Shown: one piece after another, positions 1 through 64,000 of the stretch
Position numbering within the stretch: position 1 is the first letter of the stretch
How the letters are laid out: every line of letters starts with the position of its first letter
From: a virus
Taxonomy: Duplodnaviria; Caudoviricetes
Virus record (IMG/VR): IMGVR_UViG_3300005611_000013
Span: 1 to 64,000 of that record
DNA: 64,000 bases
Reading direction: 5' to 3' (one strand)
Notes under the pieces: model-generated
The model's database searches: none
The model's input: the letters and a program-made list of their open reading frames with translations, nothing else
Told to the model about the DNA's origin: nothing
Translations under genes and position numbers: made by a program

Positions 1-591
1 GATAACTGATGGTAAAATTAAATACACAAGAATAAAAGTAAGAATAGCTGATTTAGCTTCAATTTCTTTTGAGTTAACAATATTCTCATGAACAAATTTT
101 TGACAGTTTTCAGACAAAAGTTTTTTGTTTTTTTTGTCGTAGCTTGATGGATCTATTCCATTTTGACTTACTATTGTAGCCCATTCATTAGTATATTGCA
201 ATGCTAGATTGGCGATTTTTCTTCTTTGCTTGTCTGGATATTCTTTTGCTATATAGTCTTTAATCTTACTTAAATCAACGCGATTTTCAGACCCAAAATT
301 ATTTTGCTCAAAACCGCTATACTTAAACTCAAAATCTGGGAAATATTTTAATTTAATAGTTCCACCAAGTTTGCCAAGAAATATACCCTCAACATATGCT
401 GTTATGGGTATGAATAGTTTTTTTGTTCTTACACTTGGCATTACTTTTGTAAAATCAAAACTTATGCCATCATCTTTTTTATCTATTCTAACATCTAAAC
501 TGGATGGGCAAAATAATGTAAATTTGTCAACTTTGTAGCCAGATTTTGAAAATACTTCTTCAACAATTTTCTTTATGTAGGAAACATCCAT
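1..591 (-). CDS. Hypothetical protein, runs off the left edge (MDVSYIKKIVEE...)
   Basis: ATG at 591, open frame to position 1 read manually; follows ORF 595..1062 closely. Confidence 0.6.
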   Translation of the reverse strand, partial: MDVSYIKKIVEEVFSKSGYKVDKFTLFCPSSLDVRIDKKDDGISFDFTKVMPSVRTKKLFIPITAYVEGIFLGKLGGTIKLKYFPDFEFKYSGFEQNNFGSENRVDLSKIKDYIAKEYPDKQRRKIANLALQYTNEWATIVSQNGIDPSSYDKKNKKLLSENCQKFVHENIVNSKEIEAKSAILTFILVYLILPSVI

Positions 592-594
592 ATA

Positions 595-1062
595 TTATCT
601 CTCTATTAAAGCCCACGCCAATCCATTAAAAACTTTCTGTAGAACTTCCTTTTCTTCATTACTTAAAACGTGATTCTCATCAGTTGTTACTGAAGACACT
701 AAAGACTTTAAACCTTGTGCATAATTTTCATATTTGCCTTTTAGTTTGTCTTCAAAAAAAATTGCTCCAGCTTTTGTATATAAATCATTAACTTGTTGAA
801 CATCTGTATTGTATTTTGTTATTCTCGTTGCAAACTCATGATTAAACAATGAAAGCTTTGCTCTATCTTCCGTTTCTGTTACTAAATTGGCTACGGGTCT
901 AACTTGTAATAGGATTTCTTCAGAGGGTTTATCAACCTGTATTAATTCTTCAACTTCGTCAACTTCGTCTGGAATAGGATTTATATCTATGTTTTCTGGA
1001 ACTGATCCAAAAAACACAAATCCCAATAAAGCAAGAGCTATTAGTATTTTTACATATCTCAT
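595..1062 (-). CDS. Exported/membrane-anchored hypothetical protein
   Basis: N-terminal basic + hydrophobic signal-like stretch; operon-like packing. Confidence 0.65.
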   Translation of the reverse strand: MRYVKILIALALLGFVFFGSVPENIDINPIPDEVDEVEELIQVDKPSEEILLQVRPVANLVTETEDRAKLSLFNHEFATRITKYNTDVQQVNDLYTKAGAIFFEDKLKGKYENYAQGLKSLVSSVTTDENHVLSNEEKEVLQKVFNGLAWALIER

Positions 1063-1063
1063 A

Positions 1064-1381
1064 TTAACCCTCCTCTAAGTTGTCATTTAATAGAGGGAAT
1101 ACTTCATCCATTTTTTCAGATGCATTTGATAATCCAGCATCGTCACACTGTTTTTTTAAAAGATACCAAAGCTCAAGAGTTCTAAGAAACTGACTATCTT
1201 CTCTAACTTTAACTACCACTTTACCGTCTGGAGTTATATTTTCATCATCCTTGATAGTTAATTTAGCTAATAGATATGAAAAATCTATGCTACTCAATAG
1301 CAATCCAACTGCTACTACTACGGCAACACCTTTCAGGATGAATTCTAAATCAAACATTATTTTGTCTCCATTTTTATACAT
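1064..1381 (-). CDS. Small membrane protein (likely start MFDLEF near 1357)
   Basis: One hydrophobic segment ILKGVAVVVAVGLLLSSI. Confidence 0.6.
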   Translation of the reverse strand: MYKNGDKIMFDLEFILKGVAVVVAVGLLLSSIDFSYLLAKLTIKDDENITPDGKVVVKVREDSQFLRTLELWYLLKKQCDDAGLSNASEKMDEVFPLLNDNLEEG

Positions 1382-1746
1382 TCACATTTTTCACATGCAC
1401 ACCTACTATCGCATTCACATATAAAATTTTTATCTTCCATTGAACCAAACTCTTTACTGTGAAATGGACAGGGTGTATCGTGACCGTCACCGTGAGTTAT
1501 CACTCCTGTTCCCTTACATGGACATTTAGCTGGGTCTTCGTTTGGAATTGGCCCAACTGGAACCACTGGAACGTTATTGCGATAAACTTCTTTTTCAGCA
1601 TTGTCAAATGCAATAACTATTTGCTCCCTCCATTGATCAACTACGCTTGCGTACATTTGTATAACATCTTTTTCAGATATACAATACGCTGGAGTTGATA
1701 GTGTTAGTAAGAGGATTATGGATGTAATTAATTTTTTCATATTCAA
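1357..1746 (-). CDS. Secreted Cys-rich protein
   Basis: Signal peptide MKKLITSIILLLTLSTPAYC; CPCKGTG..HGDGH..CPFH and a C-terminal Cys cluster. Confidence 0.65.
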   Translation of the reverse strand: MNMKKLITSIILLLTLSTPAYCISEKDVIQMYASVVDQWREQIVIAFDNAEKEVYRNNVPVVPVGPIPNEDPAKCPCKGTGVITHGDGHDTPCPFHSKEFGSMEDKNFICECDSRCACEKCECIKMETK

Positions 1747-1952
1747 CCCGATTGCACATAGTAATAAACGTCATCAAATCTATCTGTATACAGTGTTTCA
1801 AGCTCTTCGTATGAGAGACTTGTTTCATACACACCAGTGGCTGAACTATAAGACCCAGTGTTAAAACACATAACTACTGTTGTTGCATTAGCTGGAACTG
1901 GTAAGGTTCCAATGCCTGAAGTTGCATATGTTACTACGTCGGTTGTTGCCAT
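1743..1952 (-). CDS. Hypothetical protein
   Basis: RBS GGAG upstream, stop/start overlap with neighbour. Confidence 0.55.
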   Translation of the reverse strand: MATTDVVTYATSGIGTLPVPANATTVVMCFNTGSYSSATGVYETSLSYEELETLYTDRFDDVYYYVQSG

Positions 1953-1961
1953 TATTTTCTC

Positions 1962-2888
1962 CTAAAATACTTGTTCTAAAGTCCAATCTACTTTCCTTGG
2001 TGGGAAGCCATCTACATCGCTAAGAACCCACGATCCATTTTGTGATAACATATCTGCTGCATCACGCTCACGAATCCAAAATGATCCATCTGGTTGATCT
2101 AATCTTTTAGGACCGCCATTCCAAACTCCCCAGGAGTTTTGTACCAAGAATAATGTTTCTTTATGAATCTCATGAGAATCATCCATCGCACACCAGCACA
2201 TTGCATGGCTCCATCCGCCTGAGCGTTTTGCTATACCATACTTGTCTCTACGGGAACTAAATCCATGTCCAGAGCACACACTTATTGCGTATCCATTAGC
2301 AATAGCATCTCTGGCTTCTTCTACCGTCTTGATAAGACTAATTGTTTTTACTTGATGTTTTTTACCTTCTTCTTTTAATTCTCTTGGTACACCGCTTCTT
2401 CCCCACCTAGCACCAAGCATACCATCATATTTGGATAAGTCAATGCTTCCATATTTCTTACGGAGTAAAACACCTCCATTTTGATGCACGAATCTGGCAG
2501 CTACAGAACAAGACATGCCTTGACCACCATGACCCCTTGAGCCATAGATAGCTTCAGTTGCACTCCTTGCTACCCACTCTTCGCGTTCACCACCTATTAT
2601 TTCTGTACTACGTGTAACATCTATGGCATTTCTAGTTGACATTGAAACACAATCGCCAGTAACCTGCCGTTCTGTATAACCAAATGATGGATCAAATCTT
2701 TGAACATTTTTGTATAGAAGTGCTATTTTACCTTTACCACTTTCATAAAGATTATATGCAGCAGCACCAAATAGAGGATGTGGCAATTCACCAAGTAGCC
2801 TATCCACATCCTCTGGATCGCAGTATGAACCTACAAAACCTTCTTTATAGGCTTTAAGTAAGTCTGATGGTTTTTTAAAATCAACCAT
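1962..2888 (-). CDS. Papain-like (C1-type) cysteine peptidase
   Basis: Q..GDCVS (oxyanion Gln + catalytic Cys), SHAM (His), QNSWG (Asn). Confidence 0.8.
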   Translation of the reverse strand: MVDFKKPSDLLKAYKEGFVGSYCDPEDVDRLLGELPHPLFGAAAYNLYESGKGKIALLYKNVQRFDPSFGYTERQVTGDCVSMSTRNAIDVTRSTEIIGGEREEWVARSATEAIYGSRGHGGQGMSCSVAARFVHQNGGVLLRKKYGSIDLSKYDGMLGARWGRSGVPRELKEEGKKHQVKTISLIKTVEEARDAIANGYAISVCSGHGFSSRRDKYGIAKRSGGWSHAMCWCAMDDSHEIHKETLFLVQNSWGVWNGGPKRLDQPDGSFWIRERDAADMLSQNGSWVLSDVDGFPPRKVDWTLEQVF

Positions 2889-3102
2889 TTTCTTCCTTTA
2901 CGTTGTTTTTCATCCACTTAACTAAAGTATCAATTGCTACTGATACTACTGGTACTAACATTATACCTGTTGTACCAAGATCTACATCGGAAACATTTTC
3001 CCCTACGTAAGTTAACATAGCTGCTAAACCTACAAGGAGTGCGTTTTTTCCAAGATTCACTAAATCTGAAGTGTTTAGCGAAAAAGATTTGGAGTCTGAC
3101 AT
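2881..3102 (-). CDS. Small two-TM protein, holin-like
   Basis: 73 aa, two hydrophobic helices, charged C-terminus. Confidence 0.45.
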   Translation of the reverse strand: MSDSKSFSLNTSDLVNLGKNALLVGLAAMLTYVGENVSDVDLGTTGIMLVPVVSVAIDTLVKWMKNNVKEENG

Positions 3103-3104
3103 TA

Positions 3105-3698
3105 TTATACCTCTTTGATTTGAGAAATACTAACTAAAAATCCTCCATGTTTTTCATCCGTTATCTTATATGGGTATCCTACCATAAGAATCTTCTTGTC
3201 GTTTATTGTTCTTGTGGTTCTATTGAATTTTCTATTCATTTTAATACAGGAAGTAAATTCTTGCAAGACATCTTCCCTTTCTTCTTCGTCAATACAGTTT
3301 AGCCAATCATAACCCTCTACGCTTTTTGCTATATCTTGAGTTAGATCACAAAGATGTACATTGTTCCATATAAGTCTTCCATCTTCGTCTGTTTCAAATA
3401 GTGCAACATTGCTGTAGTGTAGTGAAGCTTTTGTTCTTTGCTCTATAACTCTTTGTCTTACTTCAATTCTGTCACAAGTTTTTCCTAGATTAATTACAGC
3501 ATCTTTTAAGCTATTGCCACCATTGGTTTGTAATTCTTTTCTTATTTGCTCTACGGAATCTTTAAAGTATTCTTGATTTTTTAACAAATCAATTAAAGGT
3601 TTTACAATTTTAACCCATGCTAAACTAAGCATTGTTCCTAAGCCGCCCAGTAAACTAACTAAAATAGCTACTATTTCAGCATTTAATGATTCTTGCAC
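3105..3698 (-). CDS. Membrane-anchored coiled-coil + PAS-like domain protein
   Basis: N-terminal TM, coiled coil, then FETDEDGRLIWNN..LC...GYDWLNCIDEEERE PAS-like signature. Confidence 0.65.
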   Translation of the reverse strand: MQESLNAEIVAILVSLLGGLGTMLSLAWVKIVKPLIDLLKNQEYFKDSVEQIRKELQTNGGNSLKDAVINLGKTCDRIEVRQRVIEQRTKASLHYSNVALFETDEDGRLIWNNVHLCDLTQDIAKSVEGYDWLNCIDEEEREDVLQEFTSCIKMNRKFNRTTRTINDKKILMVGYPYKITDEKHGGFLVSISQIKEV

Positions 3699-3768
3699 TT
3701 TTTTACCCTTATGATTTTGATAAACTGGTGCCTATTTCTAGACACCAGTTATCAATTAGAAATAATTA

Positions 3769-4506
3769 CTAAGGTGCAGCAGTTGTGGTTGTAGTTGTAG
3801 TTGGTGCCTCTGTTGTTGTGGTTGTAGTAGTTGTTTGACTACTCCCATCGTCGCTTGGCTCAAAAGCATCCCTTGCTTTATATTCATCAGTTGTTGGTCT
3901 ACCTAATCCACCAAAGTGGTAAGTTAGTTCGCCTGGAACTGATCTTGTTGGTGATCCCGCATCATCACTTGCTGATGTTGAACCATCGTTAACTTCAACA
4001 AAATCTGAAGCACTACCAGCACCAGCACCGCGAGTTCTACCTGGAACAACGCCACTGTCTGGAACTGCTAAAACATCAAAAGATGCACTAGCATACGCAC
4101 CAATTCTTCTGGTTGATACAACCTTGTGAATTGTTTCACGACCAACGCCGTCATATTCTGCGCCTGGAATGTTTAGAAGTGTTGTGCTATCATTATTAAT
4201 CTTAGATGCACTATCTCCAGCAGCTTTGAGGATGAAGTTTCTTTCACCAGCCTGTGCGTCTGGAAAATAAGCTAGACCACCAGTACCGGCAGACTTTGCT
4301 GTGGTAACACCCGCTGGATCGGTGTAGCCAGGAACTGCCCCACCATCATTAGCTACTACTTGTGAGCCATAGCCATCATCTACTGCTAATTCATTAAGAT
4401 TGATTACTTTTGTCATGGGACTATTAGCTGATAAGGTGCCAGCAGCTAATACTGTTCCACCATTATTTACTGTAGAACCTGAACCCTTCGCTGTTGTTGT
4501 AGACAT
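3769..4506 (-). CDS. Gly/Ala/Ser-rich probable virion protein with poly-Thr tail
   Basis: C-terminus QTTTTTTTTEAPTTTTTTTAAP; GTGTATAA motif upstream at 4582-4591. Confidence 0.6.
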   Translation of the reverse strand: MSTTTAKGSGSTVNNGGTVLAAGTLSANSPMTKVINLNELAVDDGYGSQVVANDGGAVPGYTDPAGVTTAKSAGTGGLAYFPDAQAGERNFILKAAGDSASKINNDSTTLLNIPGAEYDGVGRETIHKVVSTRRIGAYASASFDVLAVPDSGVVPGRTRGAGAGSASDFVEVNDGSTSASDDAGSPTRSVPGELTYHFGGLGRPTTDEYKARDAFEPSDDGSSQTTTTTTTTEAPTTTTTTTAAP

Positions 4507-4582
4507 AATTTCTCCTGTTAACTTACTTAGTTCTTAATTATTTTATCCCAAACATCCTTTATTTGGTCCAAGTCCTATTACT

Positions 4583-5068
4583 TTATACACATGATGAGAA
4601 CTTTTTCCTAATCTTTCTCAACGCTTTATTCAACTTCTTTCTCGTTGTTTCCCTATTAGAATTTCGTTTAGTTGCCATCTCATCTATGGTCATATTAGAA
4701 ATTTTATCAAGAACAAGAGATCTTTCATCCTCAGTGTTAAGTTCATCTAGAATGTCAACTATCATGGTTGATGTATCTTTGCTTGGAATATTTTCATGTA
4801 TTTGGCAAGTTGCAAGTTTAGATTTATTCCTGAATTTGAGTTCCTTTATACATTCTATAAAAACTCCATTGTACAAATAAGTTGTAAATTTTGTATTCTT
4901 TTCTGGCTTGAAGTTAAGAAAAGATTTCCAAAGAGCATTTATTTGACAAGTATAAATACTATCATCATCTAGTTGTTTGCGAAAGCTATTTGATGCCTTA
5001 TTCATGATTTTTACTATATCTTTGTTTTTAAGTGCTTTTTCAATTTTTGTATTCATGCAATCTTCCAT
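4583..5068 (-). CDS. Small phage RNA polymerase sigma-like factor
   Basis: Region-2-like ALWKSFLNFKPEKNTKFTTYLY and region-4-like MTIDEMATKRNSNRETTRKKLNKALRKIR. Confidence 0.65.
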   Translation of the reverse strand: MEDCMNTKIEKALKNKDIVKIMNKASNSFRKQLDDDSIYTCQINALWKSFLNFKPEKNTKFTTYLYNGVFIECIKELKFRNKSKLATCQIHENIPSKDTSTMIVDILDELNTEDERSLVLDKISNMTIDEMATKRNSNRETTRKKLNKALRKIRKKFSSCV

Positions 5069-5073
5069 ATAAA

Positions 5074-5520
5074 CTATTCTCCTTTGGGTAAAATCGTACT
5101 TTCAATGTTTTTCCTAACATCACTAAAATCAAACATGGTCCCCACTCCAATAAAAAATCTGTACCTACTGCATATCTTTAACAATTCTATACCGGGTACA
5201 TTGTCCAGTTTTTCCTTTACTTGAGGAGTTATGTCAAAGTTTGTATGTGCCATCCAGCAATCAAAATTTGAAAGCATAGTTACTTCTTTCAAGAGTTCTT
5301 CTGATACTGGAATTATATTCGGGGCACCGTTGCTTGGCAAGTCCACTTCTTCCAAAATTTCATCTTCATCATACTCTTCGTTATCAATATTTCTAGACAT
5401 CATACCTTGCATGACTGTCGTTAATATTGGACATGATAGTTGCTTTTCCATTACATCTTCATACTTCTGCCATCCTATTTTGAATTTATTTTTTTTCATG
5501 CCGTGACCCCTTTGTTTCAT
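5074..5520 (-). CDS. Hypothetical protein
   Basis: ORF track, operon packing. Confidence 0.6.
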   Translation of the reverse strand: MKQRGHGMKKNKFKIGWQKYEDVMEKQLSCPILTTVMQGMMSRNIDNEEYDEDEILEEVDLPSNGAPNIIPVSEELLKEVTMLSNFDCWMAHTNFDITPQVKEKLDNVPGIELLKICSRYRFFIGVGTMFDFSDVRKNIESTILPKGE

Positions 5521-5894
5521 AACATATCAGACGGACGTATACACGGTTGATTCCTTACCTTATCCTGAACTTGGTTTAAAAATGTTTTTGTTGACTGTTT
5601 ACCTACGTGCATTAAAAAGTTTATTAATGCTTCCTCGTCGGCTTCTTTTTCTAACCCATCTTTTATTATGTAGACAGTTTCAAGATACCCCTTTTCATTA
5701 CTTAGTACATCAAGTATTTTGCATAGTTTATTTATGCTTTCTTGATCATAATCTTCTACGGCCACATCTATTTTTACTATGGTATCATTTTTATCTACGT
5801 AATAAGTTATTGCTACTTGTGCTTGATCTTCCTGGTTTAGCTTGGACACTTCTTCTCTTGTTTGCGTCTGTTTCGTATTAAAGATATTGAACAT
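5517..5894 (-). CDS. Hypothetical protein
   Basis: ORF track, operon packing. Confidence 0.55.
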   Translation of the reverse strand: MFNIFNTKQTQTREEVSKLNQEDQAQVAITYYVDKNDTIVKIDVAVEDYDQESINKLCKILDVLSNEKGYLETVYIIKDGLEKEADEEALINFLMHVGKQSTKTFLNQVQDKVRNQPCIRPSDML

Positions 5895-6966
5895 TTTTCA
5901 GTATTTCCTCCGCTGTGTTCTCCCAGGTGAATCTATTAGCGGTTTTTACTCCATCTAAATTTTGATTAAGGTTTCCGCTTTGTTTTAAATTGTGAATATC
6001 TCTCATATATTCTACAGTTTGATCTATTTGAGATTTTCCAAACTCTGCCCATTGACCCACTTTTCCATTAAACCACTTTCCATCATACGCTGGCTCTAAA
6101 TTGTCTATGTTAATTAGTTTGGAATTATTTGAGTTGCAGAATTCAGTGTGTGCAGAGTAGTTAGTTATTATTACATGCTTTCCGCAAGCCATCAATTCAA
6201 GCGGCTCCAAGTTCCAGCCCTCTGCTTTAGATGGGAATACTCCACAGTCAACTCTAGACATAATGTTATACACTTCACGATGATTACTTACTCTGTTTAT
6301 GAAACGTATCTTGTGACCAAGCTCGCTATCAGAATACAATCTTTTCCATTGCAAATCCTCTTGTTCGTCTAAAAATGGATTACTACACATTATCCATAGT
6401 TCTACATTATCGTCATCTGTGAAGGCTTTATTGAATATTTCTGGCAATATTTTATGGCCTTTTCTAACCTCCCACTTTCCACAATTAAAAAAGATTGTTG
6501 GACCAGGATTTATTTCGCATGGCTTAAATGTATTCAAATCTACTCCTAGAGGTATTATGTCTATTTTTGGATTATCAAAAGTCGCTCCTCTTGGCTTGAT
6601 GCCGTTGTTGAGACATACATTTTTTGCCCACTCTGAACAAACAAACAGTCTGTCAACTGAGTTTAGTTGGTGCCTTTCTATTGGACTAAACGTGTCTAAT
6701 TCAAATATTGGGAACCCCACATGCTCTCCGCACCCAACAAACTGAGCCATGTCATGTTGGTGCCAAATACGAATAGAAGGATCTTCATAATTAAAAAACT
6801 TTGCATTGCTAATACACTTTTTAACTACTAGGGCGTCCTCCTCTTCTGTGACTTGCGGTTGACCAATTGTCCAGAGAGATACTTCAACCCTTTTACTAAG
6901 TTCTTTTACTATATTCAATCCAGTTACACCGTATCCCAATGGATTTATTGGGCAAATTATGTTCAT
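5878..6966 (-). CDS. GT-B glycosyltransferase (family 4-like)
   Basis: IPLGVD, GKWEVRKGH, FPSKAEGWNLEPLELMACG motif. Confidence 0.85.
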   Translation of the reverse strand: MNIICPINPLGYGVTGLNIVKELSKRVEVSLWTIGQPQVTEEEDALVVKKCISNAKFFNYEDPSIRIWHQHDMAQFVGCGEHVGFPIFELDTFSPIERHQLNSVDRLFVCSEWAKNVCLNNGIKPRGATFDNPKIDIIPLGVDLNTFKPCEINPGPTIFFNCGKWEVRKGHKILPEIFNKAFTDDDNVELWIMCSNPFLDEQEDLQWKRLYSDSELGHKIRFINRVSNHREVYNIMSRVDCGVFPSKAEGWNLEPLELMACGKHVIITNYSAHTEFCNSNNSKLINIDNLEPAYDGKWFNGKVGQWAEFGKSQIDQTVEYMRDIHNLKQSGNLNQNLDGVKTANRFTWENTAEEILKNVQYL

Positions 6967-6991
6967 ATTTAATACTCTTTAGTGAGGGTAA

Positions 6992-7399
6992 TTATTTATT
7001 GAAGCCATTATCTATGCTCCACCAAATTTTTTTTATACCAAGGGAACGAATAATCTTGTTACAATAACGACACGGTTTACTGCATCTGAGTTCACCACGT
7101 TTGTTTAGTCTTATTATAACCATTTTTAGGTTGTCGTCAATGTAATATTTTCCCCAAAGTCTAGAAATTAGATCTGTTTCCGCATGTAGGTAAGGGTGTT
7201 CCATGCCAGTATTGAATCTTTTTGAAAGCATCAAAGCCTGCGTGTGTGTCTTCTCTGGATTGTTTTGACCTATTGCGAGTAGTTTATTTTTATGATATCC
7301 AAACGCAAAGTGATAAAATTTATTTCTACTACACCTTGAGTTTTTAGCTTTTGGTAGTAATGAGAGTGCTATATTGTAGGATTGATTAATTATGCTCAC
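6992..7399 (-). CDS. Zinc-dependent cytidine-deaminase-fold protein
   Basis: HAE and KPCRYC motifs. Confidence 0.7.
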   Translation of the reverse strand: MSIINQSYNIALSLLPKAKNSRCSRNKFYHFAFGYHKNKLLAIGQNNPEKTHTQALMLSKRFNTGMEHPYLHAETDLISRLWGKYYIDDNLKMVIIRLNKRGELRCSKPCRYCNKIIRSLGIKKIWWSIDNGFNK

Positions 7400-7835
7400 G
7401 CTTGAATGCTCCTGAAATAAAATCCTCTATTGTTTTTGGTTGGCCTAGTTTAAAAACAGAATACATTCTTTTGGTTGCCTCTGACTTATTCATACCAAGA
7501 GATTGTAGTGTTTCAACGCACTCTTTTTGGAAGTCTGTCATTGTTTGCTTTGGTTTTTGTGTTTTTGCAGCAGTCTGTTTCTTGACTTGTGGCTTTTTCT
7601 TTGGGGTTAATGGGGATGATTTGATTGCTGGCTTGCTGACAGTGTAATTTTTGCGAGGTAGTATTTTTTCTTCTGATATGTAACCAATTTCAAAATAGTC
7701 TGTAAGTTTTTTGGGTTTAGAAAAAAAATAACCAAAAACAGATACTATCATAAAAAGCAAAGCGATCACTTGTGAAACATTTTCTGATGGTTGTGGATTC
7801 ATGGTTTTTTCTCCTTTGATTCCATTATATGTCAT
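7386..7835 (-). CDS. Membrane-anchored hypothetical protein (likely start MNPQPSE near 7802)
   Basis: TM segment, Lys-rich linker; sigma70 promoter directly upstream. Confidence 0.55.
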   Translation of the reverse strand: MTYNGIKGEKTMNPQPSENVSQVIALLFMIVSVFGYFFSKPKKLTDYFEIGYISEEKILPRKNYTVSKPAIKSSPLTPKKKPQVKKQTAAKTQKPKQTMTDFQKECVETLQSLGMNKSEATKRMYSVFKLGQPKTIEDFISGAFKREHN

Positions 7836-7852
7836 CGTCAGAAAATTGTCAA
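7824..7852 (-). promoter_or_regulatory. sigma70-type promoter TTGACA-N17-TATAAT
   Basis: Perfect consensus on minus strand. Confidence 0.8.
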
Positions 7853-7866
7853 GTGTTTAGAAAAAA

Positions 7867-7899
7867 AATGACCCGAAAGCTTTTTGCAATCGGGTCATT
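7867..7899 (-). terminator. Intrinsic terminator after ssb
   Basis: AATGACCCGA/TCGGGTCATT hairpin followed by a T-run on minus strand. Confidence 0.75.
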
Positions 7900-7923
7900 G
7901 AAAGGGTTTTCTAGGTTAAATAA

Positions 7924-8259
7924 TTAGGCACTTTCTTTTTCCTGCAATGAGGAACCGGACGGTCCAAGTGAGATTTCGTCTGCCATAACGCAAACGGAAT
8001 TCCTTGGATTACCTTCCTTGTCTTGATAATCATCTATCTTAATTTTGCCCTGAACTCCAACCAATCTCCCTTTCTTTAAATGATCCTTCAAAGCCTCGGC
8101 CATCTTTCCAAAACCAAGAACATTTAAGTAAAGAGTGTCATCATTGCGACGATCATTGACCGCCATGCGAAACTTTACCATTGACGTTCCTTTTTGGGTG
8201 ACATTAAAATCTGCGTCTTTTGTTAGACGACCGCAGCCAAGCCAAGAATTGATATTCAT
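7924..8259 (-). CDS. ssb: Single-stranded DNA-binding protein
   Basis: GRLTKD...FRMAVN...LKKGRLVGVQGKIK OB-fold signature. Confidence 0.9.
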   Translation of the reverse strand: MNINSWLGCGRLTKDADFNVTQKGTSMVKFRMAVNDRRNDDTLYLNVLGFGKMAEALKDHLKKGRLVGVQGKIKIDDYQDKEGNPRNSVCVMADEISLGPSGSSLQEKESA

Positions 8260-8262
8260 AAA

Positions 8263-8583
8263 TTAAACCTCCAGAGCTGAACGAATTTTACCACGCATTA
8301 CCTGTGTATTGCCACGATTATACGTACCAAGTGTAGCACTATAAATAGTACGTGCAACTCTACGTGGAATACCTAGTAAGCTTGCAGCATATTCAGTTCC
8401 ATCCCTAGTGTCGTCAAAAAAACCAAACCCAGACTTGTGTGCAAGTGCCGTTACCGGATTTAGTGTATGCCCACGATTAGGACCACTCTGTATAGTGGCA
8501 ACAACCTTGTTGTTGTTGTCCAGGTGCCAGTGGTAAGAATTGGACACATTGTAAAGTCTATCAAAAAAGTCATTAAAAGTCAT
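8263..8583 (-). CDS. Hypothetical protein
   Basis: ORF track, RBS GGAG. Confidence 0.6.
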   Translation of the reverse strand: MTFNDFFDRLYNVSNSYHWHLDNNNKVVATIQSGPNRGHTLNPVTALAHKSGFGFFDDTRDGTEYAASLLGIPRRVARTIYSATLGTYNRGNTQVMRGKIRSALEV

Positions 8584-8586
8584 TGA

Positions 8587-8793
8587 TTATTCTCCTAGAA
8601 CTGAAAAGTTATTTGGCTTATCTGCAACATTCTTATTTACATCTTCACTATTAAGGATTGTACTTTCTCCCTCTTTTAGATATTCTACTAGTCTATTGAT
8701 TTCCTGTTCAATCTTCTCCTTTTGTTTTACTAAATCATTCAATGCTCCTTGGACGTTTCCAAGATGAGCCTTTGCCATGTCTGTTAAATTCAT
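8587..8793 (-). CDS. Small coiled-coil protein
   Basis: Heptad pattern. Confidence 0.55.
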   Translation of the reverse strand: MNLTDMAKAHLGNVQGALNDLVKQKEKIEQEINRLVEYLKEGESTILNSEDVNKNVADKPNNFSVLGE

Positions 8794-8994
8794 TACTAGA
8801 TCTCCTTAGTGATATAATCTAAAACCTTTTTATGTGACCAACTCTCTTTATAACTGCCAAGCGTACTTAGTTTGGCAATTTCATTATACTCAGTTTGAAG
8901 CTTGTGCAACAACTGAATTAAAAATTCTATGTTATTTGTACTTATGCATTCATTCACAACTTCCCTTAGTGAATCTAAATTGTCAATCTTTTTT

Positions 8995-9441
8995 TTACGT
9001 GGCATAAGATAATTCAACTCCAGATTCTTGGAATAATTTGCGAGATATTTCAAAACTACTTTCCCACCGATCTTTGCAGTTTGGGTAAGACACAACCCTT
9101 TTTATACCAGACTGAATTATAACACTTGCACATTTTGAGCATGGTTCAAATGGATATGTGTATAGCGTACATCCTTTTAGGGATTTGTTTGCAAACATAA
9201 TAGCATTCATTTCCGCATGAATAATTACTTGGTATTTTAATTCCCTGTCATTTAATCGTGATTCATTATCAATAACTTCTCTTGGGAAACCATTGTAGCC
9301 AACAGATATTATCCTATTCTCATCGTCAGTTATAACTGCACCAACTTTTGTTGATGGATCTTTAGACCAACTGGAAACCAATTTTGCCATATCCAAAAAA
9401 CGTCTATCCCATTTTTTAGAATTACATATCTTACAATTCAT
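8995..9441 (-). CDS. dCMP deaminase
   Basis: WSKDPSTKVGAVI, GYNGFP, HAEMNAI, EPCSKC. Confidence 0.92.
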   Translation of the reverse strand: MNCKICNSKKWDRRFLDMAKLVSSWSKDPSTKVGAVITDDENRIISVGYNGFPREVIDNESRLNDRELKYQVIIHAEMNAIMFANKSLKGCTLYTYPFEPCSKCASVIIQSGIKRVVSYPNCKDRWESSFEISRKLFQESGVELSYAT

Positions 9442-10064
9442 TTAACTTGCCATAATATTTGATAGCCATTATATAGTGGTTCAATGCCTATATCTTTAAA
9501 GTATTCTTTAGCATACTTTCCTTTTCCAGAACCATCCTCAAAATTATCATCAATTGCTATTATTGTTTCGGAAGAGCAAGACGGCCATATTGCTATTAGC
9601 TCTTTTATATGATGCAATGATGATTGATGTTTTATACCTTCGTGATAGTCATATGAATCTAAGTAAAGAAGGTCTATGACTCTATTTTCTTTCTTTAATT
9701 TTGCATTCATTTCATAGAGGAATTTAACTGAATCAGAACATATCACATTTGCTTTTTTTGTCAATCTTTTTGCTACAGATACATTTCTTTCATTTATATC
9801 AACAGAATACAATTCTCCACCATTATCTTGAATATACTGATCAAATATAAGTGTTGACTGACCATCTCCACCGAAGTTTCCTTCTTGCCTAGCACAACCT
9901 GTTTCAATAATTAACGGATTTGTTTTTTTTGATATATGGTTTATCATTATCTCAAAAGCTTTTTTTCTTTTTTCTGTCTTGTTTATTAGTTCTTGTGTTT
10001 TTGTCATTTGCAACTCACAATGTTTGATCGTAATGTGTTCTGTTAACTCTAATAAATTCCGCAC
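9438..10064 (-). CDS. Class I SAM-dependent methyltransferase (likely start MTKTQE near 10008)
   Basis: IIETG motif I, SVDIN, LLYLDSYD, IAIDD. Confidence 0.7.
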   Translation of the reverse strand: MRNLLELTEHITIKHCELQMTKTQELINKTEKRKKAFEIMINHISKKTNPLIIETGCARQEGNFGGDGQSTLIFDQYIQDNGGELYSVDINERNVSVAKRLTKKANVICSDSVKFLYEMNAKLKKENRVIDLLYLDSYDYHEGIKHQSSLHHIKELIAIWPSCSSETIIAIDDNFEDGSGKGKYAKEYFKDIGIEPLYNGYQILWQVK

Positions 10065-10695
10065 ACTTGGAAATATCTTTTAGTTTTGTGGCACCAATAT
10101 AGGCGCAGGCACTTCTGATCCCACCAAGTATATCAGACATTATTGATTCCGCCCTTCCTTTGTATGGAACAACTTTAACTCTACCCTCGCTGGCTCTGTA
10201 GTCTTTTATTCCACCGTATTTTGATTGGGCGTTGTGAGACGACATGCCATAGAACTTTAGTGACCTTTTTCTTTTCTCTCCACCATTTTTTGGGTCAATA
10301 GGTTGCCACCAAGTTATTGTTCGGTCAATTAATTTGTCTGGTTTGGTTTCGCATTTATATTCGTATTCCCATTCACCCTCGCATTCATCAGTCCCTGCCA
10401 GCATTCCTCCAAGCATAACGAAGTCTGCACCAGCAGCAAATGCTTTTACAATGTCTGACGGGTTCCTGCACCCACCGTCTGCACAAATTAATCCAAGGCG
10501 ACCATCTCCAGCCCTCAAGCCATGTGCGGCGTGAGCACATTCCATTATAGAAGAAAGCTGTGGATACCCACAATTGTGTACAATTATTTTTTCTAAACCT
10601 ACACAGTATGAGTGATTGTTTTCTACGGTAAGATCAAACATTTCCTGAGAAATATTAACTTCTTTTTTTGTGACTTCCCTTAGTTTGAATTTCAA
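10015..10695 (-). CDS. guaC: Split-intein C-fragment (41 aa, 10573-10695) fused to the GMP reductase C-terminal half
   Basis: MKFKLREV...FDLTVENNHSY...IVHN|CGYPQLSS..ADGGC..DIVKAFAAGADFVMLGGMLAG..FYGMSS..YRASEG. Confidence 0.9.
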   Translation of the reverse strand: MKFKLREVTKKEVNISQEMFDLTVENNHSYCVGLEKIIVHNCGYPQLSSIMECAHAAHGLRAGDGRLGLICADGGCRNPSDIVKAFAAGADFVMLGGMLAGTDECEGEWEYEYKCETKPDKLIDRTITWWQPIDPKNGGEKRKRSLKFYGMSSHNAQSKYGGIKDYRASEGRVKVVPYKGRAESIMSDILGGIRSACAYIGATKLKDISKCAEFIRVNRTHYDQTL

Positions 10696-11374
10696 GATTA
10701 TCTCCTATTGTTTTAATCCAGTATTTAAAATCTTCATCAGACAGTCCCTGTTTCATCATGTTAACAGTTTTATGAACCCATTGAACATTGTCAAGCGTAT
10801 AACCTTTGCTTGAATTTATTCTATCTAAAGATGCCGTTGTATCCGCACATTCTTTCATTGTTAAGGCAAATTTTAAAACAATGCCACTATATGCACACTT
10901 ACGATCTTGTTGTAAAAATAAATTCCACGCATCTTCTATGTCTAATTCAAACTTGTGAGAACGATTTGCAGCACCCCTTTGAATATTACCCCACCATTTT
11001 CCATGTATATCTCCATAGCCACTCCATAAATAATGACCTCTGCTGTACTGCTTGCTTTTCATCCAACAGCCACAGGATTTTCTTTCGTTTCTTGTAATGG
11101 TTTTTGTAGGTAGTTCTATTTCCTTGCCGCATTTACATTTGCACATCCAGTAAACTTGTCCATTTTTAGATCCACTTTTTTTAATTACTTCTAACCAATG
11201 ATATTTATAACCTACTAAATTCAGCTTAGGCCAGTCAATATTATTTTGCTTGCAAAAAACGTATACTAAACTCTTGCTACACCCATAGAATTTAGCAATA
11301 TAGTCAGCATTTTTTTCTTTTTTAACTAATTCTCGCACTTCTTGTTCACATAGATTATACTTTGATTTTGACAT
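10655..11374 (-). mobile_element. Free-standing His-Me-finger (HNH-like) homing endonuclease between the two guaC halves
   Basis: N-terminal HTH, WMCKCKCG..SCGC, SLDRINSSKGYTLDNVQWVHKTVNMMK. Confidence 0.8.
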
Positions 11375-11436
11375 TTGTATCTCCGTGTATAAATGGGGCT
11401 TCTTGTTACCAACTTATACACAATTTTACACTATGT

Positions 11437-12345
11437 TCAGGAAAGAATTTCTATGATAAAATGATTTTCTTCGGAAATATTTTTTGCTTCTAGCCAGTAA
11501 GCAAAGTCATGAATGTTATCTTCATTAATTTTGTTTTGATCAGACTTGTTGACGACATAGAATTCATGATCGTCTGTACAAGTTATTCCATTTATTTCAA
11601 CAAGATTATCCTTGAACCCATTGTTGTGAACATTTGTTACGGGCTGATATGTGCCATCGTGCGTCAAGACCAATTCTCCAACGCTAACATCCTTTATGTT
11701 CTTCGGGCCAGACGATGTGTTAACTTTTGAATCTCCCGTAAAACATCCAGTTTTCAATCTCGTTGTACATGCAGATCCAGGCCCAATGCCAATCTTAACT
11801 ATGTCTACACCTCCATGAAGAACGATCTCCTGAACCATTTCTGGTGTGCAAACATTCCCAGCCATTATAATTGGTTCTTTCCCAAACTCATCTCTAACTT
11901 TGGAACAAAAGTTAACAAAGTCATCAGTGTAACCATTGGCTACATCAATACACAAATTTGGTACTTCTTGTGTTGATTCTACAAATTTATTCAGTTTTGT
12001 AAAATCATCATCTTTAATACCCATACTATACCACTGATAGTCTAATTCAGTTAAGTCTTGAATGAGTTTAATATCCTCGTAGTGCTTGTGAAGGCATGTT
12101 GCAATATTAAATTTCATAAGAGATTGCGACATAGTAAATGTTCCAGTTGTATCCATATTTGCTGAAAATATAGGTATTCCACTCCACTTGCTGTTTGAGT
12201 GATAAAAACTAAAATTACGTTCTAGTTTTATATTTGCTCTTGAAACTGTTTTAGTTCTCTGTGGAACAAGTAACACATCTTCAAAGTCTAGTTTTGGCTC
12301 GTTATTTATTTTCATCTTTTCCTCGTAAAAAGGAGGGTAGCACAA
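11437..12345 (-). CDS. guaC: GMP reductase N-terminal half fused to split-intein N-fragment (102 aa, 11440-11745); likely start MKINNEP
   Basis: KLDFEDVLLVP, SANMDTTG, IDVANGY, GIGPGSACTTRLKTG|CFTGDSKV..ITCTDDHEFYV..IEILS*. Confidence 0.9.
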   Translation of the reverse strand: MCYPPFYEEKMKINNEPKLDFEDVLLVPQRTKTVSRANIKLERNFSFYHSNSKWSGIPIFSANMDTTGTFTMSQSLMKFNIATCLHKHYEDIKLIQDLTELDYQWYSMGIKDDDFTKLNKFVESTQEVPNLCIDVANGYTDDFVNFCSKVRDEFGKEPIIMAGNVCTPEMVQEIVLHGGVDIVKIGIGPGSACTTRLKTGCFTGDSKVNTSSGPKNIKDVSVGELVLTHDGTYQPVTNVHNNGFKDNLVEINGITCTDDHEFYVVNKSDQNKINEDNIHDFAYWLEAKNISEENHFIIEILS

Positions 12346-12366
12346 CCTAAGTTATACTACCCTCTA
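12330..12366 (-). terminator. Intrinsic terminator after rIIB
   Basis: AGAGGGGTAGTA...TGCTACCCTCCT hairpin + TTTT on minus strand. Confidence 0.65.
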
Positions 12367-12383
12367 GACACGCAAACACACAC

Positions 12384-13208
12384 TCACCAACTTACGCTCT
12401 CATAATCGTCGCAATCCTTCCAGCCTGCGTCTTCGTCATCATCGCAATCCTCATCATCGTAGTATTCATCTACAACCGCTGGGATAAGATCGCCATTGTA
12501 TTCTCCAACAACTTCATATCCGCAGCAGCGAACCTTCTGATGCATACTGTCAAGCGGGACGCTAACAACATCTGCTGGATCAACCTTGCAGATAACAACC
12601 TTGTCGCCAGTGCTACCGTAAGACTTGACATAATCAATAGCCCCAACGTGCAGCCCATTGGAACACCCAACATCACAGTTATCGTCAACTTGATGACGCT
12701 TTACGCGAGGGCACTGACCAACGGAGTTGTTAATCGTGCCAGAATACTTATCCATAAAGTCTGGACGAACAGCCTTATACGCCAGAAAATAACCGTCTGG
12801 AGTAATCGGCAGAAACTTATGCTGGAGGAATGTATACAGTTCGTTGATAGCCCTGAATGATGGATTCTGGTACAATCGCTCAAGGAATCGTAGCATTGGG
12901 CTGTGATCAAAACCGCCCTTCAGCATCTCTACAATGCGATCAGTGATAACATCGTGAACCTGTTCTCCATCATACCACAGAACACCATCTTCAAACTTAA
13001 AATCGCCCTCACTCCAGTTCTCAACATGTACGCCAGTGTTGAAAACGTTGAGAAACTCCTCTGAATCTCCCGTCTTGATACAGTCAATCAGACCACTATA
13101 GTCTGCGTGACTTGGATCAAACTGATAACTTTGATTGTCAATAACAACGGTGTACTGGTTCTTGGAATCTTTAATGTGTGTTAGCATAATTATTTTTCTC
13201 CTTTTCAA
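12384..13208 (-). CDS. rIIB: RIIB-like protein
   Basis: FLAYKAVR.DFMDKYSGTI.N.VG...R..VDDN...CS.GLHVG..DY; lies next to an rIIA-like gene. Confidence 0.8.
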   Translation of the reverse strand: MKRRKIIMLTHIKDSKNQYTVVIDNQSYQFDPSHADYSGLIDCIKTGDSEEFLNVFNTGVHVENWSEGDFKFEDGVLWYDGEQVHDVITDRIVEMLKGGFDHSPMLRFLERLYQNPSFRAINELYTFLQHKFLPITPDGYFLAYKAVRPDFMDKYSGTINNSVGQCPRVKRHQVDDNCDVGCSNGLHVGAIDYVKSYGSTGDKVVICKVDPADVVSVPLDSMHQKVRCCGYEVVGEYNGDLIPAVVDEYYDDEDCDDDEDAGWKDCDDYESVSW

Positions 13209-15103
13209 TTATTCCTGTTAAGATAGTCTGCCAAAGTTTGGTTAGCCTGAGTCTTGTCATCCCGATATCCAATCTCAAAGTATTCAAGCATTGGATGATT
13301 CATTTTAACATCTTGCATTAGCTTGTCAAGCGTTTTCTCTTCCTTGTATTCCCACATAAATGTGTCAGCAATATTTCTTAGCGATGCATTGCTGGTGGAA
13401 TCAAGTGCAGTATTTTCTTCCAAGAAAGCGTTAACACGCTCACAAGTGAAAGTGTGACCATCGCTCTTGGCTTTAACAATGTAGTGACGAATGTCACGAT
13501 CTTCATACGAAGAAAGGTCTGATGGAAAAACGGTACTATCAACCATATGCTTATAACTCTTCTTCATATATTTCGCAATACTAATCCATCCTCCATTTTC
13601 AAAAGACTTTGTTTTCATAAAAGGCTTCTTAATACCGTAGATGGTGATACCAAGACTATGGCAAAGTTTAATCTGACTCCAACTAGAATCTTCTGGCTCA
13701 TTACGATGAACCTGAACATACACCTTTTCTCCAGCAGGAATGCTGTCCGCATCATCCCAACGATCACCAACCTTCCAGCTTTCTGATCCATTAAAGACAA
13801 GAATACCAGCCTGCTTTTGGTATGACCGTCCACGGCTAGTGGTTTTCTCAACCTTTGGCAGTGTATCAAGATCCTCCACAAAATCAAGATCAATTTTAGT
13901 TTCTGCAATCTGTTCATCCGTCAGCAAGACAATGGTCTTGGCTCCACCACCCTTAATAAAACTCTTAATCCTTGCACCAAATCGTGGCTTATGTCGGAAG
14001 TATTTAATATTGTCGCCAATTGGTATGACGATTGTTTCGCCAATATCAACTCCTCCCCTCCATCCAGTTTTAGCATAGTATGTAATACCAGTTTTTGTAT
14101 CTGGCAAACAGAAGGGATTTAGATCACCACTTTTAATACCGGGAGCATTGCGAAACTCATCTGCTTTCCTCGCACGAAGAAAATCTGTAGGCTCAGACTG
14201 AATAATATCTAGAACACTATCACGAATATTAGTTTTCAGCAACTCCACTTTACTCTTTATAGCGTTGACAGTCTTCTCATCAAGAGAAAGAGACTCTCGC
14301 CCAGCATCAAAGGAAATCTCTCCCATATTAAACTTGAGATACCCAGTAATGTATGGAGTCTCAATGTTGCTAGGGATATCGTATGCAACGCCACCCATAA
14401 CGGCTTTTAGGCTATTCCAGCCATTGAATGCCTCAATACAAACATCGCCATTAGCAACCTTAACCCTTGCCTTACGGGCATTAATAGCATCAACAACTGA
14501 CTGCTTGTTTATACGAGGGGTGCGAGTGAAGTAAAAGTAAACATGCTCTGCTTCATCCGCAAATTCCTGAATCATATCCTCATCAATAGCCATGGAGACT
14601 TCCACTCCATTAGACTCGTCAGTATCATTACTGGTCAACAGTGCTACTTGAGGCTCACCATTCTCATCACGGTAGCACGAATAAAGATTAGCAGTCCCAT
14701 TGAAGAAACTCTTCACAGTAAAAGAGTCTACAATACAAAATGGAGACTTACTGCCAAGACCCAAAGCTCCAACAAAATCATTAGATGAAGTCTTTGTGCT
14801 GCAAAAATATGTAGTAAAGATTTCACGAACATCTTCGTCAGATAGTCCAGTGCCGTAGTCTCGCACAGAGAAATGTGGCTCAAGGCGTGTTGGAAGATGA
14901 ACATTAATACGATCCGGATTACCAGCGGCAGTATGGGCATCCACGGCATTGCATGAGATTTCCCGAATAACTGCACGAACCTTGTGGGTGTATATATTGC
15001 TTGAGAGAATATCAAAAGCTTTACTGCTTGCCTGGATCTTGAAACCAGAAGTTTTGAAAGATCCACAAACCGCCACATCTTGCTTATTTTCGCTAATGAT
15101 CAT
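13205..15103 (-). CDS. rIIA: RIIA-like protein with N-terminal GHKL ATPase domain
   Basis: VIREISCNA.DAH, VRDYGTGL, STK..SN..G.LGLGSKS. Confidence 0.82.
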   Translation of the reverse strand: MIISENKQDVAVCGSFKTSGFKIQASSKAFDILSSNIYTHKVRAVIREISCNAVDAHTAAGNPDRINVHLPTRLEPHFSVRDYGTGLSDEDVREIFTTYFCSTKTSSNDFVGALGLGSKSPFCIVDSFTVKSFFNGTANLYSCYRDENGEPQVALLTSNDTDESNGVEVSMAIDEDMIQEFADEAEHVYFYFTRTPRINKQSVVDAINARKARVKVANGDVCIEAFNGWNSLKAVMGGVAYDIPSNIETPYITGYLKFNMGEISFDAGRESLSLDEKTVNAIKSKVELLKTNIRDSVLDIIQSEPTDFLRARKADEFRNAPGIKSGDLNPFCLPDTKTGITYYAKTGWRGGVDIGETIVIPIGDNIKYFRHKPRFGARIKSFIKGGGAKTIVLLTDEQIAETKIDLDFVEDLDTLPKVEKTTSRGRSYQKQAGILVFNGSESWKVGDRWDDADSIPAGEKVYVQVHRNEPEDSSWSQIKLCHSLGITIYGIKKPFMKTKSFENGGWISIAKYMKKSYKHMVDSTVFPSDLSSYEDRDIRHYIVKAKSDGHTFTCERVNAFLEENTALDSTSNASLRNIADTFMWEYKEEKTLDKLMQDVKMNHPMLEYFEIGYRDDKTQANQTLADYLNRNN

Positions 15104-15146
15104 TTAAGACCTCCAGTAGTTTTGAGTATCGTTGCGTGATGACCTA

Positions 15147-15174
15147 AGTATACCATTGATCGGCAGTCTGTCAA
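15147..15174 (-). promoter_or_regulatory. sigma70-type promoter TTGACA-N16-TATACT for rIIA/B
   Basis: Near consensus; spacer contains GCCGAT, as do several promoters at 33-46 kb. Confidence 0.7.
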
Positions 15175-15208
15175 GCACTTCTTGATTTTTTTTTTAAAAT
15201 CCACTTTT

Positions 15209-15517
15209 TCACGAGAAAGATTGAAATTTTCGCTCTTCTGCTGAAAATGAAAATGGCTCTTCAGCGAAGTCAACACACTCCTCTAAGAAGAAATCCCACT
15301 CTTCCATAAATCTCTCAAGATTCTCATCTTCTACTATATATGTTACATGGTCAATCTCGTCTTCATACCACACAACCATCCTATCGCCACCTTCGTAATC
15401 TACATCCTTTATATCAACATTTAATGTTCTTGATACGGCAATCTGAACGGGATTGTGTTTTGGATTATTCATAGCCTTAACGATATCATTTTCTGTAACG
15501 TTGATAATCATTTCCAA
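15209..15517 (-). CDS. Acidic hypothetical protein
   Basis: ORF track, overlaps thyX stop. Confidence 0.55.
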   Translation of the reverse strand: MEMIINVTENDIVKAMNNPKHNPVQIAVSRTLNVDIKDVDYEGGDRMVVWYEDEIDHVTYIVEDENLERFMEEWDFFLEECVDFAEEPFSFSAEERKFQSFS

Positions 15518-17202
15518 TCTAAAGCCTCCGAGATAATAGGTAATTGTTCCACAAAAATTTGCTTAATAGAATTTGCTATATCCATATGTTCTTTTTGTGT
15601 TCCATTTGACGACCTTAATTCTATATAATGAATCCATGAACGTATACTGCCCGTCATATATAATTTGGTAGGCGTTGCGAGTGGTAAAACAAATCTGGCA
15701 CACTCTTTCGCTACACCATCTTTTAGTAGAGACTCATACAGTCTAACAGATTTATAAAAATGCTCTTCAATTACACGCTTCCAATAATTTTTTATATGGG
15801 GCTGTATGTCATCAATGCTATTTTGTCTATTCTTATTATCTTGACTTCTTATGTCTGGGCATTCTATTTTGCCAAGCAACTTTGCATCTGCGTATCTTTG
15901 GCTATTATGTACAATTACTCCATCTGCTACATAGTTATGTGAATCATGATCAATTTCTAAATCGTATGTCATTTCTTTACCAATGTATTTCACAAATTTA
16001 ATCTTTGACCACGATACTGTCATAGTATTTCCAATGCCCTTCTCTTTCCATTTTTTATGATCCCCATTCAATCTATGATGTTTCATGTGACAGTTGGAAT
16101 GAACTGGCATGAGATTAGAGTATTCTCTAGCAAGAGACATATTTTCTGATACTGGAATAATATGATGTAGGTGTGTGCGACTATTTAACTTATCTCCACA
16201 CATACCACAACAGTAGTTGTATTCTTTCATAAGTTTATTACGAAACTTAGATATATCTGCTTGAATTTTTTGTCGTTCTTTGGCTACTCCACCTTTCCAT
16301 AAATTAGAATCTTTTCCCTTTTTTGAGGAATCTCGCATCTTCTGTTTTGTTTCCTCAGATCTTAAACCACTAGAATATCCAAAAACACCTTTATTCCAGA
16401 TAGGAGTATATGAAGAAACTTCTTTCTTTGTAAAGCACAAGTTGTGTTTTTTTAGCCATTTGCGAATTGTATGAATAGATACACCAGCAGTATTAGCAAT
16501 ACCAACCAATCCGGTTCCGTCGCTAATACTCTGCTTCTTATGTTCTAACAGCCAATTGTAATCTTGGTGAACTGGAGTGCCATTACATCCAACAGCAATA
16601 TTATTACTAATAACAGCGGTATTACCAACTAGTTTTAGTCCAGTAGCATCTTGAAGAGAAACAAAACCATTTTTGGTCAAAACCTTATGTTCTTTAGTGC
16701 ATTTAATAGATTTGCCGTTTTCCAAAACAATTTCAAAAATATCTTTCATTCCAGTTTGAAAAACTTCTTTGATGTGAGCATGACTTAGTGTTTTGGATAT
16801 TTCGTCATACACTCTAACGAACATATTACGAATACGATTTCGTGAGTTCTCATTCTTTGACCAGTTTTTATATAGATGCTCTAAAGTAAGCGAATATTTT
16901 TGCCTTTTGCCCTTTTTTATAGCGTTTGGTAAGTCAAAATACACATTGGTATCTCCAGACATACAAAACTCTTGAAATGTAAAACTTCTGTGTCTTAAAA
17001 TTTGTGCGGCAATCGCCCTTGTTGTGGTAATCTCTAGCGTCATGTAACCCTGCTCAAAAATACTCCAGTGTTGATTTTTTATGCAGTAAGCGATCAGTTT
17101 GCTGTAATCATCCCGATCTTGCCCGTTTGGGTTGGACACTCTAGCACAGTATGCAATCAGCTTTTCTGCGTCTGGAGTTATTGATATCAATTTTACTTCC
17201 AT
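15508..17202 (-). CDS. thyX: Flavin-dependent thymidylate synthase interrupted by an intein
   Basis: HWSIFE, QILRHRSFTFQEF|intein|SQRY, KECARFVLP. Confidence 0.92.
   Translation of the reverse strand: MEVKLISITPDAEKLIAYCARVSNPNGQDRDDYSKLIAYCIKNQHWSIFEQGYMTLEITTTRAIAAQILRHRSFTFQEFCMSGDTNVYFDLPNAIKKGKRQKYSLTLEHLYKNWSKNENSRNRIRNMFVRVYDEISKTLSHAHIKEVFQTGMKDIFEIVLENGKSIKCTKEHKVLTKNGFVSLQDATGLKLVGNTAVISNNIAVGCNGTPVHQDYNWLLEHKKQSISDGTGLVGIANTAGVSIHTIRKWLKKHNLCFTKKEVSSYTPIWNKGVFGYSSGLRSEETKQKMRDSSKKGKDSNLWKGGVAKERQKIQADISKFRNKLMKEYNYCCGMCGDKLNSRTHLHHIIPVSENMSLAREYSNLMPVHSNCHMKHHRLNGDHKKWKEKGIGNTMTVSWSKIKFVKYIGKEMTYDLEIDHDSHNYVADGVIVHNSQRYADAKLLGKIECPDIRSQDNKNRQNSIDDIQPHIKNYWKRVIEEHFYKSVRLYESLLKDGVAKECARFVLPLATPTKLYMTGSIRSWIHYIELRSSNGTQKEHMDIANSIKQIFVEQLPIISEALDWK
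15904..16965 (-). mobile_element. Intein (354 aa) with HNH endonuclease in thyX
   Basis: Starts CMSGDT, block B KCTKEHKVLT, CGMCG..HLHHIIP..N..VHSNCH, ends YDLEI..HNYVADGVIVHN before Ser. Confidence 0.9.
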
Positions 17203-17222
17203 TAGTTTTTCCTTTCTGTACT

Positions 17223-17251
17223 ATAGTAGCACAAAAAACTATCTGTGTCAA
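17223..17251 (-). promoter_or_regulatory. sigma70-type promoter TTGACA-N17-TACTAT for thyX
   Basis: Consensus match upstream of RBS and ATG. Confidence 0.7.
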
Positions 17252-17559
17252 TTTTTTCTTGGTCTACTTTCATGTTGATGTCTATATTTAACTACATCTC
17301 TACAAACATCTTTATTCCAACTTTTCCAATCCATTAAATGACCGAAAACAAAATGGCAATGTTTTCCACATAAAGTAATTAGATTATTTGGATCTAATTC
17401 TTTTTTGGGGTCAACATGGTATGGGACTATGTGGTGTACTTCTAAAGTATCTTTTCTTCCACACGCCGCACATTCTGGATTTTTTCTAAGATGTTCTTTT
17501 CTGGCTTTATTCCAGCTATATGACCTACCGTAAAGAAAATTCTTGAAAAATGAAAACAT
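17248..17559 (-). CDS. Small HNH endonuclease
   Basis: CAACG..LEVHHIVP...NLITLC..CH. Confidence 0.85.
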   Translation of the reverse strand: MFSFFKNFLYGRSYSWNKARKEHLRKNPECAACGRKDTLEVHHIVPYHVDPKKELDPNNLITLCGKHCHFVFGHLMDWKSWNKDVCRDVVKYRHQHESRPRKN

Positions 17560-17560
17560 T

Positions 17561-18562
17561 TTAACTCCTTGAATAAACTACGGTTTTATCTATACTTTTC
17601 CTATTGCCACTCAAGTTCTGGTTCACTTGTCTAGCTGAAGATGCAACATTGTATTCACAAGTATACTCGTAATTATTAATTATGTGTTCGTGATTTATAT
17701 CATCCCACATCTTGTATTTACCAATATTAGCAACGTTCCAGCACGATCTTCCATTCTGCTCTAAATTGTTTACACATATCTTAATTAGAGGGTTTAAAAA
17801 AGTATTAACCCAATCTCCATATGTATCCGTATTTGCTATTGATTGAGTTTCTTCATCTGAATATATTTCCAAATCAAAGTATGGGGGACTTGTTAAGCAT
17901 ATCTCAGTTTTTGGTATATCATATTTATGAAAGTTTAAAGCACTGTCATTTATGATATGTGTATATTTTTCTATACCTAGAAATGCTATTACTTTTTGCA
18001 GGTTCTCATAAGTTTTTGTATTTGGTTCAAATGCGTAGTATTTGCATTTATTTGCAACGGCCCCAACCATTCTTCCTCCCCATCCTGCACATGGATCAAA
18101 TACTGTTTTACATCCCTGTGTAATCATTTTTGACATTTGGGGACGATACATTGTACTCTTGGTTGATCCAGAGCAAAAATAAATACCACGTTTTAACTCA
18201 GATAGATATGGGGTTGAGTGGCTTTTTCTATTCCAAACCAATACTTTTTTCAATAGGTCTATATCTTGCCAAGCTTTGGAGAATGAAAAACCTTTTGATG
18301 TTTGTATATCGTAGAAGTTTGGAAAAAAATGCTCACAAATCTTCATTCCGATTCTACTTGTGCTTGAAAGATATTTTTCACTGGAATCAAATCTACATAG
18401 ATTATCCCAATCTTTCTTCAGAGATTTTTCATCATAGCAAGACTTATAATCTACCTCTGATAGCTGCAAAGCCAAACTATCTAGATTATCATAGAAGTCT
18501 TTGTCCGACAGGTTTCTTGTGGAATATCTTTTATTTAGTATGTCCTGTATTTGAATATTCAT
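17561..18562 (-). CDS. DNA amino-methyltransferase (SPPY, probably N4-C)
   Basis: FDPCAGWGGR (motif I) then TSPPYF (motif IV). Confidence 0.82.
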   Translation of the reverse strand: MNIQIQDILNKRYSTRNLSDKDFYDNLDSLALQLSEVDYKSCYDEKSLKKDWDNLCRFDSSEKYLSSTSRIGMKICEHFFPNFYDIQTSKGFSFSKAWQDIDLLKKVLVWNRKSHSTPYLSELKRGIYFCSGSTKSTMYRPQMSKMITQGCKTVFDPCAGWGGRMVGAVANKCKYYAFEPNTKTYENLQKVIAFLGIEKYTHIINDSALNFHKYDIPKTEICLTSPPYFDLEIYSDEETQSIANTDTYGDWVNTFLNPLIKICVNNLEQNGRSCWNVANIGKYKMWDDINHEHIINNYEYTCEYNVASSARQVNQNLSGNRKSIDKTVVYSRS

Positions 18563-19156
18563 CTAAAAGTCTATATTGAGAATCGTAAAAAAATCACAGA
18601 AGTCCTTATCTATAGTTATCCACAACTGACCCGATGTGGACTGAGACTGAATATTGGCGACAATACCATTTCCTTTACCAGTATATTTTGGATTCCCATT
18701 TTTGTCAAGGTCTTCCACCCAATCAAGATTAAAATAATCTACTTTCTTTGAATCTACAACATAGCAATAATATTTTCTTTCATCATCTTTTTTATTTGTG
18801 CCACATCCTATTAGATAATCATATTCCTTTTTTTGGAGGAAGTTTAATTTCTCCCCAAGTGTGGGATAGCTACTAGTTCTTGATCCCGATATTTTTATTT
18901 TTACATCACCATCTTCTTTAAGAATCATTCCAGACTTGTTAGATATTCTAGTATCATTCTTTACCTTCTGATCTTTACCTATATAATGACTACATATAGG
19001 TTTCCAATCTGAACCAAATCCCATCTGTTTAAACGCTTTTGAGGTTAATTCTTCAAGATATACATCCTTGCAAGTATTATCATATAGTTCATGATGCAAG
19101 CCTAAGTATATCCTTAGTTCCGTTGTAAATTTTTTGAATTCTTCTTCTGTGAACAT
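18563..19156 (-). CDS. Possible restriction-endonuclease-like protein (start MFTEEEF)
   Basis: Directly upstream of the MTase; EE..D..SxK..SGSR pattern loosely PD-(D/E)xK-like. Confidence 0.4.
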   Translation of the reverse strand: MFTEEEFKKFTTELRIYLGLHHELYDNTCKDVYLEELTSKAFKQMGFGSDWKPICSHYIGKDQKVKNDTRISNKSGMILKEDGDVKIKISGSRTSSYPTLGEKLNFLQKKEYDYLIGCGTNKKDDERKYYCYVVDSKKVDYFNLDWVEDLDKNGNPKYTGKGNGIVANIQSQSTSGQLWITIDKDFCDFFTILNIDF

Positions 19157-19178
19157 AATGTTTACCCTTGATATAAAG

Positions 19179-19529
19179 TGGAGGCGGGCGGAGTCGAACC
19201 GCCGTGTTGTATAAATTTCCATATAAACTTCTACATGTTTATCTAATCTTATTTTCTAGACATCTTGATTCAAGACTAGCAGAACATACAAGTGTCAAGC
19301 AACTGTTGCTTAGGCCAGTACCGTTGCTATGCTGGCAGCAGGAACATTTTACAGCGATTTTTCGGACCCTAGTTCCAACGGTTCCTAAAATCGTCGTTAC
19401 CTTCTCAGGCAGCGAGAGCTAGATGAGTTTCGCCATCTAAAGCGTTTAGTCCAGTTTTAACGTAGCCTCTAGACTAACTACGACATGCGATCTATATTTC
19501 TTTTTATCAATCGATGCCTTTACGCCCCC
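19179..19529 (-). ncRNA. ssrA: tmRNA; tag peptide (A)GETHLALAA*
   Basis: 5' GGGGGCG pairs with 3' CGCCTCC-A (G3-U wobble), T-arm GGTTCGACTCC, internal GGC GAA ACT CAT CTA GCT CTC GCT GCC TGA. Confidence 0.92.
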
Positions 19530-19913
19530 TTATTTGTATTTGTCAAGAAAGTATTTTGTCTTACTTGCACTATAACCAATAATTCTTGCTACTTCTTTAT
19601 CATTCTTTTCAACTATCATTACTGGTATAGATTTCACACCGTATTTATTTACCATTTCTTTTTCTTCATCAAAGTCATAGAGAATCAATTCGTAATTCCC
19701 TACTAATTCTACCACATCTGTAGTAGGTTTGTCAATAAGAAAATTCTTTAGAGATCTACATGGGCCGCACCAAGATGCGGAAAAAATAATTAGTTTTGCT
19801 TTTTGTTCTATAGCTGGCTCATCTGCCATAAGAAAATCAAAATCTCTAGAATAACCATTTATAGATACTATAGATATCAACACGGAAATCAAGAGGACAT
19901 TAAAAGTTTTCAT
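19530..19913 (-). CDS. Thioredoxin-family protein with signal peptide
   Basis: FSASWCGPC, YGVKSIP. Confidence 0.85.
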   Translation of the reverse strand: MKTFNVLLISVLISIVSINGYSRDFDFLMADEPAIEQKAKLIIFSASWCGPCRSLKNFLIDKPTTDVVELVGNYELILYDFDEEKEMVNKYGVKSIPVMIVEKNDKEVARIIGYSASKTKYFLDKYK

Positions 19914-19954
19914 TGTAACCTCCAGAGTTAGTGTGTTATATCTATTAATACACT

Positions 19955-20254
19955 TCAGTAGTTATAAGTTCTCCATTCCATATTTATAGCATCTTTGATG
20001 ACTAATTCTTTAGTGTAATATAATTCTTTTTTTATTCCGTTATTTCTATAGTAGTGCCATTCCAATATTACTTGTTCATCATAAGCAGAGATATAAGTTG
20101 GCTGCTCTCCTAATTTGAGATATATTTCTTCAGCCGCATCAATAGTTTTTTCAGGTGGCTTTACTGGGCAATCTTTAAAGAGTGGCATATCTGGCATATC
20201 TCTAATTAACCAGAATGGATCTTTGTTTCTTTCGTTTAATATCTTATTCTTCAT
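19955..20254 (-). CDS. Hypothetical protein
   Basis: ORF track. Confidence 0.5.
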   Translation of the reverse strand: MKNKILNERNKDPFWLIRDMPDMPLFKDCPVKPPEKTIDAAEEIYLKLGEQPTYISAYDEQVILEWHYYRNNGIKKELYYTKELVIKDAINMEWRTYNY

Positions 20255-20987
20255 CAGGATATTTTCCAGTTAGTAGTTTAATATGTTCTTTGCGACCGCA
20301 AAATTCTTGAAGCAAAATTTCATCATTATCTATTGTTATGTAATGGCAATCTTTCCCCGTCCAGCTACCACTGTTCCAGTATTCTATCACCTTTCCATCT
20401 TTTGTCAAGTGGTGATGCAAGCAAGCCATATGAGTATGACCGCAGACTACAGTGTCTATATCATTATTTCTACAGTGATTTATTGCATTCTCAACAACCA
20501 TTCCGCATCTTATAATCTGCTTGCTCTTACTTTTAACAAGGTTGCTATAGTAATAATCTTTGTTATATCTTTTATCAAATGCTTGTATTATCCTGTAAAC
20601 ATAATCAGCAACCTTTGATGTGATTGGTCTTTGTTTTATGAACATGTCCCATCTATCACCGTGTGTGATAAGTATTGTTTTGCCGCCACTTCTAAATATA
20701 TAGTCATCAAGAAAATCAACGCCAAGTAGATGAGCTATAACTTCTGCTTTTTGTGTATCGTGATTTCCTTTAATCCAAATAACTTCTATCTCATCGGCAA
20801 TTTTTCTAATCTTCTTTAGAATTTTCCAGTGACTATTTTTTATCCTTCTAAAATCTAAATTATCAAACACATCTCCATTCAGTATTAATTTCTTTGTCTC
20901 TAGATTATCCAAAAAATTTAATATTTCATCGGCCCTACATACATTAGAACCAATATGCAAGTCAGATATTATTGTATATTCTTTCAT
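20244..20987 (-). CDS. Calcineurin-like metallophosphoesterase (LpxH-like)
   Basis: SDLHIG, NGDVFD, GNHD, THGD, CGHTH. Confidence 0.85.
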   Translation of the reverse strand: MKEYTIISDLHIGSNVCRADEILNFLDNLETKKLILNGDVFDNLDFRRIKNSHWKILKKIRKIADEIEVIWIKGNHDTQKAEVIAHLLGVDFLDDYIFRSGGKTILITHGDRWDMFIKQRPITSKVADYVYRIIQAFDKRYNKDYYYSNLVKSKSKQIIRCGMVVENAINHCRNNDIDTVVCGHTHMACLHHHLTKDGKVIEYWNSGSWTGKDCHYITIDNDEILLQEFCGRKEHIKLLTGKYPDEE

Positions 20988-21076
20988 TTAATCAATCTTG
21001 TGGTTATTGAATAGGTCAAAATAATATGCAGCTATATTCAATATGACGCATATTACGATAATTATTATTTCTTCCA

Positions 21077-24000
21077 TCATTTTTTTATTGATTTTGCTTT
21101 TATGTGCCCAAGCACATCGTAAAAACAATGTTCGCATAAATGTATTTCATAGCTCTGACCGTCGCTATCAGACCAGTATCCCCATTCAGCAGATAGTGTT
21201 GCATATTCATTGTCTGCCATTTCATTTGACTTACAGCATTTTGAGCAGCAATCACAAATTACATAGTCTAAAACTTGTGCCACTCCAGATCTATATACTC
21301 TCACTTTTCTTCCTCTGGATACCAAAATCTACAGTAGAACTGTCCCTCATATCTATCTATTTCTGATTGGGGATAACCTTCTCTTACTAACCAATCATAC
21401 ATAGTTCCTTCTTCTTTGGAAGGATCATATAATTTTGGAAAAGTTTTACCGTCAGGACCAGCATACCTATGTCCACTTGGGGGATCAACCATTACTGGTT
21501 TAGAATAAATGTCAGTCATTTTTTACCTCTATGAGTCGTAAAAGGTCTTCAAAAGCACTAATCCTACCACTCCAATAAAATGCTGTTTCTCTTTGGAATT
21601 TTGTGGGATTTTCTACCATTCCATATACAGTATCATATTTAGTTTCGCAAAAGGCTTTCTCTTGTTGTAAAAAATTCTTTATGTTTCCTATGTCAATCAT
21701 TTTGATCTCCAAAGTATTTCTTTTCACACTTTTCACAAAGTACTTTAATCCATCTTGTTTTTGTGGGTCTACCCGATGATCCGCACATCTCACAAACTTT
21801 ACTACTATAATTTTCAGCCATTCTTACAGCACCATGAATGTATTCGTCTCCACCCATATAATACACCCTAAGCGTACCAAACTTTTCCTTTAGTTGCTGA
21901 AATACAACATAATCAACATTCTCTCGCCATTTCTGCTCTAGTGCTTTTTCGTGACTGTTGATAGTGTAACAGATGGAAGCAACTAGGTCAAGCCATCCGT
22001 CGTAAAATGCAAGATATTGTGTTTGTGAAAATAGTCTAGGGTATTTGGCGATAAGTTCTGCTCTCTTATCCGTTTGATCCGGTGGTGACACTTTTAATCT
22101 CCTTCTTTACTTTTTTCTCAATGTTCTGAAAAGTCTTCTTAATAGAATCATGAAGTTCGTAATCTTTCTTATATGCTGTTATCGCATCTAAAACTTTCCA
22201 CAATTCTGCCGTACTAAAATCTATACTCATTCATCAATCTCCTTTTATACACCGCTTACTCAAGGTTTTCTACAACCCCAACCTGTTCCTTGAGCCTGAA
22301 CCATTCACTTCTAATTTGACTAATGGCTTCGTTTATATTATCGGGAAATGGCGAACCGTATTTATCCCACGATCTCAGTAACTCTTCAAATTCACAAATA
22401 AATACATACATCTTGTTTGCTTGATTAAAGTTATCAAACTCATATTTTTCGTCCGGTAAATCAAACTCAACTGTTATTTTAGGCATTTTAACGCTCTCTT
22501 TCATTTATTTAATATCTTCTGTATATAACCCATAATCTATTCCGCGTTTTACTGCTATATTGTTAATAAAGTCAACAAGAACAGCATCAACATCGTCCTG
22601 ACTAATAGAACACTCTCCTTTTAAATTATTCATATGTTTATTTCTGTTTATAGAATTTATACAATGTGTGCGATAAATTTGTGCTTCTTCTTTTAGAAGA
22701 TTAAGCAATTCAAGCATAGTCATCATGCCATTCTTTCTCTAATTTAGCCAGTGTAAGATTTACATGTTGATTAGTATAAAAACAATCAAGATCACTATCT
22801 TTTATCTCATTATATTTTTCGGGCCAAACATCCCACAACACATTCATTAAGGTTTGTCCATATCTCCACCGATTAACAGCACGAACCTTTGGAGGTTGAT
22901 TACTCATAAAGGTATCTTCTACTTTTTTTATGAAGTCTGTAAAATTCATGTTAACCTATTCTTGTTTTACTTTAACTTCCATTCGTCCTACAATACTCTT
23001 AGTAGGCTGATTCGTAATAATGTGTGAACTGATTTTTACACCAGTATCGGAAATCTTCACTATCTTCCAAACCCATAGTTGATATAAAATCCCTATAATG
23101 GATATCAAATATTTCTTCTCGGGGAGATACTTTACGGCTCGCAAGCCATACATAAAACGGAAGCGTGTGACCCGGCATATCACTAGACCAATCCATCATG
23201 TTCTTAAAATTTTTTTCCATTCTTATATTTCCTCTCCGGTATTATAGTCAATCACTGGCTTAGACAGACAATCAATCATTTCCTTTAGAATTACTAATAA
23301 ATCATTAATACTTTCAGCCTTAACTTTTTCTGGGTATTCTCCTATTCCTATAATATCGCCAGACTGATCAAAAACCCGCCTAATATCAAGGCTATTATTT
23401 TTACTTTTTACAACACGATATCCCCAACAGCCCATTATTTATTCTCCATGTTTCATGCGATAACAATTAGAACCACAAAGCCAATCTCCATCATCATCCT
23501 CAAAACCATCTTGATGAACAGGACATCTGTAGTCATTATTGACCGAAATGTCTCTTTCACAAGTATGCACAATTTTACCACATACCACACACTTTTCAAG
23601 AGGGGCAGACGGATCACAACATTCAAGTCGTTCGTTTTCGTTGTTCATTGTTCAATCTTTCTAGTTCGGGTGAGACATCATCCAAAAGAGCATCAATAAC
23701 ACTTTTCATCTGGGCCATTTCATTTCTTTGATCACGAACTTCACGCTTATATGAATCTATAACATTGTTTAGATGTTCAATCTTCTGAAGTAAGTATTGT
23801 TCTTGTTGAGTATCCATTACTTATCTTTATAAAGAGGATAATCTTTTTCATTTTTTTCTAGTCGTTTTGCTAGTTCAAGTATATCAAACTCGCTCCAACC
23901 AGCAAAATATCCACGCATATAGATTTGAGTAAGCTGATCGTTGTTTTTGTAATATTCTTTAACTGTTTCAATCCAAATTTTAGTAGCAGCAAATAGTGGG

Positions 24001-25265
24001 TTTTCTTGCATTATTTATTCCTCATATGGTTTTATTATCCATCCTAATTTTTCTAAATCGGCACGAACTTCGTCTGTAACAGTTCCTTCTCCAACAAAAT
24101 CTGGATTATCTGATAATGCAGCGGAACAATACAGGTCTAAGTAATCATAAGCCTTTCCTGTTTCTAGCCACTTCATATCCGCTACAATTCCACCAGCATA
24201 ACGCCAACTACAAGTCCAAGGTTCTTTCATATCCCCCTTGAAAAATTGATTATTACATAAACACGCATATAGATTCTGTGCATAAACATCATTCCTAGTT
24301 TTTGCAACAATAAAATCTGCGTGAAATAAATCATGCTCTAAGTTATTCGTTGGCTCCTTACGATCATTCATTAAATCCATAACCTCCCCCTACAACTGAT
24401 AAGTTGTTTTAGTTTTTCGGTATCTTCTTCATAAGTATTCGGACTAAGGTCATCTACTTCGTCGCTGTTTCTCTGTTGCCACCATTCATATAGCTCTTTT
24501 AAATCTTGGTCAATCTCAGAGAGAACAAAATGTTTCTGATTATATTCAAACAACTTTGAAAACTCATTAAAACATGCGTATAAAATACGGGTATCTAGAT
24601 CATAATACTCACCTTTTGGAAGGCCCGTATCTAGTAAATAGAGATTTCTATTAAGAAAACGCATCCTTACATTATGATAGACATCGTATGGAAAATAAAC
24701 AATATCTTGAATTTTACTGAGCAAAGTATCAGATAGGTAATATCTAAAAGGTCTTTCTTTCTTCATCCTATCTCTCCAAACAGCCCATTCTTCAAGGGGA
24801 AGGTATCGTGGCTTCTTTTCACCCCTAATAAAATCTGCAAATTTTGAGCATGACCAATAACGAAATCTTGTTTTTAAATAACTAAATACCATTTTATTCA
24901 CCTATCTTTTTCACTTCTTCTATTTTTGAGGAGATGCCCCATGAATACGCAGACTGTCTTAGGTATTTGTCGCCCCTTTTCTCAATGATCTCCATCATAC
25001 CAGACTCTATCCAAACAATCAAGACCCTATCCTCGCTTCCAGAATGCTGCCATACGCCCCAATTATTTAGTTTGCCTTCTGGGTCTAGGTCTATGGCATA
25101 ACCGTCTTCTAGTAGCCTTATAGCACCCCAAGAGCGACAATTCCAGCATCCTATGGGCCATGTTATGTGTTGTTGTTTTTGTTGAACTGCGACACGTTCT
25201 TTCTTCTTGTCGTCATCTGCGACAGGTTCCATGAGAAAAAACGATAAAAGCAATTCAAATATCAT
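21077..25265 (-). other. Cluster of about 15 short hypothetical phage genes (60-180 aa)
   Basis: Contiguous minus-strand ORFs with GGAG RBSs and stop/start overlaps (e.g. 21693..22091, 22256..22504, 24015..24380, 24371..24901, 24894..25265). Confidence 0.7.
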
Positions 25266-25981
25266 TAGAATACTTCTTCTATTGTCCAGTTTACTTCAAA
25301 TTGTATAGTTTCATCTAAAAACTTGATGAATTTTTTACCCTCTTCACTGTTCTTGTATTCAGCATAAAGCTTATCAGATTTTGGGCTATTATATTCAGGT
25401 ATCGTTCTTCCCTGTATATACAGATGGTGCGAGCGGTCAAGTAGGTATTCAAAGAATTCTTTAAACTGATCGTTGTTTTCAAAATACTCTGGGTCTTTAT
25501 CTTTAATACACATGTATAGTGCCGTAGAATATATCATGAATTCAAAAGCACCAGAAACCGCATCTGTTCTTTCAAGAGGAAGTTTTAAAGACCAATCCAC
25601 AAAAGCACAAGACCCGCCAAGAGAATAACAATTCCACTCCTCCATGATATAGAGGGGAGAATCATTCCAGTATTTTAACTGGTCAACGAAGTAAAGGTTG
25701 TATCTGTATCCCCTGAGATTAGTTGACACATAAGGTGCGACATCCTTGATGGTTAGATTGGGCTGTTTAATTAAAACACCGCGACCTTTCTCAAAATAAA
25801 AACCATTAACATTTCCCCTGTTCTCATTTCTTAGTTGACTGCTAATCATATGAGAAGTCTCGTGAACATTAGTTGCACGAGACTCGTTTGTTACTGGATT
25901 TTTAGCATGGGATAATACATCAGAGTAGATATAATTATCTTCTTCTACTTCTCTATATTTAGTTAGCTTGATTACTTTCAT
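25265..25981 (-). CDS. HExxH zincin-like hypothetical protein
   Basis: VHETSH plus downstream EEWNCY. Confidence 0.45.
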   Translation of the reverse strand: MKVIKLTKYREVEEDNYIYSDVLSHAKNPVTNESRATNVHETSHMISSQLRNENRGNVNGFYFEKGRGVLIKQPNLTIKDVAPYVSTNLRGYRYNLYFVDQLKYWNDSPLYIMEEWNCYSLGGSCAFVDWSLKLPLERTDAVSGAFEFMIYSTALYMCIKDKDPEYFENNDQFKEFFEYLLDRSHHLYIQGRTIPEYNSPKSDKLYAEYKNSEEGKKFIKFLDETIQFEVNWTIEEVF

Positions 25982-26528
25982 TGCTTATCTTGCATCCCTT
26001 TTTATAATTTTCATGCTTCCATAATGGTTGGGTATTTGTGTAATGAAAACATTTTCTCTGATCTTCTTCCTTTGTCAAATCAAATGATGCACATGGTATA
26101 ATATGATCTATATGCCATTCGCCATAATTTTCCCAAGACATTCCATCTGTAAACTTATTTTCTAAGTATATTTTCCATTCTTGTGCAGAACATCCAAGAA
26201 TTGATAACGAATGATCAGATTTAAACTGACTTCTAATAGTCTGTCGCATTCTACGTCGTAGACTTTGAGCTATTTTAGCATGTGGATTTTTGTCTATATA
26301 ATTCTTATAATTCCTAGCCATTCTTGGCTTATCATTAACAAGTCTATCAAGATCTATTGAGTTTTTACATTTCTTGCATCGTGCATAAAAACCATATTTT
26401 CCATTTTTATTTCTATGGAAATTATCAGCGTTTGCTATTTTTTCCTCACCGCATTTTGTGCATTTTTTGTAATTCATATAGGATCTCCTGAAAAGCTGGC
26501 AATGGGCTGAGAATATTATTTTTCTCAT
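25959..26528 (-). CDS. HNH-type endonuclease with N-terminal Zn ribbon (likely start MNYKKC)
   Basis: CTKCG..RCKKC; WHIDHIIPCASFDL...HYTNTQPLW..EN..K. Confidence 0.8.
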   Translation of the reverse strand: MRKIIFSAHCQLFRRSYMNYKKCTKCGEEKIANADNFHRNKNGKYGFYARCKKCKNSIDLDRLVNDKPRMARNYKNYIDKNPHAKIAQSLRRRMRQTIRSQFKSDHSLSILGCSAQEWKIYLENKFTDGMSWENYGEWHIDHIIPCASFDLTKEEDQRKCFHYTNTQPLWKHENYKKGCKISNESNQAN

Positions 26529-26560
26529 TTAATCTTACGAACCCATGCCCGTTAATTTAA

Positions 26561-26803
26561 TCAACCAGAGCAGCTACCACACGCTGACGTTACAGCCGCA
26601 GGGCGGCAGCGACGGGCAGCACGACGAGAAGCAACGCGACTACGAACACCGCGAACAACGCGAACCGGAGCTGTTACAACCTTTTCAGCAACCCCTACGG
26701 TTGCCTGAACGGTAGAACGAACTGGCTTGCAACTACCACACTCCCCAGCGAAAGCAACGCTACCAACGAAACTAAAAACAAGTGCTAGAAAAACATTCTT
26801 CAT
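26561..26803 (-). CDS. Small secreted Cys/Arg/Val-rich protein
   Basis: Signal peptide then CGSC..RVVRGVRSR..CGSC. Confidence 0.65.
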   Translation of the reverse strand: MKNVFLALVFSFVGSVAFAGECGSCKPVRSTVQATVGVAEKVVTAPVRVVRGVRSRVASRRAARRCRPAAVTSACGSCSG

Positions 26804-26838
26804 AGATAAATCCTTTTGTTAAAGTTAAAAACCAACAG

Positions 26839-26911
26839 TACTCCCGGAGGGACTTGAACCCCCAACCTAGCGGGTAGAAACCGCTTGCTCTATCCATTGA
26901 GCTACGAGAGC
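26839..26911 (-). tRNA. tRNA-Arg(UCU)
   Basis: Cloverleaf read manually; stem AGCGG/CCGCT, loop TT-TCT-AC. Confidence 0.93.
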
Positions 26912-27167
26912 TTTTTGTATTCCAGTTTAGGAATATGACTATCACCACCATCAACTACATCTACAATCTTAACAGAAATAATTTTGTTGTCAAGTGAATT
27001 GTTTTTTCTGTAGGCATCAATCATCTTTGCGATCTGCTTACATAGGGTTGTACAATCTATTTGTTCGTTTAGCTTGATAATCATTTTTGTTCACATTTGG
27101 TGTATATTAATACAGCATACGCTCTGATCTTTTAAACAATGCGTCTTCTTTTTGAAAGGTTGATACC

Positions 27168-27629
27168 ATGAATCAAAAGTATGACTATTCTAATCTTGAA
27201 AGTATTTGTGCTGATTCTCGCAGTTATCGTGAATGTTTACTAAAAATAGGCTGTTCTGCTGCCGCTGGAGGGCATTATGAATCCATTAAAAGTGAAATAA
27301 AAAAACGTGGCATAGATATTTCTCATTTTACACATAAAGGATGGAACAAAGGGAATACTCCAAATCCATCAAAACCAATTGAAGACTATTTAAGTAATAA
27401 ACAAACAATTCAATCCTTTAAACTAAAGGGCAGATTGATTAAAGAGAAAATCTTTGAACATAAGTGTTACGAGTGTCAAAGGGAAATATGGCTTGGTGAG
27501 CAAATTCCCCTTGAGTTGCATCACATTAATGGTAATAACAAAGATAATTCACTTTCAAATCTCACCCTTCTTTGTCCAAATTGTCACGCTCAAACTCGCA
27601 ATTATCGTGGAAAAAATAAATCTAAATAG
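27168..27629 (+). mobile_element. HNH homing endonuclease, antisense to its neighbours
   Basis: CYECQ..IPLELHHINGNNKDNSLSNLTLLCPNCH; own GGTGTATA promoter-like motif at 27099. Confidence 0.88.
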
Positions 27630-27898
27630 GAACGGTGGGACTCGAACCCACACTGAACGGATTTTCTTACTACTATAACTTTCGTTACCATTTCTGTTTG
27701 TAGTCTGGACTTTATCTTAACCATGACTTTCGTCTTAGGTTCCTGCCGTCAAGTCTCTACACCTTCCTATTACTAGGCTTGGCTCGGTATTGCCATATTA
27801 AAGGTTTCACCGAATTTGACAGGTTCTACTTTATTAGTTTCTTAATAAGCACTCAAATTTCTCTAAGTCCGATGCCTCTGCCTTTGGGCTACGTTCCC
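27627..27898 (-). tRNA. tRNA-Leu(UAA) interrupted by a group I intron
   Basis: 5' exon GGGAACG...TCGGACTT, 3' exon AAAATCCG...GGTTCGAGTCCCACCGTTCCTA. Confidence 0.9.
27666..27864 (-). mobile_element. Group I intron (199 nt, ORF-less) after U34 of the anticodon
   Basis: P1 ACTT/GAGT with U-G pair; P AAATTCGGTGAAAC, Q AATACCGAGC, R GTAGAGACTTGACG, S AAGATAAAGTCC; terminal G. Confidence 0.9.
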
Positions 27899-27905
27899 AC
27901 TCCTT

Positions 27906-29802
27906 TTAGTCTTCGTTATAGGATGAATCAGAACAATTCACATTAGGATTATTCCGACAACAATAATACTGAAAGTTGTCCACGCTTGGGAATGAACTCC
28001 CCTTATATGTCCACTTATCGCACTTTGGAATATACTCTCTATATTCGTTAAGTTTAAAACATTGACACATTGTGTCTTCAAGCTTATCAGCATGTAGAGA
28101 CAATAGTGAAGAAATTCCATTTAGAGCATTGGTAACTTTGTCGCAAAGTTCATCATCAATATTCTCTGACTCCATTAGCAAGCTACTTATTTCACTTATA
28201 TCTTCTGCAAAAGTGTGCAGTCTCATAATTTCATTCTCAAGATCAAATCTATCTTTCATAGTCTGTTACTCCTGTGTCGTAAGGAAACCCATCTTCGTAA
28301 TCTTCAGTATACTCGCCCTGAGCTTCGTTGTCAAGCCAGGGTACATCATCATCTGGTAAAATTTTCATTAATTACTCCATCACATAATATGGTTGATAAA
28401 CCCACCTCGTTACTGGCACTGTTTTGACTTCTGTAACTGTCCTGAAAACATATTTTTTTTCTACTTGTGTAGTTTCAAGAACCACATGGGGAACGAGTTG
28501 ATATTTAATAACAAGTTGTGGCACATAAACCCGTGGCTGAACAGTAGTAGTAATTATCTGTTCTTGAACAACAACTTGAGGTTGATTCACTGGAACCCAT
28601 GTACCAGTAGCATAGCATACAGATGAACAAAGTGCAAATATAGCCCCTAGAAAAATTCTCATGTGTTCTCCCTTATAAAGTAATACCTTGAATATTCGCC
28701 TTGAATATCACTTATGAAATCTAATGAACCCGTATCATCCGGCCCATAAACATATTCCTTTGGTATTTCCTTAAATACTTTTTTTTGCTTTGCTTCATCC
28801 CAATCAAGCTTACCATACTTAGTCCAATAAAGGTATCTAAATCCATCGTATGTCTTAGTATCGCAAAGCATTTTCTCCATCATTATGCAAAGTTTTTGCT
28901 TAGTTGACTGTGGTATTTTAGAAGCAAGCAAATCATTAATAGTATTCTTAGCATAGGTTAAGAAATCTACAGATACTTGCTTTCTCTTCTGAGTTTTTAT
29001 CATTCATCATCCTCCTCATCCTGTACTTCAAGCTCCTCTTCGTTATTAAAAACGATTCTTGGAATCCATCCATCTTCATTGTACTCAACTAGATCGCAAA
29101 CATGTTCATCTCCACTGTCTGCGTCATAAATAATAACTTCATCCGAAAGTTCAATATCACTACTATTGATATAGTCAAGCAGATTCTGCCATGTCAGTCT
29201 TTTCAACATTCATTTGCTCCATAATTTGAAGGTTCATACTATTCCGAACGCTCTCTGAATATCTTACAGGATCAGCTAGTCCGTTGTCAAGTGCATTTTT
29301 TGACGCAAAATAATAGCCCCTATCATCAGAAACAAGTAGAAAACCATCTGGAACTGCAACCTTAGAAAGTATTTCTTCATCTTTAACAAGCATATCGCTT
29401 GTTGTTCCGTATGGGGTTTTAGTTGTTATAGACCTTCCAGTTTCATGTTTCCTGATTTTTATCGTGTTTCTTGCCATCTTTTTCTCCTTCTTCTTTTACT
29501 GAAAATACCATGCAACACCCTTCATCACTCCAATAACATTCTAGTATATCTTCTGCACACATTTTTGCAAGCTGACATCCCACAAGCCAGGATTGAATTT
29601 CCTCAACAATATTATCGGCTATTTCCTCGTTAATGATTAAGCCTTTTTTGGATTTTTCTTTTACGATCTGCACCACGTTGCTGATCTTTATGTAAGATTT
29701 AGCTTCTTTTAAATCCATTTCAATATACTTGCAAGACATAGAAAGTATTTTTTTGGAAAATATCTTTATGTTTTTAATTTTGTAGTTTCCCTCATCTTCC
29801 AT
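27906..29802 (-). other. Cluster of six short hypothetical genes (one with a signal peptide, 28372..28662)
   Basis: Contiguous ORFs with RBSs. Confidence 0.65.
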
Positions 29803-29825
29803 TTTAACCTCCTCTTAAAAAGAAA

Positions 29826-29898
29826 AGCCGATGACAGGACTTGAACCTGCAACAGACTGATTACAAATCAGTTACTCTACCAATTGAGTTACATCGGC
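29826..29898 (-). tRNA. tRNA-Thr(UGU)
   Basis: Cloverleaf, loop TT-TGT-AA. Confidence 0.93.
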
Positions 29899-29949
29899 CC
29901 AGAGGGATTTTTAAAGAGATACCCCGAAAACTCTGCGTCGGCCTCCGAA

Positions 29950-30023
29950 CGAGAATGATGGGACTTGAACCCACAACCTCTGGCGTGACAGGCCAGTGAT
30001 CTAACCAATTGATCTACATTCCC
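29950..30023 (-). tRNA. tRNA-Asp(GUC)
   Basis: Cloverleaf, loop CT-GTC-AC. Confidence 0.93.
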
Positions 30024-30026
30024 AAG

Positions 30027-30098
30027 CTGCCCCGGTAGGATTTGAACCTACAACCTCAGTGTTAACAGCACTTTGCACTACCATTGTGCTACAGGGCA
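30027..30098 (-). tRNA. tRNA-Asn(GUU)
   Basis: Cloverleaf, loop CT-GTT-AA. Confidence 0.92.
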
Positions 30099-30108
30099 TT
30101 CTAATATC

Positions 30109-30137
30109 ATTATACTTTTCTCTCGGCCTAGTGTCAA
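30109..30137 (-). promoter_or_regulatory. sigma70 promoter TTGACA-N17-TATAAT driving the Asn/Asp/Thr tRNA operon
   Basis: Perfect consensus about 10 nt upstream of tRNA-Asn. Confidence 0.85.
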
Positions 30138-30226
30138 CTTAAAAAACTTTGTTTTTTCTTTTTTGGTGTATTGTATTAGTAGTACATTGTATTGTTTGCT
30201 TTTTATTCTACCAGAAGGAGGAACCT

Positions 30227-30733
30227 ATGTCAAGAGGAAAACGCAGTATTATTTGGGATATGCCATCACAAGAATTTCAACAGCTTGTTCAAAGTAGCAC
30301 AAGCATTGGACAAATACTTAAAGCCTTTGGTTTGTCTAACAAAGGGGGTAATAGTAACACTGTTAAGAGAAGAATAAAACATGAAAATATTGATATGTCT
30401 CACATTATTTTAGGCAGGGGTTCTAATAAAGGGAAAACTTATACTCGTTTAACAAATGAAGAAATGTTTGTTTCCAACTCTATCACCAGAAGAAAAGACC
30501 TTAAACGTAGGCTTATACGAGACAAACTTATTCCTTTTCAATGTAGAGATTGTGGTATTACACATTTATGGAATAATAAACCAATAGTATTACAGCTTGA
30601 ACATATTAATGGAGTATGTAACGACAACAGGCTTGAAAACTTATGTTTTCTTTGTCCTAATTGCCATAGCCAAACAGATACTTTTGCTGGTAAAAAAGCT
30701 GGCCGGGTAGGACTCAAACCTACAACCCTCTGA
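30227..30733 (+). mobile_element. HNH homing endonuclease (start MSRGKRS), antisense within the tRNA cluster
   Basis: RBS AAGGAGG; CRDCG..LQLEHINGVCNDNRLENLCFLCPNCHSQT. Confidence 0.88.
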
Positions 30734-30771
30734 TCCAAAGTCAGTTGCTCTATCAATTAAGCTACCGGCCA
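30699..30771 (-). tRNA. tRNA-Gln(UUG), T-loop variant TTTGAGT
   Basis: Cloverleaf, loop CT-TTG-GA. Confidence 0.82.
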
Positions 30772-30837
30772 GTTATAAGACTTGCTATTTCTAACAAGTC
30801 AAACTAAATATAATTTACCTTATACTCTTCAATCATT

Positions 30838-31311
30838 CTACTCTTCAATCTTCATGTTGTCAAGTTCTTCTTGAATTTTTTTTTCGTCGTCTGCCGATGG
30901 ATAATATAATTCCCAAGGTTTCCACTTAATTCTAGTTCTATATTCATAAACATCAAGATTTCCATCTTTATCAACATATTGATACTCACAACAATACCAT
31001 TCTTCTCCCTCAATATATTCACTTCCTTTTACTATCTCAAATAATTTTGGAAGTTGATTATCAAATTCATAAATGGTTTCAAAAAATAATCTCTTCCTTC
31101 CAGTATCTATAATGAAGTCTTCAACATACTTATTATACTCTATTGGAAAGAATATATGTTTAACAGATCTCTCTATGATTGGTGCCCTATTGCCCCAATA
31201 ATTTGCGTGAGCAATAAACCCAATTGAAAGGCCCGCAAATAAAAACAAAAATTGATATAGTAATGTTCTTACAACTGTTTTTACAACTATCATTTTGAAC
31301 TCCTTTGCCAA
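30838..31311 (-). CDS. Membrane-anchored hypothetical protein
   Basis: N-terminal TM. Confidence 0.55.
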   Translation of the reverse strand: MAKEFKMIVVKTVVRTLLYQFLFLFAGLSIGFIAHANYWGNRAPIIERSVKHIFFPIEYNKYVEDFIIDTGRKRLFFETIYEFDNQLPKLFEIVKGSEYIEGEEWYCCEYQYVDKDGNLDVYEYRTRIKWKPWELYYPSADDEKKIQEELDNMKIEE

Positions 31312-31544
31312 GAGAATAGATTATTTAGCCAAGCCTTTCTCTTAGAGCATCCACACTCTTGTAAATTAAACCACTCCTTAAAACGTTCTTGAGTGATGCC
31401 AAATTTTGTAAGCACTTCTTCAACAACGTCGCCCAACCCAACTACATCTGATTCTGTATGGCTGTCTTTGTTTAACCCTTTGGTTTCTAATTCTTTTATT
31501 ACCTCGTCCATTTCTTTTCTTATGTCACTCATTCTTATCTCCAT
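31290..31544 (-). CDS. Hypothetical protein (GLGD..CGC..R motif)
   Basis: ORF track. Confidence 0.55.
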   Translation of the reverse strand: MEIRMSDIRKEMDEVIKELETKGLNKDSHTESDVVGLGDVVEEVLTKFGITQERFKEWFNLQECGCSKRKAWLNNLFSWQRSSK

Positions 31545-31962
31545 TTATTGATATTATTCTTTTCTTTATTTCCGAACTACTAATAGATTTAGTATAAGGA
31601 ATATAAACTAGAACCATATGATTGTCTTCTAGCCAATCTTGTGTAAAATTCATTTGTTTATAGTAATCTTTTTTGGCCCAATCATCACCAACTGCGATTA
31701 TATCTGGCCTAACACTTAGTATTGTTGGTTTGCTATCTTCGCCGCTCAAGTTGGGAACGACCTTTTCAACATATTTACAAGATAGTAATACAGACTCTCT
31801 TTCAGAATATGACATAATGGGCGGGGTTTTATATTTAGCAACAAAGTCATCTGTATTAAGACCAACGATAACGTGCTCACAAAGTTTCTTACATTGTCTC
31901 AGGAAATTTACATGTCCAGCATGAAAAAGATCAAAAGTTCCCCCTGTGTACAGGTATTTCAT
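31525..31962 (-). CDS. Cytidylyltransferase (TagD/RfaE-like nucleotidyltransferase)
   Basis: TGGTFDLFHAGH, GLNTD, GDDW, YTKSISSS. Confidence 0.9.
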   Translation of the reverse strand: MKYLYTGGTFDLFHAGHVNFLRQCKKLCEHVIVGLNTDDFVAKYKTPPIMSYSERESVLLSCKYVEKVVPNLSGEDSKPTILSVRPDIIAVGDDWAKKDYYKQMNFTQDWLEDNHMVLVYIPYTKSISSSEIKKRIISINGDKNE

Positions 31963-32360
31963 TTTTTTCTCCTATTTTCTATTATTAGTGGGTTTTTCTC
32001 CCAATTAATATTCTTTTATAATGTTTTCTATGGGAGCTTTTCCCCTAATCTATAGACTATATACACCATAAAACGCATAATTAACCCAAGTAAAACGTAT
32101 GTCATAAAGAGGGTGTTGATCACTACACAAATGCAAAAAACAACTATACTCTCTAACAAAGCATACATAAATACACTATAGTACATATATACCCTATATA
32201 CTGGGATGTGGATTTTGGTGTTTTATTTGGGCTTTTTTTATTGAACGTGGGCCTCCCATAACATATATTTCAAAAAATGTCTTTCCCAATCTTTAAGGAT
32301 CAGAGCATTGTCATATAGGTGTTTTTTATATATGCCCTATATAGAAAAGGTATAAAGTGC

Positions 32361-32636
32361 CTATATTTCTATGTGTTCCATTGCGTACTCTATTATGGAT
32401 ATATACTGGTCTACTTGTAGGGGGGTGAATTCTTTACCTATACATGCCAATCCATACCTATACTGAAGTCTCTGTTTCTTATTATACTCCGTAAGTTCAT
32501 AAAGTTCATTCATTAAATCTATATCCTCGGCCCTATCAAATATATCAAGTAATGTGGTATATGCCGTCGTGTCATTGTATTTCCCATATATACTAGACAT
32601 ATGTTCGTAAAACTTCTTCTTAGATGGTATCTTCAT
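32361..32636 (-). CDS. Hypothetical protein
   Basis: ORF track, RBS AAGGAG. Confidence 0.55.
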   Translation of the reverse strand: MKIPSKKKFYEHMSSIYGKYNDTTAYTTLLDIFDRAEDIDLMNELYELTEYNKKQRLQYRYGLACIGKEFTPLQVDQYISIIEYAMEHIEI

Positions 32637-32702
32637 AAGGTTCTCCTTTATATACGAAAAATTGTACTATTTTGTTACTATTGGGCCTATATAGGGGCAA
32701 AG

Positions 32703-33128
32703 TTATACTAAAAGTCGCTCTGATACGTTAACTTTCATAATTTTATGTGGGGCATTATACATATTTGGTATAAGGGGTGATTGTTTTTCTGGACCCATGT
32801 ATATGTATGTATAGCCAGATTTACCATATACCCTAAGACCAGATACGTCTTTACCTAATACAGTGTATATACCGGGATCTGACATATATGTCTTCTCGCC
32901 TTCTTGGTTTATATAGTAGGTGCCAGAGCGGCCCATAACTTTAATCCTTTGGCCCACCTCAATATCACTCCAGCTTATACTCTCTAATTTCTTAACATGC
33001 TTCTTCTTTACCTTGCTACCCTTGGCTCGCACCTCAAACGACTCCCCACAATGCTTACAGGTGTACGCACGGGCACCATTTATTTGATTGCACTTCCCAC
33101 AGAGCTTTTGTCCACGTTTTAATTTCAT
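32703..33128 (-). CDS. Zn-ribbon hypothetical protein
   Basis: CGKC..CKHC; sigma70 promoter at 33194-33221. Confidence 0.6.
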   Translation of the reverse strand: MKLKRGQKLCGKCNQINGARAYTCKHCGESFEVRAKGSKVKKKHVKKLESISWSDIEVGQRIKVMGRSGTYYINQEGEKTYMSDPGIYTVLGKDVSGLRVYGKSGYTYIYMGPEKQSPLIPNMYNAPHKIMKVNVSERLLV

Positions 33129-33633
33129 TTTAATTGTACCTCATTTTTCGCTGGCTGTAGACATCTGGACGATCTGTATAGTTCCGCCAGTACATTCTAC
33201 TCTATTATCGGCACTTGTCAAGTACCACTTTAATTTTTATTCTCTTTTGGTATATATGTCTAGACCCCATCCCTTATCAGATACCATAGGTTCTGATTGG
33301 AAAGGGCCAGTATTAGCTTATAGTGGTATGTATCTGATATATGGACCAGGACGCTGGGGTCTATGTAGGATCAACTACCTACTCGTTGCCTGGACGGCCC
33401 AATGGCCTTTCGCTAACACTCGTCTCAACCCACTTATGAGGACTAGCCTCTCCAAACGTCGTATATTGTTTGGCTTTCTTTATGCTTGGTATTGTTTTTC
33501 GTCTAATAATCCAAGAGAATAACGACATAGGGGAGGATTTCCAGCCCACCCCTCTACATACTAACGTCTTAATCAGATTATTGCAAGGGCAATTTTTCTG
33601 AAATTCCGCTGGCTGTACCTATGTTGCCGATCT

Positions 33634-33996
33634 TTAAAGTTTGGGTAAGACAAACTCTAACTTATTATCCTTCATATTGACGGCGTAACTATTAGCCATC
33701 CTTATAGTGTCTATATCGTGAATTACACACTTAGCATATACATTAACCCGCCACCTATTTTCAAATGTATTAATAGACCTACAATGAGAATAATTACTGG
33801 GCTTCTCAATGTAATTAAAAATTAGATCACAAGGGGTCATCTTCATATCCATAAATTCTCCTATAAATAGTAAAAACCGCTGGCTGTACCTATGTTGCCG
33901 ATCTGTAAAGATAGGGTAGTACAACCCTGAACCTTTGTACACTACTATACATCTGTACACTAGTGAACATACGTACACTACTATACATACATACAT
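33634..33996 (-). CDS. Hypothetical protein (real start probably MDMKMTP near 33850), flanked by a ~30-bp direct repeat
   Basis: CCGCTGGCTGTACCTATGTTGCCGATCT at about 33606 and 33877. Confidence 0.5.
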   Translation of the reverse strand: MYVCIVVYVCSLVYRCIVVYKGSGLYYPIFTDRQHRYSQRFLLFIGEFMDMKMTPCDLIFNYIEKPSNYSHCRSINTFENRWRVNVYAKCVIHDIDTIRMANSYAVNMKDNKLEFVLPKL

Positions 33997-34050
33997 CCAT
34001 TAATCAATCTGATGGAACTCCATTATACCATGAGGAAATCTGAAAGTCAA

Positions 34051-34132
34051 CGTAAGTGCTTGATATCATTAGACTTACGTCACCGACGCCCCGCCCCCCG
34101 AGCCGTAAGTCCTTTGTTTTCAACGACTTACG
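34051..34132. repeat. Palindrome doublet A1 (34051-34079, 34104-34132)
   Basis: CGTAAGT-N15-ACTTACG x2, 53 bp start-to-start, C-rich linker. Confidence 0.95.
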
Positions 34133-34209
34133 TCACCGGGGCGAATGGAGAGCGGGAGAACGGGGCTGATGAACAGATGAACACGGCCCCGTCTCCCTTC
34201 CCACCACCT

Positions 34210-35412
34210 TTACAGTGTAAGAGCGTACACCTTCTCATAATCCTTGTCGGTGTACGTTCGTGAACGTGCGAGAATGTTAGTCCATCGTGATGCACTAGTG
34301 TCCATCAGTAGACCGCCGATCTCATCAAGACGAACCCATGACTCATTATCAAACACCTGACCCGCACGGGTGATGGCGTTGATGATACCAAACTTGTTAT
34401 GCTCATGGGTTTCATGGGCAAGATACTGCTCAAGCGTTTCCGTTGCCTGTTTCTTGCTCAACTTGAAGTCGGAAGCAACGGCAGCGATAACACCCTTGGC
34501 GTTTGCATTGTCCATTGATTCCGCACGGGTATCAAGGAACTTACGAATACCGTCAGGAAGGATGGACAACTGAAACTCAATGTTTTCAGCAATCATAATC
34601 TTGAGTTTATCAAGATCAATCTTTCCACGGTGAACCCGTGAAATATCCTTACCCTTTGTCTGACCCCAGATGCAACCATTCATGCAGATCGCACGAAAGA
34701 GGCTAGGCGTCTGCGTGATGCGGCGTTTGCCGATCTCACAGTTACCCACAGAAACCATGCCACCGTAGTCGGTGTCGTCATCCTGACCATAATCAATAAC
34801 AGAGTCAGGAATCAGAAGGTTGCCGTAGATAGTATCCTCATCACCCTTCCAGTGTGAGAACCGTGCATCGGGCAGGAACTCACGAAGAGTTTCCAGATAC
34901 CAGCGGTTATCAATCGGGGCATACTTATCGGTAACAAACGCACGGGCAGTCCCGTCAGTATAGGTGCGAAGGCGAAACTCCTTGTCGGCATCAATCCGAC
35001 GCAGAGCGTTATTGCCAATGCGGGCCATGAGGTCGGCATCGTGCTCATCGTACCCATCCAGTTTGCGAAGTTCACGCATGACGCTGGACGATGGAACCTT
35101 GGTGCGGATGCTAAACTGCTCCAGGCAGTGATCCGTTGGCGTGAACGAGCGACCGTCAGCAGTGGTGAACTGCATGACATCATTCACAACCGTGCAGGAA
35201 ATCTGCCCAGCCTTGACCATGACATCCTCACGGTTATCAATGGCGTTTTGAGTCTTCTCAAGAACGTCATCGTAGGATTCAGTTTTAGCCCACCAATCTT
35301 TGTGGACATGGGCATTCTCTGCAAATCCTGTTCCGGTCGCACCTGTCAGGTTGCGAACAAATGAACCCGCAGTAATATCGCTATCAATCTTGATTTTCTC
35401 GTAAACAGTCAT
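34210..35412 (-). CDS. DUF932-like phage/plasmid protein
   Basis: ARAFVTDKY..IDN, GNCEIG..., FRAICMNG, VHRG. Confidence 0.7.
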   Translation of the reverse strand: MTVYEKIKIDSDITAGSFVRNLTGATGTGFAENAHVHKDWWAKTESYDDVLEKTQNAIDNREDVMVKAGQISCTVVNDVMQFTTADGRSFTPTDHCLEQFSIRTKVPSSSVMRELRKLDGYDEHDADLMARIGNNALRRIDADKEFRLRTYTDGTARAFVTDKYAPIDNRWYLETLREFLPDARFSHWKGDEDTIYGNLLIPDSVIDYGQDDDTDYGGMVSVGNCEIGKRRITQTPSLFRAICMNGCIWGQTKGKDISRVHRGKIDLDKLKIMIAENIEFQLSILPDGIRKFLDTRAESMDNANAKGVIAAVASDFKLSKKQATETLEQYLAHETHEHNKFGIINAITRAGQVFDNESWVRLDEIGGLLMDTSASRWTNILARSRTYTDKDYEKVYALTL

Positions 35413-35456
35413 ATCAATCTCCTAAGTGGTGGGAATCAAACTCAACTCTGTATATC

Positions 35457-35702
35457 TTACTCTACTTCATCTTCATTGTCAAGGTCAAAAATCTGATCAA
35501 AACAAGAGCCACAAGTACTACTGATCAGAAGTTCACGTTCGCCAGCAGAAAGGTATGGCATCATGTCTTGAATAAAGGCTTCGCCAGAACACCAATCGGC
35601 ATAGTCTTGTGGATCAATGTACATGGTGTACAGAATGCCACAGTGCTTGCATCGCACATTGAACGGGTATCGCGGGTTTTTCGTCATATGGGCAACCATC
35701 AT
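35457..35702 (-). CDS. Small Zn-ribbon protein
   Basis: CKHC...YLSAGERELLISSTCGSCFD. Confidence 0.65.
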   Translation of the reverse strand: MMVAHMTKNPRYPFNVRCKHCGILYTMYIDPQDYADWCSGEAFIQDMMPYLSAGERELLISSTCGSCFDQIFDLDNEDEVE

Positions 35703-35781
35703 TTCTCTCCTTCGTGTCCCTTGATTCTACACTACGTATCGTCCATGTCAAGGGGTTTTCTTGAGGAAAAATATTTTGTGT

Positions 35782-35863
35782 CGTAAGTCCTTGATATGAC
35801 TAGACTTACGTCGCCGCCGCCCCGCCCCCCGGAGCGTAAGTCCTTACGCCCCAAGGGTTTACG
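35782..35863. repeat. Palindrome doublet A2 (35782-35810, 35835-35863)
   Basis: Same architecture, 53 bp; right arm of second copy GTTTACG. Confidence 0.95.
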
Positions 35864-37592
35864 TCACTCAACCGGAAAGAGAAGTAGTTGAGGCCCGTTA
35901 GCAGTATATTCCACCTGTTTATCAAACTCTTTTAGTTCATAACCATAATCATCATCATAACCATAGGTTGCCTCTTCTATTGCTTGCATTTCTAGACGTT
36001 TGAGTTTTTCTTCATTTCCATCCTCAAACAGTTCATATAGAAGCATGTGGGCAACTTCATTATTTAACCATTCGTGATATTCACTTTCCCAAGTATCAAA
36101 GTACATTTCTCTGAGTTGCTGGGGCGTGTAAAGATCAAAAATACTACTTGCCATTATAGTGTCTCCCTTAGGTTCATTTATTCTGCTTCGCTGTAAAAAG
36201 CAAAACTCTGAAAAAGACTATCAACTTCATCTAGAGTCCAAGTATAACTAGGACTATTTCCCTCATAATGCTTAATGTGTTCACTCAAACACTCTAGAGC
36301 ATCCAGAATAATATTCATATCATGCTTTTGAATATAGTAAGTCATATTATAGTGACTCCCTTATTACCTGTACCAGATTAGACACATCGCCCAACTCATA
36401 CGCAAGATAATCATCTTCCATCTGATCTATAATCTTTTGTAAATTACCTTCAATCCTTTCTAGTGCAACCTTCAGGTCTGCTAGTGTCCAACGCTCGTCT
36501 GGATTCATATCAATAGCAGACATTATTTTTTCTTTGGAGATTTTCATGAATATGTCCTATCAGAGTAAACTTCCTCACCATTCTCGTCTTCAACAAGAAT
36601 ATCGGAATGGTTCCACCCTAGTTCCTGAGCGTCTGACATAGCGTGTTCCATGCTATAGATAACGTACTCATCCTTATACTCGTTGTCAAGAGCAAGCCAC
36701 TGTTTGGCAGTAATGAATGAGCTAGAAGCCACACCCTCATATAATCGCATAAAGATTGTGTTATCATCAAGAACCATATAACCACTAAACTCTACAACAA
36801 CTTTTCCAGCCATTTTAGCACCCCAAACTAATAAGAATGTCTTCGGAACCTTCCCAATCCAACTTGCGGTCCAGTATATATTCTAGTTGGGCCTTTGTCA
36901 AGAGGGTATCAGCATTATTTCCGAAAGAAATCTCACTATGATTAACCTCCCCAAAAACCGCTTCAATATCCAACTTATTAAACTCACAAAGGACTTCTAG
37001 AGTTACGCATTCAATGGTGAAAGTTTTCATCACTCGTCCTCCTGTGGCGACTCGTAGTCCTCGGCCTCCCAGTAGCACGGTGCTACTGGCTGTCCAGTAA
37101 AGTGAGCGATAGCCCGTTTGGCCCGCAGGATCATGTCTCTTTGCGAGTGCATATCCATGCCGGTCTGCTCATGGCATTCAGTGTCGTACTCATACTCCTC
37201 TAAGATGTCGGCCAGCACACTATGAAGTTCACACGCTGCCTGTGGGTTGCTTTTCATCACTCGTCCTCCTCCCATGTTATTCAAACTCCTTCAAGTGTTT
37301 AACGATAGAATCCCTGCGGGTACGTTGCCGTTTGGGGCGGTTGTCCATAATAGTAACTTTGCGGTCCTGTCTGTGTCCCGTAGGGACTTGCCAGATTTTG
37401 CGGGGGCTGATTTTGATACCCTTGATTTTGTGGTACGTTTTGCTCATACATATAGCCTTGGTGATAAATGTAATACTTTCCTGTTTGTGGGTTATAATAC
37501 TGTTGCACCGGTTGAGGGTGATATTGGGCAGGATTCTTGAGTTGATTACTTGCAAGACCCAAAAGCCCCATCACTACTACTAAAGTTTCCAT
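35864..37592 (-). other. Cluster of short acidic hypothetical genes plus a Q/Y/P-rich ORF
   Basis: 35864..36154, 36347..36547, 36544..36813, 36815..37030, 37030..37257, 37299..37592; ~20-nt RBS+start repeat GGAGGACGAGTGATGAAAA used twice. Confidence 0.65.
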
Positions 37593-37694
37593 ATTATAAC
37601 CTCATTCGTTGTTTGAGATAAGTGTCCAAATGAACACCATGATGAATAGTTCTATGATATAGGCAACCCTCCTTTCTCATTACATAATGGAGAG

Positions 37695-37770
37695 TAGGGC
37701 GTGCTGGAGTCGAACCAGCCTATGAACACCTTATAAGAGTGTCGGATGCAACCGGCTTACCTTACGCCCC
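37695..37770 (-). tRNA. tRNA-Ile with UAU anticodon
   Basis: Acceptor GGGGCGT/ACGCCCT-A, stem ACACT/GGTGT, loop CT-TAT-AA, T-arm GCTGG-TTCGACT-CCAGC. Confidence 0.88.
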
Positions 37771-37823
37771 GTCGTGTGAGCGACATGCACCATTATAGCA
37801 CATGCCGCCCACACCGTCAAGGG

Positions 37824-38072
37824 CTAGGACAAAACGGTATCAACCATCTTGTCACATCGCAGGGTACGATACTGACGACTCTTTGGCTCAAGAACCAGAG
37901 CGTATCGGCCATGAGGACCGTCGCCCACCTTCTCAACCACGCCATCGTGCCACTTCAGCACATTCAGACGGCCATGCTTAGGGTACTTGCAACGGATATG
38001 CTGACCAACGGTAAGAGCCTTAGAAACTTCAACGTATGACATAAAATCAACCTCCAAAAACAATAGATTCAA
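37824..38072 (-). CDS. Small SH3/WYL-like hypothetical protein
   Basis: ORF track; beta-rich with C-terminal YRTLRCDKM. Confidence 0.5.
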   Translation of the reverse strand: MNLLFLEVDFMSYVEVSKALTVGQHIRCKYPKHGRLNVLKWHDGVVEKVGDGPHGRYALVLEPKSRQYRTLRCDKMVDTVLS

Positions 38073-38456
38073 CTTGCGAGAACGTCAACGCGACGATCTT
38101 CCCCTTGACATCAACCTTTACACCCTCGCGGGTGATGGAAACAACCTTACCATCTGCAAGGTCACTCCCAAGTCCGATCAGTGGTTTCATTCACTCCCTT
38201 TCTTAATGGGCTACTTGTTATATCGTCATTTTATCAGAGGAACTTGAGTTGTCAACCGTTTTTTTCGTTTTTTTGGCTGACTACCCATTTTCCCATGATC
38301 TTGCTAGATCAGCTAAGACAAACCCGTACAAGTGTTCAGTACTGTACAGTGTACACCACTGATCATCTGTCCAGCTTAATCCCTCCTCACTACTCCCTCA
38401 TTCTACACTATCATCGTCCTATGTCAAGGGGTATCTTGAGATTTTCTTGTGAGTGT

Positions 38457-38538
38457 CGTAAGTCTTTTGTTTTCAAGCACTTACGTCACCGGCCCCCCGC
38501 CCCGCGAGTCGTAAGTCCTTTGGTATCAACGACTTACG
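38457..38538. repeat. Palindrome doublet A3 (38457-38485, 38510-38538)
   Basis: Same architecture, 53 bp. Confidence 0.95.
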
Positions 38539-38582
38539 TCACGCGAGGGTTTTGGTGAACATGCGTTCACGTTATATTAACA

Positions 38583-39287
38583 TCAGTGAGAAGGGAATAG
38601 TACATTTTTCTTACCGCGAGGACACATATTGCAGGCGTTACTATCTTTACTTCCCGTGCATGTTACAAAGTCACGGCCCTTGCGAATCTCCGGACATGTT
38701 ACAAATGTTTCACCTTCCAACACCACAAGTTTAGGAAGGGCGGCTTGCCACTCGGCTTTCTTTACTTTACCGCGAGGACGCTTTGATACAATGGCCTCGT
38801 CGGAATCACACCACGCGAACAGTTTGAAACCTACTCGCTTGGCTTCTGCCATATCTTCCGCATTGTGAATGCTAGCATACACTGCCATATACTTTTCTAG
38901 TGAAACAAGTCGGCTATCATAAATATGAGTATAAAACCACATATCGGGAAGAGTATAACCGGACTTGATAACAGATTCACAAGCAACACTAACATTATTA
39001 ACATAGTCCTCATCAAGTTTTCCATCAAGAAACCAATCTCCCCGTTCGTGCCATCGGATAGACTTTCCACGCTTAATAGCATCAATGATCATGCTGCGAA
39101 TGCGGGCTACTTCAGTTATAACGTTTTGCATACTGGCGGGGCGAACATTCTTATACTGTCGTTCCGTCGCTTCGGCATAGCACCCATTGCCCAAGAATGC
39201 ACACGTTGAGGGGCAAGTATCGCCCACCGGACGGCTAACAACAACGCAGCCCTTACCCAGTTTGTCGTTCCCGTTTGCTACTTTCAT
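38583..39287 (-). CDS. Cys-rich phage protein (GP88-like, possibly Fe-S/radical-SAM-related)
   Basis: CPSTC..CYA, RWHERGDWF, C-terminal CPE..C..C..C. Confidence 0.5.
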   Translation of the reverse strand: MKVANGNDKLGKGCVVVSRPVGDTCPSTCAFLGNGCYAEATERQYKNVRPASMQNVITEVARIRSMIIDAIKRGKSIRWHERGDWFLDGKLDEDYVNNVSVACESVIKSGYTLPDMWFYTHIYDSRLVSLEKYMAVYASIHNAEDMAEAKRVGFKLFAWCDSDEAIVSKRPRGKVKKAEWQAALPKLVVLEGETFVTCPEIRKGRDFVTCTGSKDSNACNMCPRGKKNVLFPSH

Positions 39288-39373
39288 TTTCTCGTCTCCG
39301 TTGGTGATGCTCTCATTCTACAAAGTATATCGGCAACGTCAAGCGGTATTCTTGAGAAAAAAAAAGATTTTTA

Positions 39374-39428
39374 TGGCACACGGTTTGCACGGGCAAATAT
39401 CATGCCAAAGCTGCGGCACAGAAAATGC
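39374..39428. promoter_or_regulatory. sigma54 box triplet (+,-,+)
   Basis: TGGCACACGGTTTGC (+39374), TGGCATGATATTTGC (-39407), CGGCACAGAAAATGC (+39414). Confidence 0.75.
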
Positions 39429-39440
39429 CTAGAGAAGTGA

Positions 39441-39522
39441 CGTAAGTCGTTGGTATGACTAGACTTACGGCTTTGCCGCCCCGCCCCCCGAGTCGTAAGT
39501 CCTTTGATTGCAAGGGTTTACG
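39441..39522. repeat. Palindrome doublet A4 (39441-39469, 39494-39522)
   Basis: Same architecture, 53 bp; TAA stop of ORF 39518..39928 lies inside the second copy. Confidence 0.95.
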
Positions 39523-39928
39523 TCACCAAGCAATCTTGATCAATGTAGCACCTATGCCCACTAGTTATAATAGTGTCCACATGTCTACCATTCCAGTTTT
39601 CTTCTGGAAAACCCTCCAAACGCCACGCAGTATCAACTATGGGGTTAAAGTATAAGCGAGGATACTCGTCAGTATTTGCAGGACTAAAAACACTAAGATC
39701 ACTACAAAACACATTGCGACACTGAACCCATCCACAAACGTCTTTAACTCCTGCGGCGTATACTTTTCTCGCTTTTGATTCATTGCACACTAACTCACAA
39801 TCTACCATAGTAAGTTGATATTTTGTTGGGTCAACATAAGATGGGGCACACTGCCTATCTTTCCCATCACGAATCTGCCAAAACTTATAGTAAGGTCCAC
39901 GTTGAAGGTGAAAACGAACATTATACAT
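39518..39928 (-). CDS. Hypothetical protein
   Basis: ORF track, RBS GAGG. Confidence 0.65.
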   Translation of the reverse strand: MYNVRFHLQRGPYYKFWQIRDGKDRQCAPSYVDPTKYQLTMVDCELVCNESKARKVYAAGVKDVCGWVQCRNVFCSDLSVFSPANTDEYPRLYFNPIVDTAWRLEGFPEENWNGRHVDTIITSGHRCYIDQDCLVT

Positions 39929-40146
39929 TTAGTTAACCTCTTCGTAATCGTAATCTTCGTCGTAATCATCGCCCACGTAGCAGTCTAGTTCATCATCATA
40001 CCACCACATCTCAGATATGTCAAGATCATCTTCATCCATTTTCATCACCATAAAAAGAGTAAAGGAAACAAAGAAACATAATACTTAGTATGAGTTCAAA
40101 CATTGTATATTCCTATTATACACAGAAAAACGATACTTGTCAATAG

Positions 40147-40219
40147 TAGGGGCGGTGGGACTCGAACCCACGATTTACGGTTTAAAAGACCGTTGCTTTA
40201 GCCACTAAGCTACACCCCC
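40147..40219 (-). tRNA. tRNA-Lys(UUU)
   Basis: Cloverleaf, loop CT-TTT-AA; own sigma70 promoter 40228-40255. Confidence 0.93.
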
Positions 40220-40256
40220 ATATTATCATTATACGACACTTGCGAATCCTGTCAAG

Positions 40257-40340
40257 TCCCAGATGGAGGAATTGAACCACTTGACGCCACCCTACATAAT
40301 ATGTCAGTTGATTTACAGTCAACCGTAGGGATCATCTGGG
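40257..40340 (-). ncRNA. Atypical D-armless tRNA-like RNA with GUA anticodon
   Basis: CCCAGATG/CATCTGGG stem, GTTGA-CTGTAAA-TCAAC arm, GG-TTCAATT-CC T-arm, no D hairpin. Confidence 0.6.
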
Positions 40341-40348
40341 TATTATAG

Positions 40349-40840
40349 TTACCACCAATCGGGAGCGGGCCTGCCCTTCTCCCACTTGGCAAATCTTGCT
40401 TTGTCCATTTTATAGTATTTGCGGTAACTGTCAACCGCATTTTCTGAACGATATTCTTCCGGCATGGCCTGTGCATATGGCGTTTGTGGCCCAATGTTAA
40501 TATAGTCCATCATATCGGCCATTTGTAATATACCATTATGACATGAGTGACGTTTACTATAACGCATAGTATATTCTTCACATAATGCTATACCATGAAG
40601 AGCGGCCCATACAAAGTTAGTTATACTATCGCCAATCCATATTGTAACGGGATGGTGTTTATATCCACCTATAAGTGGAGTACCCTTAGACGTTAGCGGC
40701 ATAGCGGAATCGGTAGCACCGTGGCGACGTAATGCACTACCCATCATCTGGAAAGTTTCAACAACCATTTTTGGTATATGCTTATCACACATACTTTGGG
40801 CTGCTATCTCTGGATCGTTATCTAATACGAAAAGATTCAT
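40349..40840 (-). CDS. Pyrimidine-dimer DNA glycosylase (DenV-like) family protein
   Basis: MNLFVLDNDP..AAQSMCDKH..KM..E..QM; HP..IW; QAMP..Y...YRKYY. Confidence 0.8.
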   Translation of the reverse strand: MNLFVLDNDPEIAAQSMCDKHIPKMVVETFQMMGSALRRHGATDSAMPLTSKGTPLIGGYKHHPVTIWIGDSITNFVWAALHGIALCEEYTMRYSKRHSCHNGILQMADMMDYINIGPQTPYAQAMPEEYRSENAVDSYRKYYKMDKARFAKWEKGRPAPDWW

Positions 40841-41577
40841 TATACATTCTCTGCTCTTTCTAGTGCGGTGCGAATCAGATCTTTCACTGTTATACCATGC
40901 TCGTTCGCCAAGTCAAGAGCATTTTCTCTCATGGGTTTAGATAAAACCGCCATGTGTGACGATAATACTCTCAGAATAAAAAATATAGCAGATTCTTTAT
41001 CCATATCACATCTCCTAAGTACTCATGCGCTCTTCATATATTTCAGCCACTCTTTGTCGGATCTCCACCCATTCTTCAAGGGTGTCAAACTCAGCAAGTT
41101 GTTCTGCAAGTTCCTCGCCAGTGTAACACTCAACTATATACTGTCCCCACGTATGGTAGTTTTCTTCTGCGAGAATCTTAGCCTCACCAATATCTGCCAG
41201 AGTTACTTTCATCATCTTCTCCAAAGTATATTAAAACACCCAGGTAGGACTCGCACCTCAGTACAGTATCTTACCAGAAACACTAGGCTATGTCAAGTGA
41301 TAAGATAGCCTATCTGTACTCCATCTTGCTTGGCTGGGCGATGCTTTGATTATACACTCTATATCGGCACTGTCAAGCGGAATCTTGAGCGTTTTTTGGC
41401 TGACTACCCATTTTCCCATGATATGTCAGGATAGGGCTGTACACCCCTATTCATTTGTACATCAGTGTAAATCTGTACACTACTGTACACCCGTACATCT
41501 AGTGTACATTACCCATCTCCTGTACACCTATCCATTCTACCATATCATCGGCACATGTCAAGTCTGAACTTGAGTGA

Positions 41578-41659
41578 CGTAAGTCCTTTGTTTTCAAGTA
41601 CTTACGACACAAAACCCCCCGCCCCGGTGACGTAAGTCCTTTGATACCAACGACTTACG
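41578..41659. repeat. Palindrome doublet A5 (41578-41606, 41631-41659)
   Basis: Same architecture, 53 bp. Confidence 0.95.
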
Positions 41660-42688
41660 ACTCGCGGGGGTTCTTGGTGAACAAACGTACACTATACGTC
41701 AAGTTTCAGCATTAATATAACCATACAAAATGAGGATAAAAACAATAACAGGCACAATGTTAAAAATACCATTATACATTAATATCCTCAATACTATGTT
41801 GTGCTATTTCATGCCAATCAACATTACTCAACGCGCTCATGATCAAATCGTCGTATAGTCCAGTTACATTTTCAAGTTCGTAGTTATCTTCAAAATGCTC
41901 CTTCAAGTATTCCGCGAGAAGTATAGCAGTCTCTTCTTCCTTTGTAAAATACTGCTGCTCTTCAGCCATACTATAGGCTTCTTTTACCATCTCAGCAAAG
42001 AACTGTTGAGACTCTGGATCATTATTCATCCAAGTATAAACAATCCAAGTTTCATAGTTCGCCCAACCATTATGCTTTTCTGACATTATTATTCTCCTAT
42101 TTTATCCAAGCGTAGGAACGTTCCCAACGTTTCATAATATAACTATGGCTCTTACTATAATGGCGAACCAGACCACCACCAGTAGGCCAAAACTTGCCGA
42201 TATAATACATTCCCTTGGCGGGATCGTACCATACTGAAACACCTTCACGATTTGGGCGTGTTACAAGGTACCGCTTGTCAGTGTAAGTGTTGCTCATTGT
42301 GTTCTTTCCTTGTGGTTGGTGTTGGAGTATTGCAAGGTTATCCATATTCTTTTCTTTTCCTTTTCTCAGATTCTACCAGATATTTTTGTGCTGTCAACGG
42401 GGAACGTTTGTTCACCCTCCCCATTCTTCTGTGATAACCTCACAATGCTCATGGCAGCATGGGCAAAGTTCGTGATCGGCTTCAACGCTATCCATGTACT
42501 CTCCACAGCAGTCGCTAATGAACAGAGTGACAGGGGTGAACGTCTCTTCACACTGAACGTTTGTGCTGAACTTCATCATGGTCTGAATTCCTTTGGTTTC
42601 CTTACTGATCATGCCCTGAGTCTATCAGATATATCGGCACCCGTCAAGCACTTTCTTCAAAGATTTTTCGGATTATTTTTTTCTTCTT

Positions 42689-42744
42689 TGGTACGCGGTT
42701 TGCTCGTGCAAATCTCATGCCAAAACTTTTGGCACGGTTTTCGC
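42689..42744. promoter_or_regulatory. sigma54 box triplet (+,-,+)
   Basis: TGGTACGCGGTTTGC (+42689), TGGCATGAGATTTGC (-42722), TGGCACGGTTTTCGC (+42730). Confidence 0.72.
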
Positions 42745-42756
42745 CTCTCCGAGTGA

Positions 42757-42785
42757 CGTAAGTGGTTGAAAATAAAGGACTTACG
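42757..42785. repeat. Single palindrome A6 followed by a G-rich linker
   Basis: CGTAAGT-GGTTGAAAATAAAGG-ACTTACG then ACTCGGGCGGCGGGG. Confidence 0.92.
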
Positions 42786-44040
42786 ACTCGGGCGGCGGGG
42801 CCCCGTAGTGTACAGGTGTTCAGTACTGTACACCTTGGGGGTGAACGGGATCGGGTAGTGTACATATGTCTACCTACTGAATGGGTGTTCAGTCCTCCCA
42901 CAGTGAACGTTCGTTCAGGATGTTGTCTTCGTCCATGTAGAATGCTAGAGTCTTCGCTCTAGTTTCGGCCTCATGGTCGCGGGCTGTTTTCCGCTTCAAC
43001 TTTTCTGACCTACGATCAAGCCAAGCCTCATAGTCGGCATCGCTCACCGTCCAATCCATCTCCTCTGCGGTGATTTCGGGACCGCGAAAATCTTCCAGAG
43101 CGTCAAAGAACTCTTCCCCCTCTGGAAGGGAGACGTTCTCTGTTTCTCTTTTGAGTTCTGCGATGGCTGCGTTGAACTCTTCAATGGTCAAGATTTTGTA
43201 GTTGATATTTTGCATTTTCTTTCCTTTTCCTTTTCTTCCTTTTCCCAAGTCTACCAGATATTTTTCGGCTGTCAACACTGAACACTTGTTCAGTATTCTA
43301 CTGGTGAACTGTTGAACAGCAGATAGAACACGACGAAAAACAGAACGATTGAAAGCACACTGAACATTTTTTCACCTCTCAGCAATCGGGGTCAAAACTC
43401 TGCCATTCATCATACTCGGTGGGTTGCCCATCGTCAACCTCAAAATCGTAAAATCCGTCGGAATCCTCATCTTCTGGCTCTGGCGAATAATCGTCCAGAA
43501 CAGCAATCTCCTCAAAACTTTTCATAATCCTAGCAAATGCTTCGGGGCTAACCTGAAACGGGCTTTCCATTTTCTTTCCTTTTCCTTTGTGGTGTCCTGA
43601 TTCTACCAGATATTTTTTAGGCTGTCAACACTGAACACTTGTTCAGGCTTCACAGAAAACCTTTTCAAGATGTAGAGTTGTCTTTGCATTGGCGATCCAT
43701 CCTTCTGGAATCAGACCATAGGCTTCATCGGCATTGATGGAATCAATGAATCCGACCTTCCGATCTCCATCCCAAACCGAGAATCCGGTTTGAATCAATC
43801 CATGTTGTGAACGTGGCTTCCACGTTCCGTGAATGTGAGAAGTACGGGCAATCTTGCGAACTAGTGAACGTTTCATTTTTCTTTCCTTTTCCTTTTCCTT
43901 TTCCTGATTCTACCAAAGTTTTTTTTGCTTGTCAACACTGAAAACTTGTTCAGTAGTTGTCGGGAAGGGTGATCCAAAACAGGAAGGCCAACCCCGAGAG
44001 AATGATGATTGTGATGATGTTTTCCATGCTAGAATATAGT

Positions 44041-44055
44041 GCGAATGCCGTGCCA
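44041..44055 (-). promoter_or_regulatory. sigma54 box TGGCACGGCATTCGC
   Basis: GG-N10-GC spacing; enhancer-like triplet about 100-180 bp upstream of its predicted start. Confidence 0.6.
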
Positions 44056-44126
44056 AACCCTGAAAAATATTTTTGTGCTTTTTTCCCGTGTTTTACGCAC
44101 ATTTTTTTTCGTGCCTATTTTTTAGG

Positions 44127-44207
44127 CGTAGCATTTTGCAACAGTGGTGTAGCATTTTGCGTCACTGTTTTCCCGAGTGAAATCGCAAAGTGTAGCATTT
44201 TGCAACA
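44127..44207. repeat. Three phased near-palindromes TGTAGCATTTTGCAACA
   Basis: Copies at 44127, 44148, 44191 (offsets 21 and 43 bp). Confidence 0.85.
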
Positions 44208-44262
44208 CCCCCCACTGGTGGTAACGCTTTTGGGCTGCTCACAGATTAGGCAGTGCGTTTTT

Positions 44263-44344
44263 TGGCACGGAAGTTGCTGTAGTGTGCAAATATCATGCCA
44301 AACGCTATCCGTCCGGTTTGGGTGAGACATGGCACGGCGTTTGC
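44263..44344. promoter_or_regulatory. sigma54 box triplet (+,-,+)
   Basis: TGGCACGGAAGTTGC (+44263), TGGCATGATATTTGC (-44300), TGGCACGGCGTTTGC (+44330). Confidence 0.78.
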
Positions 44345-44356
44345 CATGGCAAGTGA

Positions 44357-44438
44357 CGTAAGTCCTTATATATCAACGACTTACGACTCGGGCGGCGGGG
44401 CTTCAGCGACGTAAGTCCTTTATTCCCAAGGGTTTACG
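44357..44438. repeat. Palindrome doublet A7 (44357-44385, 44410-44438)
   Basis: 53 bp; linker in G-rich orientation. Confidence 0.95.
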
Positions 44439-45478
44439 TCACCGCCCGCTAGCCACTGTACATACGTTCAGGTATCCATCTGTTCAGCGTATGCCTCATC
44501 CATCATCATCATCTCTAGTGTACGCCTGTTCAGTTCTTCCATGTGTTCAGCATGTTCAGCCGATTCAGTGTACAGACGTTCATCTTCACACATTCCGGGG
44601 TAGTAGGTGTCCATGTGTATAGTGCTCCTTTGTTCAGTTGGAGGATTCGGGATACCAGTGGAGACGAAGTTGGTTCGCACAGTTTGCAATCAAGTTGCGA
44701 TGAAACTGGCGGTCATACTCATCAAGATCCCAACGTTCTAGGCAGATCTGGCTCTGCTTGATGGCAGAGATGAGATCCTGCACTTCATAGTCAAGATCTG
44801 AAAATCGGAATCCGGGGGTTTGTGCAACGCTCATTTTTCTTTCCTTTTCCTTTGTGATGCTCTGATTCTACCAGAGATTTTCTTGCTCGTCAACACTGAA
44901 CATGTGTTCAGTCAAGGTACTCTAGGCCAGTAATCTTGTCTTCGTGAAACGTCTTCGTCTCACCGCTGGTCAACAGTACGGTGATGCAGTAAACGTTTTT
45001 CAGTGAACGAAACCGGCTCACCACTTCACCGTCGCGGGCCTTGCCATTGTAGAAAAAGCGGATTCTTGGGTTTTTCATGTCTTTCATCTCCTTGGGTATG
45101 TCCTGATTCTACCAAATGTTTTTCGGGCTGTCAACACTGAACAGGTGTTCAGATCAGATCGTTCACCAGTTCGTTGCCATTCTGGTCAACGATCCTGAAC
45201 TCTGTAGCGTGGTCGCTACCTTCCCAATCGCCACGGACAATGTTTTCCAGCATGGCGGCATTGCTGTGAGTGGTGTACCCAATCACTTCGCCATAGATGT
45301 CATAGATACGGGCGATGAACAGAGGTGTAGTTGTGAAGTTCATTTTCTTTTCCTTTTCTTTCTTTTCCTTACTTCTTATATCGGCATTCTACCAAAGATT
45401 CTTGAATCCGCAATACTGAACAAATGTTTTTTTGTGTCAAGATTTCTTGACAAAGATCGCAGCAAGATTGCGGTCGTT

Positions 45479-45534
45479 TGGCACGCAGTGTGCTATTGCA
45501 AATATCGTGCCAAACTTTTTGGCATGGAAAATGC
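45479..45534. promoter_or_regulatory. sigma54 box triplet (+,-,+)
   Basis: TGGCACGCAGTGTGC (+45479), TGGCACGATATTTGC (-45512), TGGCATGGAAAATGC (+45520). Confidence 0.75.
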
Positions 45535-45546
45535 GTCCCGAAGTGA

Positions 45547-45628
45547 CGTAAGTCCTTTCATATCAACGACTTACGACTCGGGCGGCGGGGCCGCGATGAC
45601 GTAAGTCCTTTATTCCCAAGGGTTTACG
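45547..45628. repeat. Palindrome doublet A8 (45547-45575, 45600-45628)
   Basis: 53 bp; near copy of A7. Confidence 0.95.
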
Positions 45629-46404
45629 TCTCACGGTGGCGAACGCGGTGTACATGCGTCTACCTAGTGTACAGTTGTGAGTACTGAACAGATGTCTACC
45701 TGTACATGCGAATCCCCCTCATTAGAGAGAGGATTCTAGAAGGTGATGGTCAACCTGATTCTCATAGAAGTTGCGATACTCTCCACCTTCAAGGCGAACG
45801 CAAATCAAGGCACCCCTCTGGTAGAGATCCTCTGAACGATCCTCGCGGATGCTCATGATCTCGCCAGTGTACCGGTTTCCACTCTTGGAAACCCATTCCA
45901 CACTGTCACCGATCTTGTAGCGGTTTGAAGCGTTGACGTTGATGAAGTTTTTCATTTTTCTTTCCTTTGGTTTCTTTCTTCTTCTTCTATTCTACACTAT
46001 CGGCTTTTGGGTGTCAACCCCTTGAATGGATTTTTTTCAGCAGGCCAACGCTCCTGCTTGGCGTAGGATGGACATGCTGTACATGTTTTCATCACCATCC
46101 CACTTTTCCCAAGCCGCTGTTTCGGCTTCTTCCTTTGTCTGGAATGGACCAATGTAGTCCAGTTCGCATTCCCAAGCATCCATCACGAGAGCGTAGTAGT
46201 TGTAGATCATTTTCTGTTTCCTTTTCTTCTTTCTTTCCTTTTCTCTATTCTAGACTATCGGCAATCCGCTGTCAACCCCTTGAGGATTTTTTTTTCGGAT
46301 TTTTTTTGCCTCTCGTCTTTCCCTCTCAACTATGCCACCATTATACCAAACGATCCAGATTTGTCAATACTGTACAAATGTTTTTTTGGGATTTTTTTTT
46401 GTGT

Positions 46405-46442
46405 GCAAATATCATGCCAAAAATCATTGGCACGGCAAATGC
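46405..46442. promoter_or_regulatory. sigma54 box pair (-,+)
   Basis: TGGCATGATATTTGC (-46419), TGGCACGGCAAATGC (+46428). Confidence 0.75.
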
Positions 46443-46454
46443 GTCTGAAAGTGA

Positions 46455-46536
46455 CGTAAGTTGTTGGTATCAAAGGACTTACGACGCTGGCGGCGGGATG
46501 GCAGATACGTAAGTCTAGGCATATCAACCACTTACG
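46455..46536. repeat. Palindrome doublet A9 (46455-46483, 46508-46536)
   Basis: 53 bp; last unit before the strand switch. Confidence 0.95.
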
Positions 46537-46700
46537 ACTCATGGTAAGATGGGTGGGGTGGGGGTTTTATCTTCAAAAGTGAACTTGGGTAAAATGGCGA
46601 AAAAGCCCGGGGTGGTTCAAACAAAATAACCCCAATCAAATTAATATGTCTTACCCGATCTCTTCAGATAGACCCTAAGAGTTGCTAAATATTACCGCAA

Positions 46701-46710
46701 TGTGTATAAT
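46701..46710 (+). promoter_or_regulatory. Putative phage late-promoter motif TGTGTATAAT
   Basis: Same motif at 54212, 56294, 59375 (+) and 4591, 11422, 19954, 22253 (-), each upstream of a gene start. Confidence 0.6.
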
Positions 46711-46730
46711 ATCACTAGGAGGAAACAACT

Positions 46731-46904
46731 ATGAAACAGAAGAAACAAATAGACTGTCAATTGAATTGCAAAGCGACCGCATCTTTGTCGTTAGAAGTAT
46801 TAAACGATTTAAATCAAGAAGATCGCCCCATTGCATCCATAATTAACGACGAACGAAGTGAGGATGACGATGAAGTTAAAAACATCCAGAATCCAAGCAC
46901 TTGA
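46731..46904 (+). CDS. Small hypothetical protein (MKQKKQIDCQ...)
   Basis: RBS AGGAGG, read manually, 57 aa. Confidence 0.55.
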   Translation: MKQKKQIDCQLNCKATASLSLEVLNDLNQEDRPIASIINDERSEDDDEVKNIQNPST

Positions 46905-47634
46905 AAAGGGTCTACCAACTAACACATCCGATATAGAACTACTAGGCACAGAAGCCCTAATAGTAGATAAAGATTACGCACAGCTAATTGAACAAAAAGA
47001 AATAAGCTCATCCACAAATAGTTTTATTTCACTATTTGGCATTAACACAAAGTTCTTTTACTCTATAACGTTAGTATGCGAAGATCACGGTTTCACTGAA
47101 CGTGGCTTGGGCTATGTATCTGAAAACGAAGGTAAATTCTTCTTAAAAAGATTCCGCCCCTTCTACATGATAGACAACGGCATTCCCATCCCCCTTCTCA
47201 AACCCAGGCCCGTTGTCTGCTCCCATAACGATTATGTTATGGTATCTTCATACGTACCAACAACATTCGTTGAGGTACTTACTGAAGCTAATTCTGTTAT
47301 TACGTCTGAATCGCCCCACCTCCCAACATCCGTTGTCGTTAATAAGAACTCCGTTCTTGGAAGACATGACGGTAATCTGGAGTCTTTGCCCCTTGACTCA
47401 CTTGTTGGAGAAGAATCGGCCCGTAAGTCCGTAACAGACTACAATAAAAATTTATCTTTAAAAAGCCCAAAGGTTGATATTAAACGTTTGACAGCCAATA
47501 ACATCCAACTTAACACAATGAAAAATGCCCCTGAACGAAAAGGCGTTATATATTATGATGAAACAGACGACTGTATTAAATACTATGACGGTACTAAGTG
47601 GAGATCGCTAGTGTGGCAAGAGGACGGCCCATGA
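46858..47634 (+). CDS. Hypothetical protein, virion-type C-terminal motif
   Basis: KGVIYYDETDDCIKYYDGTKW terminal motif. Confidence 0.6.
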   Translation: MRMTMKLKTSRIQALEKGLPTNTSDIELLGTEALIVDKDYAQLIEQKEISSSTNSFISLFGINTKFFYSITLVCEDHGFTERGLGYVSENEGKFFLKRFRPFYMIDNGIPIPLLKPRPVVCSHNDYVMVSSYVPTTFVEVLTEANSVITSESPHLPTSVVVNKNSVLGRHDGNLESLPLDSLVGEESARKSVTDYNKNLSLKSPKVDIKRLTANNIQLNTMKNAPERKGVIYYDETDDCIKYYDGTKWRSLVWQEDGP

Positions 47635-48125
47635 AAATACCCCAAGGAATGAACGAACAACAAGTGGTTGAACAAATTAACATTGTCGTTAATAGGATTT
47701 CGCCCAAGTACACATTTAAGGGGTACGAGGTTGAGGATATAAAACAAGAGGCTTTTATGATATGTATGGACGCCCTTGACCGTTATGACGCAAGTCGGCC
47801 CCTTGAGAATTTCTTATCAGTACATCTTTCTAATAGATTGAAGAATTTTGTAAGAGATAACTTCTTCGTCAAAGACGACGAAGATAAGAAGAGGGTACTG
47901 GCCCCAAAGCAATTACCACATGACGATCAAATTCTTGACAGGGAATGCAATATAGATGATAAGCTGGATATGGGCGACATAAAAATAATAATAGACCGCT
48001 TTTTGCCCGTTGAGCTTCGGTCTGATTACTTAAAGTTCACAAGTGAAGCTTATATACCAAAGAAAAGAAAACTTTATCTTATTGAGGTAATACGTGAAAT
48101 TCTAAAGGAGAATGGTTATGCGTAA
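47598..48125 (+). CDS. Phage sigma-70-like factor (region 2-like)
   Basis: EVEDIKQEAFMICMDALDRYD.SRPLENFLSVHLSNRLKNFVRD. Confidence 0.72.
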   Translation: MEIASVARGRPMKIPQGMNEQQVVEQINIVVNRISPKYTFKGYEVEDIKQEAFMICMDALDRYDASRPLENFLSVHLSNRLKNFVRDNFFVKDDEDKKRVLAPKQLPHDDQILDRECNIDDKLDMGDIKIIIDRFLPVELRSDYLKFTSEAYIPKKRKLYLIEVIREILKENGYA

Positions 48126-48903
48126 GGGTAGAATTTCCAAAGAAGAAGAACGCACAATTGCCCGTCTACTTGATAGTATGACGCCTGAAGACATAGCGGC
48201 AAAACTAGACCGCGATGTAGAGTCTGTTATTGACTTTATTAAACGTAAGTTCAGGGTGGGCGTTACAAACGAAGAAGCCGCCGCTTTCTCTTTAGAAGAT
48301 CGGCCCTATTGGCTAGAGCTTAAAAATCAATTCACAAATGAAGAACTTGAATTATTCAAATATCATTGGTCCCGCATTATCGCACAGTTCAAAGATGACG
48401 TTTTCCCAACGGAAGAACTTCAGGTTGTTGATGTTATAAAGCTTGAGCTATTAATGAATAGGTGCCTTAAAGCTAATAAGGATAATATTGAGCAAATAAA
48501 CATTTACGATAAATTGTTGAAAGAAGAGAGGGAAAATGATAGAGATCAACAGGATCAAGATACTATTATTAACTTAGAACGGCAAACGGCGAGCCTTCGT
48601 GCAGCACAAGAAAGTTTGAATAGGGATTACCGCGAACTTCAAGCTAAAAAGTCAAGCATGTTAAAAGAGATGAAGGGTACTAGAGAACAGCGAATAAAAA
48701 GACTTGAGGATAGTAAACAAAGTTTTACGTCTTGGGTTGCAAGTCTTATACAAGATCCAGAGAAAATGAAAAAGTACGGCATTGAAATGGAAAAAATGAG
48801 ACTTGCCATGAAAAAGGAAGAGGAAAGATTAGGGGCTTATCACAAATACGAAGATGGCATGATTGATCAGCCATTCTTAACACCAGACACGGTTAGAGAA
48901 TAA
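48112..48903 (+). CDS. HTH + long coiled-coil protein; terminase small-subunit candidate
   Basis: N-terminal MTPEDIAAKLDRDVESV HTH, coiled coil, position in the packaging operon. Confidence 0.4.
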   Translation: MVMRKGRISKEEERTIARLLDSMTPEDIAAKLDRDVESVIDFIKRKFRVGVTNEEAAAFSLEDRPYWLELKNQFTNEELELFKYHWSRIIAQFKDDVFPTEELQVVDVIKLELLMNRCLKANKDNIEQINIYDKLLKEERENDRDQQDQDTIINLERQTASLRAAQESLNRDYRELQAKKSSMLKEMKGTREQRIKRLEDSKQSFTSWVASLIQDPEKMKKYGIEMEKMRLAMKKEEERLGAYHKYEDGMIDQPFLTPDTVRE

Positions 48904-49568
48904 TGAATATCAAAGACATAGTGGGCAAAAAAATAGCTGTAGGTTTTTTTGGCATTTCCTACAGAGAGAACTATAATCATTGGATGGGGTGGTCAACAAA
49001 TATTGATTGGAATAAAACAAATTACAAGGATTCTCTTTTAAGATTACTGAAAGAGTCTGACAATGAGGTGCATCATTTTTTTTCTACATATCACAGCGAA
49101 AAAGAAAATGAATTATTGTCTGAACTAAAACCCAGAGATTACAAGTTTACAGATTTTGTCTGCAACAAGAATAATAAAGGCTGGATTATTGATAGACACA
49201 ATAGATTTAAAGAAACTATAAATCTCTTTACAGAGGATTATGACTACTATATAATGACTAGGTTTGATTTATCGTTTAATTACGAAAAATTACTTGAGTG
49301 CGAAATAAAAGATTCGGGTGTTAATGTAACAAGCAAGCATGGTATAGGCGAAGACACTGAATTAATATGTGATTACTTCTACGTGTTTAATGGTTGTGTG
49401 CTGAAAGATTTTCAACATTTCATAAACAATCTACCGAAGCTAGAAGACACAACGGATATTGGATATTACCACAAATTACATAGGTATGAAAATTCGCCAA
49501 AATTTAACTATATGATTGATGGGTCTTACTATTCTCATAATTGTCCCGTTTGGAAAATAATGAGATAA
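48903..49568 (+). CDS. Hypothetical protein, glycosyltransferase-associated type
   Basis: YDYYIMTRFDL motif; adjacent to gmd. Confidence 0.45.
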   Translation: MNIKDIVGKKIAVGFFGISYRENYNHWMGWSTNIDWNKTNYKDSLLRLLKESDNEVHHFFSTYHSEKENELLSELKPRDYKFTDFVCNKNNKGWIIDRHNRFKETINLFTEDYDYYIMTRFDLSFNYEKLLECEIKDSGVNVTSKHGIGEDTELICDYFYVFNGCVLKDFQHFINNLPKLEDTTDIGYYHKLHRYENSPKFNYMIDGSYYSHNCPVWKIMR

Positions 49569-49580
49569 GGAAAGGAAGAA

Positions 49581-50645
49581 ATGAAAAAAGCTATTATAAC
49601 AGGAATTACTGGTCAAGATGGAAGCCATTTAGCAGATTTATTGCTTGAAAAGGGATATAAAGTTCTGGGAGTTTCTAGGAGAACTAGTAGCGACAACTCA
49701 CAGAGAATCAAACATATATTAATGAATCCTAATTTCAAATTGGTTGAGGGGGATGTTACCGACATGTCTAGTCTTTTTTGCATTCTTAAAGATAACGCCG
49801 ATGTAGATGAAATCTATAATTTGGCGGCACAGTCACATGTCGGCACATCATTTAAACAACCTGGATTGACATGGGACATAACAGGAAAGGGATGTATTAA
49901 CCTGCTGCAAACTATTGTAGATTTAGAAATGTATAAGGTAAGATTCTATCAAGCTTCTTCAAGCGAGATGTTCGGCGCATCGTACAGCACCAAGATAGAT
50001 GGAAGAAAATATCAAGATGAAAATACTAAATTTCTACCACAGTCACCATACGCGATAGCAAAATGCGCCGCACATTACGCTGTTAGAATGTATAGAGAGG
50101 CTTATGGATTACATGCAAGTACGGGTATACTTTTTAACCACGAGGGTCCAAGGCGTGGGGATAATTTTGTAACCAAGAAAATAACTAAGTGGATAGGAAA
50201 GTTTATTAGATTTTTAAACCGTAATAATATAACAGACAGCCACTTATCAAAAACATGCAAAGACGGAGAATTACTTTTTGCTTCAGGTATTCAAGAAAGT
50301 TTCCCTAAACTAAGATTAGGCAACCTAGAAGCACATAGAGATTGGGGATATGCTGGAGACTATGTAGAAGCTATGTGGCTAATGCTACAGCAAGAAATTG
50401 GTGATGATTATGTTATATGTACTGGTAATACGCACACTATAAAGGATTTCTTGGATATCTCTTTTGGCTATGTGGGTATTGATGATTGGCGAGATCTAGT
50501 GTATATAGATCCAGAGTTCTATAGACCAGCAGAAGTTGATTATTTACTAGGTGACGCAACCAAGGCTAAAATAAAACTTGGATGGCGACCCAAGCATAAT
50601 TTACATAGTTTAGTTAAGATGATGATTGATTATGAGAAATTTTAA
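49581..50645 (+). CDS. gmd: GDP-mannose 4,6-dehydratase
   Basis: AIITGITGQDGS, YNLAAQSHV, FYQASSSEMFG, PQSPYAIAK, LFNHEGPRRG. Confidence 0.95.
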   Translation: MKKAIITGITGQDGSHLADLLLEKGYKVLGVSRRTSSDNSQRIKHILMNPNFKLVEGDVTDMSSLFCILKDNADVDEIYNLAAQSHVGTSFKQPGLTWDITGKGCINLLQTIVDLEMYKVRFYQASSSEMFGASYSTKIDGRKYQDENTKFLPQSPYAIAKCAAHYAVRMYREAYGLHASTGILFNHEGPRRGDNFVTKKITKWIGKFIRFLNRNNITDSHLSKTCKDGELLFASGIQESFPKLRLGNLEAHRDWGYAGDYVEAMWLMLQQEIGDDYVICTGNTHTIKDFLDISFGYVGIDDWRDLVYIDPEFYRPAEVDYLLGDATKAKIKLGWRPKHNLHSLVKMMIDYEKF

Positions 50646-50880
50646 AGTAACGCTAGATCTTTCGGATTGCTTTAAAAGGGTTTCAGAATATGATTTAAGA
50701 GAATTTGATTCGCCATTCTTAATTATTTTTATACAGGCTAGTGATCCAGACGAAGTATGTCATGAACTAGTTGAAAGAATAGTTAATCAGATATTAAAGA
50801 AGGATACGTCAATAGATGCTAGGATTTTATGTAGGGAAGTTCGTAAATTAGTAAGGTTTGATAAAATACAGGCATTATGA
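50626..50880 (+). CDS. Hypothetical protein
   Basis: ORF track. Confidence 0.5.
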   Translation: MIMRNFKVTLDLSDCFKRVSEYDLREFDSPFLIIFIQASDPDEVCHELVERIVNQILKKDTSIDARILCREVRKLVRFDKIQAL

Positions 50881-51131
50881 AAAGAAATTATAACGATCCC
50901 GCATATGAGCAATTTCGTAAAGATGTCTTAAAAAGAGACGGAAGAAAGTGCATGATGCCAAATTGCAACTGTAGAACATCCTTACAGGTTCATCACATTA
51001 AAAAGTGGGCTAGTGCTAGTTCTTTACGCTACCACCCATCAAACGGAATAACATTATGTAAGAAGTGTCATAATTCCATTCGTGGAAAAGAACATCATTA
51101 CGAATCTCTTTTTATAAACTTAATCAAATGA
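50877..51131 (+). CDS. Small HNH endonuclease (possibly packaging-associated)
   Basis: CMMPNC..LQVHHI...NGITLCKKCH. Confidence 0.85.
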   Translation: MKRNYNDPAYEQFRKDVLKRDGRKCMMPNCNCRTSLQVHHIKKWASASSLRYHPSNGITLCKKCHNSIRGKEHHYESLFINLIK

Positions 51132-51628
51132 AATATAAACAAGCTCCTCCATTCACAGTAATAAAAGACACCAGGGAACAAGATGGTTATCATTTCAGCG
51201 AATTCAATACGTGTGCTGGTATGGTTGACCAAAAACTTGACACTGGTGATTATTCAATATTGGGATTAGAAGATAAAATCTGCATAGAAAGAAAAGGCTG
51301 TGTTGAAGAATTAGCTATAAATCTTGGACAGAAGAAATATCAGTTTCTTGCGGAAATAGAAAGAATGGAGCCATTCCCTCACAAGTTTTTAATTCTAGAA
51401 TTCTCAGCGGAGGACTTAATAAAATTCCCAAAAGAAAGTAGGATACCCATCAAGAACAAAGCGTCTGTCAAAATAACAGGTAGGTATATGTTAAAGTGCT
51501 TAGTTGAATTTCAGCTATACAACAATGTTCAAGTACTTTTTTGTGGAGACAAGCACAACGCTTTTCTTGTTCTAAGTAGTATCTTTAAAAGGATAAACGA
51601 AATGTACACCATAGGGAGAAAAAAATAA
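51128..51628 (+). CDS. ERCC4-domain nuclease
   Basis: VIKDTREQ, LDTGDYS, ICIERK. Confidence 0.85.
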   Translation: MKYKQAPPFTVIKDTREQDGYHFSEFNTCAGMVDQKLDTGDYSILGLEDKICIERKGCVEELAINLGQKKYQFLAEIERMEPFPHKFLILEFSAEDLIKFPKESRIPIKNKASVKITGRYMLKCLVEFQLYNNVQVLFCGDKHNAFLVLSSIFKRINEMYTIGRKK

Positions 51629-52239
51629 TGTCAGATTTGCTAGACAATTTTCATTTACACGGTGCTAGTTTATTGACAAGGGAAATTTTTCTTCATAATC
51701 ATCACTCATACGATGAAAATCCGGGTGTTGAGTATAAGATGTCTACGATGTTCATTAAGAACCTCAGAGCATTAGACCAAGATTCTAGTAAAGAAATAAC
51801 CGTACACATGCAAAGCATTGGCGGCGAGTGGGGAGACGGAATGGCAATTTATGATGCTATCAAAATGTGTAGGTCTAAAATTACAATTATTTCTTATGGT
51901 CAAGCAGAATCAATGAGTAGTATAATACTACAAGCCGCCCATAAAAGACTATTGACAAGAAACTCATATGTAATGGTTCATTACGGAACTAGTGGTTATT
52001 CTAGTCAATACTTAAATGCTCAAAATTGGCACAACTACGAAAAATACCTTTGCGACATTATGATGGATATCTATGCATGTAAATGCGTTAGTGCTGAATT
52101 CTTCAAAAACAAAAATTATGATACTAGTAAAGTAAAAAAGTATTTGTACAGAAAATTAAAAGACGGCGATTGGTACATGAACCCCAAACAAGCTATTTAT
52201 CACGGCTTTGCAGATGGCATTATAGACAAATGGCAATAA
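51628..52239 (+). CDS. clpP: ClpP-like serine protease
   Basis: QSIGGEWGDGMAIYD, GQAESMS (Ser), VMVH (His), DWYMNPKQA..GFADGII. Confidence 0.85.
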   Translation: MSDLLDNFHLHGASLLTREIFLHNHHSYDENPGVEYKMSTMFIKNLRALDQDSSKEITVHMQSIGGEWGDGMAIYDAIKMCRSKITIISYGQAESMSSIILQAAHKRLLTRNSYVMVHYGTSGYSSQYLNAQNWHNYEKYLCDIMMDIYACKCVSAEFFKNKNYDTSKVKKYLYRKLKDGDWYMNPKQAIYHGFADGIIDKWQ

Positions 52240-54221
52240 AGAAATTTAAAAAAATTGAAGAAGCTTGGCTAGGACTAGATGAAATAGAGACTGATCTATT
52301 TAATCCAATGTCTTTAATAAGACCAAGCGATGATGATTTTCATTTAAGACTAGCATATCTTATGACTAGACCAGAATATCTATCTTTTGCCGCTAGTCAG
52401 ATACTGGGAATAAACTTACTTCCATCTCAAGCATTAATGCTTAATGAGATATGGAATCGTAAGTTTCCAATGCTTATTGCTAGTCGAGGATTTGGTAAGT
52501 CATTTATGCTATCCCTCTATGCGGTCCTCAGAGCCCTCATTTTGCCACGTAGAAAGATTGTGGTAGTAGGTGCTGCCTTTAGACAATCTAAGGTAATTTT
52601 TGAATACATGGAAGCTATATGGAGAAATTCACATCTATTAAGAGATATTTGTGATGGAGACAGTGGCCCTAGAACAACGCCAGACAGGTGCGTATTAAGA
52701 TTAAACGAAAGTACTATTACATGCCTGCCACTTGGCGATGGACAAAAAATTAGAGGTCAAAGAGCTAATGACATTCTTGCGGACGAGTTTGCGTCTATAC
52801 CTAGAGAAATTTTTGAAAACGTTGTTGCTGGTTTTGCCGCAGTTAGCGCAGACCCAGTTGAAAACGTAAAGCGTCTAGCCGCACAAAAGAAGGCTGAAGA
52901 ACTTGGTATTAAAATTGAAAGTGAATCTGAAACACAAGAAGACAAGAAAGACAATCAAATTATTTTATCGGGAACTGCGTATTATGACTTTAATCACTTC
53001 GCAACATATTGGAAGAAGTGGAAATCAATTATAAAGAGCAGGGGCGATAATCAAAAATTAAGAGAAGTATTCAATGGAGACGAACCGCCAGATAATTTTG
53101 ATTGGACTCAGTATTCAATTATAAGAATGCCATATGAGTTACTTCCAAAGGGCTTTATGGATTCAGACCAAGTGGCTAGATCAAAAGCGACCGTTCATTC
53201 TGGTATTTACCAAATGGAATACGGTGCTTGCTTTACAAGAGATTCGCAGGGCTTCTTTAAGCGCACACTAATAGAGTCATGCGTTGTTTCTGATCACAAT
53301 ACCATAAAAGACAGTCAAGGTAATGAAATAAGATTTGAGGCTTCGTTGATTGGGAATTCAGAGAAAAAGTACATATTCGGAGTTGACCCAGCTTCTGAAG
53401 TGGATAACTTTAGCATAATTGTATTAGAAGTTCATCCAGACCATAGGAGAATTGTTCATTGTTGGACTACAAATAGATCTCAACATAAAGAGCTTGTTAA
53501 AAAGGGCTATTCTTCAGAAACGGATTTTTATTCATATTGTGCCAGAAAAATTAGAGATCTCATGAAGCTTTATCCATGTGTTCATATTGCTATTGATGCT
53601 CAGGGTGGTGGGGTTGCCGTAACTGAATCTCTGCATGATAATGACAAAATTAAAAACGGCGAACTTCCAATATGGCCCGTTATAGACGACAACAAACCAA
53701 AAGACACAGATGGAGAAAGAGGTTTACACATAGTAGAAATGTGCCAATTCGCAAAGTATGATTGGCTTGCTGAAGCTAATCATGGTATGAGAAAAGATTT
53801 TGAGGACAAAGTTTTGATTTTTCCATATTTTGATTCAATTACAATTGGACTATCTAACTCTGATGATTCAATAAAAAGCAGAATGTTTGACACGCTAGAA
53901 GACTGTGTTATGGAAATAGAAGAACTTAAAGATGAATTGTCTATGATTCAGATGACTCAAACTACAAACGGTAGAGATAGGTGGGATACACCAGAAGTGG
54001 TAGTTGGAACAGGTAGAAAAAGTAAAATGCGTAAAGACCGTTATTCAGCACTACTAATGGCAAATATGGCCGCTAGGATAATACAAAGAACCCCAGAGCA
54101 AGCTGAATATAAATTTTACGGTGGATTTGCTAGCGGTGGTGAGTTTAGAAGTAAAGATGAAAATCCAAATTATTATTCTGGACCAAGCTGGTTCACGGAA
54201 CAAATGAAAGATGTGTATTAA
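52170..54221 (+). CDS. terL: Terminase large subunit (likely start MAIKKF at 52230)
   Basis: ASRGFGKS Walker A, RGQRANDILADEF Walker B, GVDPA nuclease, KDRYSAL. Confidence 0.9.
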   Translation: MVHEPQTSYLSRLCRWHYRQMAIKKFKKIEEAWLGLDEIETDLFNPMSLIRPSDDDFHLRLAYLMTRPEYLSFAASQILGINLLPSQALMLNEIWNRKFPMLIASRGFGKSFMLSLYAVLRALILPRRKIVVVGAAFRQSKVIFEYMEAIWRNSHLLRDICDGDSGPRTTPDRCVLRLNESTITCLPLGDGQKIRGQRANDILADEFASIPREIFENVVAGFAAVSADPVENVKRLAAQKKAEELGIKIESESETQEDKKDNQIILSGTAYYDFNHFATYWKKWKSIIKSRGDNQKLREVFNGDEPPDNFDWTQYSIIRMPYELLPKGFMDSDQVARSKATVHSGIYQMEYGACFTRDSQGFFKRTLIESCVVSDHNTIKDSQGNEIRFEASLIGNSEKKYIFGVDPASEVDNFSIIVLEVHPDHRRIVHCWTTNRSQHKELVKKGYSSETDFYSYCARKIRDLMKLYPCVHIAIDAQGGGVAVTESLHDNDKIKNGELPIWPVIDDNKPKDTDGERGLHIVEMCQFAKYDWLAEANHGMRKDFEDKVLIFPYFDSITIGLSNSDDSIKSRMFDTLEDCVMEIEELKDELSMIQMTQTTNGRDRWDTPEVVVGTGRKSKMRKDRYSALLMANMAARIIQRTPEQAEYKFYGGFASGGEFRSKDENPNYYSGPSWFTEQMKDVY

Positions 54222-54248
54222 TAATTAGTTAATCAGAATACAATTCAA

Positions 54249-56273
54249 TTGAGAGAAAGTAACATGAACGACAAAGAAATGATAACTTGGAACGATAATG
54301 ACTCCACCAGTAAAACAAATGCGTTTTCTGCATTTTCTGAAAATGTTGATTCTTATGCAGGGGTTTCCAAGACTCAGGGGAATACATATCGTCACTTTAT
54401 TGACATTGAGCCAAATCGTTCAGTTCGTCCAGGTTTTAATAAAAACGATTATTATGCGTTCAGGCCAAACGAAGCCGTCCCAAACCAACAACGACGTATA
54501 ATCAAAATGTGTATGGATGCATACGATAAAGTTGGAATTATTAGGAATATTATTGATTTAATGGGAGACTTTGGTAGTCAGGGAATTCAGATTGTTCATC
54601 AAAACAAGAGCGTTGAAAGATTTTACCAACAGTGGTTTAAGAGTATTAATGGTAAAGAAAGATCTGAAAGATTTCTCAATAATCTTTATAAGTGCGGAAA
54701 TGTTATAGTTTATCGCAGTTACGCTAATGTTACTCCACAGTTAAGTCAATACATGAAGGCTTTGTCAAATGATATAAAGGTTGAAGTGCCAAACCTGACA
54801 CAAAATCAAATTCCCTGGAGATATAATTTTTTTAACCCTTTAACGGTAAAGATGAAGGATGGAAACCTTTCACTGTTTATGGGTTTACAGAACTACACAA
54901 TTACTACGAATTCATTTTTTGACAAGTTTACAAGCGGTGATATTCCTAGTCACGTTATAGAAACTCTTCCGCCCGCTGTAAAGAGGGCGTTAAAGAATGG
55001 ACAAAAGGACATCCCACTTGAGCCAGAAAGGTTGGGTGTTTTCTACTACAAGAAAGATGATTGGCGACAATGGGCCAATCCCATGATTTATGCTATTCTA
55101 GACGACATTGTAATGCTTGAAAAAATGAGACTTGCAGACATGTCAGCTTTAGACGGTGCTATTTCAAATATTAGATTGTGGACACTTGGTGATCTAGAAC
55201 ACAAGATTCTGCCAAATAAGGCCGCTATCAATAAACTTCGTGATATTCTTGCTAGCAATGTCGGTGGAGGAACGATGGAACTTGTTTGGGGTCCAGAATT
55301 ATCATTCAAAGAATCAAGTAGTGAAGTTTACAAGTTCTTAGGTTCTGAAAAGTATACATCAGTCCTTAATAGTATTTACGCTGGACTTGGTGTTCCACCC
55401 ACTCTTACTGGTATGGCTACAAATGGCGGCGGTTTTACTAATAACTTTATATCGCTAAAAACTCTCGTTGAAAGATTGCAATACGGTCGTGATCAACTTA
55501 TTCGTTTCTGGGAAAAGGAAATTGAAATAGTAAGAAGGTCTATGGGTTTTAGATACAAGGCTCATATTCACTTTGATCAAATGACTCTATCAGATGAAGC
55601 CGCCGAAAAGAATCTTCTTATCCAACTCGCTGACCGAGATATTATCAGTCACGAAACTCTTATTGAAAGATTTAAAGAAATACCACAGATTGAAAAAATT
55701 AGACTTAAAAGAGAAGTTAAAGATAGGGATAACGACGCTTATCCAGATAAGGCTGGACCATTCCACAATGCCAATCATAAGAAGGATATTGAAAAAATAC
55801 AAAAACAGGGTGATATTAATATGAAGCTTAGGGACAAGCAGCAAAAACAACAAAACGATAATGGTCGCCCACCACTTAAACAGGATGAAGGCCCAAGAAA
55901 ACAGAGAGTTGAACAGCCAAGGTCAAAACCTGGAGTTGCTGAATTATTTTCATGGGCTAACAAATCGTGGTCAGAAGTTTCGCACATTGTTAATAAAGCA
56001 TTCGTGCAATCTACTGGCAAAAATAACCTAAGACAATTAACTAAGTCCGAATTCAAAGATCTGGAAACGCTAAAATTAGATGTATTTACTAACTTAGTAG
56101 TAATGGAAGAAGTTTCTAAAGACAAAGTTATCGCAATCTTAAAAGAGAATAAGAAAACCCCTAAAACCTTTTCCGACTACATTAAAGATTCTAATGTAAA
56201 TCTTGATAATTCAAGCATTGATGATTATCACAGAATGATTATCGGTCGTTATATAGAGCAAAAAATGTCTTAA
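54249..56273 (+). CDS. Portal protein (likely start 54264)
   Basis: Position after terL, size, IYAGLGVP..L portal-type motif. Confidence 0.78.
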   Translation: MRESNMNDKEMITWNDNDSTSKTNAFSAFSENVDSYAGVSKTQGNTYRHFIDIEPNRSVRPGFNKNDYYAFRPNEAVPNQQRRIIKMCMDAYDKVGIIRNIIDLMGDFGSQGIQIVHQNKSVERFYQQWFKSINGKERSERFLNNLYKCGNVIVYRSYANVTPQLSQYMKALSNDIKVEVPNLTQNQIPWRYNFFNPLTVKMKDGNLSLFMGLQNYTITTNSFFDKFTSGDIPSHVIETLPPAVKRALKNGQKDIPLEPERLGVFYYKKDDWRQWANPMIYAILDDIVMLEKMRLADMSALDGAISNIRLWTLGDLEHKILPNKAAINKLRDILASNVGGGTMELVWGPELSFKESSSEVYKFLGSEKYTSVLNSIYAGLGVPPTLTGMATNGGGFTNNFISLKTLVERLQYGRDQLIRFWEKEIEIVRRSMGFRYKAHIHFDQMTLSDEAAEKNLLIQLADRDIISHETLIERFKEIPQIEKIRLKREVKDRDNDAYPDKAGPFHNANHKKDIEKIQKQGDINMKLRDKQQKQQNDNGRPPLKQDEGPRKQRVEQPRSKPGVAELFSWANKSWSEVSHIVNKAFVQSTGKNNLRQLTKSEFKDLETLKLDVFTNLVVMEEVSKDKVIAILKENKKTPKTFSDYIKDSNVNLDNSSIDDYHRMIIGRYIEQKMS

Positions 56274-56279
56274 TAACAA

Positions 56280-57797
56280 TTGCGGATTTTTTTTGTGTAT
56301 AATGTCTTTGAAAGGGAAAATATGAAAGTTTTTAACAATGAAATAACAGACGGCGTTTCCGATCTTGTGCAGGCACAGTGTGCCGTTGCCTACTGCGCCC
56401 CTATCATTATTTCAAAACAACACCCTACAAATTCAGCTTTAGAAAATTTGTTAAATAAAATTAAGGCTGAAAATGCTAACCCAAAGCAAATTGATTTATA
56501 TTACCTTAAATCTGTTTTGGTTTCAACTGGTTGGAATAAAAATGATGACGTATTTTCACCAGAACAAACCTGGGCTGCTAGATCAACCCCAGAAGATAAA
56601 CAATTTAACTTCATGCATAATGAAAATGATATTATTGGGCATATCACTGGATCTTATGTTGTAGACAGAGATGGAAATCGTTTACTAGATTATTCAGAAA
56701 TGCCCAAAGATTTTGATATCATTACAGAAGCCGTGCTATACAATAGTTGGACAAACCCTGAAAATCGCCAACGCATGAATACAATCATTGCTGAAATTGA
56801 AGAAGGTAAATGGTTCGTTTCTATGGAATGTCTATTTTCTGGATTTGATTATTCAGTTTTGGATAGTAATGGGCAAGCCAAGGTGGTGGCTAGAACAGAA
56901 GAATCTTCTTTTTTAACTAAGCACTTGCGGGCTTATGGTGGTACAGGAGAGTACGAAGGCTATAAAATTGGTAGATCATTAAGGGACATCTCTTTTTCTG
57001 GGAAGGGTTTAGTTTCTAAGCCAGCTAATCCCAGAAGTGTTATCCTTGATGCTAGCAAAGCTTTCTCAACAAACGATTCTCAAGTTAATGAAAATGTTTC
57101 ACAAGGAGATATTAATATGTCTGATAACAATGTTTTAGAGAAGCAGCTTGCTGACGTTCGCGACGAGCTAGCATCTGCTAAAGAAGAAAACAAGGCCATT
57201 CGCGCCCAGATTGAAGCTGCTAAAGATAAAGAGTATGCTGATACAATTACCGATCTTAAAGGTATTGTGGCAGCTAAGTCTGAAGAACTTTCAGATCTTC
57301 AAAGCAAGCTTGAGGCAGTGGAAAGCACTGTTAAGAGTCTTGAAGAATCAATCGCTGCAAAGGATGCAGAGATGACAAAAAAAGAAGAAGAAATGAAAAA
57401 AATGAAGAAGATGCAGCGAGACAATATGCGTAAGGCTAGTCTTGTAGAAGCTGGTTTTGAGCCAGTTGAAGCAGAAGAATCACTAGCACTTTATGACGCT
57501 GTTGAGGATGAAGCTTTTGCTTCCATCGTAGCCATGTATAAAAAGAAGATGGCTAAAGAGCACAAGGATGAAAAAAAGATGGAAGAAAAGGGAAAGATGG
57601 ACAAAAAGTATGCAGAAGAAGATGCTACTGATTCAGTTGAAGATTCACAGGCTGAAGAAGAAGTGTCAGAAGAACTTTTTGATGGCGTTAAGTCAACCGA
57701 AGCAACTCTAGTAGATGCCTCTGATGACACAGATGAGCTAGAAGTTACAAGAGCTAGCGTAGCCCAGTGGCTAGAAAACAACGTACTTAGTAAGTGA
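56280..57797 (+). CDS. Prohead protease + scaffold fusion (likely start MKVFNN at 56322)
   Basis: FNFMH, VSMEC, FSGKGLVSKPANPRS; long acidic/Lys-rich coiled-coil C-terminal half. Confidence 0.72.
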   Translation: MRIFFVYNVFERENMKVFNNEITDGVSDLVQAQCAVAYCAPIIISKQHPTNSALENLLNKIKAENANPKQIDLYYLKSVLVSTGWNKNDDVFSPEQTWAARSTPEDKQFNFMHNENDIIGHITGSYVVDRDGNRLLDYSEMPKDFDIITEAVLYNSWTNPENRQRMNTIIAEIEEGKWFVSMECLFSGFDYSVLDSNGQAKVVARTEESSFLTKHLRAYGGTGEYEGYKIGRSLRDISFSGKGLVSKPANPRSVILDASKAFSTNDSQVNENVSQGDINMSDNNVLEKQLADVRDELASAKEENKAIRAQIEAAKDKEYADTITDLKGIVAAKSEELSDLQSKLEAVESTVKSLEESIAAKDAEMTKKEEEMKKMKKMQRDNMRKASLVEAGFEPVEAEESLALYDAVEDEAFASIVAMYKKKMAKEHKDEKKMEEKGKMDKKYAEEDATDSVEDSQAEEEVSEELFDGVKSTEATLVDASDDTDELEVTRASVAQWLENNVLSK

Positions 57798-57815
57798 TAA
57801 AAAGGAGATATAATT

Positions 57816-58283
57816 ATGGCTCTAAAATCAGATAGATTTGAATTTCAGACTGACATCAGCTTCTTTTACAACGAAGGCACTGCTACTCGCGGTGGTGTAG
57901 TTGTTCATGATACCGCTGGTTCAGGTGCAGCTATGGATCAGGGTGTTAACCTTGTTAAGTATGCTGCTGCAACATCAGCAACTGTACCAGTTGGTGTTCT
58001 TCTTAATGATGTTGTAAACAAAGATCTTACCCGTACACATCTTAACCAGCATAAGGATGAGGTGCAGAAGGGTGGCAAGGTTACAGTTCTCCGTAAGGGG
58101 TATGTTGTAACAAACAACATTACTGGCACACCAAGTGCTGGTGATGTAGCTTATGCTTGTCATGTAAACGCTGGCAATTTCCGTGGTGATTCACCAGGAA
58201 GCTCTGGCGTTTTAGCCGTAGGCCGATTCCTAACATCAAAAGATGAAGACGGCTATGCAAAAGTAGAAGTTAACCTCCCCTGA
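57816..58283 (+). CDS. Head decoration/cement protein
   Basis: 155 aa between scaffold and capsid. Confidence 0.6.
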   Translation: MALKSDRFEFQTDISFFYNEGTATRGGVVVHDTAGSGAAMDQGVNLVKYAAATSATVPVGVLLNDVVNKDLTRTHLNQHKDEVQKGGKVTVLRKGYVVTNNITGTPSAGDVAYACHVNAGNFRGDSPGSSGVLAVGRFLTSKDEDGYAKVEVNLP

Positions 58284-58312
58284 ACGAAAGAATAATTAAA
58301 GGAGAATTAAAC

Positions 58313-59320
58313 ATGCCATTAAATACTAGACCTAGTGATGAATTTATCGCTCTTCTACGCAAGTCAGGGGATGCCGATATCAATGTAGCTCAGGCCGCAC
58401 AGCGTGAGTTTGCAAAAGCTCTAGAACTACCTCTTCGTAAGGGCGTTCTAGTTGGCAACATTCTTGGTAACATTTTTGAAACCATCAATGTTGAGCCCGG
58501 TGCAACAACTGAATATCCTCTTGATCTTATTTCCCCCGGCCTTGAAGGTGAGCATGTTGCTTACACAAATCCCGGTCACGGTAGAGTTCCAGAGCGTTCA
58601 GTTGAAGGCGATTATGTCATGATTCCAACTTATAGTGTTGCATCATCTGTAGACTATCTTCTTCGCTATGCCCGCGAAGCAAGATGGGATATCGTTGGTC
58701 GCGCTATGCAAGTCATGGAAGCTGGCTTTACAAAGAAGATGAATGATGACGGCTGGCACACACTTCTAGCTGCTGGCGTTGATCGTAACATCCTCGTTTT
58801 TGACGGTGATGCTACTGCTGGCCTCTTTAGCAAGAGACTAGTTTCTCTCATGCAGACTGTAATGCGTCGTAATTCAGGTGGTAACAGTGCTTCAGTTGGC
58901 CGTGGTCGTCTAACAGACCTCTACGTTTCACCAGAAGCTCTTGAGGATATCCGCAATTGGGGTCTTGATCAAGTTGACGAAGTAACTCGTCGTGAGATCT
59001 ATACCGCCCCAGAAAACGGTGCTCCAATCACCCGTATCTTTGGCGTAAGTCTTCATGACCTTGATGAACTAGGCGAAGGCCAGGAATACCAGGACTTCTT
59101 TACCAACGAGCTTTCAGGTAGCGTACAGACCGCTGATCTTGAGCTTGTAGTTGGTCTTGATCAGTCCACAAATGACAGTTTCGTAATGCCAGTTAAGGAG
59201 CAGCTTCAGGTCTTTGAAGACCCAACTCTCCACCGTCAGCAACGTGCTGGCTACTATGGCTTTGCAGAGCTAGGATTTGGTGTTCTAGATAACAGAAGAG
59301 TCATTCTTGGCTCATTCTAA
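58313..59320 (+). CDS. Major capsid protein
   Basis: 335 aa after the decoration gene, strong RBS, biased codon use, terminator after. Confidence 0.8.
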   Translation: MPLNTRPSDEFIALLRKSGDADINVAQAAQREFAKALELPLRKGVLVGNILGNIFETINVEPGATTEYPLDLISPGLEGEHVAYTNPGHGRVPERSVEGDYVMIPTYSVASSVDYLLRYAREARWDIVGRAMQVMEAGFTKKMNDDGWHTLLAAGVDRNILVFDGDATAGLFSKRLVSLMQTVMRRNSGGNSASVGRGRLTDLYVSPEALEDIRNWGLDQVDEVTRREIYTAPENGAPITRIFGVSLHDLDELGEGQEYQDFFTNELSGSVQTADLELVVGLDQSTNDSFVMPVKEQLQVFEDPTLHRQQRAGYYGFAELGFGVLDNRRVILGSF

Positions 59321-59340
59321 TCTAGACGGTTAAACAGATT

Positions 59341-59375
59341 AAGCCGCTCTCATTTAGTTGGGGGCGGCTTTTTTT
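59341..59375 (+). terminator. Intrinsic terminator after the capsid gene
   Basis: AAGCCGC...GCGGCTT followed by a T-run. Confidence 0.85.
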
Positions 59376-59425
59376 GTGTATAATACAGTAGATGTATACA
59401 TTCAGGACTCTATTAGGAGAAAAAC

Positions 59426-60109
59426 ATGGCCGCTTTATCAGATTATTTAGAGTCTGGTCTTCTTAGTCATTTATTTAGGAATACGGCTTTTAGTAGACCA
59501 GCTAATATTGCAATAGCTTTAACTTCAGATGTTCCAAAAGATTCGGACACTGGAGAAACAATTCCAGAGATTCCTTCTGGAGTTTTACAGGGTGTTAATT
59601 TTGTTAGTACTAATTATTCAAGGGTTGAACTTGGCGATCCAGAAAATAGCGGCGATGCTACATGGCAATCCGTTGGTACTGATGATTTAACCGTTTATCA
59701 AGTTTACAGCGAAGAAGTTGATCACAGTGGTTATTTTTATCCACTTTATCTCTTAGAGGCTTCTGGTGCAGCAGCTTCTCCTTCTGAGGTTGCAATAACT
59801 GTTACTTTTTCAAATACTTTTCCCGGTGTAAACTTTTATTCACCATTAGAAACTTACACTAGTGGATCTCAGACAACCGGTGGATACACAGAATATGAGG
59901 GAAATGGTTTCATTAAAAATAAAAACGAAATCGTTTTCAATACAGCTTTAACTGATTGGGGATGGGTTTCTGGAATTGCCATTGTTGATAATTCAGAACA
60001 TGGTAGTGGTAATCTTTTAATGTATGCTCAACTACAGAATCCAAGAAACGTATACATTGGTGATAGTATAAAATTTAACAGCAATTCACTAGAAATTAGC
60101 CTCAAATAA
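59426..60109 (+). CDS. Virion/tail-associated protein
   Basis: MAALSDYLE..LL.H.FRN start and G..GN.LMY..L...R....GD end, typical of tail proteins. Confidence 0.6.
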   Translation: MAALSDYLESGLLSHLFRNTAFSRPANIAIALTSDVPKDSDTGETIPEIPSGVLQGVNFVSTNYSRVELGDPENSGDATWQSVGTDDLTVYQVYSEEVDHSGYFYPLYLLEASGAAASPSEVAITVTFSNTFPGVNFYSPLETYTSGSQTTGGYTEYEGNGFIKNKNEIVFNTALTDWGWVSGIAIVDNSEHGSGNLLMYAQLQNPRNVYIGDSIKFNSNSLEISLK

Positions 60110-60121
60110 GAAAGCTGATAA

Positions 60122-63100
60122 ATGATTATTAGTAAGCAACAGCTTGTAAGTAATATCCTTACGGAACTATCGGACAATTCAACTGGCTCAATATCACCAT
60201 ATGATATAAGACACAATCTTATAGACATTGTTGATTCTGTCCATCTCTTGTTAGTAGATAAGGATTTAAGCACTAATAATTTTGCGAGTTTAGATACTAG
60301 AGTAACTAAAGCTGGAAAAGAAACACTTAAAAATTACTTCGTAACAAATAGTATTAATGAAGACAATTCTGCCTTTGGCTATTCAGCACTCAGAAATAAT
60401 TTTCAAGGTGTAAAAAATACTGCGATTGGCTCAAGTGCTTTGAGTTGCAATGTTTATGGTAGTGATAACATCGCGGTTGGATACAAAGCTGTTGAGGCTA
60501 ATACCACTGGTTATGGTAATATCGGTGTTGGAAATTATACATTAGAAACTAATAAGTTTGGTCACTACAATGTAGCCATAGGTAATGCCGCTGGTTATTA
60601 CATCGGAAGAAATGAAAGCTACAAACTATACATAGCTGCACATCCGGTTGACAATACGTACATATGTGATAACCCGCTTGGTTCAGGCTTGACCCCGTTA
60701 GTTCATGGTGACTTATCTGGATTAAAATTTGGAATAGCTGTTAATGACTTACATGGAGACGGAACGTTACAAGTTAGCGGTGCTATAACTCCTTCTGAAA
60801 ATTCTAAATATAATCTCGGTTCACCTTCTTATCAATTTAATAGGGGTTATTTTTCAAGCGGAATTACCCTTCCAAGTGGAACTGTGGATTTCTCCTACGC
60901 CCTATCTGGCATTGCCGTAAGCGGAGACGTTGTTCCGCTACTCAATAACTACAATAATTTGGGCACCCATGAAAATAGATGGTCTATTGGTTACTTTGAT
61001 AAAGTTATTTCAAATGTCTATGAGACTGTTTCAACATGTGCTTATGAATGTAAAACACTACACCTGGGTTCTAGTGGGGTTTGTGAAGTTGACTCTCCTT
61101 GCGGTTATCTTTCTGATCAACAGTTAGAAGATGCTGGATTTTTAATACAATCAAGTGGTGCGAATAATAGCTATAGAAGAAATTACTATTTCCAATTTAA
61201 ACCACAGAATAATACATTAACATGCCTAGAAGAAGATAATGTATACTCAAGATCATCTTGGAATACAAATATAAGTATCCATATTAGCGGTGGATCACAT
61301 TTGCAGACAGATAGAGTTATTGGTAGTGGCGGTTTATCTTTAGTAACGCAGCCAGACTGTTTAGGTATCTTTATAAGAGATGATAATAATGGCGAAAAAG
61401 TATACATAGCAAAAGAACCTGGAGCAAATCATTCATGCGCTGGCGTCGGAAATGTAAACTTTTTATACGGTTCAGTAAATGATGCTTCCGCTTTAGGAAA
61501 TTACACTATCACATATGGTGCATATCAGCCAGGGGTTGACATTGCTCAAAGATTTCTAACAAATACGAGAGTAAATCAAATAGATAGTGAAACTGGATTA
61601 TCAAAGCTTAGTGGTTTTGAGATTAAGTGCTTTGATGATTCCGATATATCTTATGAGGGGCCACTATCAGATAGATTTACAATAAATTCTTTTGATGCAA
61701 CATCCGAGCCAGTTCATAGCTTAGTAATGCTAAAGGGCGGCGATTCTGACGGTGTTTTAGGTATAAATGATTTTGGAAATGTAAGTCATTTGATGTTACC
61801 AAGCACCACGCTAAACATTAGAAGTAATAGAGACTCAATTATAAGATCCACTGCGGAAAGTGATGGATACTATAAATCATCCCTACAACTATTAGGGCAC
61901 GACAACTGTTTAAATAGTGGCATTGAAATATCATACTACAATAACAGTGGCATAGCTGATATTAGTATGTATAAAGATTCTGGTCAAAATATTTTCATCA
62001 GAATGGACGAAGACGGCAAGATTGGTTTTTTTGCTGTAAGCGGCCAAATGAATGACATGATTACAATTGGTGGCTCTGGCTATGATCAGGCAGTTGTAAG
62101 TATAAAAGAGACTACTGGCAATGTATCATCAACCGAACAGTATGGAAAGATATTTACTAAAGAATATTTCATAGCAGATACACAGTCATCAACCATGCAC
62201 TTCGTTGACTCAAGTGGCAATCTATTCAACCTTGTAGAAAATAAGTATGATAGCACTGGCGGCTCTGTTTACGTTGATGAAAATAGAAATACATTAATTG
62301 GCATAGATAGTAATACCAATAGGACTTGGTTAGATGATTTTGGTGCTTTTGACAATACGGCTTATGGGTATGCGGCACTTAGCGAACTAGCCTCTGGTGA
62401 TAGAAACACTGCCATAGGTTCTTTTGCTGCACAAACTTTGATAAGCGGCGTTTCAAATATCGCCATTGGATATAAGGCGATGAGATTTTGCGATGCGGGT
62501 GTATCTGGTAATATAATTATTGGAAACGATTCTCTTGGGGAAAACATTGAAACTGATAACACTTTCTTAATAGGTAATGGGTCTTATCCTCTACTAAGTG
62601 GTGATTTATCTTCAAATAACAGGCATTTATTTTTACCAAATGGCAAAATGTCTATTGAAAATAGTGATATAACAGAAAGCCTTGTGTTACAAAATAACGT
62701 AATAGAAGTTGTTGACAACGGTGGTGATGATTATCCGCAAAATCAGTTAACATTTAAGTTTACTGGTAATAATACGGCTGATCTATTTGTTCTAAAGCAT
62801 TCTGGAGTTCCACTAGGCAATACTCCAACATACGAATTTGCTGACAGTGGTATTCCATATGCAGAGCTTAAAGGTGATTTAAGACTCCAAAACGCAATAA
62901 GGTTTAGTGACAATACGTCACTTAGTAGCTTTAAGGAAATAGCTTTTGCGAGCGGTTTAGCAATACAAAACTCAAATGCATTAAGCTCCTTAGTAATAGA
63001 GGGCATAGCGCAACAAAATATTTCAATAGGAAGTTTTAATACTGCCTCTAGTGGTATTATTAGAACAAGGGGCGGATCAGACGTATATGTTTACAATAGA

Positions 63101-63217
63101 GATCAATTCCTACAAATTAACGCAAACGATTTTGTAATAGCCATTAAAATTGATCAAGAATATAGGCCACTTTGGGTCAGCAGTGAATCCACGGCTTGCC
63201 AATGTTGCAATACTTGA
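60122..63217 (+). CDS. Tail fibre/adhesin-like protein
   Basis: 1031 aa; repeated N.A.G..AL..N..G..N.A.G motifs. Confidence 0.65.
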   Translation: MIISKQQLVSNILTELSDNSTGSISPYDIRHNLIDIVDSVHLLLVDKDLSTNNFASLDTRVTKAGKETLKNYFVTNSINEDNSAFGYSALRNNFQGVKNTAIGSSALSCNVYGSDNIAVGYKAVEANTTGYGNIGVGNYTLETNKFGHYNVAIGNAAGYYIGRNESYKLYIAAHPVDNTYICDNPLGSGLTPLVHGDLSGLKFGIAVNDLHGDGTLQVSGAITPSENSKYNLGSPSYQFNRGYFSSGITLPSGTVDFSYALSGIAVSGDVVPLLNNYNNLGTHENRWSIGYFDKVISNVYETVSTCAYECKTLHLGSSGVCEVDSPCGYLSDQQLEDAGFLIQSSGANNSYRRNYYFQFKPQNNTLTCLEEDNVYSRSSWNTNISIHISGGSHLQTDRVIGSGGLSLVTQPDCLGIFIRDDNNGEKVYIAKEPGANHSCAGVGNVNFLYGSVNDASALGNYTITYGAYQPGVDIAQRFLTNTRVNQIDSETGLSKLSGFEIKCFDDSDISYEGPLSDRFTINSFDATSEPVHSLVMLKGGDSDGVLGINDFGNVSHLMLPSTTLNIRSNRDSIIRSTAESDGYYKSSLQLLGHDNCLNSGIEISYYNNSGIADISMYKDSGQNIFIRMDEDGKIGFFAVSGQMNDMITIGGSGYDQAVVSIKETTGNVSSTEQYGKIFTKEYFIADTQSSTMHFVDSSGNLFNLVENKYDSTGGSVYVDENRNTLIGIDSNTNRTWLDDFGAFDNTAYGYAALSELASGDRNTAIGSFAAQTLISGVSNIAIGYKAMRFCDAGVSGNIIIGNDSLGENIETDNTFLIGNGSYPLLSGDLSSNNRHLFLPNGKMSIENSDITESLVLQNNVIEVVDNGGDDYPQNQLTFKFTGNNTADLFVLKHSGVPLGNTPTYEFADSGIPYAELKGDLRLQNAIRFSDNTSLSSFKEIAFASGLAIQNSNALSSLVIEGIAQQNISIGSFNTASSGIIRTRGGSDVYVYNRDQFLQINANDFVIAIKIDQEYRPLWVSSESTACQCCNT

Positions 63218-63227
63218 GGAATTCAAA

Positions 63228-64000
63228 ATGGGAAGACCTAAAAGGTGTGCCAAACGACCACCGCCCTATATTTCTTATTCGGAACCGATTACTTTAACAA
63301 CTACCACCACACCTTCTCCATTAGACGATCCGTCTACCTATATAATAATCCCAGAAAGTGGCGTTCCTTGCCCAAGAGAAGATGACCCATGTCCATGTGG
63401 TAATGTTTATATACCAAAGGGTAGTGGAACAAATTATATAGTTGTTGACAATGACTATGGCAGTTGGGGCACTTATGATGAGCCCACACTCGTTGCCACG
63501 TTAAATCTATCTACCATTGATAATTATTTTCACACTAGTGATGTTTTCATTGATTCCGGCCAGCTATTTAGAACAATTGGGATAAAGACAGGCAGTGCTG
63601 ATTTTTATCTAGATAAGTTTGATCTTGAAATATTGTCAAACTTAAATAACACGGGTGATGACTACGAAGATATCCCATTCGTGATTAATAACAGGATAAA
63701 AGTTTCATTAAGAATAAAAGAGACTAATGAAGTTATTGCTGTTAAATACATTGGGTCAAATGGTTCGCAAACCATAATTAGCAACATTATACTTGAAGGC
63801 TGTGACTTTGTTAGAAAAGCAAATTTGTTAGATAAAACTTTGTTACTAGAAATATATAGTGTTTGTGATTTTGAAACTCAAAAATGTTTACCAAATGCTA
63901 GTTTGACCACGGTAACAACGACTACTACAACAACAACTACAACGGAGGGGCCAGGAACTACAACAACCACAAGCACAACTGGACAACCAGGAACCACAAC
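63228..64000 (+). CDS. Partial virion-type protein with Thr-rich repeats (runs off the right edge)
   Basis: ATG 63228; ends in TTTTTTTTEGPGTTTTTSTTGQPGTT. Confidence 0.6.
   Translation, partial: MGRPKRCAKRPPPYISYSEPITLTTTTTPSPLDDPSTYIIIPESGVPCPREDDPCPCGNVYIPKGSGTNYIVVDNDYGSWGTYDEPTLVATLNLSTIDNYFHTSDVFIDSGQLFRTIGIKTGSADFYLDKFDLEILSNLNNTGDDYEDIPFVINNRIKVSLRIKETNEVIAVKYIGSNGSQTIISNIILEGCDFVRKANLLDKTLLLEIYSVCDFETQKCLPNASLTTVTTTTTTTTTTEGPGTTTTTSTTGQPGTT

Follow-up and report, generated by a model that had tools for sequence, protein, structure and literature searches.

The window, a stretch of 64,000 nucleotides from the 73,081-bp record of an uncultured phage, includes an early-gene zone with approximately 27 near-consensus σ70 promoters, all of which are located on the minus strand. 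Within this zone, the motif CGTAAGT-N15-RYTTACG occurs 17 times. As the sequence-only reading had reported, 16 of the copies form eight pairs, here termed doublets, each measuring exactly 53 bp from start to start; the remaining copy is single (Table 1). Dinucleotide-shuffled sequences produced 0 matches to the motif, and none is expected by chance. A scan of the whole record, which tolerated as many as 6 deviations from the refined consensus, returned the same 17 copies, all of them between 34 and 46.5 kb.

Table 1. Palindromes, σ54-type boxes and σ70-like promoters of the early-gene zone (window coordinates; the sign before a box gives its strand)
Feature	Coordinates	Components	Position relative to genes
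Doublet 1	34051-34132	34051-34079, 34104-34132	77 nt past stop of minus-strand gene 34210-35412
σ70-like promoter at doublet 1	-35 at 34050		directly adjoining the doublet
Doublet 2	35782-35863	35782-35810, 35835-35863	adjoined by stop codon of gene 35864-36154
Next promoter at doublet 2	-35 at 35751		
Doublet 3	38457-38538	38457-38485, 38510-38538	44 nt past stop of gene 38583-39287
Next promoter at doublet 3	-35 at 38427		
Three σ54-type boxes by doublet 4	39374-39428	+ 39374, - 39393, + 39414	
Doublet 4	39441-39522	39441-39469, 39494-39522	5-nt overlap with stop codon of gene 39518-39928
Promoter at doublet 5	-35 at 41561		
Doublet 5	41578-41659	41578-41606, 41631-41659	112 nt past stop of gene 41772-42086
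Boxes, then single palindrome	42689-42785	boxes + 42689, - 42708, + 42730; palindrome 42757-42785	
Boxes, then doublet 6	44263-44438	boxes + 44263, - 44286, + 44330	
Doublet 6	44357-44438	44357-44385, 44410-44438	29 nt past stop of gene 44468-44689
Boxes, then doublet 7	45498-45628	boxes - 45498, + 45520	
Doublet 7	45547-45628	45547-45575, 45600-45628	93 nt past stop of gene 45722-45955
Boxes, then doublet 8	46405-46536	boxes - 46405, + 46428; palindromes 46455-46483, 46508-46536	

The true unit is a 29-bp palindrome composed of two 12-nt half-sites around a free centre of 5–7 nt, with the refined consensus CGTAAGT-SS-TTG ... CAA-SS-ACTTACG. The N15 core is not free throughout: its inner 4–5 nt on each side are conserved, and only the central 5–7 nt vary. 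The 24-bp linkers have indeed diverged in sequence, yet all retain a G+C-rich core. GTTTACG is a right-arm variant found in the second palindrome of doublets 2, 4, 6, and 7. In the single locus, the usual linker is present and a GTGTACA-type motif takes the place of the second palindrome. Intrinsic terminators combine a G+C-rich stem with a following T-run; no T-run follows any of the window copies, whose flanks were read, and a terminator scan calls none of them terminator-like. No Rfam covariance model gave a match overlapping the doublets, whether the gathering score or a cutoff of E<=1 was applied.

Relative to the stop codon of the preceding early gene on the minus strand, the doublets lie at -5 to 112 nt, and they precede the next σ70 early promoter, the -35 element of which lies only 0–31 bp from the palindromes in four doublets. 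At five loci, a module of approximately 90 nt with σ54-type -24/-12 boxes is inserted between the palindromes and the σ70 promoter; the other four of the nine loci, all doublets, are without a box. The boxes of doublet 4, for example, stand between the doublet and the σ70 promoter at 39342, and the proximal plus-strand box is directed into the first palindrome. Such an opposite-strand box, facing the first palindrome at start-site distance, is present at all five of these loci, and relatives have one at most of their oriented pairs; the gap between its TTGC and the palindrome measures 7–17 nt, mostly 12–13. Doublet 8 marks the point at which a plus-strand operon diverges from the early genes of the minus strand, whose promoter has its -35 at 46367. 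This operon starts at 46858 and includes a sigma-like gene (47598-48125), and the polarity of the doublets has the same orientation as this late/sigma operon.

The palindrome family extends to more than 100 uncultured phage contigs, in which the copies cluster in the early-gene zone and the pairs are mostly spaced at 52–54 bp. Across this large clade, the doublets mark the limits of early-gene units. In complete relatives (approximately 140–230 kb), the copies are confined to one stretch of about 2–20 kb in four of five genomes, while those of the fifth are close to the ends of the record. None of the 244 unique copies, 169 from phages and 75 from bacteria, departs from the N15 inner spacing, and in a sample of relatives that had been picked without reference to the motif, the pairs are 52–54 bp apart; both observations bear out the claim that the geometry is under constraint. 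The argument that 53 bp would place both sites on the same face of the helix does not extend to other lineages, in which the distances are 42, 48, and 50 bp; the 48- and 50-bp spacings are out of helical phase, which counts against the explanation that we favor below. The σ54-type boxes are abundant in relatives as well (146 vs 1 in the reversed control; 65 vs 7 in a second sample), and approximately 22 of 31 oriented doublets have one. Moreover, the order of the four half-site types relative to the box is conserved. In one relative, L287, all six doublets are without a box, and the variant arm occupies the other position.

Bacterial MAGs contain sporadic single copies of the palindrome, and 20% of these copies immediately follow the 3' end of a tRNA or tmRNA gene. 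These copies, too, are found at unit borders, either 3' of the tRNA/tmRNA genes or upstream of an IS transposase promoter. Among 300 Planctomycetota genomes, 17 had 1–2 matches, compared with 10 for the reversed control.

Homology breakpoints between relatives show an approximately 1.8–2.3-fold enrichment at the palindromes, intergenic control included, in counts that are not phylogenetically independent. With the same dependence among counts, 19.7% of breakpoints are located no more than 60 nt from a palindrome vs 8.4 ± 1.7% of random positions, and in the intergenic-only control, 26.3% fall within 40 nt vs 14.6 ± 3.1%, with the observed value reached by 0 of 500 random sets. The comparison of relatives for gain or loss of cassettes, which the sequence-only reading had proposed, revealed an indel that begins about 30 nt before a doublet (L100, 7931-8462).

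The pattern of variation bears on the nature of the element. The arms are conserved in sequence, the centre is free, Watson-Crick pairing at positions 5–11 does not exceed the expectation for independence, 77% of first palindromes have no pair at position 8/20, and uncompensated arm variants, such as CCTAAGT with ACTTACG, are common. Because the half-sites vary independently, without the covariation of a hairpin, they are best read as the target of a dimeric protein that recognizes a specific DNA sequence. The idea of a protein-binding platform is thus supported insofar as such variation suits a protein better than a hairpin, whereas the search for the binder itself returned no candidate in the phages searched: no genes for HU/IHF, bEBP, σ54, or recombinases were found in the complete relatives, and no homologue of a conserved 263-aa neighbour was found in motif-bearing bacterial genomes. 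The sporadic bacterial distribution makes a host factor hard to reconcile with the data. It should be noted that the distal arm of the second palindrome shows a double transition with which G.U pairs can still form on the strand that would be read from the σ54-type box (81 vs 4), and that the arms of bacterial copies covary (43/50 vs 32.9 expected; 36/50 vs 24.2 expected). Both observations count against the explanation that we favor, and the bacterial covariation, together with the position after tRNA genes, is compatible with an RNA or single-strand hairpin.

Our preferred explanation, which we put forward tentatively, is that the doublets may constitute the core of PeSL/BIME-like boundary cassettes, serving as putative insulating protein sites and as points of cassette exchange. 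A sequence-specific DNA-binding protein would recognize each 29-bp palindrome as a symmetric dimer, with a spacing between paired sites that is fixed for each lineage; the putative protein probably comes from the host or from a phage gene that has escaped annotation. Bound between a minus-strand stop codon and the next promoter, the pair would insulate early units from each other by stopping read-through from the upstream σ70 unit. Where an opposite-strand σ54-type promoter abuts, the pair would cover +1 to about +82 and would thereby gate or block antisense (plus-strand) transcription; protein binding, insulation, and this control are inferred. Finally, since the same sequence of approximately 80 bp recurs every 1–3 kb, it would also act as a homology patch for the gain, loss, and exchange of cassettes between related phages.

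Several other explanations accommodate part of these data. An RNA-level role is somewhat unlikely in our estimate. The σ54-type promoter would initiate transcription at the foot of the first palindrome, and the pair would fold at the 5' end of a plus-strand RNA, either into two hairpins or into a single long nested one, with a function in RNA stabilization, put-like anti-termination, or RNase III cleavage; on minus-strand early mRNAs, the pair would provide 3' hairpins. With the observed TTGC gap, transcription would be expected to start at the base of the stem, the frequency of boxes in oriented doublets of relatives and the co-orientation with the late/sigma operon are as expected, the second palindrome retains G.U/U.G pairing on the appropriate strand, the predicted folds are stable (-24 to -38 kcal/mol), and the bacterial copies are near-perfect covarying hairpins located 0–20 nt 3' of tRNA/tmRNA genes, in 12 of 12 cases at the 3' end. 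Against this stand the conservation of stems together with free loops and linker, which is the opposite of most RNA-protein or base-pairing elements, and the invariant loop length. A bias of G.U over A.C is also lacking in the first palindrome (38 vs 34) and, two positions aside, in the second; under either fold, about half of the copies are without pairing at positions 7/21 and 8/20. The lack of a box at four window doublets and throughout L287, with its displaced variant arm, the lack of an Rfam match, and the failure to find, in the phages searched, a bEBP that would open a σ54 promoter further weaken an RNA-level role. A selfish palindrome of the REP/MITE type, spread in trans by a putative transposase among phages, IS, integrative elements, and some chromosomes, would occupy gene borders merely because insertions are tolerated there. 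A sporadic distribution with bursts within lineages (16 copies in one Phycisphaerae MAG, 10 in one Planctomycetaceae MAG, and 6 inside IS copies of a Verrucomicrobiae chromosome) against near-background numbers in the 300 other Planctomycetota genomes, the embedding of the palindrome in an approximately 130-nt repeat next to unrelated housekeeping genes in one MAG, the pairing of units at few fixed linker lengths, reminiscent of BIMEs and REPINs, and the breakpoint enrichment all point in this direction. Nevertheless, we consider it improbable: of eight Y1/RAYT loci examined from the three motif-bearing genomes with Y1_Tnp genes, not one adjoins a palindrome; the arms begin with CGTAAGT rather than with the GTAG or CGTC tag described for REP elements (PMC3733652); and neither a transposase nor a recombinase was found in the phages searched. 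Moreover, the confinement of phage copies to the early zone, their conserved polarity, and their fixed geometry relative to promoter boxes indicate function rather than neutral insertion.

The breakpoint enrichment could also reflect res-, dif-, lox-, or attC-like sites at which a dedicated recombinase shuffles cassettes. In its 11-7-11 or 12-5-12 layout, the palindrome is similar to the core sites of recombinases, and integrase genes adjoin some bacterial copies at tmRNA/tRNA genes. Serine or tyrosine recombinases (PF00239, PF00589) were, however, not found in 12 complete or near-complete relatives, which counts against a selfish element as well; the central 5–7 bp differ in nearly all copies, even within a pair, which would block strand exchange; and an odd length with a single-bp centre is ill-suited to the 2-bp crossover of serine recombinases. 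The proposal of cassette shuffling gains support from the breakpoints and the indel beside a doublet, whereas its site-specific form is very improbable. The sequence-only reading had further suggested IHF/HU bending sites or an upstream enhancer for an AAA+ activator of σ54-type promoters, which we regard as unlikely. Six of the 17 copies do contain a perfect WATCAANNNNTTR, as stated there, while nine, rather than seven, are one base off. The match always falls in register 14-26, where the half-site contributes CAA-N4-TTA and the free centre a chance WAT, and the matches appear to be by-products of the half-site. The full consensus, dependent on that centre, is present in only 57 of 227 unique copies of relatives (25%), and the strongest conservation, at positions 0-1, 5-6, 22-23, and 27-28, lies outside it. 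In addition, IHF sites are asymmetric, with a single WATCAR between two kinks 9 bp apart (10.1101/382655); their consensus occupies one half, the other half often carries an A-tract, and conservation does not extend beyond the consensus. The present sites are palindromic and devoid of an A-tract. For an enhancer speak the abundance of σ54-type boxes in relatives, the presence of a -24/-12 promoter beside the sites at 5 of 9 window loci, the computed centres of the palindromes near -76 and -129 relative to the minus-strand box of the three-box module, and the σ54 genes in five of five motif-bearing PVC genomes. However, the palindromes are upstream only of this optional second box; the nearest, conserved proximal box faces into them, so that they occupy +1 to +82 instead of the expected location about 70–200 bp upstream of a promoter. 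All bacterial copies lack a box, as do many relatives and four of the doublets in the window. No gene for a bEBP, σ54, or HU/IHF was found in the window's contig or the complete relatives searched: PF00158 had no match in the former and only weak, generic AAA+ matches among 27 relatives searched (12 complete).

The doublets share features with several known systems. With IHF sites (WATCARNNNNTTR), the likeness consists of the CAA-N4-TTA of the half-site in the correct register; IHF sites are common near σ54-type promoters and at the borders of mobile elements, and the palindromes are found in both settings. They differ in being palindromic, in having no A-tract, in matching the full consensus in a minority of copies, and in having their most conserved bases outside it. 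The stoperators of cluster A mycobacteriophages are 13–14-bp asymmetric sites that occur genome-wide, are bound by the immunity repressor, and are thought to stop transcription between units via the bound protein. Like them, the doublets represent many operator-like copies in short intergenic phage gaps; unlike them, they are paired palindromes limited to the early zone. The put RNA of HK022 and σ54-dependent small RNAs feature two adjacent stem-loops immediately downstream of a promoter, as do the doublets, in which, however, covariation supporting a conserved RNA fold is lacking and the promoter is missing at many copies.

Closer parallels are offered by repeated elements. One class of BIMEs binds IHF and another binds gyrase. 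REP/BIME/REPIN elements are, like the palindromes, multicopy imperfect intergenic palindromes of 20–40 bp, situated right past stop codons, with a conserved stem and a free loop (PMC3733652). Polar unit types paired at few fixed linker lengths are a further common trait. The palindromes differ in the absence of a tag and, in the genomes tested, of an adjoining RAYT gene, in their low copy number, sporadic taxonomy, and occurrence in lytic-type phage genomes, and in the location of the IHF-like match inside the palindrome rather than in the linker. The PeSL (promoter-early stem-loop) elements of T4-like phages have loosely conserved polyG/polyC hairpins as stems, for which transcription termination has been demonstrated (PMC2839356; PMC4122927). 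The doublets, by contrast, consist of a sequence-specific 29-bp palindrome with an invariant N15, are doubled at a fixed distance, polar, and without a T-run, are often coupled to opposite-strand σ54-type boxes, and are shared with bacterial genomes. Nevertheless, both are composite motifs repeated in a variable early region, in which a stem-loop-capable sequence and a G/C-run are followed just downstream by a strong σ70-like early promoter; both flank small ORFs whose function is unknown; and in both, indel and mosaic junctions are located at the motifs (PMC2839356; PMC4122927).

The palindrome pair is a real and conserved feature of this DNA. A window scan found 17 plus-strand copies of CGTAAGT-N15-RYTTACG, each at the position assigned to it by the sequence-only reading; eight pairs are spaced 53 bp start to start, the copy at 42757 is single, and 100 dinucleotide shuffles yielded 0 matches. 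The full record of 73,081 bp, about half complete by estimate and including the window as its first 64 kb, contains the same 17 copies and no more, even at a tolerance of 6 mismatches to the refined consensus. By consensus, the palindrome is 29 bp long and has 12-nt half-sites (CGTAAGT-SS-TTG) on either side of a free centre. Scanning IMG/VR with the pair pattern returned at least 117 stretches, in which the matches listed number 300 copies (249 unique). The outer heptamers are 15 apart in 169 of 169 unique phage copies and 75 of 75 bacterial copies, a count that takes in the second copies of pairs, which the search pattern leaves unconstrained. The linker between the palindromes is G+C-rich and has few lengths; among the matches listed, 53 bp is the commonest pair spacing, 50, 48 and 42 bp also occur, and a few pairs have 51, 52 or 54 bp. 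The cis-element is thus sharply defined and conserved widely, but has no named family, no binding protein and no cultured host; neither the region nor the doublet resembles anything in cultured phages.

Relatives extend the picture. Eighty were picked through the conserved 263-aa protein adjoining the sigma-like gene, and palindromes are present in 29 loci of these 80, all upstream of the sigma-like-gene operon. Within this sample, 27 of 27 unique pairs are spaced 52–54 bp, so that for the near clade the outcome set by the sequence-only reading as refuting it, a spacing that relatives do not conserve, did not occur; more distant lineages have other fixed pair spacings. The palindrome zone is a single stretch of about 2–20 kb in four of five complete relatives and lies near both record ends in the fifth.

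Features of the window and associated loci (positions are window coordinates; pairs are given by the start of the first palindrome)
Feature	Position	Description
Pairs next to a sigma70 promoter	34051, 35782, 38457, 41578	sigma70 -35 0–31 bp from pair
Loci with interposed module	39441, 42757, 44357, 45547, 46455	~90-nt conserved module interposed, with at most three sigma54-type boxes
Early zone	34000–48000	G+C 41–48%, against 33–37% in rest of contig; raised G+C ends at ~46.6 kb, where coding changes from minus to plus strand
Early sigma70 promoters	33200–46400	~27, near-consensus, all on minus strand, before small ORFs
Repeat families D6, D7, D9	33924–45156	TGAACA-N4-TGTTCA and GTGTACA palindromes directly upstream of many early -35 boxes
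sigma54-type -24/-12 boxes	39374–46442	about fifteen, in (+,-,+) clusters
sigma-like and 263-aa ORFs	47598–48903	sigma70-region-2-like ORF (175 aa) overlapping conserved 263-aa ORF with weak N-terminal HTH match
tmRNA and tRNA genes	19176–19529 and 26838–40219	phage-encoded tmRNA, tag GETHLALAA; seven tRNA genes
Group I intron	27685–27874	
Thymidylate synthase ORF	15508–17202	broken by HNH endonuclease domain (residues about 290–390)
Phycisphaerae repeat loci		L132, L147, L151, L161, L163, L178, L183, all in the same MAG

The zone of 33–46.4 kb looks like an early, host-takeover-type region. Its sigma70 promoters read TTGACA-N16/17-TAnAAT, many with an extended -10, and are followed by strong AAGGA-rich ribosome sites. 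The doublets lie between -5 and 112 nt past the stop codon of a minus-strand gene, before the next promoter. Relative to sigma70 starts, the palindrome centres fall at about -50, -66, -79 and -80; given such varied distances, the palindromes are not phased with the sigma70 promoters. The palindromes of families D6, D7 and D9 also recur 15–25 nt past the second palindrome of the doublets and may represent a second operator family.

The association with sigma54-type -24/-12 promoter matches is a further property of the pair. The pattern TGGCAY-N5-WTGC has 146 matches, against 1 for the reversed control, in 1.05 Mb of motif-bearing relatives, and 65 against 7 in 0.96 Mb of relatives picked independently of the motif; boxes in relatives are 20- to 100-fold commoner than the control, although no bEBP was found in the window's contig or the complete relatives searched, and no sigma54 in those relatives. 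A box is present at about 22 of the 31 oriented doublets. The palindrome-proximal box points into the palindrome, and TTGC is separated from it by 7–17 nt, mostly 12–13, which places the expected start site at the palindrome edge. The pair has the polarity of the late-strand operon with the sigma-like gene, and this operon is its commonest neighbour (37 of 117 loci among the matches listed). Family searches found no bEBP or HU/IHF genes in the window's contig, the bEBP family gave nothing but weak generic AAA+ matches in the records of 27 relatives, and sigma54 and HU/IHF genes were absent from 15 relatives searched; the relatives searched include 12 complete genomes of 138–231 kb. The literature searched yielded no description of sigma54-type promoters in phages. 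The sigma-like and 263-aa ORFs cluster together in relatives and one relative, L065, has a single 438-aa ORF; the two may represent a phage sigma factor that has been split or fused. The 263-aa protein was looked for in five motif-bearing PVC genomes and not found.

Outside phages, the strict single-palindrome pattern occurs in 82 stretches among 185,579 species genomes, where about 0.5 would be expected by chance (an estimate). The matches belong mainly to Planctomycetota, Verrucomicrobiota, Treponema, Bacteroidota, Gemmatimonadota and two Comamonadaceae. Some 13 of the 82 stretches look like mis-binned phage contigs; the remaining copies occur singly, most of them are perfect palindromes, their arms covary, and they have no sigma54 boxes. 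Twelve of 60 bacterial loci lie 0–20 nt past the 3' end of a tRNA, tRNA-Sec or tmRNA gene, some of them beside integrases, and 0 of the 60 adjoin the 5' end of such a gene. The Verrucomicrobiae chromosome OX638380.1 carries six IS copies (loci L139, L180, L191, L192, L199 and L202) with a DDE_Tnp_1 transposase, the palindrome being 84 nt upstream of the transposase start and directly before a sigma70-like promoter. One Phycisphaerae MAG has 16 copies; there, an intergenic repeat of about 130 nt has the palindrome at its core, with direct TTTGGGTTCGTTT iterons on its flanks, and is found beside unrelated housekeeping genes (groEL, topoisomerase VI B and others). Genes adjoining the bacterial copies have no family in common, and a RAYT association was rejected, since none of 8 Y1_Tnp loci from three motif-bearing genomes has the palindrome beside it. 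Among 300 sampled Planctomycetota genomes, 17 had matches, against 10 for the reversed control; at such near-background counts the element is no general feature of the phylum. Rather than a phylum-wide regulon, it is a sporadic element that goes with mobile elements. The phage tmRNA, used to look for a host, had no match.

What binds or folds at the palindromes can be argued from their variation. The sequence-only reading proposed IHF sites, and a perfect IHF consensus does stand in 6 of the 17 window copies; it is perfect in just 25% of the relatives' copies. The match always occupies palindrome positions 14–26, because the conserved CAA-N4-TTA combines there with a chance WAT in the free centre. 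In IHF sites (10.1101/382655), two kinks at a distance of 9 bp enclose a single WATCAR, and one flank has TTR; IHF alone does not explain a palindrome that carries additional invariant bases. A hairpin formed in RNA has real support from the bacterial copies. In the phage copies, hairpin covariation inside each palindrome is absent: variation in one arm is independent of that in the other, Watson-Crick pairing at positions 5–11 does not exceed the independence expectation, and uncompensated arm variants are common (408 copies from an unbiased scan with at most 4 mismatches). When units are oriented by the adjoining sigma54-type box, position 8/20 of the first palindrome is unpaired in 77%, with no bias of G.U over A.C (38 vs 34). 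The second palindrome mostly ends in GGGTTTACG, which preserves G.U pairing on the strand of the box (81 vs 4), a bias that was discounted as a single inherited variant; in the relative L287, this variant is found in another arm. A nested fold, in which the first palindrome pairs with the second, scores no better than separate hairpins, and the two folds are indistinguishable. Linker and flanks show no complementarity in the 31 oriented doublets; an outer G+C stem between the linker and the flank past the second palindrome looks real in some window copies and, across those 31, is no better than with shuffled flanks. No Rfam family matches the doublets. The strict geometry, sequence-conserved arms, free centre and independent half-sites favour a dimeric DNA-binding protein, which probably fits somewhat better than an RNA hairpin.

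Early genes are shuffled between relatives. Where long high-identity alignments stop, a palindrome is no more than 60 nt away in 19.7% of cases (random positions, 8.4 ± 1.7%); with breakpoints in intergenic DNA only, one is no more than 40 nt away in 26.3%, compared with 14.6 ± 3.1% when intergenic positions are drawn at random. The relative L100 has a cassette of about 530 bp, starting about 30 nt before a doublet, that is missing in the relative L038. The res site of Tn3/gamma-delta has sites I and II with a 53-bp centre spacing; a res-like arrangement was set aside, there being no resolvase gene and the palindrome length being odd. CRISPR-like mini-arrays were discarded: in bacteria the copies occur one at a time at scattered places, and the 'spacer' measures just 13–24 bp. 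Genes for serine or tyrosine recombinases did not turn up when the complete relatives were searched for these families; with no such recombinase encoded, homologous recombination at the repeats is the best explanation of exchange, a mechanism also proposed for the PeSLs, the promoter-early stem-loop cassettes of T4-like phages (PMC2839356).

The pair could act as a roadblock, as a gate on sigma54-type promoters or as an RNA hairpin. A more ambitious proposal, which we regard as rather unlikely, is that the pair is the operator platform of a hitherto undescribed, host-sigma54-based phage transcription switch and that the same 29-bp site belongs to a new protein-site pair across several bacterial phyla. 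Sigma54-type promoters would run head-on into each early sigma70 unit, with no AAA+ activator encoded by the phage; a new sequence-specific factor, bound over +1 to +82, would restrain or free them; early expression would be turned off, and transcription fed toward the late-strand operon with the phage sigma gene. If true, phages, IS elements and tRNA-integrated elements would have a protein-site pair in common.

In our opinion, the pair offers a concrete way into the question of how early (host-takeover) transcription is divided up and switched in large uncultured phages: it connects the early region with sigma54-type promoters and is a sequence marker for sites of early-gene cassette exchange. 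The same palindrome at tRNA and tmRNA 3' ends and inside an IS in unrelated bacteria suggests a portable boundary module, which, provided that its activity is confirmed, may serve as an insulator part. The pair is in none of the named families compared. Closest in working, on our analysis, would be the PeSL cassettes and the REP/BIME pairs of enterobacteria, that is, a boundary module between transcription units combined with a recombination junction. Unlike both, the phage pair is strict in sequence and spacing, doubled, polar and coupled to sigma54-type promoters.

Follow-up and report, generated by a model that had tools for sequence, protein, structure and literature searches.

A 7.07-kb stretch (positions 39374-46442) of the window analysed here, a 64-kb sequence from an uncultured phage with a genome of ~150 kb, carries fifteen sites that, judged by their sequence, are genuine −24/−12 elements of the sigma-54 (RpoN) type. 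These boxes are probably read by the sigma-54 RNA polymerase of the host rather than by a phage protein, and their clusters may, on what we tentatively consider the best reading, constitute activator-gated, two-way host sigma-54 promoters.

The count of fifteen, made in a first-pass annotation, was reproduced exactly and with the same coordinates, as was the spacing it had described: GG-N10-GC is retained in 15/15 boxes, ten of which match TGGCAY-N5-WTGC exactly and five with a single mismatch. All 10 exact matches in the window (0.43 expected) fall within 39374-46442, and none of 100 shuffled sequences reached this number. With up to one mismatch allowed, the window contains 27 matches, 15 of them inside the 7.07-kb stretch and 12 outside it, the latter being at chance level (11.4 expected over the whole window). 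A weight matrix trained on 83 sites from other viral contigs, with the seed 18-mer excluded, was run over both strands of the window and returned 14 positions at ≥14 bits, each of which is one of the annotated boxes and scores at least 17 bits; the fifteenth, at 39414, is weak (Table 1). The half-site profile of the other contigs (154 halves) reads T-TGGCA-Y-R, then TTGC, then a W-rich segment, with 0% pyrimidine after TGGCAY, in agreement with the GG/TGC elements described for sigma-54 (PMC3844500).

Table 1. Boxes, palindromes and sigma-70-type promoters (window positions; bits from the independent weight matrix; box starts are predicted)
Feature	Position	Strand	Remarks
Cluster 1 box 1	39374..39388	+	Exact, 27.1 bits; faces away from leftward genes, face-to-face with 39393-39407
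Cluster 1 central box	39393..39407	−	Exact, 24.0 bits; faces leftward gene 38583-39287; start ~39381
Cluster 1 box 3	39414..39428	+	1 mismatch, 6.5 bits, weak (CGGCA, AATGC); palindrome GTAAGT 13 nt on
Cluster 2 box 1	42689..42703	+	1 mismatch, 21.0 bits
Cluster 2 central box	42708..42722	−	Exact, 26.5 bits; start ~42696
Cluster 2 box 3	42730..42744	+	1 mismatch (TTCGC), 18.2 bits
Solo box	44041..44055	−	TTCGC, 20.9 bits; start ~44029
Cluster 3 box 1	44263..44277	+	Exact, 21.6 bits
Cluster 3 central box	44286..44300	−	Exact, 24.0 bits; start ~44274
Cluster 3 box 3	44330..44344	+	Exact, 21.3 bits; extra ~22 nt between central box and box 3
Cluster 4 box 1	45479..45493	+	1 mismatch (GTGC), 21.0 bits
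Cluster 4 central box	45498..45512	−	Exact, 27.5 bits; start ~45486
Cluster 4 box 3	45520..45534	+	Exact (AATGC), 18.0 bits
Cluster 5 central box	46405..46419	−	Exact, 22.6 bits; heads leftward early arm; start ~46393
Cluster 5 + box	46428..46442	+	Exact, 17.5 bits; sole gene-facing + box (rightward arm, ATG 46731)
Palindrome doublet by cluster 1	39440..39526		Two ~33-bp imperfect palindromes, 53-bp pitch, GC-rich linker
Palindrome A by cluster 2	42756..42789		Second palindrome degenerate
Palindrome doublet by cluster 3	44356..44442		
Palindrome doublet by cluster 4	45546..45632		
Palindrome doublet by cluster 5	46454..46540		
Three copies of 15-bp palindrome	44128..44206	−	GTTGCA-AAA-TGCTAC type; starts 44206, 44163, 44143
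Sigma-70-type promoter, gene 38583-39287	39315..39342	−	TTGACG-N16-TAGAAT; downstream of cluster 1
Sigma-70-type promoter	42619..42647	−	Downstream of cluster 2
Sigma-70-type promoter	45386..45413	−	Downstream of cluster 4
Two tandem sigma-70-type promoters	46247..46367	−	A-tract upstream regions; downstream of cluster 5

The order (+,−,+) that had been ascribed to all clusters holds for clusters 1-4; cluster 5 reads (−,+) because its first box has decayed. At the core of a cluster lies a 34-bp pseudo-symmetric pair made by box 1 and the minus box, whose −12 elements flank an A/T-rich centre with 4 nt between them and which are offset by 19 bp in 3/4 clusters and by 23 bp in cluster 3; in its geometry this pair is a pseudo-symmetric element of bidirectional-promoter type, to which box 3 adds a weaker back-to-back partner. 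Of all the boxes, the five minus ones of the clusters match best (mean 24.9 bits) and face genes, as do box 44041 and the + box at 46428; the other eight + boxes do not, and the last + box of each cluster belongs to the weakest class (mean 16.3 bits). Both among the paralogues of the window and in distant contigs, the contact positions of the boxes are conserved while spacers and flanks have diverged.

In the sense of leftward transcription, the clusters occupy a fixed place in a boundary module that consists of the end of the upstream gene, a palindrome doublet, the box cluster, an A/T tract, a consensus sigma-70 early promoter, a Shine-Dalgarno site and a small gene. Nine doublets and 24 near-consensus sigma-70-type promoters lie in 33-46.5 kb, and four of the nine doublets, each marking a boundary, are devoid of any box, the cluster being, as far as the sequence tells, an optional insert within this repeated module. 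The distance from box to −35 element is variable (22 to 73 nt). Beside the control region are two candidate DNA-binding proteins, a D5-like regulator (48112-48903) and a sigma-70-family protein (47598-48125).

The fixed offset between clusters and palindromes noted at first pass is real: five 37-nt copies that join the last + box to the palindrome show no gap when aligned, differing in the 7 nt between, with GTAAGT 13 nt and the first paired stem base 10 nt from the box; stems are spaced similarly (10-12 nt) in the complete 151-kb syntenic relative G002 and in loci L014 and L019. The palindromes are nonetheless not specific to the boxes. That the minus boxes drive the leftward genes, with the doublets as upstream enhancer sites, was one role proposed in the first-pass annotation, and it fits this genome in part, given the strength and gene-facing direction of these boxes and palindrome centres at about −76 and −129 relative to their predicted starts. 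Yet the downstream cassettes have consensus sigma-70 promoters of their own, doublets can be box-free, relatives retain boxes but carry unrelated GC hairpins in place of the palindromes, and the orthologous promoter in G002 differs, having one backward-facing box only; the doublets are thus unlikely to be dedicated enhancers of the boxes. Nor is a terminator role of the double palindrome evident, because no T-run follows the palindromes; the stems are imperfect here, and many hairpins are weak in G002.

A different layout surrounds the solo box at 44041, which is not preceded by a sigma-70-type promoter and whose predicted start lies 2 nt before the ATG (44027) of a 25-aa hydrophobic ORF that has no Shine-Dalgarno site. 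At ~−106 to −169 from this box are the three 15-bp palindromes, found only in this genome among those checked, with five A-runs in the interval between palindromes and box; by sequence, the arrangement looks like a classical enhancer-type layout. glnAp2 and pspA are classical enhancer-dependent sigma-54 promoters.

The same module and boxes recur in the homologous early arm of G002, where box number varies between boundaries, 6/9 boxes point backward and three stand singly; orthologous intergenic regions of the two genomes differ in both the number and the direction of their boxes. In cluster 5 here, as in relatives L010, L022, L024 and L013, the early arm has the best box at its head, facing the first gene. 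More widely, 700 exact boxes were found across 152 loci, and no fewer than 119 viral contigs contain the 34-bp face-to-face element, where ~0.3 would be expected by our own estimate; a face-to-face overlap of 19-20 bp is the preferred geometry, including at loci not selected for it, and other contigs contain closely packed alternating arrays (period ~40 bp) whose appearance suggests protein-binding arrays rather than promoters. The loci, which come from unrelated phages as well as from relatives, represent at least two lineages that differ in their terminases and range in GC from 33 to ~60%. No gene family near the boxes is common to all lineages (the largest is present in 48/151 loci), and a phage sigma-70-like factor lies near boxes in only 21 loci of 151; this lack of a shared nearby reader gene makes a universal host factor, sigma-54, the likely reader.

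The first-pass annotation had proposed looking for a bacterial enhancer-binding protein elsewhere in the genome, and none was found in this contig (G000), in G002 or in eight further phage records that carry boxes: a search for the enhancer-binding ATPase (PF00158) in these 10 records, five of them ≥90% complete, matched only RuvB, the GAFTGA motif is absent from G000 and G002, and the sigma-54 DNA-binding domain (PF04552) was found in 0/6 box-bearing records tested. Sigma-54 holoenzyme starts transcription ~12 nt after the GC. We infer initiation at the boxes, the directions of the starts and the involvement of an activator: the 34-bp pair would hold one polymerase, in either orientation, and the closed complex in a cluster would stay silent unless opened by an active enhancer-binding ATPase of the host, which might be free in solution or bound at sites like the 15-bp palindromes upstream of box 44041. 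Leftward transcription from the minus boxes would continue across the sigma-70 promoter and enter the next cassette, which would thus have a route independent of sigma-70; rightward transcription would head back through the palindromes, antisense to the cassette before, and that from 46428 would proceed towards the rightward arm. Certain activators without a DNA-binding domain act on any closed complex (PMC3844500), and pseudo-symmetric sigma-70 promoters bind polymerase in either orientation (PMC12825309).

Besides the absence of an activator gene from the records checked and the turnover of boxes between orthologous regions, several features count against a promoter function: a near-consensus sigma-70 promoter already serves each cassette downstream of clusters 1, 2, 4 and 5; orientation is not gene-directed overall, about 8-10 of the 15 boxes here pointing backward in addition to those of G002; and simultaneous occupancy of all the overlapping sites is impossible. 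It is somewhat unlikely that the boxes are instead silent docking sites, on which sigma-54 of the host, or the holoenzyme, would sit in stable closed complexes never meant to fire; a sponge or roadblock had been the third option of the first-pass annotation. Such sites could be a decoy draining sigma-54 from host stress or defence regulons after genome replication, boundary elements preventing read-through from one cassette to the next, or a means of occluding or tuning the adjacent sigma-70 promoters. The TTTGC boxes are, according to what is reported of work from the Buck laboratory, a strong-binding class, which would suit such docking, as would the lack of an activator gene in every phage record checked, the invariable position of the boxes between cassette-end palindromes and the next promoter, and their near-equal orientation relative to the latter (46 forward vs 55 reverse among boxes upstream of sigma-70-type promoters; 19 vs 23 for single boxes). 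Moreover, sigma-54 holoenzyme binding is transcriptionally inactive, and in bacteria many of the sites lie within genes or antisense to them, with interference roles proposed (PMC4591121; PMC3844500). However, overlapping sites add little capacity, separate ones being better suited to a sponge although overlap is the preferred geometry, a single genome copy would titrate little early in infection, four of the nine boundaries here have no box, and we found no evidence that closed complexes block an elongating polymerase.

It is improbable that the reader is some DNA-binding protein other than sigma-54, of phage or host, which regulates the adjacent early promoters. Such a protein would recognise either T(G/T)GCA pentamers spaced one helical turn apart or the palindromic junctions TGCCA-N7-9-TGGCA and TTGC-N4-GCAA. 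In its favour, each box amounts to a direct repeat of TKGCA with an 11-bp pitch, sites recur within clusters every 19-23 bp in alternating orientation, as in the long arrays of other contigs, their distances upstream of sigma-70 promoters would suit an activator or a repressor, and the two phage candidates lie near the control region. Against this stand the recurrence of the same detailed motif across lineages of such different GC with no common nearby gene family, the frequency of single asymmetric consensus boxes (three in G002 alone), the variable −35 distances and the improbability of a chance match to all conserved sigma-54 positions. Quite improbable, too, is a main function in which the last + box starts a small two-hairpin RNA at the first base of the doublet, antisense to the early genes, as the first-pass annotation had offered for the + boxes. 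The 13-nt offset, kept in 5/5 copies with diverged filler and no indels, and the related spacing in G002 and the two other loci would fit it, and the gene-sense strand has more A-C than G-T stem mismatches (11 vs 4 here, 33 vs 12 in G002), which would be G-U wobbles on an antisense RNA; but one recurrent arm variant produces this excess, which therefore does not represent independent events. Also against the proposal are the weakness of the box 3 class, a folding energy with no consistent strand preference (mean difference +1.3 kcal/mol here, +0.1 in G002), the missing T-run, the four doublets without a box and the single backward boxes of G002, ~23 nt from the palindrome. Least of all do we expect the boxes to be passengers that themselves do little or nothing here, carried in mobile boundary cassettes that spread by repeat recombination: the module resembles the PeSL cassettes that shuffle genes in T4-type phages (PMC2839356), box number and direction turn over fast between G000 and G002, and cluster 5 has lost box 1 to decay, yet contact positions remain conserved amid diverging spacers and flanks, and 14/15 boxes are still far above background.

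Compared with bacterial sigma-54 promoters (PMC3844500), the phage sites share the exact GG/TGC spacing, the extended TGGCAYR...TTGCW consensus and the intergenic position, to which box 44041 adds its upstream palindromes and A-runs; they differ in forming overlapping face-to-face and back-to-back clusters, in mostly pointing away from genes, in preceding a full sigma-70 promoter, in lacking an activator gene and, for most, a visible enhancer. Pseudomonas phage YuA, likewise virulent, has a sigma-54-like host-type promoter, P015, with a mapped transcription start (Ceyssens et al. 2008, via bioRxiv 10.1101/2023.10.13.562163); it is one promoter in a conventional layout, unlike the 15 sites here, which form symmetric clusters at cassette boundaries and are common to many uncultured phages. 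Bidirectional sigma-70 promoters (PMC12825309; PMC10268837) also use a short symmetric element with two mutually exclusive binding orientations, but their symmetry lies in the −10 element, whereas here two whole predicted sigma-54 sites share an A/T centre. The PeSL cassettes (PMC2839356) similarly combine a stem-loop and a strong sigma-70 early promoter in units between small ORFan genes, within a plastic early region where units turn over quickly between relatives, and repeated stem-loops with strong early promoters between small genes are found both here and in G002; PeSLs, however, are without sigma-54 boxes, and the module described here has a conserved double palindrome with 53-bp pitch and no T-run. 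Finally, the intragenic and antisense sigma-54 sites of Salmonella and E. coli, for which interference, antisense and search-acceleration roles have been proposed, are likewise not placed as operon promoters (PMC3844500; PMC4591121), but they are scattered, single and mostly intragenic, whereas the phage boxes are clustered, intergenic and conserved across phages.

The exact pattern TGGCAY-N5-WTGC occurs ten times in the window against 0.43 expected, and all ten matches lie within 39374-46442. Allowing one mismatch raises the total to 27, of which the 12 lying elsewhere match the chance level and 15 fall in this 7-kb stretch, exactly the number of sigma-54-type (-24/-12) boxes counted there in the first-pass annotation. 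When scored, as had been suggested, with a weight matrix (here derived from 83 boxes of other viral contigs, with the 18-mer used for finding them excluded), 14 of the 15 reach 17.5-27.5 bits and stand clear of every further window position on either strand, none of which attains 14 bits; the remaining box, 39414, is weak at 6.5 bits. Mean scores are 24.9 bits for the central minus boxes, which face the leftward genes, 22.7 for the first + boxes and 16.3 for the last + boxes. The fixed offset between boxes and palindromes that had also been described is kept in all five copies, where the filler has diverged without a single indel. A face-to-face TGGCAT pair at 436-469, with a 19 bp offset and with TTGT and TTGA replacing TTGC, seemingly lies within a coding region; it probably either arose by chance or represents a copy that has decayed.

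All five clusters share one module. Read along the leftward genes, the upstream gene end is followed by a doublet of imperfect palindromes (about 33 bp each, at a pitch of 53 bp) joined by a GC-rich linker, and then by the boxes in the order backward, forward, backward. Next come A/T-rich DNA and a sigma-70-type promoter close to consensus (TTGACA, 16-17 nt, TG-n-TAGAAT), ahead of a purine-rich Shine-Dalgarno region and a small gene. By combining a stem-loop-like doublet with an early promoter, this arrangement resembles PeSLs, known cassettes of stem-loop and early promoter (PMC2839356). Four of the nine doublets in the early arm, which has 24 near-consensus sigma-70-type promoters in total, carry no box and lead directly into the promoter (34050, 35777, 38455 and 41577), so that the boxes are an optional insert and the doublets independent of them. 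The order of palindrome types is unchanged across doublets despite the linker switch between G-rich and C-rich (see table), and cluster 5 has two boxes, both pointing outward, one per gene arm. The 16-bp palindrome of the early promoters fits two SOS-box patterns, CTG-N10-CAG and GAAC-N4-GTTC, and could thus be a site of host LexA or of a phage repressor.

Cluster 3 is exceptional in being followed by three 15-bp palindromes, five A-runs and a solo box (44041-44055), the predicted start of which lies 2 nt from an ATG accompanied by neither a sigma-70 promoter nor a Shine-Dalgarno site. Judged by its sequence, 44041-44206 is the only stretch to resemble a textbook enhancer-dependent promoter. 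Its palindromes recur neither in the complete relative G002 nor in the other loci checked, and are unique to this phage among these; the 25-aa ORF after the box has zero detectable homologues.

Features of the early arm, control region and remaining window
Feature	Position	Strand	Remarks
Thymidylate synthase ORF	15508-17202	-	split by HNH endonuclease domain
tmRNA	19176-19529	-	Rfam 97.5 bits, judged real; predicted tag GETHLALAA
Group I intron	27685-27874	-	Rfam 69 bits
TGTACA-containing repeat arrays	41420-41530, 33920-33990, 38320-38350	-	period ~18 bp; transcribed leaders directly downstream of some early promoters
Doublet linkers	34050-46540		on gene strand, G-rich in five (34.1, 35.8, 38.5, 39.5, 41.6 kb), C-rich in the other four, closest to the control region
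16-bp palindrome CTGAAC-N4-GTTCAG	42380-45160, e.g. 43629-43646, 43936-43953, 44894-44911, 45135-45152	-	adjoins the -35 element of most early promoters
15-bp palindrome x3 (GTTGCA-AAA-TGCTAC type)	44128-44206	-	spaced 43 and 20 bp; five A-runs and solo box next
Rightward-arm opening	46682-46904	+	TTGCTA-N17-TATAAT, AGGAGG, 57-aa ORF (ATG 46731)
Sigma-70-family protein (PF04542 region 2)	47598-48125	+	heads rightward arm, adjoins control region
D5-like regulator	48112-48903	+	adjoins control region

Boxes of the same kind are found in other viruses. The 18-mer of the central box retrieved 33 viral loci, the majority with several boxes, and G002 (151,300 bp, rated 100% complete), which is syntenic with our phage at 26-66% protein identity, has ten exact boxes, nine of which lie in its homologous early arm, within the same module and beside the same palindromes. 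Its early-arm clusters comprise a triple, a pair and five singles, four of these facing backward and one forward; gene 38583-39287, which has a triple in our phage, has an orthologue there with a single consensus backward box. Comparison with this complete relative shows box number and direction to turn over fast. In four further loci (L018, L028, L010 and L013) the boxes are kept and unrelated GC-rich hairpins occupy the palindrome positions.

The exact 34-bp element formed by the first + box and the minus box, face to face, is present in at least 119 viral contigs, with a GC content from about 33% to about 60%, against an estimated chance expectation below 1. Exact boxes number 700 in 152 loci. 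The half-site profile, with T-TGGCA-Y-R and TTGC on either side of a loose spacer and then an A/T-rich centre, agrees with published sigma-54 elements (PMC3844500). In five other viral contigs (L144, L145, L171, L189 and L237) boxes alternate at a period near 40 bp in long arrays far denser than those of the window. The 34-bp element was found zero times in 802 bacterial genomes (~1.4 Gb), a weak test, since the viral figure of at least 119 is a lower bound and gives no rate per base; rarity in bacteria is consequently not claimed.

When all ORFs of 151 box-bearing loci (up to 15 kb each) were clustered, the most widely shared family was a terminase, found in 48 loci and missing from our phage, whose own sigma-70-like factor and D5-like regulator, both conserved among related loci, recurred in just 21 and 19 of the 151, respectively. 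That the same motif occurs in unrelated phage lineages, with no neighboring gene shared within these loci of at most 15 kb, is the strongest argument for a conserved host protein, sigma-54, as its reader, and on these comparative grounds host sigma-54 polymerase is probably what reads the boxes; a different protein in this role is improbable. The phages do not appear to supply the enhancer-binding ATPase that sigma-54 polymerase needs, and the search for its gene proposed in the first-pass annotation came back empty: no PF00158 activator is encoded in ten box-bearing phage records, half of which are at least 90% complete, and the GAFTGA motif is absent from six-frame translations of our phage and G002. 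The only PF00158 match, in the box-bearing records G003 and G004, is RuvB. Likewise, the sigma-54 DNA-binding domain (PF04552) is absent from six records, where a weak match was discarded as spanning a gene junction containing two stops.

Upstream of sigma-70-type promoters, 46 boxes point forward and 55 backward (19 versus 23 for single boxes), and overlapping boxes cannot all be occupied simultaneously; this near-even orientation, the overlap, the ~40-bp arrays and the lack of a phage activator argue against simple promoters. We tentatively favor, with slightly less than even confidence, an activator-gated two-way promoter unit of host sigma-54 polymerase. The common A/T centre of the symmetric pair could allow melting to start in either direction, in analogy to pseudo-symmetric sigma-70 promoters (PMC12825309). 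Forward starts would offer the next cassette a sigma-70-independent route and backward starts would send antisense transcription into the preceding one; the activator would come from the host. In nifH promoter variants, a TTTGC tract is typical of strong-binding sites answering activators from solution, and the boxes carry such a tract. The main rival, which we regard as rather unlikely, is that the boxes are silent docking sites acting as decoy, insulator or occluder; with similarly limited probability, the overlapping arrays of several lineages might be capture devices that hold host sigma-54 polymerase silent, not promoters of the usual sort. Such capture could insulate early cassettes from each other or, after genome amplification, draw sigma-54 away from the stress and defence regulons of the host. 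Production of hairpin small RNAs as the main output is likewise improbable, the last + boxes being the lowest-scoring class, and passive carriage of these optional inserts along with their cassettes is slightly more so.

In four clusters the predicted minus-box starts place the doublet centres at about -76 and -129, distances within the usual enhancer range (PMC3844500). This spacing fits the earlier suggestion that doublets are enhancer sites of the minus boxes, but doublets also exist without boxes and relatives have other hairpins in their place. A role as strand-specific RNA hairpins was rejected on folding energy, which has no consistent strand bias; the palindromes fold weakly as RNA in G002, and a sense-strand excess of A-C over G-T mismatches traces to one recurrent arm variant. 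Overall, the palindromes have more the look of DNA sites for a protein than of RNA hairpins.

To our knowledge, the present understanding of phage transcription programmes rests almost wholly on sigma-70, phage polymerases and phage-encoded sigma factors. YuA is the only phage for which we found a report of a sigma-54-type promoter with a mapped start, presented there as sigma-54-like (bioRxiv 10.1101/2023.10.13.562163), and we found no account of symmetric sigma-54 sites clustered in the early regions of phages. Should the boxes function in the proposed way, many diverse uncultured phages would place part of their early programme under a host switch, ATP-dependent and signal-gated, that they do not encode, and the symmetric 34-bp element would be a new sigma-54 promoter architecture; alternatively, the boxes would neutralise that switch, and capture would represent a DNA-encoded, protein-free manipulation of a host sigma factor. 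Either, if true, would tie the outcome of infection to the physiological state of the host (nitrogen status, envelope stress, RNA damage).

The IMG/VR viral contig (73,081 bp; the window covers its first 64 kb) is about 48% complete by CheckV, has a GC content of about 36% overall and 41-48% between 34 and 47 kb, and encodes seven tRNAs, rIIA and a large terminase, with genes running leftward to about 46.5 kb and rightward beyond. Megablast of 39-47 kb gave zero matches, and none of the cultured phages is a close relative. The G-E-T start of the tmRNA tag resembles Bacteroidota tags; such a host is disfavored by the TTGACA/TATAAT promoters and strong Shine-Dalgarno sites of the phage. Terminase, capsid and DUF7227 are not indicative of a host, with just ~22-26% identity to Bacillus, Microcystis, Mycobacterium and cyanophage records; the GDP-mannose dehydratase gene, at ~50% identity to genomes from more than 20 phyla, is uninformative, and WhiB, sought as an actinophage marker, is absent. 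The 57-aa ORF that opens the rightward arm may be a small regulator; its N-terminal motif, K-Q-x-x-C-Q-L-x-C-K-A, is also present in the related locus L010.
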